A DNA stretch of 64,000 bases from Lytechinus pictus. Its lineage: Eukaryota. Of the stretch, positions 1 through 64,000 are shown piece after piece. Position 1 is the first letter of the stretch. Each line of letters starts with the position of its first letter. The DNA lies in assembly GCF_037042905.1 (NCBI RefSeq), contig NC_087251.1:43526001-43590000 (forward strand), given 5' to 3'. The position numbers were made by a program, and so were the translations under genes. The notes below the pieces were generated by a model that saw only the letters and a program-made list of their open reading frames with translations, was not told where the DNA came from and did no database searches.

Positions 1-176
1 TAACAACGCGCCTCGGAATAGTATATTTCTAGATAGATGGCGCTATATAAATGCATATTATTATCATCATTATTATTAAGGATGATTTTGATTTCAAATA
101 CTACAAAAATAACATTAATATACTGTAGGTTGAGATAGTGAATTGATTTTAAGTATGCAGACTTGGAAACTCTCTC

Positions 177-275
177 ACACACACACACACACACTTTTAC
201 ATCCGCTTCATAAATTCCACCCACATACACACCGACACACACACCCTCTCACTCCTGAACACACACACACACACG
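177..275. repeat. Imperfect (CA)n microsatellite region
   Basis: Several acacacac runs. Confidence 0.8.
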
Positions 276-1084
276 CTCATTAGCGTAAATAACTAATATC
301 TTATCTTAAACTAATGTACTTACATGTAGTCGCATTAAAGCTAAGAAACAGAGGTGGCATGTGAGAGTGAGGTGAATACATGTATATCTTTTTCAGATAT
401 CTCCAAGGAGAATGTGCATATATACTATTCCACTCGGTATTTATATGGCCATTGACCCTTCAAGTGGGGGGAAACAAAAGCGTGGTGTTTGTGGGAGGGG
501 GAGTGAATCTTTTCACTGCAACCTGAAGTTCTGCACAATAAGACAAAATAATGCAGAAGGTCCCATTTCTAAAGTCTTTGGTATGACACGGTTGGGGATC
601 GTATCCCGACCTCCCGTCCATGAGGCGGACCAATTGTACCAGAAACTGACAAATTTTGGGGCATTTCTAAATGACATCTTGCAAATAAAATTCATTACAA
701 AATTTACTTAAAGTTATGTTTATATGTTTTTTGCTCGCTTCCTACACTCGCTTGCGAACTTTTCAAGGCACTCATAAGTATCCAAACCATAGCCCCCTGA
801 TAAATTTGGCCTCTTCACGCGACAGGTACTAGAGAAAACAACAACAACAACAACCATGCTGTACTTCATCGAACTTTATCTGAAGTTTCGAAAGTTGAGT
901 GACATTTTAAACAAACTAACCCATAAATGTGGTTTATGAATTAGTTGCAATAAACAGTTGGACGGAAGTACAGGCGGTATGCAGTTCCATGTTCTATTTG
1001 GCTTCTGCGTTAACGTGCATGCAGCATTGGCAGGGATCGGCATTCAATATTCGCTCAAAAGACGAAGAGGTGACAAGAATAAAA

Positions 1085-4000
1085 ATGAAAGGAGATAATA
1101 AACTTTCTCGGTGGATTGCATTCATGGTGCTTGGATGTGTACTCTTCATGGTAGGATTTTTAATTGGATATCTTGGACATCCAAAGGATTTCTGTTCATT
1201 ATTTTCAGCGGTGGAAACTGATAAAATCAGTCGAATGATGATTGATGAATGCAAAGCTGAAAATATCGAACAAAATCTCAGGTAGGTCTGAAACACTGCA
1301 CGCTTAATAATAATAATTATAATAATATATGCATTTTTTTAGGCGCAATATCAATCTCGTAAGAGCTGCTCAAGGCGCACAAGTGTCGGGGGGCAAACAA
1401 AATTACAAGTAACCGAAAATGAGTTTAATACAAAAGAGCTAATCTGGTCCATAAAATCAGAGGCATAACTTTGTTTTTTCATATATACAATATTTTTTTA
1501 TGGTTTCTTGTCAATTCGAGGGTGCTGATTACGAATCTGAATGATGCCACTCGTGTAACCTTGAAAAATTACCTGCAAATTACCCATAAATCATAAAATT
1601 GCCAGCAAATTTGCTATAAAATGTATGTAATTGTGTTGCAGGAGTGAAATACTCTCTGAAAAAACAATTTTTTGACAAAATATTTATTTTTTGATATTCA
1701 AACTGGCCGCCACAGACCTCTGTATACCCTATTATGTACAATATGAATAGGGAAAATTAATTTTTCACAAAAATTATCACTAAGCTGCAAGTAATTGTGA
1801 TCTATGGACGAAGTAATAAATGAAAATCATCAATGCTAACATGATATATAAATTATTATGTCATATATGGGAAAATCGTTGTATTTAATATTCAAAATAG
1901 CTGCCACTGGCCCAAATAGTATTATTTTCTATGGCAAAGGGGCCAACAAAAATCGCAAAATTTAGCACTTAAATGCATATTATTAAGATAAACGAGTGGA
2001 ATACTGACTAAAAACACAATGGCTAACGAAATATATTATTTAATATGTCTTGTATGTGATAAATGCTGTATTTTGATATTCAAAATGGCCGCAAAAGGCC
2101 GTAACATAAATATGTACAATGAGAAAGAGGACCAAAGAAATCACAAGAGTGAGCACTGAAATGCATTCATTTGTGATGAATAAATGAGATACTGTCTAAT
2201 AAACATATTTTTTAACGAAATATATTATTCAGCTTTAAAGTTTGTGTTTAATATTGTATTTTGACTTTCAAAATGGCCGCCATAGACATTGATTGTATTA
2301 TGTACAATGCGAACTAGGAAATAAATTTTCACACGAGTGAGCACCATAAATGCGATCTATGAGTAAAATATTGTCTGAAAGCATAATTTCTAACAAGATA
2401 TATCAGTTCTTCTGCCAGGTAGGTGATAAATACTGTATTTTGAAAGTTAAAATGGCCGCCACAGGCCCCAACAGTATTATGTACAATGTGAATGGGGACA
2501 AATGATTTTAACAGATTTTGGCTTTGCTTGACTAAATGGTGTTGTAAGAGTGAAATATTGTCTGAAAACATGATTACTAACGAAATATATCATCTAAAAT
2601 TTAGGTGATAAAGGTTATATTTCAAAATTCAAAATGGCCGCCATATGCACTTTTGTGAAAATTATCTGTCCTCATTAAAATTGTGCATAATACAATATAA
2701 GGGCCCATGGCGCCCATTTCCCATTTCAGAATGCAGCATTTATCACCTTAAATGCACCAGATATTATATACCTCGTTAGGAACCATGGTTTTAGGCAATA
2801 TTTCACTCTTACATCACAATTATATGCAATACTTATAGTCAAGCAAAGCCAAATTCTGTCAAAATTATATGTCCCAAATTACAATGTACATAATACTTTT
2901 ATGACCTATGGCAGCCATTTTGAATTTCAAAGTACATCATTTATTACCTCCATGACCAATATGTGATTTATTTATTTAGAAATCATGTTTAAGACAATAT
3001 TTTTACTCATACATCACAGTTACATGCATTTTATGATTCTCACTCTTGTAAAAAGTAGATTCCCCATACGCATGTAACATCATTTAGTAAGGGCTTGTAT
3101 AAGCTATTTTGAATGTCAAATACAGTATTTATCACTTACATGGCAGAAGAAATGCTATATTTCATAAAAAAATCATGTTTGAAAATAATGTTTTATCATA
3201 CAACAGGATTTTATGGATTTCATAGTCAAGTAAATCTAAATTCTTACAAAATGACATGTCCCCATTTACATTGTAGATAATACTGTTATGCCCTATAGGG
3301 GCCATTTTGAATTTCACAATACAGCATTTATCTCATGCATGACAAAATAAATGATATGTTTCGCTAGAAAACATGTTTTCAGACATTATTTTACTCGGTG
3401 ATTACAATTACATGCATTTTATAGTTCTTACTCTTGTGAAAATTAATTTCTCCAATCGCATTGTACATAATGTATAATGGGCCTATGGCGGCCATTTTCA
3501 ATGTCAAAATACAGCATTTATCAAATAAATTGCATTTATATTTCATTACAAATTATGTTTTTAGCCAGAATTCCACTCGCTTATCTTAATACTAGTAATA
3601 TGCATTTTAGTACTCATTCTTGTGATTTTCTTTTGTCCCCATTAACATTGTACATAATAATATAACAGGGCATTTGGTGGCTTTTTGAATATTAAAATGC
3701 TAAATTGTTTACATACATGACATAACAAATGATACATTTCGTTAGCAATCATGTTTTCATCCATTATTTCGCTAAAATCACAATTACTTGCATCAAGTGC
3801 TCACTTTTGTGAAATTTAGTTGTCCCCATTCATATTGTACATAATATAGAATACAGGGATCTATGGCGGCCATTTTGAATGTCTAGAAAATATTTTTTTG
3901 TCAAAAATCGTTTTTTCAGAGAGTATTTCACTCCTGCAACACAAATACATACATTTTATAACCAATGTGCGGGCAATTATATGATTTTCATGGGTAATTC

Positions 4001-7000
4001 GCATATTTTGGCGGCCATATCGGATTTTGCCAATTTGTGGAAAATGCTCAAGGTTACACGAGTGGCATCATTCAGATTCGTAATCAGCACCCACGAATTG
4101 ACAAGAAACCATCAAAAAATATTGTATATATGAAAAAACAAGGTTTGGTCAATTTTCTATGGGGCCTATCCTGGACTAACACTCCTCTAAGAGTGAGACG
4201 AGTGGACAGTCAGTTTGGAGTTGGGTTTACATCTTTTAAAAGTTAATTATAGCTCCTTCTGGAGTGAACAGTGTATATTTTTAGACATTTTCACTCCTAA
4301 AAGAGGGTAAATCCACTCGGAAATCGACTCTCAAAAGATGTAAATCCCACTCAAAAAAGTCTGGTCCCTCGTCTCACTATTAGAAGAGTGTGATTAGCGA
4401 AACTCTATTGCATTTAAGGTATCACAGGCCTAAAACATTTCCCATAGACTCGCGTGTTAAAATGGCACTCTTAAAAAAATCATAAAAAATAAGGAGAAAT
4501 TCGGGGATCGAATGTTTACTACCAGTGGATAGGATATATATCTGACAATTCATATCTGACCAGAAAAGGGTCCCTCGACCAGCTCATTTTAAGAATAGAT
4601 CGGCATTTATAAAAGAATCTTCTAATTCATCAAATTCATCACCTGAAACAGTAAAATAGCCCTTATCCTTCCGCCAGTCAAAATAAAGTTCCAAAGTTGG
4701 TGATATTTCTTCCCAATTTGGGAAAAGGAAGTTCAGTAATTGCCAAAAACAGAATCAATGTTAGATGGATAGTCATATTCATACACTTTGTCAATCAGCC
4801 ATATAAAAATAAAAATAAACTTGAGGGTTGGTTCGAATGAATATCTGTTACCTTCCCGATGTTAATATGCTCGTGCAAGCTTGATGTGTATTTCATATTT
4901 ATTACATAAACATAGGCATATCAGGAGGACAAAGAAAATAATGTTGCTTCTTTCCATATGTCCCTTTTCTATGGATGCGTATACATGTGCATGTATATAG
5001 CTCAATGGTCACTCTTGCATAATAATCCAGAAATCATTTCCGACCGGAATGTAACCTCAATTACTAAATGATTTCCATGTCAATTCGAAACGGATTTACC
5101 GCCCTTTCACACAGTAAAAACAAAAATCCGTCATTTGAATGATGATTCTAGTGAAAAAAATGCTAATGACGATTTTTTAGCATGTGTGAAACCAAACTAG
5201 AATCACGAACGCTAATCACAATCACGAATTCAAATTCTACTCCGGAGGTGAATTCCAGTTAAGTTTCACCTAAATTACGGTACGAATTCTTCGTGTGAAA
5301 GGTCCGATGATTCTAAAGACGAATTGCAATCATCATTTCAATGATGATTCAAGATTCACATGTGAAAAGGCCCGAAGTCATATTGACTTATTTGTTTGTA
5401 CTCGTGTCTATTGTGAACATCTACAGCATGTTCTCGTGAGATGTCTGGCTCAGGGGCGGCGCCACTCGGGGTGGGGATGGGAAGACGTCTTGAAATGTAA
5501 TAAGTTTTTTTTCTCAGTGGAATTATAGGGGGATTATAGATTTATATGACCGATACATCCCTCTTTTTATAGTCTTCCTTCTTCTTGCTTCCTATTTTCT
5601 TCACCACATTCCCCTCATTTCGCGTCTGTTCCCCCTTTTCAATCCTTAAAAATCATAGCGGTGCCCCCTTGTGGTTACTTGCTCGTAGGCGACATGACAA
5701 TGGGTTGTATCCATTCATTGTGAACTTTCTATTTTCTCGCTCGTAAGTATGTATCGTGAGTGATTATGGGGCTTTTCACACGTGAATCTTGAATCATTAA
5801 TGTATTGATGATTGCAATTCGTCTTTAGAATCATCGAACATTTCACACGCTAACTCGAAAACTGTGATTTTATCGAATTATCGTGCAAAGGCGGTATGTG
5901 TCCTTGGTGACTTGCCAATCAAAGCACTGCATCGATACGATGGGTGCATGACAATTGTATTATCTACGAAAGTGCTTGAAAGGACACGTAAGCTCCGCCC
6001 AACCCCCCCCCCCCCCCGAAAAAAGAAGAAAATGTTTTGGAGGTCAAGCCTTTCACACGTAAAATCCGTGCCGTAATTTGAGTGAAACTTAAGCGGAATT
6101 TACCACCGGAGCAGAATTTGAATTCTTGATTGTGATTAGCGTTCGTGATTCTAGTTTGGTTTCACACGTGCTAAAACTTCGTCAATAGCCTTATTTTTTA
6201 CTGGAATCATCATTATTGCGATTTTTTACCGTGTGAAAGGGCAATATATCTAGCTCGTGTTTATATTATGAGTGAATTGATATTTCATAAAGCTGTCCAG
6301 GAGTTACGAGCGACTTTACAAATGACTTCATTTCGGGCCTTTTCACACGTGAATTTTGAATCATCATTGTAATGATGATTGCTATTGTAATCGTGACTGT
6401 GAATAGCGTTCGTGATTCTAATCATGTTCTAGTTTGGTTTCACACGTGCTAAATATTCGTCATTAGCGATTTTTTTTTACCGTGTGAAAGGGCGGTTCAA
6501 CTGGTTACCATTTCTTAGAAGCGAAATTAATACCAATGGAACGGGCAGAAAAGGAGTATAGGCATTCAATTGATACAATTAAGATATATAATGATTAATA
6601 ATCATATTATATTTTAATTGATAAAGAGAATTAAGCAGCCGACCTCATTTGGCTGGAACGCCAGCAGAGAAGGAGAATGCCGAAATGCTTGTAAATCTAT
6701 GGACCGAGTACGGATTCGATTCGGTTCGGTTACTATCCTACGATGTGCTCTTGGCTTATCCGGATCCAGACAATCCGAATAAGGTACGGACTATTTTACC
6801 CCATAATAACATCAAACATTTCAGTTAGTTGTATTTGTTTTCTTTTACAGTTAATTTGTTACTATAACCAGCACAAATAACATCATAATTATATAATGTA
6901 TATAGGCCGATATAAAAAAAAACTGTTTTGAAACAAATATATGATGGATAGATATAAATGATAACGGATTGGTACAACTACCATATTTTTTATCGTACCA

Positions 7001-10000
7001 TGGACCTATAATAGGTCCATGATCGTACCAAAGCAGTATTCAATTTTGTGTGTTTCAATATAATAACTGAAAATTATAGAATACCGAACCAAGAAGAAAA
7101 CTAATACCAGCAATTGGTCATAAAATACAAACAATAAATACAATCGATAATATTTAATTTAGTTGGTTCAAATTTACATATTGATAAAGATACTCTCATT
7201 CGAAACATTAAAAAGTAATGTATATGTTATTTCAAAGTACAACTGTTTGGATAGATATAAATATTGTAGCGACATGTTATAGAGCGACGTCTCCATTTAT
7301 CAGTGTTTCAGATTTCTTGAAATCTTAGGATAATAAATATGTTTCATGTACATGATAAGAAGTTCAAAGGACAACAATTTTGATAAATTATGAAAGTTAC
7401 TTTACACCATGGACGTACTGTCGAGAAAATACGATCATTTTTATCTTCTTATATACATTTACAGACTGAACGATAAATTCCTTTTATGTTGGAGAAGATG
7501 AGACCTCTTTTACGTGTATCTTCTTGAGTGCATAAAGTCAACGACAGTGTACTTTGTTGTTGGAAATCGGTCATTGGTATAATTATTATATTTATCATTA
7601 TCATTATTATTGTAATATGCAAGCATGCCATAAGGGCGTTTATTACAAAACACGTAACCGACACGATAAAAAAAGACAGATCAGACATATAGAGCTTCTA
7701 GCTTCATGGATCAGTTATTATGTATCGTGCAACCCGGTTACACTTCGTAATTCCGAAGGTTCTTTATTCCGAAGGTTCGTAATTCCGAAACACGTAAATT
7801 GCCTATACCTCGATGTTCGTTAATCCGAAAACGTAAAAGGGTTCGTTAATCCGAACATTTGTGGCGTTATTCCGAAGGTTTGATAATCCGAAAACGAAAT
7901 AAGGTTCGATATTCCGAAGGTTCGTTAGTCCGAAAACGAAATAAGGTTCGTTGTTCCGAAGGTTCGTTAGTCCGAAAACGAAATAAGGTTCGTTAATCAT
8001 TACGTTTTCGGACTAACGAACCTTCGGAATTACGAACCTCATTTCGTTTTCGGATTAACGAACCTTAGGAATTGCGAACCTTACTTTGTTTTCGGAAATA
8101 CGAACCTTCGGAATAACGAACCTTCGGAATATCCGAACCTTCGGAATAACGAAGCTTCGGAATTACGAATGTATGCGGTTTGGGAAAGGTAGATTCCATT
8201 ATCTAGGCCCAAACAGGACCACGTTGCCATGAGTAAAGTTCCAGCAACTTTCCTGTGTATGTATATATGCATGGGCGGAAATCCCAGGGGGGACAGGGGG
8301 GACGTGTCCCCCCTACCAAAAATAGTAGGGGGACACAATATCAAATGTCCCCCCTACTATTTTTGGTCTTTTATGATGGAGAAAAATGCATCATTCACAT
8401 TCGAGATAATACATGTATTTTGGACTAAATGACCTTACCTTTTGGGTGTCAGGTGATTTTTCAATATGGAGCTTAAATATCAAGTTTGGAAGTCAATATA
8501 CATTACACATTTCACCTCGAAAATCGAACTTTCATTATTTTGTGTGATTTACAAACTGATTTTTTAAAAGTGCTCTGTAAAAGTAACAGCTTCATGATCT
8601 GAATATTGACATTTTCTGCTCGCACTGAGGGCTCGCAATTTTCGATTTATTAAGTACCTATTATTTTTGTGTATTCCATTTAGTTTGAAAAAAATCAAGT
8701 CTGATTGTCAAAACGTATCAGATAGCGCTGGCTACTCTTTCGCATTTTAATTGGCGATTTATGTATGTCTCAATATTGATTTTCATGACAGTTTATCAAA
8801 TATTTTGGCTCGCGATTTGTGCTCCCATTAATGGTTAAAAATATTTTGACTGATGCATTCTATTCATAATTACAAAATTGCTTGAAATGTCCAGTTTTCA
8901 GGCCATAATATAATCAGATTTCTCGCCCTCATTAGGCATTAATAAATAAGATATTAATAATTTAACGATTAAATTGTCCCTTTTGTTTCATCTCGCGCTT
9001 AGCAAGAGGAATAGGAAGATAGTCATCATTTTCATATGATATGCCCCAAGGATGTCCCGGTCCTATGTCAAAACTCAAATAACAATGAAAAATATCAGCT
9101 CTATATTAAGTGCGATCCATATCCACCTCACAAGTTTCCTACAAATTGCTTGAAATATATAGCTGAAATCGACTCTTTTTCAGATTTTCCATGATAAAAG
9201 AGGTGTAGAATGCCTAGATTCTAGGTCTAAATCTGAAACACGCGCATGTTTATTCAGATATTCAACTTGTTCTCTATTTAAATCATTATCCTGTTTCAGA
9301 TCACAATATCAAAAATTTTCAGCTCGTGCTTTGTGCTCGCATTATTAATGTAGGAAGATCCCCTATTACTCATCCTTTTCATGATTTACAAAACATGAAT
9401 AGAGTGTCCCGTTTTTAGGTCTAAATCTCGAATTTTTCTGCTCGCGTTTCGCTTGCATCAATTGGTTAGTTATATAGCTACCCTGTTCACGATTACGAAA
9501 ATTGATTAAAATTTTCGATTCTTTTTGTAGAAATGTCAACAATTTTCAGCTCGCGAATCGCGCTAGCATTATTTGATTGTTGAAATATGTAACGTCTTCA
9601 TGGCTAAGTGCAAGCAGTCCTTAACAAGTACCTTTTCGATCAGTTCAAATTAAAAAAAAAAACATTTAATGGCTGCACTTTGCACTCGCATTATTAATGT
9701 AAGGACCGGGTGTAAGGAAGGCCCCCAATTACTCATCCTTTTCATGATTTACTAAACATGAATAGAGTGTCTCGTTCTTAGGTCTAAATCTCAAAATTTT
9801 TCGCTCGCGCTTCGCATCAATTGTTTAGTTGTATACCTTTTATATGTTTCAATTACAAAAAGTGCTAAGAATTTCCATTCTTTAGGCTAAAATAAAAATA
9901 AAAAATTAAGCTCGCGCTTCGCGCTCGCATTATTTGGTTGTTGAAATTATTCATGTATTCATGGCTAACCTTTTCCATCAGTTAACATCTGCTCGCACTT

Positions 10001-13000
10001 CGCTTTCGAAGTGATTATTTAGTTGCATATACATCTTTTTCAGGATAACAAACATTGCCCAGAATGTTCAAATTTTAGGAAAAAATACATAAAATTCCCC
10101 CCCCCAAAAAAAAAAAAAAAAAAATTGCTCGCGCTTCGCGCTCGCATTATGATATCATATATTAATGTTGAATTATAAGAATAAAGCTAAAAAGTGGCCA
10201 TGAGGACTGCTCCTTCAATGAAACAAACAAAAATCATCTTCGAGCGGCCGATCGGGGATTAACATATGGCTGGAAAAAAAAATTGCCCCCCCCCCCCCAT
10301 TGGCGAAGGCTGGATCCGCCCCTGTTGTCCCCCCTACCTTTCGGGACAGATTTCCACCCATGTATATATGTACGTATGTATGTCTGTATGTATGTATGTG
10401 CCTTGAGCAAGAAACAAGATAGATGATTATGTGCGCTATACAAGCACCCTACATATACGCTCCATAGAAGAATTGAATTGAATTGACATGAAAGACGTCC
10501 TCGGATGAAATAATAAAGATCTATTCAATGCATACAGGTGATGATAACGGACAATGGAGAGGTTAACTTTACGACAGCTTTACATGAAGAGATCTTAAGA
10601 CCAGAAGATGACCACCCGGACGTTGTTCCACCATTCAATGCTTATTCTGCGCAAGGAGAGCCTGAGGTAAGAATAATTGTGTACCAAATTGGTGTCCTTG
10701 TGGGACACTCTCAACTTTCACTACAGGATTTTTAAGTTCCCGACCTTTTAGTGGCGTTCATGACATCTTTACGGGTCGTGTGGTCCAGTTGTTAGGGCAT
10801 TGGACTCATAATCGCAAGGTTGTGAGTTCGAATCCCTACTCTGCCATTGTCTCCACTTTGATAAAAAGGCCCGAGAGTAATATCTGCCGTCTATAAGGCC
10901 AGCCGCTATGACTGATTAACCTAGACGTTAAATGTTTCCTAGGTGATCGGTTTTATACCAGCTTGGCTTTTACTAGCAAAAAATGCTGCCCTGCGGAGTT
11001 CCTAAGGGAGTTACCATAAACAGAAATATTCTCTATTCGGACAGAGCCCTGTATTACTTTGCATGATTATGGAAGGAGCGGTGATATATAATGTTGATGG
11101 GCGGGAGTGTTTAAACTGCCCTAAAAGTGACGTCATTTTCCCCTTAATTGAAAAATAGGGGTTTACCACAAGAAAGGATTACCAGTCGTTCTTAAAGTCG
11201 CTCTTAACTTACGAACTGCTTTATGAAGCAGCCCCAAGTATCCTTTTTTAATTACTATCTTTCTACATTCTTTTTTGAATATATATTTTTATCATTTTCT
11301 TGAAAAAAAATCATTTGGGGTTGCCGTCCTAATCCTATAGCAGCATTCCTACAGGATATAATGATAACGGAACTCTCGCGAATAGTCAGACATAGTTACT
11401 TAGCATATTTATAAGAAAAAGAAACTGCTGGAATTTGACTAAAATGCATACCTTGAAAATAGGTTACATTAGTGATTTTTATTACTTTGACAATAGTTAT
11501 ACTATGATAATTGGCAGGTTAAATTCGGACGAATGTTTATTCTAAGATGGAATTCATGTGTAAATGTTCTCTATGTTGCAGCAAAAATTAATAGCAGTTT
11601 AAATATACCCCCCCTCCCAGGAAAAAAAATATATATAAACAAAAATCATAATTATAGTAATAAAAGCTCACATATCGATTCGTAATATAAGACAATAAGG
11701 AGCTTGAAAGTGCTATCCACTTGAGGCTTTGTTTCTTTGTTTTATTCCATTCCAGGGTCCTTTGGTTTATGTCAACTATGGTCGTGCAGAAGACTTTGAA
11801 TGGCTGGCAAAGAATAAACCTGAAATCAACATTACTGGATGCATAGTTATTGCAAGATATGGAAGAGCGTTTCGAGGAAATAAGGTGAGGCTGATGATCT
11901 ATTCCACCCAAGGCCATACGATTATATTTTTCCCTATACAGTTGGGAGCAAAGGGGGGGGGGTGGGCAAGAATATGAAGCATTATTTAAAACATAAATAA
12001 GAAAGGGAGCGAAGTAAATTGAGCTCCTTATATTTTCACAAATTTGATGAAACTGTAAGATTTGGTGCAGATTTAGCTTGCACTTATGTGAAACTTGTAG
12101 ATAAAAAAGTACGTTTTCAAAATTTATGGGGGAAATAGTTACAATAGTCATAATGGTATGAAATAATGATGATAATTATGATAATGATAGAAGTAATATT
12201 CAATGATGATAGTATTTACAATTGCCATAATAGCAGTTATAACAGTCACTCTAACAATAATTATTTTGATAATAACGATAATAATAATGCCGTTAATAAT
12301 CATTGAAAATGATAGAGATAAAATCACAACAATGATAGTAATGATGTTAGTGAAACAAAATTATTATCACTTTCATATAGTAAGAATGCAGTATTACAGT
12401 TTTAAGTTTCACATGCCTTATCACAAAGACCGGCAAATAAACGTTTGGTGTTTTTTTTTACTTTAAGATGCACAACTTAGTTCAATGTAAGCTACGAATA
12501 TTCCTACATAATCATCCCATTATTACTACTTATTAAGTTACTAACTTCAACAAAATTGTCACAGTAAGTTATAACCGAGACAATTAATGTTAAGTGCCCT
12601 ACCATTGATAAACTTACAGGTGCTAGCCGCAGAAGCAGCGGGTGCTATTGGGGTAATTCTATATTCGGATCCTGCCGACTACGCCATTGATGAAGATGTA
12701 GCCGTCTATCCGGACGGATGGTGGTTACCCGATACCGGCGCTCAACGGGGAAATACTTTCGTCAGTGATGCTAAAGGGGATCCCGTCACTCCCGGTTATC
12801 CGGCTAAACGTAATTTTTGCTCCTGCTTAGTAAAGAGAGGGAAAGACAGACAGAAAGAGGGTGGGAGAGGGAGGGAGAGAGGGAGAGAGCACGCGTGTAC
12901 GTGTGATGCATATGGGTGTGGGTCGGTGTGCGGGATAGAGCAAGTGTGTGGGCTAGAACGATCTGAACATGAAGAAAATCAGAACAAAATCACACAAGTT

Positions 13001-16000
13001 GGAACCCTTCTCTCTCTCCATGTTTCACCACTTTCTTTCTCTCTCTCTCGTTCTTCCAGCGTACATGTACCGGTTAAACGATTCGGATACAGCCCTTCCA
13101 AAGATTCCGGTTCATCCGATTGGCTATGGAGATGCAAAATATCTTCTAAGGTTAGTGTTTATTGTATCTTTTAATATCTTAATAAGTAGCCATCGTTGTA
13201 ACACCAAACAAAGATTATGTTTCTGATTACCCTTCATTTGTATGAAAAATAATGAGAGGAGGGGGTCATGCTGAACAACAGTTTCATTTCTTTTTCATTT
13301 TCTTCAAGGAGTTAAAAACAGTAGTTATTTAAGCAAGGGTGGGGTGGCGAGATGCACTGGACCCTCCCTATCCATTGGTTCCTCGCCCGTTTAAACAATC
13401 TAGTAAATCCACCGAATTCAATCTAAATTTGATAATGATTAAAAATAAACTGTTTTGGTCATACTACTACTACTATCCTCATTCGTGCCCTGTGGCACAT
13501 AAGGCCTCCACGCTTTCTTTCCATTTTTGGCGGTCTCTAGCACAACCCCTGGCCTCATTCCAACTCTTCCATCCGTAAGTACTTCTCTCCTTCTCTACAG
13601 TTCTCCTCCGTGTTGTTTTTGGTCTACCCCTTTTGCGTTTTCCTCCTGGATTCCATGTTAGAGCAGTGTAACAATGATGGTCATCTTGCATTCTGAGGAC
13701 ATGACCTATCCAATTCCAACGTCTTCTTTTGACTTCTTGACTCATCTTGTTGAGTTGAGTGAGATTATTGAGCTCCTCCATGCCAATAATGTTTGGCCAG
13801 AATATTTGAAGCGCTTTTTTAAGGCATTGGTATTGAAACGAATCCTATCAAGGCCTTCTCGGCAAAACTAGACATCATTATAGCTACTCCATTATGATGT
13901 AATCCATCTTCTCTCCCATAGAATATCACGGTTTCGCCTGTTCGAAGTTTAATTTTACCAAAACCGGTCCAACGACACGCACTGATCCCCAGCACATCAA
14001 GACGATACTCCTTCATTACTTTTGCAACTTGTTCTGTCTACAACGAAAAAACAAAATGTCTAAATGTATTTGTCTACGTTATACATGTACTTAATGTATT
14101 GTGACGCTATGTTTAATTTATATTAGTGAGTTATCGGGCGATGAAGTAAATCCTGACTGGGCAGGAAATCTGGATGTAACCTACCGATACGGACCGGGAT
14201 TTATCAACCCAAGAAGGTGAGAGCTTGATTAATGACTTCGAGACAAGATAGGAATGTTTCTTTGCTAAAGGCAATATTGAAACTATATCAGAATGATATA
14301 ACGGTGAGACTCACCTTCAAACAAACTTACATACAATTTATGCGTGACGTAGCCCCCGTATCGTAAATTGGCCTGCTTGAATATTAAGGCATGATAATCT
14401 TCATTGATCCAAAAATCCTCGGGAACAAGCATACATCTCGTCAAAATTGACTTCTGAATTTCAGGTTGACTAAGATAATTTACGGGTTAGTTTGAGAATG
14501 ACATCTGTTTTCGTTTAAAAGAACTCCGTATTTGTATTACTTGTTAATGAAAAGAAGTGAAATACATTATTTAAATCCTTGTCAAATTTAAAGACATCAA
14601 GTGTGGGTAATCTTCAATCGATTTTTTCCTTATCAGGAAGGTCAAGATGAGTATCCACACATCACGTGAGATCAGAACAATATATGACGTCATCGGTATC
14701 ATCAATGGCGCCCTGGAACCAGGTGATAAGCAACCGATCTTATAACGTTTTGCTAAGAATTCACAAAGTTTAAAAATCTGAGAATGTGTGAAGTAGCGAT
14801 GTTTTCTGTTTCTGTTTATGGTAACTCCCGTAGGAACTCGGCAGGACAGCACTTTTTTGCTGGTAAACGCCAGGCTGGTATATAACCAATTACCTAGGAA
14901 ACATTTTACGTCTTGGTTAATCAGTCATAGTGGCTGACTTTATAGACGACAGATATTACTCTTGGGCCTTATAATATAATTTAAGTGGAGACAATGGCAG
15001 AGTGGTGATTCGAACTCACAACCTTGCGATTATGAGTCTAAAGCTCTAACCACTGGACCACACGACCCAGTAAGCAGAATACAAAAATGGTTGTGCTTGT
15101 GTTCACATTTGGAGCTTTTATTTTTGTCTAGTGATAATTATGGTCTTCAGTCCCTGAATAATGTACCCATTTCCTAATTACGATTTTCTTACTTTCTGAT
15201 AAAAATCCATCAAACATGGTAAAATCTGTTTATCAATTTCTGTTCGACAAAACAAAATCAGATAAGCTGTGATGAGATGATGATTGAATATATTGCCTGC
15301 ATGAAGGGTTGGAATTCGTCTGAAATTTGATCGAACAAAATGAAACACACCCCCTTCATTTTTTTTGTTTGGGGTCTTTTTTTTCTCCTAGTATTGTTGT
15401 AGAGTGAATATCAAATCGGTTTGAGACCCCCTTCTGAAAAGAGAGAGAAATTAAATAAGAAAAAGTTGAAAATTATTCACTCATTTTGTTCTTGATTCGC
15501 ATAATATTGTTGATTCATTCTCGAATGCGTCCGATTTGTGATGTACTCGTATAATGTTCATCCTCCAGATCGCTATGTATTGATGGGCAACCACCGTGAT
15601 GCCTGGGTGTATGGTGCTGTAGACCCTTCTAGTGGTACAGCAGTTCTCATGGAGAGTGCAAGGGTCTACTCAGAGATGACCAAAACAGGTAAATAAGCAT
15701 CCACTTTCTCTCAATTCCATTATTTGTGTGTAGATGTGTGAGGGGGTATGTGTGTGTGTGCGTGTAAAAAAAATTATGAACAAAACGTGTGAGTGGGTAT
15801 TGTAACTAGCAAATCAGCTTTGTAAAATATAGACTCGTCCAATGAATGGGGAAAAAAAAGAGGATTCGGTAAAAAACAAGGCAAAAGCGATTTTGTGTCT
15901 CGCCCACTTATGAAAATAACCAGAAATATCGTGATTTGCGAGGGCACGCAACAGAATTGTATCGAAACTTCATTGTGAAATGACTTGGATTAGATGGAAT

Positions 16001-19000
16001 AATACTTGTAATAAGAGTTTTGCGCGCAAACTTTAATGTTGGCCTCAAAATGAACTTTGACCATACCATGTGACCTCCCAACACAATAGCATACAGGTCC
16101 CCTAAGTACATCTACCATCCAAGTTTGGTTGAAAAGTGATTTACAGTTGCAGAGTTATGTGTCATAAGAGAGTCTTGCACGGAAACTTTAACGTTGACCT
16201 GAAAATGACCTTTGACCTTACCATGTGACCTCCGACTGCAGCATAACATGCAGGTCCCCCAAGTCCATCTACCATCCCAAGTTTGGTTGAAAAGTGACTT
16301 ACGGTTGCGGAGTTAGGCGTCATAAGAGAGTCTTGCATGTAAACTTTAACGTTGACCTGAAAATGACCTTTGAACTTACCATGTGACCTCTAACTGCAGC
16401 ATAACATGCAGGTTCCCCAAGTCCATCTACCATCCAAGTTTGGTTGAAAAGTGACCTACGGTTGTGGAGTTATGTGTCATAAGGTTAGTGACGGACGGAC
16501 GGACGACATTTGGATCCCTAAAAATCGTGTGGTAGTAATAAAAATTCTCGCTAGGAATTTATGGTAAGCTGTCTCTGCTCATTTTATTTACAATCGTTAA
16601 AATCAAATCCATCAACATGATTAACTATGACAAAAAATTGATTATTAAATCAAAATGTATCTCATTCATGATCAGGTTGGAGGCCTCGTCGTACGGTCAT
16701 GTTCTGTTCTTGGGGAGCTGAGGAATACGGACTACTCGGATCAACGGAATTCGTTGAGGTATTTACACTATTTACACTACTATAAACTGAATAATTTTGG
16801 GAAAGAAAAACGTGATTTATTACGTTCTTTAAAAGGACAATGACATCGGTGAATAACAATTCTGATAGATAAATTCACGTAAATGCATTGAGATGAAAGA
16901 TACTTTTATAAACCAGTCTCCTCCTTCAAATACAATGGAATTATCTTTCAACTTAAAAACAAATTCGAAAGGAAAGTTCTGCAAATTCGTAATTCATAAT
17001 TATTCACAATCAAAATCCCTCATATAGGTTCTTCTTTTGAATGGATTAGTTATTCATTTTTGATAGTTCAAATAATTGTGAATTAATCAGTCTCAGTGTA
17101 TCTCTTTATTCGTTTCATTATATATTTTCTTTCGTTTTTAGCCCTGCTATAGAATGAGAATGAAAATAAGGTGTGAGAATTATTTTTTTATGGAAACTCA
17201 TTCCATTACAGGAGTACCAGAAAATATTAGGAGAGAGGGCTGTTGCATACATCAATACAGATATCGCTGTTATGGGAAATTATTCTTTCAGGACTTCATC
17301 AACACCCCTGCTAGAGGGAGCCCTCTACGATGCCGCTAAGAAGGTATTCAAAACACTCACTACACATGTATACTAGCCAATCGACATGATCGAAAAATCA
17401 GTTTGCTCTGATTTTCATGAAGCCTGATTGTGATTGGCTTATTTTTAATTGCATTGGTCGGTTGTGAAACAACTATCTGAATCTTTCGCGCGTTTAAAAC
17501 TTTTCAAATCCTTGACAACACCCTGGTGTAGAGAGTCTTATGGTTCACCATGTGGTTTAGTCTTGACGGTGATGGTTTATAAGGTGGTACGAAGAGAAGT
17601 TGGCGAGAAATAAAATACAAAAGGAAGAGATTGGATTGGAATTGTAAGGCGAGAAAGAGACAGGGGACAGAGAAGTGTAATATTTTGTGAGGCAGTTACG
17701 CAAAAGCCTGCAAACCGTGTGGTTGAAAAGACAAAGTGATGACTTGGAGCAGAAGAGGAGATAAGTTGAGGAGTCTCGGCAGTTGTGGGTTCCTATACGA
17801 TGTGGAGTCTCGACGTTCTAGGCGTTAAAGTGGAGATAACGGCTGGATGGAAATTCGAACTCATACATGTCGTAATCAGGAGTTCAATGCTCTGACCACT
17901 ATAACACACGGTCACAACCATGGCCGTACGCAGAAGTTTATTTTTTTTGCTGGGGAGGGCAGGACGCATAAACTTTTTCTCCCAAAAAAAAATAATGCGA
18001 GGGAGCGAAGCGATCGATTTTGTCATCAGGGCGCTTTGCATTTTGTGGAGTGAAATTGAAGGATTTCGTGCATACTTTTGGTGAATTTGTGAAAATTTGC
18101 AGTAAAAGTGTAAGTTTTCCGAATTTCTGTGGGGCAACCGCCCCCCCCCCCCTCCCCCGCTGCGCATACGGCCATGGTCACAACATGGACGCCATGTCCA
18201 TGGCACTATTTTCAGTTGTTTTAAGAAGATGACAGTGAGCAATAATCAAACTTTTAATCACAATACTTTTTTTTCATTGATGCTGTTAATAGGTGCCTGA
18301 CGGTGAAACAGGAGAAAGAACGACATATGATGTTTGGCTTGAACGACGACCCGACAGCAGCGGCAACGGTCTACCGATGTATGTTGATAACATTTATTTC
18401 CATTACATCGGAGAAGGAGAATCATTCGATATTATGGAAAGATTCGTCACAACTATTTTCCCATTACTAGCACTCGGTGTAATACAGTATACCTATATTA
18501 CGTCAATAAGATAACTTAATATTATGTGTCGATGCCAACATTGTGTACAAAAAAATGCATAAACTGCAAATATAGCGTACGGGGTGAGCGATCGAAAATT
18601 TATGAAAATCTAATTCTGTGGTAGATTTTGATACAATATTCAGAACATACCATTAAATTTCACCCTTTGGTATGTCCCTTTTTTTTTTTCTTGTTATGTT
18701 TCTCTTTTTTGTCACGGGTGTCAAGTGTCACCCAAGGCCTCCCCCTATCTTACGCCACAGCATGTAAACATTGATTTGATACTGACTCAATTTTGCAGGG
18801 TTATGCTTAAATCACTCATGGGGCCCGTAACACAAAGGTTAGCAATGATTATAGAACATTTTTCTACGATTGATTGCATTGACTACAATGTACAATCAAT
18901 CGTGAAAATCAACCGTACGATCAATCGCTATCCTTTGTGTTACGGGCCCCAGGACGCCATTGACATGATTGAATAATACAATTTTTTTTTTAAATAATTT

Positions 19001-22000
19001 AAAAGTTGGCTTCTTTAAAGAGTAAAAACAATTTCTTTTGTTTCTCAAGTATCAACGTACTGGGATCCGGAACTGATTTTGCGCCTTTCATGTATCGCAT
19101 CGGTGTACCCTGTGTGGACCTGTCATATCAATATGACCCGGTAAGAATTATGATATATATAGATATATATTATAGAACATCATCTATTCCAGACATAATC
19201 GCTACATATACATAAAAGAAAAATTAGTCCTGTATTGTCATTCAATGCATGTTCTGCCAAAAAAGATTAACACACTTAATTGCATAACAGTTAAAGGTTA
19301 TGAGTAGGATATGACTGGGATTTATATAATGTTATAAGGTTCTACAAGGTTTCTATAAGGCGTAGTTTCCTTCAGCAAGGAATTCATCCACAGTGTGCTC
19401 ACTCGACCCAGGTGAGGTAAATGGGTACCGGCAGGAAGTAATTCCTCAAAAAGCTGTGTGCACCTGAATAGGGTACGCTGGGAAGACATTTTTTGGAACT
19501 GAAGTGGCTACCCTGGGTAAATATACCGTTATTGTTATTATTATTATTATTATCATTTTTATTATTATTATTATTATTATCATCATCATCACTATTATTA
19601 TCATTATTATTATTACTATTATTATTACTATCATTATTATAATTATTATTATCATTGTTATATGATTCAATAGATTTTCAGATCAAAGCTACAGTCACAT
19701 CAACCATGGATCAACGAAGCCGACTCCAAACCGACCGATGGTATGTCATTGGTAATAACGTGATAGCTTTGATCGGTCTGGAGTCGGCTCTGCCGGTGTG
19801 ACTGAATATGGGTTGTAATGTGGGTGTATGAGATAGTGACATTTAGATAAGAAAGAAGATGATTTATATAGCACACATATCCACCTTGTTAGATGCTAAA
19901 GGCGCTCGGTGAAACTAGTCTACCGATTCCGGTGCTCACAGATTTTTGAGGAATAACTTCCTGCTGGTACCAATTAACCTCACCTGGGTTGAGTGAAGCA
20001 CAATGTAGGTAATTTTTTTGCTAAAGGAAAACACGCCATGGCTGGGAATCGAACCCACGTCCCTCACATTGAAAGACGAGGGTTTTGACCACTAGACCAC
20101 GACGCCTCCCGAAGAAGAGTGAATGAGAATAATCTAGTCCTACTGTAATTAAGTACGTAAGTAATGAACTTGATGGAAAGACGCTGTGTTTCTATTGTGT
20201 CTTCAATGGCTTATCGTATAGGAAATGATTCTGGAGAACAGCTACAATAGAAACCAAGCATATTTATAGGTTCTAGTAGAAACCTTTTTTTCCCCGAATC
20301 AACATATAACTATATGATATCATGATCATAAACAGAGTCTTGGGATATCATCGTACCCTGTCTATCACTCCGTTTATGAGACATTCTACACTGTCAAGAT
20401 GTTCCTTGATTACAACTTCTGGCGCCATCAGTCTATTGCACGGTTCATGCTTGAATTCTCGCGAAATATCGCAGACTCCGTGATTCTACCGTTTGGTGTC
20501 CGCGACTATGCAACGAAACTCAAGTCGTCAATAGACTACATTGAAAGTGAATACGGTGAGAAGATGGCGGAGCAGAATATCTATTTCGGTGAGTTTGGAT
20601 AAGTGAAATACTCCGAAGTCCTTTAGGAATGTAACTTCACAAAATATTATGGCCATGGCTTTGTCAAGAAAGGCAAGAAGATAGAAAAATAACAACACCG
20701 GGACAGTCAGAGGAAATGTGGACACGTCCCTGGAAAGATTTTTTTTTTTGCCCCAATTCACCAAAACAGCATACCGTTTTCTTCAGAATTTAACAGGTTA
20801 TCACCCACCATTGTTCAATTAAGTTATTCAAATGAACACTAGGGCCCGTTTTCTGAAGTCAACTATAATTTAGGCCATGGCCTAACTCTGTGTTAAACCT
20901 ATGAGAAGCTAGACATTTCAAATTGCATTTATATCATGTTTAATTATTTTCCTATCTTTACTGGACACTTTGCTCATGTTTTCCTGATGAAGAGGACTAT
21001 TTCAGTCATTATTCATTTCCAGTCAGTTATGAAGGATTTGATTGTCATATGAGCCGACAAATTGAATTTGTAGGCATATGGTTAGAAATTTTGATCGCAG
21101 TGGGCTGTCCATAATTAAACCACCTTTTTAGACCAGAGTTTGAATTAAACTCGAGCTCAGAACACAGATCTGGATATTCAGATCAGTGGTTCAGAATAAG
21201 GACTTGCGCCTCTTTGTTTCAATTTCCTTTAAAAAAAAATGAATGTAACTTAATTCCTAAAACCGGAAACTCAGTTCACGCGTATTCCTATATCCTCTGA
21301 GTGAGGGCGCTATGAGACTGTGATGTCACAAGCAAAATATATGTTATAAGTGGATCAAATGCTCTCTGCTGAATTCTAATAAATCGCAATACAGCACCAT
21401 ACTCTGTACACTTCCTATCTAAAATATCCATGACTTGCCGAAAATAAGAAACGCACACTTATCCATTACCATTGATAATGGCATTGATAGTGTGAATTTA
21501 TATAGCTTACCCACTGTCCTAAGACGTTCATGGCGCTCGCTCAGCAGTAATTCATTTTCGTGTATGTAAACGAACAAACAAATCTGAAAATCAGCATCAA
21601 ATTACAATTTGCAATCTTACAAAAGTTTGCTGTTGAATCCCCCCAACCGTGTTTATTCGTCTGTGTTTTTTTTCTTTTCCGCAGAATACATTGATTCAGC
21701 TGTTACAAATTTTACAGCGGCTGCTACATCATTTGAAGAACAGTTGGAGCAAGTCGATATTAATAAGTAAGTAATGAATGTCATTTTACTCGAGTATATC
21801 CAATTACAGTGTCATGATTTAATACAATACTTGCTCAGACTAAAACACTCACAAAGATGCTTAAGTTGATATCGTAATCGAACCAGAGAATACTTTCTAC
21901 ATCGTAAGGTGATACATTTGTATTTTCGTAAGGCGTATATGGGTCTGTAAAATATAAGCTCTGCTTTAATATACATGTATAGACTCATCCACTGACCTGC

Positions 22001-23196
22001 TCCTCTAATTACAGATATTTGTAAAAACATATTTGTCATACACAAATTTGGTTATGACTTTGATATTCAAAGTACAGATATACACGTATAATAATAACAT
22101 AGGATTTTAGCGCAAGTATCCACCTTGCTTGGTGCTCAAGGCGCTCCTATATTACCCCGGCTAAGCTAGTCTACCGATTCTGGTGCGCACAGCTTTTTGA
22201 GGAATTACTTCCTGCCGGTACCCATTTACCTCACCTGTGCAGCGCAGTGTGGATAAATTTCTTGCTGAAGGAAAACACGCCATGGCTAGGATTCGAACCC
22301 ACGACCCTCGGATTGAAAGGCGAGAGTCGGAACCACTAGACCACGACGTGCCCACGTATACACATGTGACACGTTTATATCAGCATGTAATTGTGATTTT
22401 ATTTTGAGTGTGTGAAAAATAAAAATAAAAAATCTTTATATTCAAACTTCACTTTAGTCCCATCGCAGTTAGACGTGTTAATGATCAGATGATGCAACTT
22501 GAAAGGGCTTTCATTGATCCTGTTGGCCTTCCTGGCAGGAAATGGTTGAGGTAATAAATGCATTCAAATCACTTTGTAAAAAATATTAAATTCCTTACAT
22601 TTCTAGTCCAATTGAATACCGAAGCATAAAAAATGGCATGATATATCATATTCCTCAAATGATGTCAATGAATTAGAAAGGTGAGGATGCAAGAATACAG
22701 CACATCGATGATCCGTCTAGAATCGCCTCCTTTATTTCGTTATTCTCAAAATAAATGAAATAAGTAAAGGTCACGTGACAACACTAAAAGAGCTTAACAC
22801 GGATTTGTGACATATTACAAGCAATATGAAAGAGTACTGAAAAGTAAAAATGTAATTGCCTATTTTAATTTATTTTTGTCTTTTAAGATATTTTGCATAT
22901 GTATAATTATTTGTATATCGACAGTTTTGTGTGTGTAAAATGGTAATGACAATACTAACAATGTAATATTTTATGAATTTCGTCCCTCCTATTTGTATAG
23001 ACATGTCGTGTATGCTCCTAGCAGCGTGAACCACTACGCAGGCGACGCTTTTCCCGCCCTTGTCGATGCCATGTACCAGATTGATGACGACATTGATCAG
23101 GTGGCTCGATGGAATGCAGTCAGGGAACAAATGGCCATCGTAGCATTCACTATCCAATCAGCGGCAAGTACACTTACTGACGTCACACAACTCTGA
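1085..23196 (+). CDS. Gene 1: glutamate carboxypeptidase II / NAALADase-family (M28B) type II membrane metallopeptidase, 17 coding exons, ~734 aa
   Basis: Exons with GT-AG boundaries and compatible phases: 1085-1281, 6627-6783, 10538-10666, 11756-11884, 12620-12809, 13060-13150, 14127-14216, 14637-14722, 15569-15688, 16676-16758, 17212-17343, 18293-18378, 19050-19140, 20336-20588, 21685-21766, 22458-22550, 23001-23196 (sum 2205 nt). Motifs: N-terminal TM ([21 protein letters not shown]), [117 protein letters not shown]. Confidence 0.93.
1471..4142. mobile_element. Foldback-type non-autonomous DNA element: ~1.2-1.4 kb inverted arms built of ~180-190 bp tandem units
   Basis: ttgttttttcatatatacaat...gatgccactcgtgtaaccttg (from 1471) is the reverse complement of caaggttacacgagtggcatc...attgtatatatgaaaaaacaa (to ~4141). 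The motif caaaatggccgcc recurs near 1699, 1892, 2081, 2269, 2449 and 2630. Its reverse, ggcggccattttg, recurs near 2908, 3297, 3486 and 3863. Confidence 0.85.
4180..4390. mobile_element. MITE with CACT...AGTG termini
   Basis: cactcctctaagagtgagacgag at the left end pairs with ctcgtctcactattagaagagtg at the right end. Confidence 0.7.
5099..5375 (+). mobile_element. MITE family with GCCCTTTCACAC...GTGTGAAAAGGCCC termini, copy 1 (PIF/Harbinger-like)
   Basis: Terminal inverted repeats are visible, and homologous copies lie in opposite orientation at 5768-6243 and 6335-6495. Confidence 0.7.
5768..6495 (-). mobile_element. Two further, inverted copies of the same MITE (5768-6243, 6335-6495)
   Basis: gggcttttcacacgtgaatcttgaatc...ccgtgtgaaagggc appears twice and is the reverse complement of 5099-5375. 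Confidence 0.7.
7735..8179. mobile_element. Palindromic MITE with tandem subterminal TTCCGAAGGTTCG repeats
   Basis: The left half repeats ttccgaaggttcgt and the right half repeats its reverse complement acgaaccttcggaa. Termini are ccggttacacttcgtaattccgaa / ttcggaattacgaatgtatgcgg. Confidence 0.8.
8270..10362. mobile_element. Non-autonomous hAT-type DNA transposon, ~2.1 kb
   Basis: TIRs catgggcggaaat / atttccacccatg. 8-bp TSD TATATATG at 8262-8269 and 10363-10370. Internal gctcgcgcttcgcgctcgc repeats. Confidence 0.85.
10773..11026 (+). mobile_element. tRNA-derived SINE (tRNA-Met-like head)
   Basis: A box (tggtccagttgtt), ctcataa anticodon-like loop and B box (gttcgaatcc), followed by a ~180-bp body shared with the copy at 14808-15068. 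Confidence 0.8.
13461..14040 (-). mobile_element. Internally deleted RTE-type LINE remnant
   Basis: Minus-strand peptides: endonuclease N-terminus ([40 protein letters not shown]) and RTE C-terminus ([38 protein letters not shown]). The stop is followed by a (TAG)n tail. Confidence 0.85.
14808..15068 (-). mobile_element. tRNA-derived SINE, same family as 10773-11026, inverted
   Basis: Its reverse complement aligns along the full length with 10773-11026. Confidence 0.8.
15876..16520 (-). mobile_element. Helentron/DINE-1-like non-autonomous element with ~179-bp internal tandem repeats
   Basis: About three units containing aatgacctttgacc...catgtgacctcc...gtttggttgaaaagtgac, plus a (GACG)n microsatellite at ~16490-16507. 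Confidence 0.65.
17919..18176. mobile_element. hAT-type MITE
   Basis: TIRs catggccgta / tacggccatg. 8-bp TSD GTCACAAC at 17911-17918 and 18177-18184. Confidence 0.85.
18820..18950. mobile_element. Short hairpin MITE (GGGGCCCG termini)
   Basis: ggggcccgtaacacaaagg ... cctttgtgttacgggcccc. Confidence 0.8.
19360..19665 (+). mobile_element. 5'-truncated SINE followed by (ATT)n microsatellite
   Basis: ttccttcagcaagg...acccaggtgaggtaaatgggtaccggcaggaagtaattcctcaaaaagctg matches the reverse complement of the SINE copies at 19860, 22105 and 57050. Confidence 0.7.
19860..20108 (-). mobile_element. tRNA-derived SINE (second family)
   Basis: Minus-strand A box (tggtctagtgg) and B box (ggttcgattcc). 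The body is shared with 22105-22354 and 57050-57310. Confidence 0.8.
22105..22354 (-). mobile_element. tRNA-derived SINE (second family)
   Basis: Close match to 57050-57310, with A and B boxes on the minus strand. Confidence 0.8.
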
Positions 23197-23540
23197 ATAT
23201 TTCTCCTTCTCGAACCATATATATCGGATTCTCTATCTTTGTCATTTAATCGCGGGGGGGGGGGGGCTGGATGACACAAGTATAGATTGCAAATTAAAAA
23301 TGATTTGATAGACTTTTGACAATATTACCTTTACTACAGTTACGTACGTAAGCATGTTCTGTTATGCATAACTAAACTTCACACGATCACAGGAAACTCG
23401 TTTCTTTACTTATTTTAATTTTTTCTGTTATTTTTTCTAATATAATTACAAAAGGGTGTTTTTCAGTCGTTTCACGTGTATATAAGAATGATATATCCTA
23501 TCCATTGCTATTAGTAATCTGTTTTATATGTTTTGAATTA

Positions 23541-23546
23541 AATAAA
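23541..23546 (+). promoter_or_regulatory. Candidate polyadenylation signal of gene 1
   Basis: AATAAA about 345 nt after the stop codon, followed by T-rich sequence. Weak evidence in AT-rich DNA. Confidence 0.4.
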
Positions 23547-23563
23547 ACAATGTTTTTAATGTA

Positions 23564-23728
23564 CACTGTAAAAAATGAAGTGCTAATTTAGCACTTACAG
23601 TGCTTGTATAGTGACTGCACTACGAGTGCTAATTGTCTAGTTTAAATTTGAGCTAGAAATTCAGCACTCGTAGTGCAGTTACTATACAAGCACTGTAAGT
23701 GTAAATTAGCACTTCGGTTTTTACAGTG
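23564..23728. mobile_element. Near-perfect 165-bp palindromic MITE (CACTG...CAGTG, TA-flanked)
   Basis: cactgtaaaaa..gaagtgctaattt..cacttacagtgcttgtatagt.actgcactacgagtgct pairs with the mirrored right half. Confidence 0.85.
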
Positions 23729-24341
23729 TATATTTTATTTTAATTAATGAATCAAAGCATCCACAGAGTATTATTTATGCTCACCAGAAAATAAAAGACA
23801 AGCACTTTGGATATACATACGCCCATAGATTAATTTTCCTAACAAAAGAAAATTTGATAGTTACGATTATTCTTATCATAATTGTTATCATTTAAAAAGT
23901 AATGTAGAGAAAAATTGTGCAGATTAAGAGATGTCAATATCGCAAAAGACAATATTGCTGGAAATACTTTCTATAAAGGGATGCTCCAGGCTGAAAATAG
24001 TATGATTTGAACAGAAAAATGTTGATGTAATTTTCAGCATCATGATCTGTTTATAATTTCACTCTATTTCTTTAGATATAAATATTTTCAGCCCGGAGTA
24101 CCCCCTTTAAAAGTAATCAATTGTACCATTGGATTGAATGAAGTTGCGCCCTCCGCGAGTCACATTATTTAGCTCAAAATTAATTTTGATGTTATTTTAC
24201 TAAATATCCTTTATAACGTTTGATATTCCATATCATTGGGTTTTTTAAAGTAATGGCGACTTATATATGTAGATCATCTTATTGTTAATACCATGAACCT
24301 AATATACATGTAGGTCCATGTTAACACATATACATATATCT

Positions 24342-24730
24342 AGGTTCCGTCTTACACAGAGTTACTATATCGATATCCATCAATGTCACAATTTTTTTCT
24401 TCACCAAATTTGCACAATGTAATTTGTGAACAAAGAGAAGCACACTGAATTGTCAAGAAAACGATGAATGTATGAATATATACACCATATCTAGAAAATA
24501 ATTCGAATAAACATGTATTTTAGATATTGACATTGCCGCCTTTCCACAGTTGTTGACGTGATTATATGGAATATTGTTTTGTTATGTTTTTAATTTCTGT
24601 TGATACAGGACCCCTTGGTCGAGCAGTTCTTGTAACTGAAAGGGCTATACCCTGTTAAAATAAAACGACAAATAAAAAATAAATAAAAATTGATCGGATC
24701 AATCGCAACTCTTTGTAAGACGGGGGCCCT
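24342..24730. mobile_element. MITE (ccgtcttaca.agagtt termini)
   Basis: ggttccgtcttacacagagtt ... aactctttgtaagacgggggcc. Confidence 0.6.
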
Positions 24731-24997
24731 GTATTAGCACTAGAATAATGATCAAAATCTTAAAAGCCAAATACTTTTATTCGATAGATTGTGATCTATC
24801 GCAATTTAACAATGAATCTATAGTTTGTAATAGAGTATTAAAGAATCGTTTATTTTCATACGGTGATTTTTGGTGATGAGGTCATATTCCAGATGTTTAT
24901 TACATACTCAGTGGTTGAATTAAATGAATAAATACAAAGTGTAGTTGTATAACTCGAGTAAAATTGTATTACTGATCCTGTTTATGGCGGTGGATAT

Positions 24998-25185
24998 GTT
25001 GATGATGATAACAACATTGATGATGACGATGATGATGATGACGATGATGATGACGACGACGATGATGATAATGATGATGATAATATAATGACGATGATGA
25101 TGATGTGATAATAATGATAATAATGACAATAATCAAAATGATAATAATAATGACAATAATCAAAATGATAATAATAACAACAATG
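24998..25185. repeat. (GAT/AAT)n imperfect microsatellite
   Basis: Runs of gatgatgacgat and ataataatg. Confidence 0.85.
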
Positions 25186-25254
25186 ATCAAACAAAAAATG
25201 ACGATAGATAATCTACCGAATGAAACATGTCACGTAAAATATCGTCTTCATTTT

Positions 25255-26608
25255 TTGTCCCACCTGCATAGCAGAGTGAGACTATAGGCGCCGCTTTTCC
25301 GACGGCGGCGGCGGCGTCAACATCAAATCTTAACCGAAGGTTAAGTTTTTGAAATGACAGCATAACTTAAAAAGTATATAGACCTAGATCATGAAACTTG
25401 ACCATAAGATTAATCAAGTATTACTAAATATCCTGCCTGAGTTTTAGGGTACATGATCAAGGTCAAAGGTCATTTAGGGCCAATGAACTTAGACCATGTT
25501 GGGGAAATCAATATAAAAATATTAACCTAAGGTTAAGTTTTCGAAATTTCGTCATAACTTTAAAAGTATATAACCTAGTTCATGAAACTTGGCCATAAGG
25601 GTAATCAAGTATCACTAAACATCCTGTGCGAGTTTCAGGTCACATGACTAAGGTCAAAGGTCTTTTAAGGTCAATGAACTTTGGCCAAGTTGGGGGTATT
25701 TGTCGAATTACCGTCATAACTTCTAAACTTTATGGATCGGATTCATAAAACTTGGACATAAGAGTAATCAAGTATCACTGAACATCCTGTGCGAGTTTCA
25801 GGTCACATGACCAAGGTCAAATGTCATTTAAGGTCATTGAACTTTGGCCAAGTTGGGGGTATTCGATGAATTTCCATCATAACTTTAAAACTTTATGAAT
25901 CGGATTCATAAAACTTGGACATAAGAGTAAAAAAGTATCACTGAACATCCTGTGCGAGTTTCAGGTCACATGACCAAGGTCAAAGGTTATTTAAGGTCAA
26001 TGACCTTTGGCCATGTTGGGGGTATTTGTTGAATTACCATCATAACTCTGTAAGTGTATTGGTCTAGTTCATAAAACTTGGACATAAGAGTAACCAAGTG
26101 TCACTGAACATCCCGTGCAAGCTTTAGGTCACATTACCAAGGTCAAAGGTCAATTAACTTTGGCCATGTTGGGAGGAATTGTTGAATAACCATTATAACT
26201 CCGAAAGTGTTTGTACTTATTTCATAAAACTTGAACATAAGAGTAATCAAGTATCACTGAATATCTCACGCGAGTTTCAGGTCACATGACCAAAGTCAAT
26301 GGTCATTTAAGGTCAATGAACTGTGGCCATTTTGGAGGTAATTATTAGATTGCTGTCATAACTTTCAAAGCTTATAGATACAGTTTATAAAATGTGGATA
26401 TAGGGGTAATCAAGTATCACTGACAAGTCTTAGGTTGCATGATCAAGGTCAACTGTCATTTATTGTCATTGAACATAGTATTGTCATTACATCATTACAT
26501 GTATTGTGTTTTTGTGAATAATTATGCTATAGTAATTTTCAAAGTCAGCACTGCTGCTATATTGAATCGCGTGATGCAGGTGAGACTGCCAGAGGCGCTC
26601 CACTTGTT
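25255..26608 (+). mobile_element. Helentron/DINE-1-like (HINE) non-autonomous element with ~178-bp internal tandem repeats
   Basis: Starts in a T run. Subterminal inverted repeats gtcccacctgc / gcaggtgagac, (GGC)n near the 5' end, about six units with ggtcacatgaccaaggtcaaagg, and a 3' end gactgccagaggcgctccacttgttt. An inverted second copy lies at 62343-63182. Confidence 0.75.
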
Positions 26609-26885
26609 TTAATACAAGTTCCCAAACCATAAATCCCAAGGAATGGAATAGCGTAGTCCTGCTTTATGCGAGTTAACTAAACATCAATGTTTGTTATCCA
26701 CCTGCTAATGAGACGATCGTATTTGTATAATCTGATTGATGTGTAACAGGGCTAACTACAGATGGGTTATGGTACGGTCACACATAAGAAACCGACCGAC
26801 GATGTCACTGAAAATAACGTAATAGATTTGGTCTGTCTGGAGTAGATGTTAGCAATGTGACTGTGGTATTGCATAAGCCGCCATT

Positions 26886-27173
26886 GAGAAGTTTTCGCAC
26901 TGGCGCTGCATCGCGGATTCAAGAACAAAGTACATGTATTGAAAATGCCCATCAAATGACAAAGAAGAGCTTGGGAAAGGGGTCTTTTTTATTTAATTTC
27001 TGAACCGAAACAGCAGTTTCGTCCTAAGTTTCGGAGCTGACGAAAATTGCTGATTATGTCGTTTGTCCGAAGTCCGACAAAGACGTCTTGGTTGTTCTTT
27101 GTCACGAAGAGCATTTGACAATACATTTGCCATGTTCTTGAATCCGTCGTACGTCGTAGAGCGAAAAGTACCT
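26886..27173 (+). mobile_element. MITE immediately upstream of the gene 2 start codon
   Basis: Inverted termini ggattcaagaaca / tgttcttgaatcc. Homologous to 41814-42131 in opposite orientation. Confidence 0.7.
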
Positions 27174-27315
27174 ATTTACACCAAACCAAGAGGTGTAAAT
27201 CTCTCCCACCTCCCTGTTTACATTGATAAGATTACTAAACTTGCTGCAAGTCGTATGTGCTTTGTATACATGTACTATATACATGATTAAGGCCTAACCT
27301 CCATAATATGGTTGT

Positions 27316-30300
27316 ATGACGATGAAGCAATCTAGAGCATGTCTGCTCTGTCTTGGTTTCGCGGTTATTGGTGCCATCCATTTGGGGGTCGGGATTCTGA
27401 TCGGGTTTTATGGAATCTCGGACGGACCGTGTCCGACCTCGACATCGACGTGGAAAGAAGATGAAACGATTACGAGTAAGATGATGGATGAATGTAAGGC
27501 GGAAAACATCGAGAGGAATCTCAAGTAAGTAGCACAATGTGGAGCCCAATTCTATCACCTCACCTACAATTCAATATTTCACTAGCAATGGTTTGATTTT
27601 CTATTGGAAGTGATGGTGTGTGGTGATAGCAGAAAGTTTTTTGTTTAATATAGTTTGAGTAAGAGCATGCATGCAGTCGTAGATGTAGTCCTTTTAGTAG
27701 CAACGGTATGACGTAATTAATGTATTTAAGAGTTGTGTTTATTGCTGCTGCGTATAAAGTAAATGAATTAGGATTCTTGGTAATAATGACACCTTAAATT
27801 AGTACAGTGCTTTCTTGTACTTGTTGTAATTCAACGGCTTGTATTCTGAAGTTTAGCTTAACTCTGCGCTAAAATTATGGGAAGCTTAAAAAGTCAGAAT
27901 GGCATAGGCAAAAATCACATAGGTTATTTATTTTTATCTCTGCCATTTTCATCTCTTCCAATTTTACCTGGCACCGGAAAAAACATATATGGTAAAAACC
28001 AGTAGGTTTTTATTGGTCTTCCAAAATGTTTGCTGATACATCACATTTATGCAAATCACGGCATTGTGAAATTTTAGCTAAAATGGTAAAGAAAATAATG
28101 AAGTACATGCAAAACATATTTGTAGTATGCGAAGAATATGAAGTAAAACAGATGTCTGGCATCATTTTGATCAACAGAGAATTGAGCAGACGACCTCATT
28201 TGGCGGGAACGCCGGTTGAGAAAGAGAATGCTGAGATGCTTGTAAATCTCTGGACCGAGTACGGATTCGATTCGGTTCGGTTACTCTCTTACGATGTTCT
28301 CTTGGCTTATCCTGATCCGGACAATCCGAATAAAGTAAAGAACTATGTCCATTATCATTTTAAATATTTGTTTTAAATAGTTTATGTTTCCAAAGATGCA
28401 GATTTTCGTTTGATATACTGCATCACATTTAATATAAAAGAAAGACAAACCTGAGTAATTCTTATACGACTCACCGGTAACACACAATGAGTTGTTATTT
28501 CTTGCTTTGTTATTCTACAATCGATTATCATAAAAATAAATTATTTCAATCTGAAGACGGAAAATGTGGCCAACATTACTTGCACGAACAAATATACACT
28601 ATATTAATACTTGTATTGTCTGTTTGGTTTTTATTTTTTACCAGTTCCAATCCAATCACCCCTTTCATGTCACAGACACCTTAGAAATTATTATTCATTC
28701 ATTTCACATCTAACCAAAATTAAAGAATGAGATCATATTTCAAGTGCACAATGACAATCAATCAATATATATTTTGAAGGTGATGATAACAGATAATGGA
28801 GTCCCTGTCTTCACCAGTGCTCTCAACGAGGCTGTCCTCCGACCCGAGGATAATAATACAAATGCTGTACCACCGTTCAATGCATACTCAGCACAGGGAG
28901 AACCAGAGGTACTGATTAAAGAATACACTGTCTTCTTCAAAAGACTTCCATCCAAACTCATCATGTACCGAGAGGCAAAATAAGGCCTTAAAATTCGCTG
29001 GTGTAGGTCAAGGTTTCTTTTATATAGGCCTACAGTATATTTAATCTGAGTTAAAATTTTACAGATGAGACAAATTTTAGAAAGAAAAAACAACAGGAAA
29101 GGGCTGATTACTGTATTGTATTGGGATCGGTAATCAAACTGTCACAAAATTTACAGCATGAGCTCACGCTTGTTGAACGTAAATATAAGTGAAGTCAATG
29201 CAGATGGTTAAGATTTAGATGCTTAATTTGTGATGTCCTGAATATTCTCTCCGAGCTCTAGGGTGCACCCCCGTTATGTAGCCATGTACCAGAACTATAC
29301 TCAAAACATAAATTATAATCTAAGGGGGTTTAATTATTGGGAAAGGGAAGGCAGTTATTTATTCTGTGAACAGGGGTTCTATGAAATTATAAACAACTAA
29401 GGTTTCATTGGCTGAGATTGAATCAATGGATAATTCAGCTTTCTGAGAAGGGGGACTGGTGCCCGTTTCATAAAGGACTTGCAACTGTTGTAACTTTGCC
29501 ATAATGGCAACTACCATGGTAACAGGGGTCAGCAGCCAATCAGGATCAAGCTTTCCATGGTAGTTGCCATAATGGCAAAGATACAACAGTTGCAAGTCCT
29601 CTGTGAAACGGGCCCCAGCACATCAATGGGATGGGCATTTAACGGGGGTTCTTCACACTAAAATGTGTAGACTTTTTTTGAGGGGGGGGGTATTAAAACG
29701 AATTTACTGTCGAGGTGAACTTCCCCTTTAACATTTCCTCACACAGGAACATCATAACGCTGTCAGATCCGATATTATTTCATTTTGTTTTATGGGCAGG
29801 CCCCTCTCGTGTATGTCAACCATGGAACATCGGATGATTTTGATTGGCTAGCCAAGAACAGACCAGATATCAATATCAATGGATCGATCGTCATTGTCAA
29901 ATACGGCAAAGGTTTTCGTGGACATAAAGTAAGTTTGAGTCAATCTATTTCTAGAAAAACATCTCTGCTAATTGAACGTTGCGAGAAACTTGCGGTCAAT
30001 TGCAAATCAAGTGTTAATATGGACATTGAGCGCATGCCTTTTGATAAATACAAACTACCCTGTGACACCCCCATTACTCTTGATTATGGGACAGATACGG
30101 TTGCTTTGCGATCGAACGTAAGTTCCTTGTAACCACTGGCGGATCCAGGGGGGGGGACAAAGCCGGCCCGTGTCCCCCTTTTTTGAGAGGCACAATTAAA
30201 ATTTGTAATGTAAAAATGCCGTTAAAATAGAAGTGTGTCCCCCCTTGAAAGTGAAGACCTTTTTTTGCCTATGGCCCGTGCAGACGGCATTATATGAAGA

Positions 30301-33300
30301 AAGAAAATACAGATGTCTTCAGAAATAGGTTTTTTTTCAATCACCCCTCTCTCTCTCTTTTAACAAGGTACTAAATGCTCAAAAAGCAGGTGCTTTAGGA
30401 GTAATCATCTATTCAGATCCTGCAAATTATGCTCAAGAAGGTCCAAACGCAGCGTATCCGACTGACTGGTGGTTACCGGATACCGGTACACAGCGAGGTA
30501 ACGTGTTTGTTGGGAGCGCAAAGGGAGATCCGGCTACTCCCGGTTATCCGTCTAAACGTAAGTAACGCACAAGCTCTTTGAAATTCGTGATCATGTAACG
30601 AAAACTATTAATTTTAAGATTTAAAATGTTAATTTTCATCAAAATGGTGAGAGAGATAACAGAAGTACAGCGTGGTATTGTAATGATTAAAAGGGTTATT
30701 TGAATGCACTTTCATGTATGATTTTTTTTATTGTTTGCTTTTGTCCACATTGTTGATGGAGTCTTGTTTTAACTTCAGGTTTTTGTTCTCATGTCCTTTT
30801 CATTTTCAACAGCTTATATGTACCGATTAAACGACTCGGATACCACTCTCCCGACTATTCCGGTGCATCCGATTAGCTACGGAGATGCGCAACATCTGCT
30901 CAAGTAAGAAATGTTCGTCGCTTTAAAGAGATTTATGATTTTTGTATTTGAATAGGCTGAATCGGTATTCCCCATTAGTAAAGAACCTCAACTTCTTACC
31001 ATTCACGTTATCTTATCGAGTTTTACCACGTTAATGTATGAATCTTAAGCATATAGGACCCTAATGCCCATAGTATTCCGACGTCGGGTATAACTTGGGA
31101 CATGGGCTAACTCTGTGCTAAAGAAGCCAAATATATATATATATTTAAAGTGTATACTTTTTATGTTCATTGTGCTCTCTCGTTCACCATGCTAAAATTA
31201 CAAAAAAAAATAAGTCAGTTATTATTTCCAGACAGTTGTTGTGAATGATTTAAGTAACAGATGAGCTGGTTAAATCAAACCTGTACTTTCAGCTAATTAT
31301 TGTGTCACGATTCGCTATCCATAGTTAACCCACCACTTTAGGCCAGAGTCTAAAATTTAACCCGAGATCAGAATATGAGCCTAAATGTCTCATTTTTATT
31401 TGAATGATCACGTTTTCTGTGAATATAGTGAACTTGCCGGTGATGAGGTCCCTGATGACTGGAAGGGAGGTCTCAACATCACCTACAGATTTGGACCAGG
31501 TTTCACTAATCCCAACAGGTCAGAAAGTATTTCGCATCATTCATTATAACATCATGTATAGTCACGTCACATTATGCAGTGAAATATGGTGGTGTCCGAT
31601 TAAAACTGAATATACTAATGTAATACACATTTTAAAAATACTAAGAGAAGTTGCAGTTAATAAAGATAAATATTTAAAATAGACCGAAGTGGAATGCTTA
31701 AGGAAGACTTTTGACCTCAGTGTATGTATTTTTGATACTAAGAAACCATCCATTTTTAATCATTTACAAAATAGAAACTAGTTTTAGAGAATTAAATAGG
31801 ACTACCATATATACATTGCGTTGCTCCTATACGTTGGACATGTTTGATGGAAAGGGTAAAAATGCACATTCGCTCATTCAATTTCAATTTTGTTCATAGA
31901 AATCCATTAAAAACATGTACAAAGAATCATATTTACAAAGTACAAACAAAATAAATATGACTAAACATTGGTCCAATGTTTAGTCATATTTTTTTCTACT
32001 TTGTAAATATGATTCTTTATGAGAGGGAAAGCAAGAAAAAACAAGCCTTTTGATTAGCTGACCCTATAACATAATACTATACAAAGACTTTAATAAAAAC
32101 GATAGAAAAAAATCACAAACTATAACGTAAAAGGGGGTGCCTATATTGCCTAAATAAAATTTATACAAACACACTTGATGACTATTCAAAATAGTATAAT
32201 AATGTAAACGATAATCATCATAACTTGATTTCGTACTTGACAGAAAGGTGAAAATGAGCATACATACTTCACGAGAGATTCGAACCATCTACAACGTGAT
32301 TAGTGTCATCAACGGAGCAGTTGAACCAGGTGAAACTATGATTGTAACTTAAGCCATTTCTCATGCAGAATATTTTCTGGTAGCTTGTTTCCTTAAAAAA
32401 AGTGCAAGCTAGTATATCGATATACTACCGGCTTACTATAATTACCAAAGGAATTTTATACAGCTTATTCTTATTTACCATGTGTAACTTTTGGGGTTAA
32501 GGATTGTACACTTATCTATTAATTAAACGTAAAATAATCAGCAATTAACATTAGTATTCTAAATTACTTTTTCTAATAGATAAATGAAATTCGCATCCGT
32601 CAGAAATTATTATTTTTTTACGTATAATTACAATTTTATTGCAAATCATCTTTTCATTTTTCTTATTCCTTTACAGGGACGAACTTAATGACAATGATGA
32701 ATAAAGATTCAAGATATTACACCGTGATTTCAAATGTTTTTTAATTTTCTGCAGATCGTTACGTGTTGCTAGGCAACCATCGTGATGCCTGGGTTTATGG
32801 TGCTATTGATCCATCCAGTGGAACGGCAGTTCTTATGGAGACAACAAGAGTCTACTCCCAAGTGATAAAAACAGGTAAGCATAGGTTTTAGATATATTTC
32901 TAGTTCTGCATAACTTTTGCACCCCTCTCCTCTTCTCTCCATCTCACTCTCCCTCTCACTTCCTCTTTCTCCCTCACTCTCTCTCTCTTATAGATTCGTC
33001 TATCACTATCTCTTTCGTCTTTTTTTCTCTCCCTCTCCATCGATCTCTATATTAGGCTTCTGTTCTCTCCCTAAAAAATAACTTTAAAAATGTGTACTTG
33101 TTCCCCCTCTCTGTGTTTAAATGTTATCTATTTCTCCTCCATCCCCTTAAAGGTTGGCGACCACGAAGATCTGTGATGTTCTGTAGCTGGGGAGCCGAGG
33201 AGTATGGTCTACTAGGATCTACTGAGTTTGTAGAGGTATAAAAGTCATTTTTAACTTTTCTATTAGTTTATTTACACTAATTATTTAAAGGGGGAGCGAA

Positions 33301-36300
33301 CTGACCGACACATCGTGTGGTCTCTTAATGACTGTTTGTTATATATAATTACTCTAAATAATATACATTTTGAGATAACCAGCAATGATACAGAGAACGA
33401 AGTAGCCTATAATTTCATTCATACAATTACAAAGAAACTCAATTTTTTTCGAGAGGAAAGTACTTGTCTTGCTACTTTAAAGTGTACTTAATGGTGAATA
33501 AGGGTGTTATCATTTATGTGGGCTTATCTTCAGAGCTTACGTTAATCTGGCCAGATGTGAGTAGTTTAGGACTTGAGGGGGCGCTGTTCAGGCTGCTGGT
33601 TCGTTGCTGCTTTCATGTATTTTATTTTTATGCTGTTTTTGTTCTATATTAGTATATTCGACTTAATTAATTTGCTTCCAATACAACCAGGAATATCAAA
33701 AGATTCTTGGCGAAAGGGCTGTGGCTTATATCAACGTAGACAGCGCTGTGGTTGGGAATTATTCGTTTGTTGCCAGGGCAACGCCCCTCTTGCAGCAGGC
33801 TTTAATGGATGCAACTAAAAAGGTGAGCATTTATAGATAATGAACACACATTAGATGTGTAGGAAGAAAATAATTGTTATTTCACGATTGTTACATTCAT
33901 AAAATACAATATAATACTGCACTCGATATGAACGAGTATGTCATATGAATTAATAGCAGCTTTTGTGTATTAAAATAATACATGTTGTTCATATGATTCG
34001 AACTTAACGTGATTAATGGAGGTAGCAAAGTTCAATGTTGCAAGAGCGATGAATGATTACTCGGGTCATCTCCATTAGATTGTAATGTATAGTAAAGACA
34101 TTTAATACAAAATATAGTATTACACATAATATTTTACTCCTAGTATGTACAGTATTAGAAGGATTTTTTTTTCTTGTTGCATATTCTGTTTGATATTTGT
34201 TGATCTGTTGTCCTATTCCAGTTACCCTACCTATCTCCACATTCTATCCTTTTATATTCATACCACTCCGCTCACCGTCACTTTATCACGCTCTTCTCCG
34301 ATCATTCTCTCAGTGTGGGTGTGGGTGAAGTTGCGTCGAGGATTTGGGTGTGTATGTGATTGATAAGTAGGTGAGTGCGACAGTTCAAAATCTCTTGTGC
34401 TCACGCACTCACACAGTATACTCTCACACACTCATAATAAGTTTCCACGGCGTACTTTCACCTTTAGCACACACAATCCAATCCGCACACACTCACACCC
34501 ACCTCCTCACACACACCCGCACTCTCACACTCACCCACACACACATCCTCCCTTCACGACTCTGTCTCCTTTATCTCTCTCTCTCTCTCTCTCTCTCTCT
34601 AGGTACCTGACGGTGAGACGCGAGAAAGATCAGTCTATGATCTATGGTTACAGCGAATCCCTGGTCCTAATGGCAAGCCTTAGTAAATAACCCTCCCTTT
34701 TTAAAGCGCATCAGTCACCAAAATATCTGTAGCAAGTGTCTAAAGCAGGATAGACAAAATATATTGAATTTCTGAAAATGACAAATACCAAAAAATAATC
34801 CTTGTAATATTACAAAGTGGGATGTTAAAGTGTGATATTGTGTATCTGTTAATTTATGTTATAACCTGGGTAGTGTTTTGTCAGGCAATAGTCGACTGAG
34901 TTGTTCTGAGCCAATCATGTGCACCTCTTTCAGTAACTTAAAACAATTGTCACTTACATGGGTGTCGATCGGTATTCTTGGTTGACACAAATGTTCTTGT
35001 GGATGGGGATCTTTCAACATTACCCCCACTAAAATCACAAGTTAGGACATTTGGGAGTGGTTGATATGCATGGTGTTCTTGCAGTGGCGTACCGTGAGTC
35101 ACGGCATGGGGGGGGGGTACCAGCAAAATGTTTGAGTCACTTAGTGAGCGCGCGAAGCGCGCTCAGTTGCCAGGTATACTGACCTAATAGGGACATTTTA
35201 AGGACAGTGCCATTAAACGGATATGTATCTCACTGCTCAAATAATGCGAGCGCGAAGCGCGAGCTGAAAATTTTTGATATGCAGACCAAAAAAGGACATT
35301 ATAAGCAATTTTTTGTAATCATGATACATACCTGTCTCGCTAAACAAACAATGCGAGCGCGAAGCGCGAGCTGAAATTTTTGTAAATATTTACCCCAAAC
35401 AAGGACATGTTAAGGACTATATTTTAGGAATCCATTAAGAGTATACATATCTCACCATAGTCATCTAATGCGAGTGCAAAGCGCTTGCTGATTTTGCTAC
35501 ATCTAAACACATGAAGCACTTTTTGTAGTCATTGTAATCATGATAATACGCATCTTACTCATCAAATATTGCGAGCGCGAAGCGCGAGCTGAAAATTTAG
35601 GATATTCAGACCTGAAGAGAGGCATTCTGAGGCCTGTTTGTAAGAATTCACTAAGACCATACGATACTATTTCACTAAAGAAATGATGCGATCGAAAATT
35701 TTTGATATTCAGATCAGAAAAAGGGACATTTTAAGGACTGATTTTTAGGAATTCATGAAGAGCAGTCATATCTCACCAATCTACTAGTGCGAACGTAAGC
35801 ACGGACAGGAAATGTTTTATATTAACACCTTAAAATGGGGCAATCACTTTAAGTAGTCATGAAAAAGAACCATATGTCACTACATAAAACAATAATAAGT
35901 CGAAGTGCGAGGAAATATATTTGGTGTATATTGACTTAAAAACGTTAAACAGACAATGCGAGTACCGGGAACAATGAAGAAATCTAGGCCTGAGCAAAAT
36001 AAAGTTATGAAAAAATGTTTCTTATGTATTATAACATAACATTATTATAATATAACATTATAATGAACAATAATTTCTTCATTCCCACTACGTTTCTCTT
36101 CCTTTCTCCTCTTCCCCGTTTTTTTTTTGGCCAGCCGATTGGGGGGCACGTGCCCCCATGCCCCCCCCCCCCGTAGTTACGCCACTGTGTTCTTGGAAAT
36201 TCTTTCATTATTGCAGTGTACTGTACTTATAATTTTTTTATTTTATTCAATTTGTGTTATAAGTAAGCCTATTCTAAACTCATACGAAAGAAAAAATGGC

Positions 36301-39300
36301 AAAAATTGTCTGGACCATGTACAAAGTGATCTGTTTATTGGACATGATGTATACAACTTCTCTCTTAAATCTAACCCGACTGGCGATATCTTTTTTCTTC
36401 TTAATGCGTGATGATAAAATGCAGATTCGGACAAATTAAGACTAGCACAAATTACAAACTGTGTGGCTTTTCGTGCGCCATCGGGCTTACCGTCATTCCT
36501 TAGACGATTTTAACCCTGGATTTTAACATGTTTTAAATGCTTTATAAGTGCATAAAACAAAAACAAACATAAAAACAATCAAAACTCAACTGTCATGTTA
36601 TGATATTTCTCCAACATTTTCTTGAACCATCAGTGTGTAATATCAGCTGATATATGTGTTAAAATGAAATTTACGTACCGCATGAGTGTGCTCATATAGA
36701 ATGCAAAACTGTCATCCCTTTCCAAACTCAAAAGAGATTTCTTTTTGCCAAAATAAGAAAGAGCCAATCAAGTTTAGTTATTCAAGTCCATAACAATAAC
36801 AAGAATAACATGGGGGAAAAATCCGATGTTCATATCCGAAGATACGCTTTAGAGAGAAATGAATGATTATTCTTTCTGAAACCATTAGTTTATTTCACTT
36901 ATTAAAAAATTGTAAAAATATGATCATATTACCACTGGTGGGATGGAACACCCTATCAACAAAAGTTGTTTTTCGTCGGAGTCCTTTTATGTCATGTGTT
37001 AAAAAATATCATATACGTAAACATTTCATTCTTTTTCATCTTGAACCTCCACCCATCTGTTTAAAAGTCCTGGAAAAGAATGTTTTTATTTAATACAATA
37101 TACACGAATTGCGAGGGAAACAAACTGATTGATGGCATACTATAATCATCACTATAATCATTATGATCAAACCTTTACATTTTTTCATTATCATTATTAT
37201 AAATCTTCTACCCTAAATTATTGGGGGGGATGATAATACAGGCCATCCCCCCCACTTGAAATATTGGGGGGATATATCCCCCCCATCCCCCCGTGATCGA
37301 CACCCATGGTCACTTATTACTTGTTTCGTGAAATCCTTCCCAAGTCGTGAGATACGTACACCTGTAGATTACCCACCTTTTTTTTTCATTTCCTATTCTC
37401 TGTTCCCGTTTATTAGCGTATCAGTTATTGGATCAGGCAGTGACCACGCCCCGTTCATACACCGTATTGGAGTCCCTTCCACCGACCTGCTTTATGTCTA
37501 TGACCTCGTAAGATACTCCTATTGTTATTTTCTTTTCATCTTACGTAGATAGAATAAGTCTTATTGACAAACTCGCTTCAGGTCATTACTTTGTTTGATG
37601 TGAAAATTTCCCATTAAATCTTGCCTTATGAGAAGGCTGTTCTAGAGCCACGGAAAAAAGAATTAACACTGAAATTACAAGTTCGAATTTGCCGAATTAT
37701 CATTATTATCATTTATCATCAATATTTTTTGGGGGTCTAAATTACCGCTGATTTTTAAAGAAAGAAAGTCTATTCTTATTTTTGTAAAAATTATACATTT
37801 TTCTACCGAAAAATCTTAAGATGAATCACACAAATTTTATACAAAAAAGTGTCAAATTTATTTTCATTTCTTTTAATCAGAGTTTGGGCTTATCATCTTA
37901 TCCCGTCTACCATTCCGTGTATGAGAACTTTTACTACGTGAAGAACTTCTTGGACTGGAACTTCTGGCGCCATCAGGCCATGGCAAGAGTCTTTCTAGAA
38001 TTCTCGCGAGATCTCGCGGACTCCGCGATTCTTCCGTTCGGTTGCACGGATTATGCCACAAAGCTTAGGCAAGCTGCACAAGGCTTTAGGAGTAATTTCG
38101 GGGAAAAGATGACCCAGAATGGGATCGATTTTGGTAAGAATGATGAAAGGAGATTCGTTACAACTGATCAATCTAGAGTAGGCCATGGTAACTCGTAAAA
38201 TGAACATTATATCAATCGCGATATGATTACATGATTTAATTTGTATGAAGACAGACGAATCCCTTAGGAGGCCTAATGGTTAAGGTCTGATAGTTTTTTA
38301 ATGTAGGTCGCGGTTTTTCTATTCATATGATAATAAATCTGTATCTGAGTATGTATTTGAATAATTTCAACGTCAAACGCTAAATTTGGTAAAAATTAAT
38401 GAGCTACAGGTTATTTGTAATGTTTTTAATACGTGAATAAATTGAATAATTACAGCATATACGGTAATAGAAAACTGTTATACAGTGCGTATCAAAAAAA
38501 GTTTACAATTTGAAAAAGCCCTGGGAATTAAAAAATATACGACATGCGGGTATTTTTTCAACATTTATTCCTGGGTTTGGGTCTCATCTATTCAATGAAA
38601 GTAAAAGTTTTGACAGAATGTTACACTTGAGTGAGCGCTGTCCATTTTTGTAAAGCTCGCATAAATCTGTTTGCGCAGAAATGCTAATTTTCACGCTGTG
38701 TCAAGGGGAAAGGGCGAAATAAATCTTACCCAGCGAAACATTTCTCATACATTTCACTTGCACTTATAGTCAATTGAAATAAAACGGATACATTCAAGCA
38801 TTTTGTAACAATTTTGCCACCCAAATCTAAATTTCAACACTAAGTAAGCACAACCTTTACCCTTTTTGTGCCAGCTGGATCTGAGGACATAACTGAATCT
38901 GAACAAAAGTTTATATCAGATATCTCCAGCATTTTTTTACTAAGTTTTCATCATTTAAAGTGGGTTTACATTTCATTTTTCATTTAATACTTGTTTCTCC
39001 ACACTTTTCCCAAGCTTGACAATGATAAAAAAATTGAAAATCAAGCCTAAGCCATTTCATGTAAATCACAGCTCAGTGTAAAGCAAATATCGTCAAGACG
39101 GCCTGGGTGTTTGGAGGAGTGGGGTGGGGCGCAATGCACTCTTCCAAGTGTTTTGGGCAAGGAAACAAGTTGAAAAAGGTAAAATATTTCTTCAAATCAA
39201 TTTTACTAGCTAAATTAAACATGTTCTTCATGATTAAGGTCTACTTTTATTCGCATTGCTATTTCAAAGTTCTGCGCAAATCATTTTTCACTATCTTTTC

Positions 39301-41673
39301 AAAAGTAAGTGGTGCTCACTCAAGCGGAAATATTTTTCGACAGTTATATCGTCATTTGCTTAAATGGACCTGTACCAATGTTAAAGTGTGGAAAAATCTT
39401 CAGGATCTTACAAATGTACAATGTTACAGGATTTTTTCTAAGTGTAAACTTTTTTAGATACGCACTGTATAACATGATTTTTACTTTATAGTAATTATAT
39501 AGATATGGATCACTAGCGGATCCAGGGGGGGGGGCGGCCCGTGCCCCCCCCTTGAGAAGCTCAATTAAAATTTGTAATGTAAAAATGCCATTAAAACAGA
39601 GGTGTGCCTCCCCCCCCCCCCCCCTTGAAAGCGATGACCTTTTTTTTTTTTTGCTTGTCAAATGTTTTCGTGGACAAAATGTCCTTAATTTTTGGTCAAA
39701 AACCTGGTTTTTTTTTTGCCTTTTGGAAAATCCTGGATCCGCCCCTGATATGGATGATTCTAAGGATATTAGACAAAATTTCAAAAAAAGAAACAATAAA
39801 CCCATTTTTATTAACTCCTGTCTCAGATTATATGGACTCGGCGCTAGATAATTTTACAGAAGCAGCACATCATTTTGAAATGCGCCTAGCTGATATTGAT
39901 TTAAAAGAGTAAGTGGTTTTGGTGAAATTCACAGTATAATACTACTTAATAAGAGCAATGTTGCCAGTTTGGAAGAAACCCCGATAACTCAACAAGTTTA
40001 TATACGCTAAGGATCACTTTCATTCAGTGAAGGATATATATTTATATCAGTTTAACTTTAGTGCGGGTTGGTTGGATGGAAGATGATTTTGTGAGAAAGA
40101 TTGTGTCTTCCTTTTATGATTGGGTTGGGTAGAAGAAAAGGAGAAATAAAGTATGAGAGCATGAAAAGAATAAGATATAAATAGAGAAGCAGGTAAGAAT
40201 GTAAAAGAGAGAAAAGATAAAAGTAACTGAATTAAATGATAGAATAGGGGGACTGGTAAGAAAGAAAAAAAAAGGGAGAAAAAAGTAAATGTAACTGATT
40301 GAAAAATTTATCATGTGGTGATGATATATGTTTTTTTTTTATGTTAACCTGATTTCGCTACAAAAGCACGTTGATTTTCTTAATAGCATTCCTCTTGTAT
40401 ATCACTTTTTTCAAATAATGAATTAAATTTTACATTACGGTTACAAATTAGGGCAGATTACTACCTGAAACAATTTCATATTGCTTTTATTTTCTTGAAA
40501 GCTTGGTCATTGTTCTCTATCTATTCAGTTCATTTGCAGTGAGACGTGTTAATGATCAGATGATGCAACTTGAACGAGCTTTTATTGATCCAACAGGTCT
40601 TCCAGATAGGAAATGGTTGAGGTAATATCATAGAAAACTATTTTCATTAATAATTACACAGTTAGAAAATTTATCCTTAAAATAAAAGAAGTTCCTGCAG
40701 CAGAGACTCGAGAACACCTGTAATCTTAACAGATTGTGTAATCTTACAGCAAATTGGTATTTGTTGTATGGAACCTTACAAATTTCCTTTGATAAAACAC
40801 CCTTTTCCCCTTTTTAAACAGACCTGTTCTGTTAAATTAAATTGCGGAAAATTCCTGTTTTATGAATTTACAGAATGATTCTGTTATTGCTTTCCGCAAA
40901 ATCTTCTTTTTTTTTGTAAAATCAGGTTTTTTTTAACAGTGTGTATGCAAATAAATTGTATTGGAGTAATATAAACATTATATCAAGTTATCATCTACAT
41001 GTTTATCTAAAAAAAAAAAACAATGTCATAAATAGGTGGCAGAGTCAGCACATCAAACGGTTAATTGTGGAGCAAAGAATAATAAATTAAAGTTGTGCCA
41101 ATAATTTTCCACTCTGGGTAGTTTATTGAAAAGGAAATCCATGCAACCGGTTTAACTGAGCTAAAAGAAATAGAATGACAATGGTTTATTAAACATTCAC
41201 CCGCAGCCAGGGGCTGGATTGCAGAACCTTTTACATCAAGTACAAAAATATGAACAAGAAAAAAAATGTACATGAATACACAATGTTTAATAAATAAAAA
41301 TAGTTATACGATTTTCAAAGACAAACTTGCCTGAATGGGTGGGTACGGGATGGGTATCATGCATTTTTTAAACAAGTATAGACACAGTTTTACCATATGA
41401 AAATATATATTCAAAGCACACACGCATCGATACCAAATAATTTGAAGCAATTTTTCTTCCATTATTCTCTCTTTTAGGCACTTAATATTTGCACCCAGCA
41501 GCATTGATTCCTATGCTGGTTCTGAGTTTCCTGCCGTGGTCGATGCCCTGTATCGTATCGACGACGATCCCGATCAACAGGCTCGATGGGATAATGTGAG
41601 AAAGCAACTAGCAATCTTAACATTCACGATCCAATCAGCGGCCAGCACACTCAGTGACGTCACACAACTGTGA
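27316..41673 (+). CDS. Gene 2: glutamate carboxypeptidase II / NAALADase-family (M28B) paralog, 17 coding exons, ~736 aa
   Basis: Exons: 27316-27524, 28178-28334, 28780-28908, 29800-29928, 30368-30557, 30813-30903, 31429-31518, 32244-32329, 32755-32874, 33153-33235, 33691-33822, 34603-34682, 37417-37507, 37881-38133, 39827-39908, 40529-40621, 41478-41673 (sum 2211 nt). Same phases and nearly the same exon sizes as gene 1. Motifs [44 protein letters not shown] are intact. Confidence 0.93.
29458..29617. mobile_element. Hairpin MITE
   Basis: gcccgtttcataaaggacttgcaactgttgta.ctttgccat..tggcaactaccatgg pairs with the right half, which ends gaaacgggcccc. Confidence 0.8.
30134..30266 (+). mobile_element. 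Truncated copy of the hAT-type MITE at 39511-39747
   Basis: cactggcggatccagggggg...caattaaaatttgtaatgtaaaaatgcc is shared with 39511-39640. Confidence 0.7.
31921..32018. repeat. 98-bp palindrome with 1-nt loop
   Basis: aaagaatcatatttacaaagta...aatatgactaaacattgg t ccaatgtttagtcatatt...tactttgtaaatatgattcttt. Confidence 0.85.
34957..37308. mobile_element. hAT-type non-autonomous element (outer, carries a nested insertion)
   Basis: TIRs catgggtgtcgatc / gatcgacacccatg. 8-bp TSD GTCACTTA at 34949-34956 and 37309-37316. Confidence 0.85.
35082..36187. mobile_element. hAT-type non-autonomous element nested in 34957-37308
   Basis: TIRs cagtggcgta / tacgccactg. 8-bp TSD TGTTCTTG at 35074-35081 and 36188-36195. 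Internal gcgagcgcgaagcgcgagc repeats. Confidence 0.87.
38483..39467. mobile_element. Tc1/mariner-type non-autonomous element
   Basis: TIRs cagtgcgtatc.aaaaaagtttaca / tgtaaacttttttagatacgcactg, flanked by TA on both sides. Confidence 0.85.
39511..39747. mobile_element. hAT-type MITE
   Basis: Termini cactagcggatccagg / cctggatccgcccctg. 8-bp TSD ATATGGAT at 39503-39510 and 39748-39755. Confidence 0.85.
40657..40941 (+). mobile_element. MITE (CAC.GTTA...TAACAGTG), second copy at 48371-48695
   Basis: gttagaaaatttatccttaaaataaaagaagttcctgc is shared, and the similarity extends along the whole length. Confidence 0.8.
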
Positions 41674-41813
41674 TTTTCTCATCCAATCAAACGCCAGTAA
41701 GCCCCGGGAACGTACGAAATTGCAGCTTTCCGTATCCAGTCTTCGGCCAGTACACTCATTGACGTCACACAAATTCAGCAGGATTTCCTACTGGTATCTA
41801 ACTACTTACCAAT

Positions 41814-42131
41814 AGGGTGATATCGCACAGTGACGGACGGAGGATTCAAGAACATAGAAAATGTATTGTCAAATGCCCATCATGACAAAAAACAACCATG
41901 AAGTCTTTGTCGACAATTGGTGAATCAAAATGGTAGTTTCGTCCTGGACTCTGGACAAACGACATTATTTGCAAATTTTCGTCAGCTCCGAAACTTAGGT
42001 CGATAATGTTGTTCCGGTTCACCAGTTTTCGCTGTACTTTGTCATTTGCTGTACTTTGTCATTTGACGGGAATTTTCCGTACATTTACTGTGTTCTTGAA
42101 TCATCCGTACGTCGCCGAGCAAAAACTCCCT
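41814..42131 (-). mobile_element. MITE just downstream of the gene 2 stop, inverted homolog of 26886-27173
   Basis: ttttcgtcagctccgaaacttagg here is the reverse complement of cctaagtttcggagctgacgaaaa at ~27023. The termini are shared. Confidence 0.7.
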
Positions 42132-42861
42132 CTTACTTCCATTATTACGCACAACTTCAACTTTCCCTGACCAGTCAGTTTAGGTGCTACTTCTCTTTTT
42201 CTATTATTTTTTTTTCTGTCTTCCTTCCTTTCTTACTTTGTTTCTTATTTGTTTCTTTCTTTCTACCCTTTTATCCTCTCTTTCTTTCTTTCTTTCTTTC
42301 TTCCATTCTTTCTTTCTTTCTTATTCTTCTTCCACAATATATGGGAGATACAATAACTTCAAGCGCTTGAACCATTTTTTGATGTATTATAAATTGTTGT
42401 TTTTCTTGTGATTGGAAAATAGCTGGGGGCTTCCCAGCAGGATATTGAAATAAACAATTAAAATGAAATGAAATAATAATGATTTTTGGTATGATTTATG
42501 TCTCGTTATACATTATCTGGTACGGTGTTTTTTTTTCTTCCTGTTTTGGGGGTTGTTATACCTCTTCAATGCTCTACCCATCGACAGCATGTAGGCCAAC
42601 ATATATATAATCACAAATGAGTGAACAAAACCATTGTTATTGAGGGAGTTGTATGTGTCTTTTCGATTGAATTTGATTTTTTGTATACAAATAAAATAAT
42701 GTGAAAACATGGTCGATTCATAGATCGTGATTTGATGCAGAGGTTGCCGGGATGATACTTGAAGTCAACCTATCTTATTATAGTGCTTATGAGATAAAAA
42801 AAAATCACAATAGTGATATCACAATCGGGATAGATTGACTAGCACAATTTCTCAACAAATT

Positions 42862-42899
42862 GTTACTACTACTACTTCTTACTACTTCTACTACTACTG

Positions 42900-42930
<31 letters not shown>

Positions 42931-42968
42931 TACTACTACTACTACTACTACTAATTCTACTACTACTT

Positions 42969-42999
<31 letters not shown>

Positions 43000-43111
43000 T
43001 ACTACTACTACTACTTCTACTACTACTACTTTTACTACCACCACTTCTACTACTTCCACTACTACTTTACTACTTCTACTACTACTACTTCTACTACTAC
43101 TACTACTACTT

Positions 43112-43163
<52 letters not shown>

Positions 43164-43356
43164 TACTTCTACTACTTCTACTTCTTCTTCTACTACTACT
43201 ACTACTATTAATTCTACTACTACTTTTACTATTACTACTACTTCTACTACTACTACTACTACTACTACCACTTCTACTACTACTCATACTACTACCACTA
43301 CTGTTATAATTACTATAGAAATACTATCAGTACTATTATTACTACTACTACTACTT

Positions 43357-43389
<33 letters not shown>

Positions 43390-43522
43390 TCTCTAACACT
43401 AATACTATTAAACTACTTCTACAAATAGTAGAAGTAGAAGTAGTAGTAGTAGTAATACTACTATTACTACTACTACTACTATTACTACTACTACTACAAG
43501 TAGTAGTAGTAGTATTAGTAGA

Positions 43523-43573
<51 letters not shown>

Positions 43574-43592
43574 TTTAGTAGAAGAAGAAGTA
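42862..43592. repeat. Long (CTA)n tract followed by inverted (TAG)n tract
   Basis: About 560 bp of ctactacta/cttcta, then about 165 bp of gtagtagta. Confidence 0.95.
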
Positions 43593-45308
43593 CAGTGCCG
43601 GCCGCAGGAAACGTCACGCCCGAGCACGCAAACACCCTAGGGGGCTTTCGCGTCTAACCGAGGGTATTCAAGGGGGGCAGACTATTAGCCGCGCCGGCAG
43701 TTTCCTGCGTGCTCTATAATATTGGCCGTGCCCGCACTTATCCTAGGGTAGCCTAGGGTACGTACATTGCATTATCTTCACATGTGCTTGTACTTTGGTT
43801 ATCTTGTGATAGACCATTATGTTTTTAAACTAGCGTGATCGGAATCTATTGTAGATTAATTTTTTTTTATTTTAGATGTTATTTGTTTTCTTTTCTTTCA
43901 TTTTTTAAATTCTGTTTTCCCTTTTAATTATTTTCTTTATTCCTTCTTTCCCTTTCTTCCTTCCTTGCTTCCTTCCTGTTTTCTTCAGTCTTTGTTTCTT
44001 TCAAATATTGAAGGAATTATTTTTCTTTCTTTCTTTCTTTTCTTTTCCTCCATTTTTTTTACCTTCTCTTTTCTCTCCGTATGTTTTTTTCTTTCACACA
44101 TTTATTCACCTTCCCTTCCTTTATTTTAGTTCTTTCTTTCTTTATTCATTTCAAGTAATGACGGAAACCGTTATCTGTCTTTTATTCTTTCTTTCATCCT
44201 TTTATTCAAACTTTTTTCCTTTTAATTTTTCCTTATTTTTTTTCTTTCCTTACAATTCATTTTTGTTTCCTCATTTTTTTTTCTCTTTTCTTTCTTCTGC
44301 TCACCCTCCCTTCCCCTTTCTTAATATGTTTTGTTATCAAGTCTAACATTGTGTAGTTTTTTTGTTGATTTTTTGGCCTGGCTCGGTCGATCCGATGGTA
44401 CATAGTGCATTGTCGATTGTCCCGTATTTAATTTTGTGTAATCTCGTCACCCTGGCTGGAACATCGAATTTATTATTTTTCATTTACCGCAATGAATCTA
44501 ATCAATTAATCTAATTTGATGCATTAGGTAAACTTTTTTTCCTTACGCATTACGTGGGAGACATACATGTATCATACAAACTTGTATTAAAAAAAAATAG
44601 GAAACAATTGAGATTTATGTCATGAAAATCAATTCTCTATCTTTTGGGATGAGTTTTTTTTTCTCCATACGTACCCATTCCTCTCCCTTCAGCGTGAACT
44701 ATACACCTAATCCCATCTCCTTATGAACAGTGTAAGAACTAGAAAACATTTGAAACATTCTTCCTTGAGTTTTAACGGGGTGCACAGGGTGGAATTAGGA
44801 AAGAAGAAAGAAAGGCATATCAACAACAAAAAAGAATTAAAATAGATAAAAGACATTAATAAGCAGACTTGATTTTTTTTTGTAAATCAAAATTGACAAG
44901 TTATTAACAGAGTGAATGTTAACAAACATTAATGACAAACTTAAAATAAAACAGAATAATGAATATCAAGGGCATTTGCGAATTCTCATTATGTTAAAAC
45001 AAACGTGCGGTCAATATTGGGATCGTCAATTCGTTGACATGGTTGATAAAACCCTAATAAAGGGAATGAAAGGTACGTGAAAATGAATACTAGTATGACC
45101 AAGATCATACAAAGTAGACGTGCAAAAAGCGAACACCAGCAAAACTGGTCGTGCTCATCGATTTGTTATTTGGTTCTTTTGTTATTGTCAACAGTCTGGT
45201 AGAGTCTTGCTCCCCGCCCACACCTTTGATCTCCTTTGATCACATCTGCTTCCCAATTTATGACAGGATGTTCATAGAAATGGGGGGGGGGGATTAATTT
45301 GTTGATGC

Positions 45309-45358
45309 GTAGTAGTAGTAGTAATAGCAGTACCAGCAGCAGCAGTAGTAGTAGTAGC

Positions 45359-45395
<37 letters not shown>

Positions 45396-45538
45396 TTGGT
45401 AGTAGTAGTAGTAGTAGTAATAGCAGTACCAGCAGCAGCAGTAGTAGTAGTAGCAGCAGCAGTATTATAGTAGCAGTAGTAGTAGTAGTAGTAGTAGGTG
45501 ATGTTGTTGTTGCTGTTGTAGTAGTAGTAGTAGTAGTG

Positions 45539-45580
<42 letters not shown>

Positions 45581-45625
45581 ATAATAATACTACTATAGTA
45601 GTAGTAGTACTACTACTAGTAGTAA
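45309..45625. repeat. (TAG/CAG)n microsatellite
   Basis: Runs of agtagtagt and agcagcagc. Confidence 0.95.
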
Positions 45626-46511
45626 GAATATTACTACACTTACTTCATCTACTACTATCACCACCTCTACTTTTAATTCTTTTTCTCTTTCCCTTGATTT
45701 TACTTCAAAACTTTACTACCACCACCTCACAGATATTATATCTATATCACAGATTTGTCCTCAATTGTGCACAGTTATTGTATATTTGAAAATGAATATC
45801 CTATTTGCGACATGCATTCAACGTAGACGCCCAGTGGCCCGACGCGGCTCAACCAACCGTGCTCAACTCGTGAAATTACTTCAAGTTATGATCATATCGT
45901 GCAAACAAATACCAAATTGCCAAAAAATTTATGTATTCTGCGTTGAAATGTAAACATAATGTAATCTTGGTAAATAGATTCTTTTGTGCTCTTTATTCTC
46001 TGAACTTGTTGAATGAATCATACAGAACTGAATATTGGTGTTCGTGACGCCCATTTATATGTTACAGGAGGAGTATTCTCTGGGTCAGCAATAGCGCGGA
46101 ATCCATTGGGATTCATAATTCACATTTCATATCAATTGGGATATAGTGCAGAGTGCATAGAAAATTGAACTCTTGAGAATGTATATTATTGATTACTTTT
46201 TAACCGCAAGAAATACCTTGACGTAGTTTTGTAACCAGTGGCACGTATAATTGTGAATAGTTGTTGTTGTGGAACAGGTAGGGCATTCCAACCTTGACTC
46301 TCAAAAATATAGGCCAATCTGGTATTGCATTGCGGTGGAAAACGGAACACAACTTTTGGTGGTTTATTCACATCTACGCACTAGGACTATAACTTACTAA
46401 AACCCCTGTACAGATTAAAGAGTATTCAATCAAACTTTGCTGAGCTATCGGGGTTATGTACTGGTGTAGCAGAGGTTAGGCCTATCATACACCCCGTCTA
46501 GAGTAGTCATC

Positions 46512-49500
46512 ATGCAGTCTCAGACAAGAGTGTTGATATTTGTCGCCGTGTTCGTGGGTATCGGTTCGTTCGTGTTTGGAATTCTTATCGGACATTTCGG
46601 CATCCCCGACGGTTCGTGCTCTACCTCGCCGTCGTCGTCGCAACCGACCACCACACCGACCGAAAATGAGACCATTAGCGAGCTGATGATCGCGGAGTGT
46701 TCGGCAGAAAACATAGAGGAGAATGTTAGGTAGATTAAAACTTCAATCTTACTGTAATGAGATATTTGTCGTCATGGCAAGGTAGAATTTTCAAATGTAC
46801 CATTAATTTTCCACAGTCAAACATAATATATAGGAACAAAGGTTATATACCAGAAGGGTGTTTCATGAAACTGTTCGTAAGTTACGAGCTACTTTACGAG
46901 GCTCGGGATCCTGTCTTGTGGTAAATGATATAGGCCTAAACCAGATTTGCGGAGGTGTTGATTTAGTTGGGGTTTTTTTTGTTCAAGGAAGGGTTACTCT
47001 AGTTCGTAAAGTCGTCGTAACTTACAAACAGCTTTATGAAACACCTTTACCTGCTTGAATATACAATTGCCACTTCTGTTGGATTAAAGTGTCATGCAGG
47101 TTGAGTGAAATTAGATGTAGCGACGTTTTATTATTTCATACCTCACTCAGAGGGTCTGATTGGCCATTTTCATTTTTATGATAGGCCTATTTAATTACAA
47201 TATGTCAGTGTGATATTATGGCTAATATAAATAGGAGCGAGACTTTTTCAAGAATGAAGTGAATAAAACTAAAATTATATGACAGATATTCATATTTGGA
47301 TACTCCTCTTTTACAGCTATACCTGATGATTATTAAAGACTTTTACTTCACAGCGCACAGCAAGAATTAAGCACGGTTTTTATTTCAGCTAGGTAAATGA
47401 ATTTGGTATGTTTTGTTTCTTTGTTAAAGGAATAGGCGTATAGGCATAGTGGTTGAATTGGTATATAATGGAATGTTTGGAATAAAATTGTTAAACTGTT
47501 GCATTCTGGGACTCTTTTGGTAACATGGAAACTTTTGATTCGTTTTAGGACAACTGTTTAATGTAAGTAAGCCATCAAACCAAACCTCTAAACAGAGGGA
47601 TTCGTTGAGAAAGTATCCAACACTCCTTTGGTCCTCTCTTAATATAGACAATTAAGCAGACGACCTCATATGGCGGGAACACCAGCTGAAAAGGAGAATG
47701 CTGAGATGCTTGTCGATCTCTGGACCGAGTACGGATTCGATTCGGTTCGGTTACTATCCTACGATGTACTCTTAGCTTATCCGGATCCGGAAAATCCGAA
47801 CAAGGTAAGAGTGCAATAAGTATTTTATCGTTTATTTCTTGCAATTATGAGTTGATAATTGCTTATTAAAATAACACAAGCGAAAAAAATCTTCATTATA
47901 TTCATTTACCCTCTACAATAAGTCTACATCCGCAATCAGGAAGTTCTTTAGTCTTGGGCGTATATGCATGAATTAATGTCTTTCTTTCGTATCATATCGC
48001 TCTTTTCTGACATTAAGTAATATCTCTATAAATAGTCACCCCTCGTCTCGCACTTTTCTATTGATCGCGCGAATTTCGCTGCTGTATTTTTGGAATAAAA
48101 AAGCCACCATCGAGATATCATAATCCATACTGTTGTCATTTCAATTTTAAATCCCTAAGGTGATGATAACAGACAATGGAGTACCTGTCTTCACCAGTGC
48201 TCTGACCGAGGCTGTTCTCCGACCTGAGGATAATGATACAGATGCTGTACCACCGTTCAATGCATACTCAGCACAGGGAGAACCAGAGGTATGTTCCATA
48301 TAGTTTACCAAACTAATTGGACGCACAATGCAAAAACTCCGGTGTTGATTAAACACAAGCCCGGAATCTACACTGTTAGAAAATTTATCCTTAAAATAAA
48401 AGAAGTTCCTGCGACAGAGTTTCGAGAATACCTGGTATCTTACCAGATTGCGTAATCTTACAGGAAAATTGGTATTTGGTGTATGGAATCTTACAAATTT
48501 CCTTAAATAAATCACCCTTTTCCCCTTTTTAAACAGACCTGTTCTGTTAAATACCCTTTAACAGAAAACAGAAAAATTTATGTTTTATAATTTACCAATT
48601 ATGTTCCTGTTTTATGAATTTACAGAATGATTCTGTTATTGCTTTTTGCAAAATCTTCCCTTTTTTTCTGTAAAATCAGGGTTTTTTTAACAGTGTATAT
48701 ATATGTCCACACCAGAGAAGTTTTAAAACAACAACAGTTTGGAATCAAACCGATGCTGTTTTGATACTAATTGGTGTTGTATAAACACCTATCTGGTGTT
48801 AGACCAAAAGGAAACTGGTGTTGTTTAACACTTCTCTGGTGTGGACATGAAAAATATATATTCCGGGCTAGTGTTAAATCAACACCAGAGTTTTCACAAT
48901 GCATGTTAAAAAAGACTTGCATATATGTACAATCACTCATGTACAGGAAACCAAAGTCCCGCTCAATATAATCATGATAATGTTCAATTAAAAAAAAACA
49001 TTTCCAAAGACTAGCATACATTTTTGCCATGATTGCCGTAATAAAAAAGAGCGGCGTTGGGGAAGACATTTTTTCTTTCTTCCTTTTTGTTTACACAAAG
49101 ACCGACGTAAATTCGTCACTCTCGTTGACGAATATATTGATAATGATTAATTCGTCTATATTTACGACTCCCTATACAGTATAACACCTGCAGCAAAGAG
49201 TGCTTCGTTTTATGATATTTGTCCACCAACCAACTTTCTTAACACACTTCTTATAGGGTCCTCTGGTCTACGCCAACTATGGCACTGCTGATGATTTCGA
49301 CTGGCTTGCCAAGAATCGACCTGATATCGATATCAACGGGGCAATCGTCATCGTCAAATATGGAAACAACTTCCGTGGACAAAAGGTAATGTATTTTGTA
49401 GATGTCTAATGTTATCTTGATTATTCTTGTCTCATCTAGAGCAGATATGTAACAGCAGATAGATTATAATGTCGATAAACCTGACAGATTCACATAGCTG

Positions 49501-51072
49501 TAAGTGTTTTCTTACAGCATAATACATTATAAAACAGGAATGCATTAATATTTAAAATAGTTTTTCATCAAGTTGAAAAGGAACTTGCAACTCGATGATC
49601 GGAGGAAATAATTACAAAGCAACCTCTTGATTAACACTTCATTCATTCTCCCTTTTCTGTATTTCTCAATCTTTTGAGTTAGGTTTATAACGCACAAAAA
49701 GCAGGTGCTGCAGGAGTCATTATGTATTCGGATCCGGTCAACCATGCACATGATGGTACCGAGGCGGTCTATCCGAATGATTGGTGGCTACCGGATAGCG
49801 GTGTGCAAAGGGGAAACGTGTTTGTTGGAAGTGGAAAAGGAGATCCGGTTACTCCCGGGTATCCGGCTAAACGTGAGTATTCATGGTATTCAGAATATTA
49901 TAACTCAGTTTTCAATATTTCGCAATCACTTCGGTTAGGTTGTAAACGCCCAAATAGCAGGTGCTATTGGAGTTATCATGTATTCGGATCCGAGTAACCA
50001 TGCACATGAAGGCACCGAGGTGGTCTATCCGAATGATTGGTGGCTACCGGATAGCGGTGTGCAAAGAGGGACTGTATTTGTTGGAAGTTCAAGTGGGGAT
50101 CCGGTCACTCCAGGATATCCGTCTAAACGTGAGAATTCGCCAATTCATTTTCTTAAATGTTCTGTGTGCCTTCACCTTTCATGTTGTGCCAATTCACCTA
50201 GTCCATAACCAATACATGTTTAATTATACGGCCGTAGGTAACCTATCTCTGATACCATCGGGCTCTCTTTACTCTTCCTTTAACCTCTATCCTCGAAACG
50301 TAATTACTGACTTGTAACCTTATTAGATTGTTCATTCACTCATTATAGAAGTTCTTCATTCGCGACTCATCTCTATAGCAGAATCACTTTTTTTTCCAAA
50401 CCATAAATGATAGATGAAAGAAATGGTGCATTAAAAAAACAAGATGTCTCTTCCTTCTCAAAATTTTGATTAATCGTCAAAATCTGAATCCCGGTCCTAC
50501 AACCTCCCCGTGTCCTCAGGATCGGGTCAACTATACCTATCCTTTCAATAGAAATCGCGAGACCCTGTTGACCTCTCTAATGAGACGTTGGTATAATATA
50601 TCGCATTCAAGATTGGAATCTAAAAACATATACTTCGATACGATTTCATTATTCATAAAACTCTTATAACTTTGTATTGTGTTCATATCTTTAATCATCA
50701 GCATTTATGTACCGGTTAAACGAATCGGATCCCTCATTACCCACAATCCCGGTTCATCCGATCTCATATGGTGATGCACAACAGTTGTTGAGGTGGGTAG
50801 GAACGCTTTTTTATTATAAAAAAAGGTCCCCTTTTCAGGTAATTGAATTTAAGAAGAGCATGGTTTATTAGAGATATATAACAGAATACAACGAATTGCA
50901 CATGTTTACAATGATGTAACATGTAAAGTCACATTTAAATTGAAAACAGATCATTGCTCTGAGAATGAAGATTCCTTGGGTCCAAAGATGAGTCGATATG
51001 AATTGGTTATTTTAAGATGACTGAAAACCAGCGACAGACTCTCACGCAATTTTGGCAAGGAAAGCCTCGGAC

Positions 51073-51108
<36 letters not shown>

Positions 51109-54100
51109 ATCTGGAGTTTTCCTCTTTCTATACGATATTCCTACTGAGATAATATTCTTATTTTTCTCGAAGCTCATGCATGGTGCCTTGCGTCCACGCC
51201 TCCCTTCAGCTATCTTTGGTGCCAATTATTTGTACCGATTCTTCTTCGAAGACACCAGCATCAATTAGCTGATCCTTGATGTCCATTTAGGAATAATACA
51301 ACTTTCCACAAAGACAGCCTCGAGTAGTCTAGAGTAGCATATATACCTTCAAGCTTTCTACATCCATGCTTCAAGCTTGAGGACTTCGTTGTTCGTCTTG
51401 CGATGAGAGACATCGCTGAACAAAGCGCTCTAGGAGTTTTACTTGCCTCTACTAGAAAAGGGCATCAATATCATTAGTTCTGATTGATTGCTGGTTCATC
51501 TTGAAGAGTTTAGAACTTTACAAACCAATCAATATTTTGTCCAACTCCAGCATGTCGAGTGGCCAGCTGCTCAGGCAGACACTCTTGATGAGTAGAGTTG
51601 AACTGTTGCCGTTAGGCCTCTGAATATTGGTCCTCATTCGACAGCTCATCGTGATCTTGCTTCCAATTTACTGTGGAACTCCCTCAAGACCATGGCGTAG
51701 ATACACCCAGTTCATTTATGGACCTTTCTCTCTAGGTGCTGACTTGAATGAAGTTTGAGTTATGCCTTCGCAGGTCGGTTATCAGTTTAGCAGTCTGCAT
51801 TGGACATGACACGTGGGTATACTGCGTCCAAATTAAGATCAGATGCCAATGTTTGAAGTGTTGCTAGTTCTTAGGCATGTTAGGCCTAATCGTCTGGAAG
51901 CATGCCTTCTGCTTGGAGAGAGTGTTTGGTGATGTCCAACGCTACTTCTGAGCAGTGTTCAAGAAGTAGTCTTACATTTGCCGATCCATGTCCAGGACCC
52001 CTGATCAGACAAAAGTCTTAACCTTCTCTTGAATTAGAATCATCTATGGTGACCTCCTCGATGTTGCCAATAAGGTTTCGAAGCTGTGGCAACATCTGCC
52101 ATTAAACTAGGGGCATGATAAGTATGGCATACCGGTTGTTTCGCCGTGGCAAGGGAAGGGAATTGTACGGCAGAATGCCGAACTTGAAGATTTTGGGGTA
52201 TGCGGGTCATAGAGTTCCTTATCATGGATCTCACACCGGAGACCCTGTGGTCATCCTTCCCTTTTCCAGACCACTCTTGCGCCTTGCTCTGTTTGAGAAC
52301 CTTGCTCTGTAACAGCTTCACTGTTGACGCTAAGTCAATGTCAAGTCTGGTAAGTTCTCTTGCCACATATACAAGAGCACTATACGTCTTTGTGAGCAGA
52401 TGCTTTTGTCTGAACCCCGCCATGTACGTACATTCCAACACGCTTTCTTCAGTGCTGCTGTTATTTTCCTTTCCCTTTCTTATTTCTTGCCGGTTTGTGA
52501 GATGCCCATAGGCCACGGTTAGCCAACTAGGTGATGGCGAGACAAGCTTTTGGTAATCACCTTTTCTTGTTCCTTCTTCATATGTAGAAAACACTTCTCC
52601 ATTCCTGGAGATGATTGCTTGCCATTTGCGGTGCTGCCGAATGTGGCTGTTGCCAAGGGTCATCAACGAGGGACCCATACCTCTGAGTCGTCTACGTGCA
52701 GATTCGAGGGTACGACACCACTACCTCGATCGTTCCACCACTTTATCCATCAATCGCTAATGGGATTGTTCCCGCCTAGCTGCGTTGAATCTGTTTAAAT
52801 TGAAGGTCATAATGTGGAATCAAACCTCAATCCTCAAGACAGGGGACAATCCAAAATCGCACAGTGAACCGTGGCAATGAAAATGACCATAGGATTCTCG
52901 CTTAGGTCTCACCAAAATCTACCTTGTTTGGGAATATAGAAGAAAACGAAAGTCAGAACTCCAGGCCTGCACCCGTACTGCAGCACGGGGATTCGCCTTC
53001 CCTATCGATATTAAGAAGCTTTGTGCATGTACCCTGCGTCAACAATTGTGTTTTGACCATTCCAGGGGCTTGCGCCTTTACAAATCCTACCTTTGCATCG
53101 GGTACATGGCAAAAACTTTTGCTGGCAAGGAGCTAATCGAAGGAGAAAAAGTAGGAAAAGAGGCCAGGGTGAGAAGATAGACAGCAAGGGAGGTAGAGGG
53201 AGCTTATCTCCTCACTCTGGTAAAGAACCAGCCCATCACCATTATATTTCAAAAGTGGGGTTCTTCTCATTGATATTAGTGGTTTTAGAAATAGAGAGAA
53301 TATACATTGACAGAAAATCAGAGATTGAAATCTATCATGACTATAGTTTCTTTAGACCATAGAGTGACGGTGTTTTCCAAGTCGAAGAGGAAATCCTTGC
53401 AAACTATCTACGACGCCATCCAGCAGGCTTTTCTCGGGGTTCTCTTTACGGTAGTTTTTTATTGTAATTAAAGTGTTGTGTTAACTTTTTACTTTAGTGA
53501 AATGAAATGAATTGTCTCGTCTCCGAGATAATGCCACATCATCCAATCGCCACTATGAACCACAAAGTGTCTTGATAATCGCGTTTGATTTAAACCACCA
53601 TCCACTGGGTTTTTTTTTTACCTGGTGGAAAAGAATCGCACAGGCAAATGTAAGTCTAGATGATAGTCCGCGCAAAGATTTCTCTTGTTGGCAGGGAAGA
53701 GGAGTTTTCCGAAAATATTCCTCAATACTTTATTCAAATTTTGTTATCATACCAGTCCCACCTTCTTAATTGATATTTAGTTTACATAATTCAAATAATT
53801 ATGTTTTTAGTGTATCAAAAGTATGCTCTTGAATTAAACACAGACTTGACACTATAGTTAAAAGAACAGTCAGGATTTCCCTCTGTCAGGATCAAACCTG
53901 GGTTTTTGCTTACCTAAAGATTTTGTCACCAATCACCCCAAATCACATAAACAACCTCACATACCCCAAGCATCCTTTTTTAAAGTGAAGAGAGCTATGA
54001 TGTAGTCAAAGTACACATAAGTAACTGCACTGCACAATAATCATTCCGGTTTGAAGTTGTTTATTACAACTATATCATTTCGCTCCAAATGCGATTCATT

Positions 54101-57100
54101 TCCATGGAAATTTCAACAATGAATATAACATAAGTTCACATATAAATGATATTGACTTTCAAAAGATCTTTTAAAAAAATTAAGTTTGATTTTATCAATT
54201 TAGAATTTCAGATTTGGAATAAAAAAAATATTAGTAATGGATGGGAAAAATAATAATTTGTCCGGACAATATTACGGTTTTATTAAATTAAAGAACTTCC
54301 CTGATCAATCATGGATGCAGTCCATAAGATGTCGATGAAAAAATGGTGACAAGTTGACTGAAGTAGCGGTTATCCGATGACCTTGAATACCGATGACGTA
54401 GAATGACGTATGTCGAGGGTTATCGGAGATCCACGAAGTCTGTCGAAGAATGGCGTCACCGAAGTCTAGGCGCTTTCGACCTGTCGCATGACGTCGAGAA
54501 GAAACTAAGCAGAACTCAGGGTTGAATACTCAGGATATGACATCTTTTTTCAGGGCTGACGAAAACTGAAGGCTTGTAAGGATGTAGCCCCAGAATAAAA
54601 TGACTGTCCATGGGTAACAGCTCCCTGACCAAAGGACCCACCATTGTGGGTAGGAAAAACTCCAAAATCAATTGAAACTGAGAGTCATATCTTCCTTGCT
54701 CCTCAGAACACAACCTCTCTCAAAGAGTAACAAAAATGAAAGTGATCCTACTCTCTGTGCACAGCAATTAGGTGCACTGTACAATCAATGGACCTTGGGC
54801 GGGTCTTGGAATGCTAAGTGTTTATTCCACCTGTTACTAGAACCTGGAACCTACAACAAAAGAACCTGCAAGAGCTGAATACATTATAGCCCTTCCTATT
54901 TAAAGTAATTAAATACATAGATTTTTTTATACAACTCAATCAATAATACTGCCATCACAAGGCCAAAAATGAGTAATTTATCAATACCTTTTAAATTTAG
55001 ATTATTTTCTTCATTTAAACACGACTTTCAAAATTACACCATTAATCAATTTTTTCCGGTTAACATTTTTTATGTTAAATAAACAAATTTTAGAATTTGG
55101 CTTTAGTGCAAAAATAAAAAGAATTGCTTGTGACACCTTCACTTTGTTTGATTGAGATTTAGTTTCCATTTTACTTGTTTTAATATTCTGTGAATATAGT
55201 GAACTTGCAGGTGACGAGGTTCCTGATGCTTGGAAGGGAGGTCTCAACATCACATACAGATTCGGACCAGGTTTCACTAATCCCAACAGGTGAGAAAGTA
55301 TTTGCACAGATATTATTTTTTTAACAAGTGCCCACCAAGTTACCGATAATGCCTATAGCATTTCAATTTATTTGAAAGCAGGATAAAAGAGCATTGCATA
55401 TCAAATGCCTTGCTCACAGGTGCGCGGCCGGGGATCGAACCCCGGACTTTTTATGTATAGCCAGGCGCCTTATTAGACCACTCGGCCACGGCACCTCCAC
55501 ATTGATTGATGTCGATTTCACCTCATGATAAAACAATTCAAATTGAAACAGCACAAAATAAATAGGTTCAAACAATAAACTAAAAACTAATTGAATTAAT
55601 TGCCGATGAATGAAGGTAAAGTTATTACAGCAAGAGAAAACTTTGAAACCACATTGCTTCAGAAAGCTTGAAGAGGGGTCATTCCAGTACGCCATAATGG
55701 CGATAGCAGATTGTGTACAAGACAACGCACGGGACGGTTCTGTTATTTTATATTTGCGGTGATTATTTTAATCAGTTGGAAGATGAATTATGATATTGAT
55801 TACATATCACAAATTAACAAGAGGTGAAGGAATCGAATAGTGGATAAAGAGATAAGATGAAACTCATCAAAATGTCGGCATCTGAGTATTAACCAACAAA
55901 AGTAACACCGCTGGAAATTCTTTTCGTCACATTCACTCACAGTCAATCTCCCCATTCTTACTTTTGATGGCAGAAGAAAATGACTATTATGAGATCTAAA
56001 TAAACTTTTTGTACACTTCAATCGTATTTAATTGAAATACAGAAAGGTGAAAATGAGCATACATACTTCAAGAGAGTTTCGAACCATCTACAACGTAATT
56101 GGTGTCATCAACGGATCAGTTGAACCAGGTAACTGATATTCAAATTATTATAGTTGTATGTGATATTTCAGATTTAATTTCAAAACTGAATACTTCTTAG
56201 ATTATATAGATATTTGAACGTTATTTGATCGTAACAAGCGCGGTAATTGAATATGTTTTCAATTTTACCCGATATTATTTTATTCTTTCGGATTTTCATT
56301 ATTCAGATCGATACGTGTTGCTTGGCAACCACCGTGATGCTTGGGTTTACGGTGCAGTCGATCCATCCAGTGGTACAGCCATTCTCATGGAGACAACAAG
56401 GGTCTACTACCAGATGCTAAGTCGAGGTAGGTATAATAGTGATTCATAACATCCCAAGTCATAAGTTATTGAATACAAAATAGAAATTAATTTGTCATGG
56501 AAACAAAACGTTACAGTACACTCTTAACTATCAGATGGAATGAGGCGAAACGTGAGGTATGAGGCAAAATTGCTAAAACGTCGAGAGCGAGGGATTTTGT
56601 GTTAGATTTTGAAAAATATTTAGAGAAAATGTAAGCATTTTTACCCAATTCCTTTCTATTACTCATCTCGTTATTTTTATTTTTTTTGGATCTTGGTCGT
56701 TCCAGATTCCAAGTGCAATATTGTGAGTGATACAAGAAAATATGTTATGTCTTTCCTCTTCTTTTGACTTTTAATTTTGGTTTGTTCAGGTTGGCGGCCA
56801 CGAAGATCTGTGATGTTTTGTAGTTGGGGAGCTGAGGAGTATGGTCTGATAGGATCTACCGAGTTCGTAGAGGTATGGGTTAAAAACCTGGGGAGTGTTT
56901 CGTCAACATTATTTTGGTCGTCTGAAATATTGTCAGATCTGACAACTCTCCCTCATTTTGATTGGCAGAAAAGCGCTGTTTCTATGGTAACTGTCGGATA
57001 TAACGTCCGACAAGTCATTTCATAAAATAATAAATAAAATATTACATGATTTGTATAGCGGACGTATCCACCTTGCTAGGTGCTCGAGGAGTTCCTATAT

Positions 57101-58593
57101 TACCCCGGCTAAGCTAGTCTACTGATTCCGGTGCGCACAGCTTTTTGAGGAAATACTTCCTGCCGGTACCCATTTACCTCACCTGGGTTGAGTGCAGCAC
57201 AATGTGGGTAAATTTCTTGCTGAAGGAAAACACGCCTTGGCTTGGAATCGAACCCACGTCCTTCAGATTGAAAGACGAGAGTCTTAACCACTATATCACG
57301 ACGCTCCCCATGATTACTAGATTTCATTACCTATCTTGAGCTTTAAAACATCTTAATTTGTTCATCATGATATGATTCTATTTCAATCTTTCTATATGCA
57401 ACACATACATAGATCATTGACAGGTGATTGGATGGATGCGCGTAACATGACATTCAGAGGAATCAGCTATAGCACACCGACACTTGACACCGGAGCAATA
57501 GTCGAGTAGTATTGTTTGCTGGAGCAAGGGAGCTGGCAGTGCATTGGGTCGCCAACCTGGTCGCAAACTCATCGTGCGTACCATAATCATGATAATGGTC
57601 TGCGCCTCCATGCTCGTACGTACCCGCATCACTGCGCTGCATACATCACGCGCAGGTATACAGTTTAGCAATATAAGATTCTCAAGAAAGGCCCGAGCTA
57701 GTCATATTCTCCCTTTCCTCTATTTTGGTTATTTTGTCTACATGGACTATGCCCTTTAATGAACCCCCTTTGAATTTTTCGCGAACTAGAAAAAAAGGAG
57801 AAAGGAAAAGAAAAAGAATGGAAAGGGATGAAATATATTATTTTCTGGAAAACATGTTAAATCTATCACAATTTTTTTTTTTCAATTAATTTTCTTTTTG
57901 CTCGTTCGCTTCGCTTTGCAGATTTTAAATAAAATTTTGCCCGATACGCCATGCCATACCCCCATCAAAGGTTTTGGCTCATTATGCTTCTGGTCTCATG
58001 ATTATGATATCTGTGTTTCACATTGACATTCAGGAATACCAAAAAATACTTGGCGAGAGAGCTGTGGCTTATATCAACATAGACAGTGCTGTGGTCGGAA
58101 ACTACACATTTGGGGCAAGGGCAACGCCTCTTTTGCAGCAAGCTGTTTGGGACGCAGCCAAACGGGTAAGTCCTGCATTTCACCCATAGAAAACAAAAGT
58201 GGTTTTGCGTAATTTTATTGAAAAAACGTTGACTTCCGAAAAAAAAAGTTTGATGTCTGATTAGATGTGGGCTGTATAATGTAAACTTGAAATTACAATA
58301 CCAACAAGGTTTTTCGTTGTCACTGACTTCATATCAATACGCCCAAGCCTCCTTCATTGGTTTCAAATGCCCTGATCTCTCCCCCGGCCCCCTCATCCAC
58401 TTCATCCCATCTTTAGATTTAGATTTAGATTGAGATTTTATTTCCGTTCAACATTTTTTTTCAAAATATAATCAAAGTAACAATACATATTCAATATAAT
58501 CGATAATACAGACAAATCAATGAAATTTCGTAACAAATCTCCTCCCTATCTATCTACTCCCTCTCTATCTATCCCATACACTCTCTCTGTCTT

Positions 58594-58633
<40 letters not shown>

Positions 58634-61600
58634 GGTCCCTGATGGTGAGACTCAAGAGCGGTCAGCCTATGATGTCTGGTTGGAACGCGTTCCCGATCCT
58701 AGGACCGGAAAACCTTTGTAAATATTCATCTGAATTACCCTTTTTGCACTTGGAAGACACGAGAGATTGAAAAGCACCTCTAATCTTGCTTATGATAATG
58801 CCTTTCCTAAGAATAGGCCTAAAAAACACAATTGTATGATTAAAAAAAAAACATGCAAACGGATACCACTGTCTCCACCTCGCACTAGTCTGATGTGCAA
58901 ACCCTTCACTCGACTTAAGGGTCTGAATATGCAGCATAAAATGCCTGTAAACTAAATGCCCTCTCGCTCCAGTCTTATATGTGTTAGTCTTTACGCGGAG
59001 ACCCACTGGTTGATCAAAGTTTCAATCAGGGTCTGTGCCTGCAGACTAACCTCGAACCCTGTCCAAAGGAGAGATATTACTTTATTTAGCGATGTAAAAT
59101 GTGGCGTGTGTGCTTTTGTGGTGGTAGGTGTATTCTGCCCTTTCAGACTCTTTGGGCCTGTTGCATCAAACTTTTGCCATTAAAAAAAAAAACATCTGGC
59201 AAATAAAACCAAAAGTCTGGCAAACAAAATCATGCCATTGAAACTTAACACATCGAAAACTCTGGCAAAAAATGCCAGGGTTTTTCTTTTAGGCATCAGG
59301 CCATTAACTGCCAATTCTGTTATTTTTAACATTTTTTTCTCATGATCCTCTTTATTTGGGGTAAAAATTGATACCTCTACAGCACAGCAGTGATCGGATC
59401 GGGAAGTGATTACGCCCCGTTCATGCACAGGATCGGAGTCCCATCAACTGATCTTCTGTATGTCTACGACTTCATAGTAAGACCTTTCATTTGATAGTTC
59501 ATTTACTTCAAATTTTGAATAGAAAGACCTTCAATTGAAAATGCCTTCCTTTATTCATTCCATCTTATAATGATGAGACCTGCATAAAATAAACCTTTTT
59601 TCACAAAATATTAAGGAATTAAAGGCATTTAAGACTCACTCAATACTTATGTTTGAACATAGTTAGTTCTAGGGAGAAAAGAACGAGTTGTAATATCAGG
59701 GATAATTCCCATCTCCCTGGTAACCTAGTAGAACATGTGAAAGGAAATATGGTCGGTCGGTTACAATTACTGTTATTATTTTTAGACTCTTCTATGTTAC
59801 CATTGTCTTAATGATAAAAGAACTCCTTTATGCATTGATAATTTTCACTAATGTGTAAAACAGTTTTTAAAATATATCATATTCAAAAGTATTAAAAAGA
59901 ATTTCAATACCGAAGTTCTTGAAATGCCATTAATAGATTTAAGGATAGACTCGAGTGAAAAAGAAACTGTTTGAAGGTTTTTTTTATCCCTGCAGTCCGT
60001 GACTTATAATCATAAATTGTATATTTCCCCCTACTAACATTACTGAGGAGTGAATTGGTCGTACTTTCTCACGTCATGAATTATGCCATTTATCAGTTTT
60101 TTAATTATTAGATTACGTTACAAAAAGAGTATTGAGATATTCTTTTCTTCTCGTTTCAGAGACTAGGACTATCATCTTATCCCGTGTATCATTCTGTGTA
60201 TGAAAACTTTTACTACGTGAAGAACTTCTTGGATTGGAACTTTTGGCGCCATCAGACTGTTGCGAGAGTTTATATTGAACTCTCGCGAGATCTCGCAGAT
60301 TCCGTTATTCTTCCGCTCGGGATTGTGGATTATGCCGCCAATCTTCGTCTGGCCTCCCTCGGCTTCGAAAGGAACTTTGGAACACTTTTGAGCCAAAATG
60401 GCGTCGTTTTGGGTACAATGTTTTCTATTTCAGCTGCACTATGAAACATTACTTTTTGATGATGTTTCTTTATTTTGATATTGCATTGAGATTCTGACAT
60501 TGCAGCATCCAATATTCTTAACTTTATTCTAGATATGAATATAACTTTTAACTTACAAAAATTGTGCACAAACAAAAGAAGATCATAAAATAAGAACATT
60601 ACGTCCTAAGATTCACGAGGACCTAAGATTCATCTTGGAGTTTTCTAAATTGATTTTTTTTGGGGTTCATATGAAAAAAAAGCAAATGCTCAAAAATTCG
60701 TGAAATTTTTCAAATGAAGCATAGATGGAAGAAATGGGGTCAGACTTATGAAAATTTTAATTGTTTCATGGTATTTCCCAAAAGACTAGTAAATCGTATT
60801 AAAAGTTCTTAAATAGTCTTGAACTTACTTGTTAATGCCATTATTTTTGTAATTATTTATTATAATACATTGTTCTTTGTATACCAACAGCCGGAATATG
60901 ATTTTTATGCCAATGCAATTTTATTTTATTTGAGCATGACAATAAATTTTGAATATCTGAATATCTGACTATTTACAGTTAAGATTCTATAGATTTTAAT
61001 TCATCCACAAAATGGTCAATTCAATTGAATACGAATAAGTATTATTTGACTATTTGCCGTTATGAATTGAGAGACAGAGAGTACCTATTCAGATGAAAAC
61101 ATCCTTAAGAAGTTGTCTATAAAATAAAGAATAAAAAGAAATTAAATAAGTTGCTAATGTTGAATAATGGTTAATACTCAGTATTCTTTTTCTTTTTTTT
61201 TGCAGATGATTTGAATTCAGCTCTGAATAATTTCTCCGCATCTGCGCATAATTTTGAAAGGCAACTTACTGATATCGATTTGAACGAGTGAGTAAATAAT
61301 GTTTTTATTACTTTTCATGATCATCACATAATAATTAAGGATAACAAGAATTCAAATAACAGTATAAATCTGTTTAAAATCACGGTCCTGATTATTGTAC
61401 ATCAACGCCATGTTTGAAAAAAGATAAAAAATCAATTTATTAGATAAAATGTGGCTACATCCACTGCATGATATGTTTTTACCCTTTCTCTTTTCTCATT
61501 TTATTGATGTTTGTTCGTTTTTAATGGATGTGAATAAAGTGAATTTTATTTTGATACCTGGATAATTTTAACGATTCCTATCCTATCCTTTCATCCAATA

Positions 61601-63625
61601 AATAACATTAAGAAAGAATAACATTTCTCACAATTGAATATCAAGTATAAAAAAAATCACATTACTTAAGACAGCTATTCAAGGACTTCCTGGCTACATT
61701 AAAATTATATTAAAATTTAATATTCATATATATATTTTTAAGTAAATAGACATAAGTGTCTTCTCTGTAATACTACACCTATTCAAATTTGTAGATGTTG
61801 CCACCCCTTTTAATTTGTTTTCGTTATCATATTTGATAGATAATCAAACCTGCTTTAGCAGCCATCTGTATAGAAGGACCACTTGTCTAGAAAGACCCAA
61901 ATCTTGGATTCCCTTTAACAGAATTTCCAATCGAAACATATAAAAGAGGAATCTGCCCACCAAGACCACTTGCTAACAAAGACCACTATTCCTGTCGCCC
62001 TTTGATGGTCCTTTACCTACAGATTTCACTGTATTCATATGATGACTATCTTTGATTTTCTTTATCAAGTGCCAATTCATTAAGACGTGTTAATGATCAG
62101 ATGATGCAGCTTGAACGGGCTTTTATTGATCCAGCCGGGCTACCGGACAGAAAATGGATAAGGTAAGATATAGAATATCATTGAAAAAAAAAAACATTAA
62201 TTATTTTATTATTTCTCCTCATTCGCGGAGAAGAAAGAGGAAGAAGTATTTAAAATAACAGAGAAAGACCATGATGACTAAAATTGAGTATGGTAGAAAA
62301 TGAAGAGGAAGGAGAGTAATAGGGAGAAGAGAAAGGAGAAGAAACAAGTGAAACGCCTCTAAGGCAGTCTCGGCTGCATTACGCGTTTTGATAAAGCAGC
62401 AGTGCTGACTTTGAAAACAGCTTTTGAATAATTATTCACGCACAAAAAAATATTCATATGATAATAAACTACTGTCCATTGACCCACAATGGCCTTTAAC
62501 CATGATCATGTGACCTAAGACGTGTGCAAAACAATAATTCCTTCTTGATTATCCTTATGTCTATATTTCATGTTATGATGCCAATTCAACAAATAACCCC
62601 TAACATGGCGATAGCACATTGACCTTAAATGACCTTTGACCTTATTCATGTGACCTGAAACGTGCACAGGATATTCAGGATACATCGTTGCTCTTATGTC
62701 GAAGTTTCATGAACTAGATCAATAAATTGTTAAAGTTATGACAAAAATTCACAAATACCCCCAATATTACCAAAGTTCGTTGACCCTAAATGACCTTTGA
62801 CCTTGGTCATGTGACTTGAAACTTGCACAGGATTTTAAGGAATAATTGATTGCTCTTATGTCAAAGTTTCATGAACTAGATTCATAAAATGTCAAAGTTA
62901 TTAACTTATTATGACAATTCCACAAATATCCCCAACATGGTCAAAGTTCATTGACCCTAAGTGACCTCTGACCTTGGTCATGTGGCATGAAACTCTGGCA
63001 GGATGTTTAGTAATAGTTGATTACCCTTATGTCTAAGTGTCATGAACTAGGTCCATACATTTTGTAAGTTATGACATTTCCAAAACTTAACCTTGGTTTA
63101 GATTTCAATGTTGACGACGTCGCCACCACCGCCGAAAAAGCGGCGCCTATAAGTCTCGCTCTGCTATGCAGGACAGACAAAAAGAAAACACACGTATCTA
63201 CTTTAAAAGCAAACTAGTATAACAGAATAACAAAGGTCTTGAACTTTATCCAACACTTTCAAAGCCTTCAAAAAGTACATACTCCAGATACATATTATAA
63301 GTACTGCAGTGTTATTGCATCATCAGTATCATTTTAAAAATTATTGTAATTATTATCATTATTATTGTTTTCGCTTTTCTTCTTCCATTTTCTTATTATT
63401 TTCATTTTCCACTATCAATCACAAAACAGACATATCATCTATGCACCAAGTAGTGTCGATTCCTATGCCGGTACGGAGTTTCCTGCCGTTGTCGATTCTT
63501 TGTATCTCATTGCAGACGACCCCGATCAACAGGCTCGATGGGACAATGTGAAAAAGCAACTCGCCATATTAACATTCACGATCCAATCAGCAGCCAGTAC
63601 ACTCAATGACGTCACACAACTTTAA
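46512..63625 (+). CDS. Gene 3: glutamate carboxypeptidase II / NAALADase-family (M28B) paralog with duplicated exon 5, ~741 aa per isoform
   Basis: Exons: 46512-46729, 47648-47804, 48160-48288, 49257-49385, [49683-49872 OR 49939-50128], 50702-50792, 55200-55289, 56043-56128, 56307-56426, 56790-56872, 58034-58165, 58635-58717, 59383-59476, 60160-60412, 61206-61287, 62070-62162, 63430-63625 (sum 2226 nt with one exon 5). Motifs [44 protein letters not shown] are intact. Confidence 0.92.
46855..47046. mobile_element. MITE in gene 3 intron 1
   Basis: ggtgtttcatgaaactgttcgtaagttacga ... tcgtaacttacaaacagctttatgaaacacc. Confidence 0.7.
48324..48902. mobile_element. Palindromic MITE interrupted by a second MITE (48371-48695)
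   Basis: Outer arms aaaactccggtgttgattaaacacaagcccggaat / attccgggctagtgttaaatcaacaccagagtttt. The inner element is TA-flanked and homologous to 40657-40941. Confidence 0.75.
49683..49872 (+). CDS. Gene 3 exon 5a (candidate mutually exclusive exon)
   Basis: ttag|GTT...AAAC|gtgagt, 190 nt, open frame: [63 protein letters not shown]. Confidence 0.9.
49939..50128 (+). CDS. Gene 3 exon 5b (candidate mutually exclusive exon)
   Basis: ttag|GTT...AAAC|gtgaga, 190 nt, open frame: [63 protein letters not shown]. Confidence 0.85.
51130..52800 (-). mobile_element. Degenerate RTE-type LINE in gene 3 intron 6
   Basis: The minus-strand translation contains endonuclease-like [18 protein letters not shown] and [21 protein letters not shown] is higher than the flanks and the frames are broken. 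Boundaries are approximate. Confidence 0.65.
55405..55499 (-). mobile_element. tRNA-derived SINE head
   Basis: Minus strand ggaggtgccgtggccgagtggtctaa...ggttcgatccc (A and B boxes). Confidence 0.65.
57050..57310 (-). mobile_element. tRNA-derived SINE (second family)
   Basis: Close match to 22105-22354. Confidence 0.8.
58586..58632. repeat. (CT)n tract forming the exon 12 polypyrimidine tract of gene 3 (equivalent tract at 34574-34600 in gene 2)
   Basis: ctctctct...ag|GT in both genes. Confidence 0.85.
62343..63182 (-). mobile_element. Helentron/DINE-1-like element, inverted homolog of 25255-26608
   Basis: aacaagtgaaacgcctct..ggcagtctc and gcggcgcctata.gtctcgctctgctatgcagg are reverse complements of the ends of 25255-26608. 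It has fewer internal tandem units. Confidence 0.75.
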
Positions 63626-64000
63626 CGGAAATGACATCACACAAGAGAGAGGTCAATTACATTGACCCTATGATACTGCTCACTGATTATAAATAAGACT
63701 ACTTCTGTGACTACTATTCAAAGTCATCACTTGTTACATAATTGATTAAAAACCTCTGTCTACAGATGAAGAAAATTGTATTCTTTTCAATTTAATTTCG
63801 TATGAATGAAATATATAAAGCCCAAATGATGAAAATAGAGAGGAAATTCATATTATTGTAAATTCATGATCTCAGATCTGTACAGTGATCATCATGTTTG
63901 GGACTATTCACTACCATTTTAAATACCACCTCGTGTGACCTTGATCATTTATTCTGGGCTGTGGTTTAATCGCTATAACATTTTAGTTAGATTAGAAATA

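Follow-up and report, generated by a model that had tools for sequence, protein, structure and literature searches.

A duplicated substrate-pocket exon in a glutamate carboxypeptidase II-like gene of Lytechinus pictus, a candidate alternative exon pair with an annotated counterpart in a urchin paralog

In a glutamate carboxypeptidase II (GCPII)-like M28B peptidase gene of Lytechinus pictus, a 190-nt exon that codes for the last part of the PA (apical) domain and for the S1′ pocket-lining loop has undergone tandem duplication, giving a default copy (5a) and an intact second copy (5b) that may serve as a minor or condition-specific mutually exclusive exon. Use of 5b would replace Asn with Thr at the position of human GCPII Asn257 and Gly-Lys with Ser-Ser four to five residues later, and would thereby give a new shape to the prime-side pocket of an enzyme in which the glutamate-binding Lys699 is already missing. 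Whether 5b is really used is finely poised, and we place it just short of an even chance; in a paralog 2.8 Mb away, the same exon is an annotated alternative pair in two urchin genera.

The window (the whole 64,000-nt stretch of DNA that was analysed) is eukaryotic, with a GC content of 0.30-0.43, and carries three tandem + strand genes with a shared exon plan, identified by a tblastn search of a full-length relative against the window (Table 1). A fourth member of the array (L004, G000:C7:43514831-43515019) lies 11 kb upstream of the window and has a gene-1-like exon 5, and at least 13 copies of the exon-5 peptide were found by a search of the species' own genome; more family copies are present on contigs C1 and C4, the latter including two, ~82 kb apart, with an identical exon-5 peptide. 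A spliced model of gene 3 was built on protein P0001, and its translation with 5a is identical over all 741 residues to the L. pictus RefSeq model P0157, for which Pfam assigns PA (168-256), Peptidase_M28 (352-553) and TFR_dimer (618-736) domains, all above curated cut-offs.

Several further features of the window are recorded as observations in their own right. Genes 2 and 3 are separated by ~2.8 kb of low-complexity, microsatellite-like sequence (window 42800-45650) with strong GC and AT skew and spurious long poly-Ser/Thr/Val/Leu open frames on both strands. Alike translated stretches at window 40628-40813 (-), in a gene 2 intron, and 48147-48557 (-), in a gene 3 intron, are probably a dispersed repeat or transposon fragment. 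A 226-aa open frame (window 52040-52720, -) within the 4.4-kb intron 6 of gene 3 occupies the most GC-rich part (0.41-0.43) and had no Pfam match at E <= 0.001.

Table 1. Genes of the array and features of the duplicated exon (positions in the window)
Feature	Position	Strand	Remarks
Gene 1	1130-23196	+	
Gene 1 exon 5, QRGN..AKGDP	12620..12809	+	Single copy; 190 nt
Gene 2	27322-41673	+	
Gene 2 exon 5, QRGN..AKGDP	30368..30557	+	Single copy; 190 nt
Gene 3, GCPII/NAALADase-like M28B peptidase	46512..63625	+	17 exons; 741 aa with exon 5a
Gene 3 exon 4	49257..49385	+	Ends ..NNFRGQK, the Phe209/Arg210 equivalents
Exon 5a, QRGN..GSGKGDP	49683..49872	+	190 nt; exon used in all RNA seen
45-nt tract in 5a	49766..49810	+	Identical to 50022-50066; probable gene-conversion tract
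AAC, Asn	49815..49817	+	Human GCPII Asn257 equivalent by alignment to GCPII chains; position 256 of P0157
GGA AAA, Gly-Lys	49833..49838	+	Aligned with GCPII Gly263-Ala264, pocket loop
Spacer, 5a donor to 5b acceptor	49873..49938	+	66 nt
Exon 5b, QRGT..GSSSGDP	49939..50128	+	190 nt; frame intact; canonical AG/GT; not seen spliced
ACT, Thr	50071..50073	+	At Asn257-equivalent position
TCA AGT, Ser-Ser	50089..50094	+	Replacing Gly-Lys
Gene 3 exon 6	50702..50792	+	

Exons 5a and 5b share 160 of 190 nucleotides and 53 of 63 residues with no indels; each copy has ttag directly before it and gtgag directly after it. A GGTACC (KpnI) site occurs in 5a and not in 5b. A unit of 256 nt was duplicated, which takes in, besides the exon, ~35 nt of the intron before it and ~10 nt of the intron after it, and ~9 of the 35 nt differ between the copies of the duplicated intron flank (hand count on the alignment). 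An earlier note on this DNA had described Asn in 5a and Thr in 5b at a pocket position, with ~45 nt just upstream identical between the copies; both observations were borne out, the identical tract measuring exactly 45 nt. When 30 mismatches were placed at random over 190 positions, an identical run this long arose in 0.41% of 100,000 placements, and third codon positions differ at 0 of 15 sites inside the tract against 17 of 48 outside it. Because 5a differs from gene 2 at 12 of the 45 nucleotides, the tract is not kept by family-wide nucleotide constraint and resembles a gene-conversion tract, across which 5a and 5b may exchange sequence by gene conversion or unequal recombination. An assembly artefact was rejected as the source of the second copy, as a contig of run X15 (50037-50554) matches the 3′ part of 5b and the adjoining intron with no differences, unless X15 is the assembled sample itself.

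The identification of the Asn/Thr residue as the Asn257 equivalent, also made in the earlier note, is supported by an alignment that is gap-free through GVQRGN..GDP.TPGYPA; the exon peptide aligns with GCPII chains with a single one-residue gap, 16 positions upstream of the variable residue, and in the 750-residue chain 9hlw_A, matched at 214-274, exon residue 45 falls on Asn257 by hand count. An AlphaFold model of isoform a (pLDDT 93.4, pTM 0.89) superposes on human GCPIII and GCPII crystal structures with TM scores of 0.95-0.96 (target-normalised) and an rmsd of 1.7-1.9 A over ~694 columns at 44-45% identity. In the parts of the literature cited here, Asn257 is listed among the residues crucial in substrate recognition (PMC10794815) and placed in the hydrogen-bond network of the S1′ pocket (PMC12207593; PMC8674901), and a computational study describes the backbone amides of Leu261-Ala264/Gly265 as binding extended P1′ carboxylates (PMC8674901, in the section cited). 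Taken together, these assignments mean that where 5a and 5b differ in the latter half of the exon, both groups of changes lie within one pocket-lining loop; the exchange of Gly-Lys for Ser-Ser, at the positions of GCPII Gly263/Ala264, had been missed in the earlier note and changes the same loop. A literature search for the GCPII mutant N257D found no GCPII paper, and GCPII mutagenesis was reportedly described by Mlcochova et al. (FEBS J 2007).

The PA + M28 + TFR_dimer architecture is common to gene 3 and to human GCPII (FOLH1/PSMA) and GCPIII (NAALAD2) of MEROPS M28B. Zinc ligands (His377, Asp387, Glu425, Asp453 and His553), catalytic Glu424, and Arg210, Tyr552 and Tyr700 are kept in gene 3, Arg210, which binds the C-terminal alpha-carboxylate, being part of the NNFRGQK motif with which exon 4 ends. 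By domain content, zinc ligands with Glu424, and modelled fold, the product is therefore predicted to be a catalytically competent member of the GCPII-like M28B peptidases. In the published excerpts relied upon, Lys699 is the main determinant of glutamate preference and Arg463/534/536 form the acidic-P1 patch (PMC10794815; PMC12207593). Compared with human GCPII, 5a keeps Asn257, whereas gene 3 has Ser for Lys699 (as does gene 2, with His in gene 1) and Gly/Asp/Leu for Arg463/Arg534/Arg536 (P0157). With Lys699 replaced by Ser and the arginine patch gone, the glutamate-specific S1′ charge and the acidic-P1 patch are missing, and from these positions the gene 3 product would not be a glutamate-specific enzyme of the GCPII type, which hydrolyses NAAG and folyl-gamma-Glu. 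The contact of Asn257 with the glutamate gamma-carboxylate, invoked in the earlier note from the human enzyme, consequently does not transfer to an enzyme without Lys699 and the arginine patch.

A closer parallel for the pocket of a 5b isoform is found in the GCP2 orthologues of Caenorhabditis elegans, in which, according to the part of the published account cited, the zinc site is kept, Ser replaces Asn257 in all three, Ser or Trp stands in place of Lys699, and there is no arginine patch (PMC10794815). These orthologues are described by their authors, in the same part of that account, as proficient hydrolases with specificities unlike those of the human enzyme (PMC10794815). A 5b isoform pocket, with Thr/Ser at 257 and Ser at 699, would be of this kind; unlike the putative exon choice in gene 3, the C. 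elegans variation, as far as that account goes, is between genes.

The description of 5b as the derived form holds locally, since genes 1 and 2 and L004 read QRGN..AKGDP, but is misleading family-wide. When 1.84 billion cluster representatives were searched and the 149 best family representatives aligned, the column after QRG contains Ser in 78, Thr in 40 and Asn in 11, so that Ser or Thr is present in 118 of 149 (with 'RG' preceding the column in 110 of the 149). Lys lies outside the eight commonest states of the Lys699 column, and among the first 64 of the 149 representatives the combination of Asn with Lys is confined to P0012, whose sequence resembles that of the vertebrate enzyme; common 257/699 pairs are Thr with Ser (12 representatives) and Ser with Ser (11). 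On this alignment, the Thr of 5b restores the usual state of the family and is not exotic.

The anatomy of the pair fits mutually exclusive exons: 5b is 3n+1 nt long, 66 nt separate it from 5a, and the scores of its splice sites are typical of real sites. A transcript with both 5a and 5b, or with neither, shifts frame into early stops, and the two exons cannot coexist in a productive mRNA. The shortest of the 47 introns modelled in the three genes is 178 nt, and direct splicing from 5a to 5b should thus be hindered, the 66-nt spacer being well below the intron sizes used. Scored with a position-weight matrix derived from the same 47 introns, the donors of 5b and 5a both rank 21st of 47 and their acceptors 12th and 16th respectively; among gene 3 decoys, 3% of GT and 11% of AG dinucleotides score as high. 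Of inverted repeats that might form competing RNA pairings around the two exons, only three weak pairs of 12-13 nt were found. It is on this anatomy that 5a and 5b may be termed putative alternative exons.

Evidence from RNA was drawn from contigs of runs X1 and X2 (one study) and X15 (another study), and from raw reads of X19; the three contig runs are not annotated as RNA, and their spliced joints prove RNA content. The sample is small, rare variants are lost from contigs, and the X19 data cover ~6% of that run. Joints 49385 to 49683 and 49872 to 50702 are present in all three contig runs, at depths of 142.7 (X1), 39.4 (X2) and 17-20 (X15), and the joint of 5a with exon 6 is spanned by two raw X19 reads. 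Spliced 5b was found in none of the four runs (contigs of X1, X2 and X15; ~6% of X19 raw reads), against four of four for 5a, and in X1 no 5b contig accompanies the 5a path of depth 142.7. The sole 5b sequence in an RNA run is the X15 contig named above, which at a depth of 2.25 runs through the 5b donor, unspliced, into the downstream intron. Exon 5a is the default exon, and the use of 5b in the sampled RNA is bounded as low, not as zero.

Protein collections give a comparable picture. No protein with 5b was found in a collection of 5.8 billion clusters, nor any with 5b among short protein fragments, a collection that also holds no Logan-derived gene 3 5a protein and so offers no positive control. 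The 90% cluster of gene 3 has three members, namely P0157 (5a), the L. variegatus orthologue P0156 (5a-type, QRGN..NGKGDP) and P0001 (hybrid, discussed below). In the L. variegatus annotation, isoforms X1 and X2 are listed for the paralog, and for the gene 3 orthologue only a 5a-type protein, which counts against 5b use. The splice-controlled specificity switch proposed in the earlier note is thus favoured by anatomy and by family precedent, and opposed by the finding that only the path from exon 4 through 5a to exon 6 is spliced, in four of four runs; it is a plausible hypothesis with structural support.

The same RNA and protein results would be expected if 5b were a silent relic, spliced not at all or negligibly and kept intact by a youngish duplication and by conversion repair from 5a, to which the 45-nt identical tract points; we regard this as quite possible, if on balance doubtful. 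Divergence between the copies (Sd 14.5, Nd 15.5; pS 0.33, pN 0.107) gives an omega of 0.27, so that non-synonymous divergence is about one-third of synonymous, which speaks against a silent relic, as do the 190 nt without indels and splice sites as good as those of 5a. Derived residues are, on the other side, in excess on 5b: hand parsimony counts about twice as many non-synonymous steps on 5b as on 5a, although outgroup polarising is ambiguous at several sites, and in a tree of 64 columns the terminal branch is 0.099 for 5b and 0 for 5a. Symmetrical evolution of the two copies was considered and rejected on these grounds, the hand count being ~2:1 towards 5b and the tree placing all terminal change there. 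In a neutral simulation of 18 substitutions, the non-synonymous share was at or below the observed 0.59 in 5.6% of trials and 48% of trials were stop-free, so that at 0.05 the test does not reject neutral evolution along the 5b branch, and about half of neutral copies would be expected to lack stops. The sequence comparison therefore suggests constraint on 5b, with some sign of relaxed constraint too. Further points against a silent relic are the small RNA sample, from which rare variants are dropped by contig assembly, the presence of a 5b-type loop in the annotated L. pictus proteins P0001 and P0002, and the paralog, in which the same exon works as an alternative pair.

In the older L. pictus models P0001 and P0002, exon 5 resembles 5a as far as the identical tract and 5b from there on (QRGS..SSSGDP). 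Of the 741 positions, 14 differ between P0001 and P0157; six of these are among the 63 residues of exon 5, and four of those six are 5b-like (N256S, G262S, K263S and A273S); the switch point lies between exon residues 28 and 45, which is the stretch that the identical tract covers. A loop of the 5b type, with Ser and not Thr at the pocket position, therefore sits in annotated coding sequence. The hybrid exon, observed in protein models, is consistent with recombination of the two copies within that tract; collapse of the 256-nt repeat in the assembly is another possible origin. In P0002 the N-terminal half is gene-3-like and the C-terminal end gene-2-like, which suggests that this model is a chimera or that its locus was misassembled.

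These hybrids raise the alternative that 5b acts mainly as a recombination partner, unequal crossing-over or conversion at the tract generating alleles in which the one expressed exon has a 5b-type loop, so that the Asn/Thr/Ser variation would be allelic and not splice-controlled. The concentration of P0001-P0157 differences in exon 5, the switch point within the tract and the order of 5a-like then 5b-like residues all agree with such an exchange, yet the hybrid reads S, SS, S where 5b reads T, SS, S, and with Ser in place of Thr at the pocket residue it does not result from straightforward recombination of the two copies in the window; deletion, conversion and repeat collapse would moreover look alike in protein models. 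Recombination as the main role of 5b is in our judgement distinctly improbable, and is in any case compatible with 5b splicing too.

Family precedent for mutually exclusive use of 5a and 5b comes from a second adjacent pair of this exon, overlooked in the earlier note, in a gene encoding a 782-aa NAALAD2-like protein (L. pictus P0160) at G000:C7:46398709-46399483 (L007 1486-1678 and 2068-2260). As in gene 3, the exons stand in tandem with equal 3n+1 lengths (193 nt each) and AG/GT on both; in contrast to gene 3, the spacer is 389 nt, both versions are annotated isoforms, Ser occupies the 257 position in both, and the duplication is much older, with 129 of 193 nucleotides identical, pS 0.84 and pN 0.16. 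Across the central 27 residues the two versions have the same amino acids although many synonymous changes separate them, indicating purifying selection on both copies. The RefSeq isoforms X1 and X2 of L. variegatus (P0278/P0279) and of Strongylocentrotus purpuratus (P0275/P0158) differ by 14 residues each, all in this exon, which is thus, per annotation in two genera, an established alternative pair. The differences between its versions are greatest in the loop right behind QRG(S), which reads LHIPMGLG in one and LYSYQSVG in the other, and over the first ten residues.

Both L. pictus models of the paralog carry the first version only, so that the annotation of this species can miss such isoforms, and the second version is likely an unannotated isoform in the L. 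pictus genome. In the 64-column tree, the paralog's exon versions from different species cluster with their own type (support 93/86 for one type) within a clade supported at 95/87, and 5a with 5b form a clade of their own (91/96); the separate clades indicate that the duplications in the paralog and in gene 3 were independent. A literature search found no description of alternative exons of this family in urchins. In the sea star Patiria miniata, isoforms X1 and X2 (P0284/P0171) also differ by 14 residues, in another exon, which encodes the GSGSD motif (Gly518 region) and a segment aligned with the GCPII Arg534/Arg536 patch, and which may be an echinoderm example of a different sort of pocket-exon swap.

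A wider reading would have urchin GCPII-like peptidases vary the pocket loop by repeated duplication of this one exon, the old paralog pair being mutually exclusive in at least two genera and the younger 5b of gene 3 acting both as a conditional exon and as a recombination donor, with Asn, Thr and Ser all present at the Asn257-equivalent position in one species by way of splicing and of allelic exchange; taken whole, this seems unlikely.

The human GCPII and GCPIII genes are not known to have a duplicated copy of this exon. Mutually exclusive exons that arose by tandem duplication are familiar from exons 2 and 3 of alpha-tropomyosin, with their short spacer, and from FGFR2 IIIb/IIIc, in which ligand specificity is changed. 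Exons 5a and 5b resemble such pairs in being adjacent homologues of equal length with a frame clash and a spacer too short for splicing between them, and in that choosing between them would alter a binding surface, and differ in that use of 5b is only inferred. Should 5b be used, one gene would yield two peptidases differing at a residue that touches the substrate in the human enzyme, adding a splice-level layer of specificity to an already expanded family; for annotation purposes, 5b is a candidate alternative exon and not an established one. The firmer result is the paralog, whose annotated isoforms in two urchin genera, already in RefSeq, swap exactly the pocket-loop exon, and which thereby offers a testable natural experiment on the residues of P1′ specificity in M28B enzymes without Lys699.
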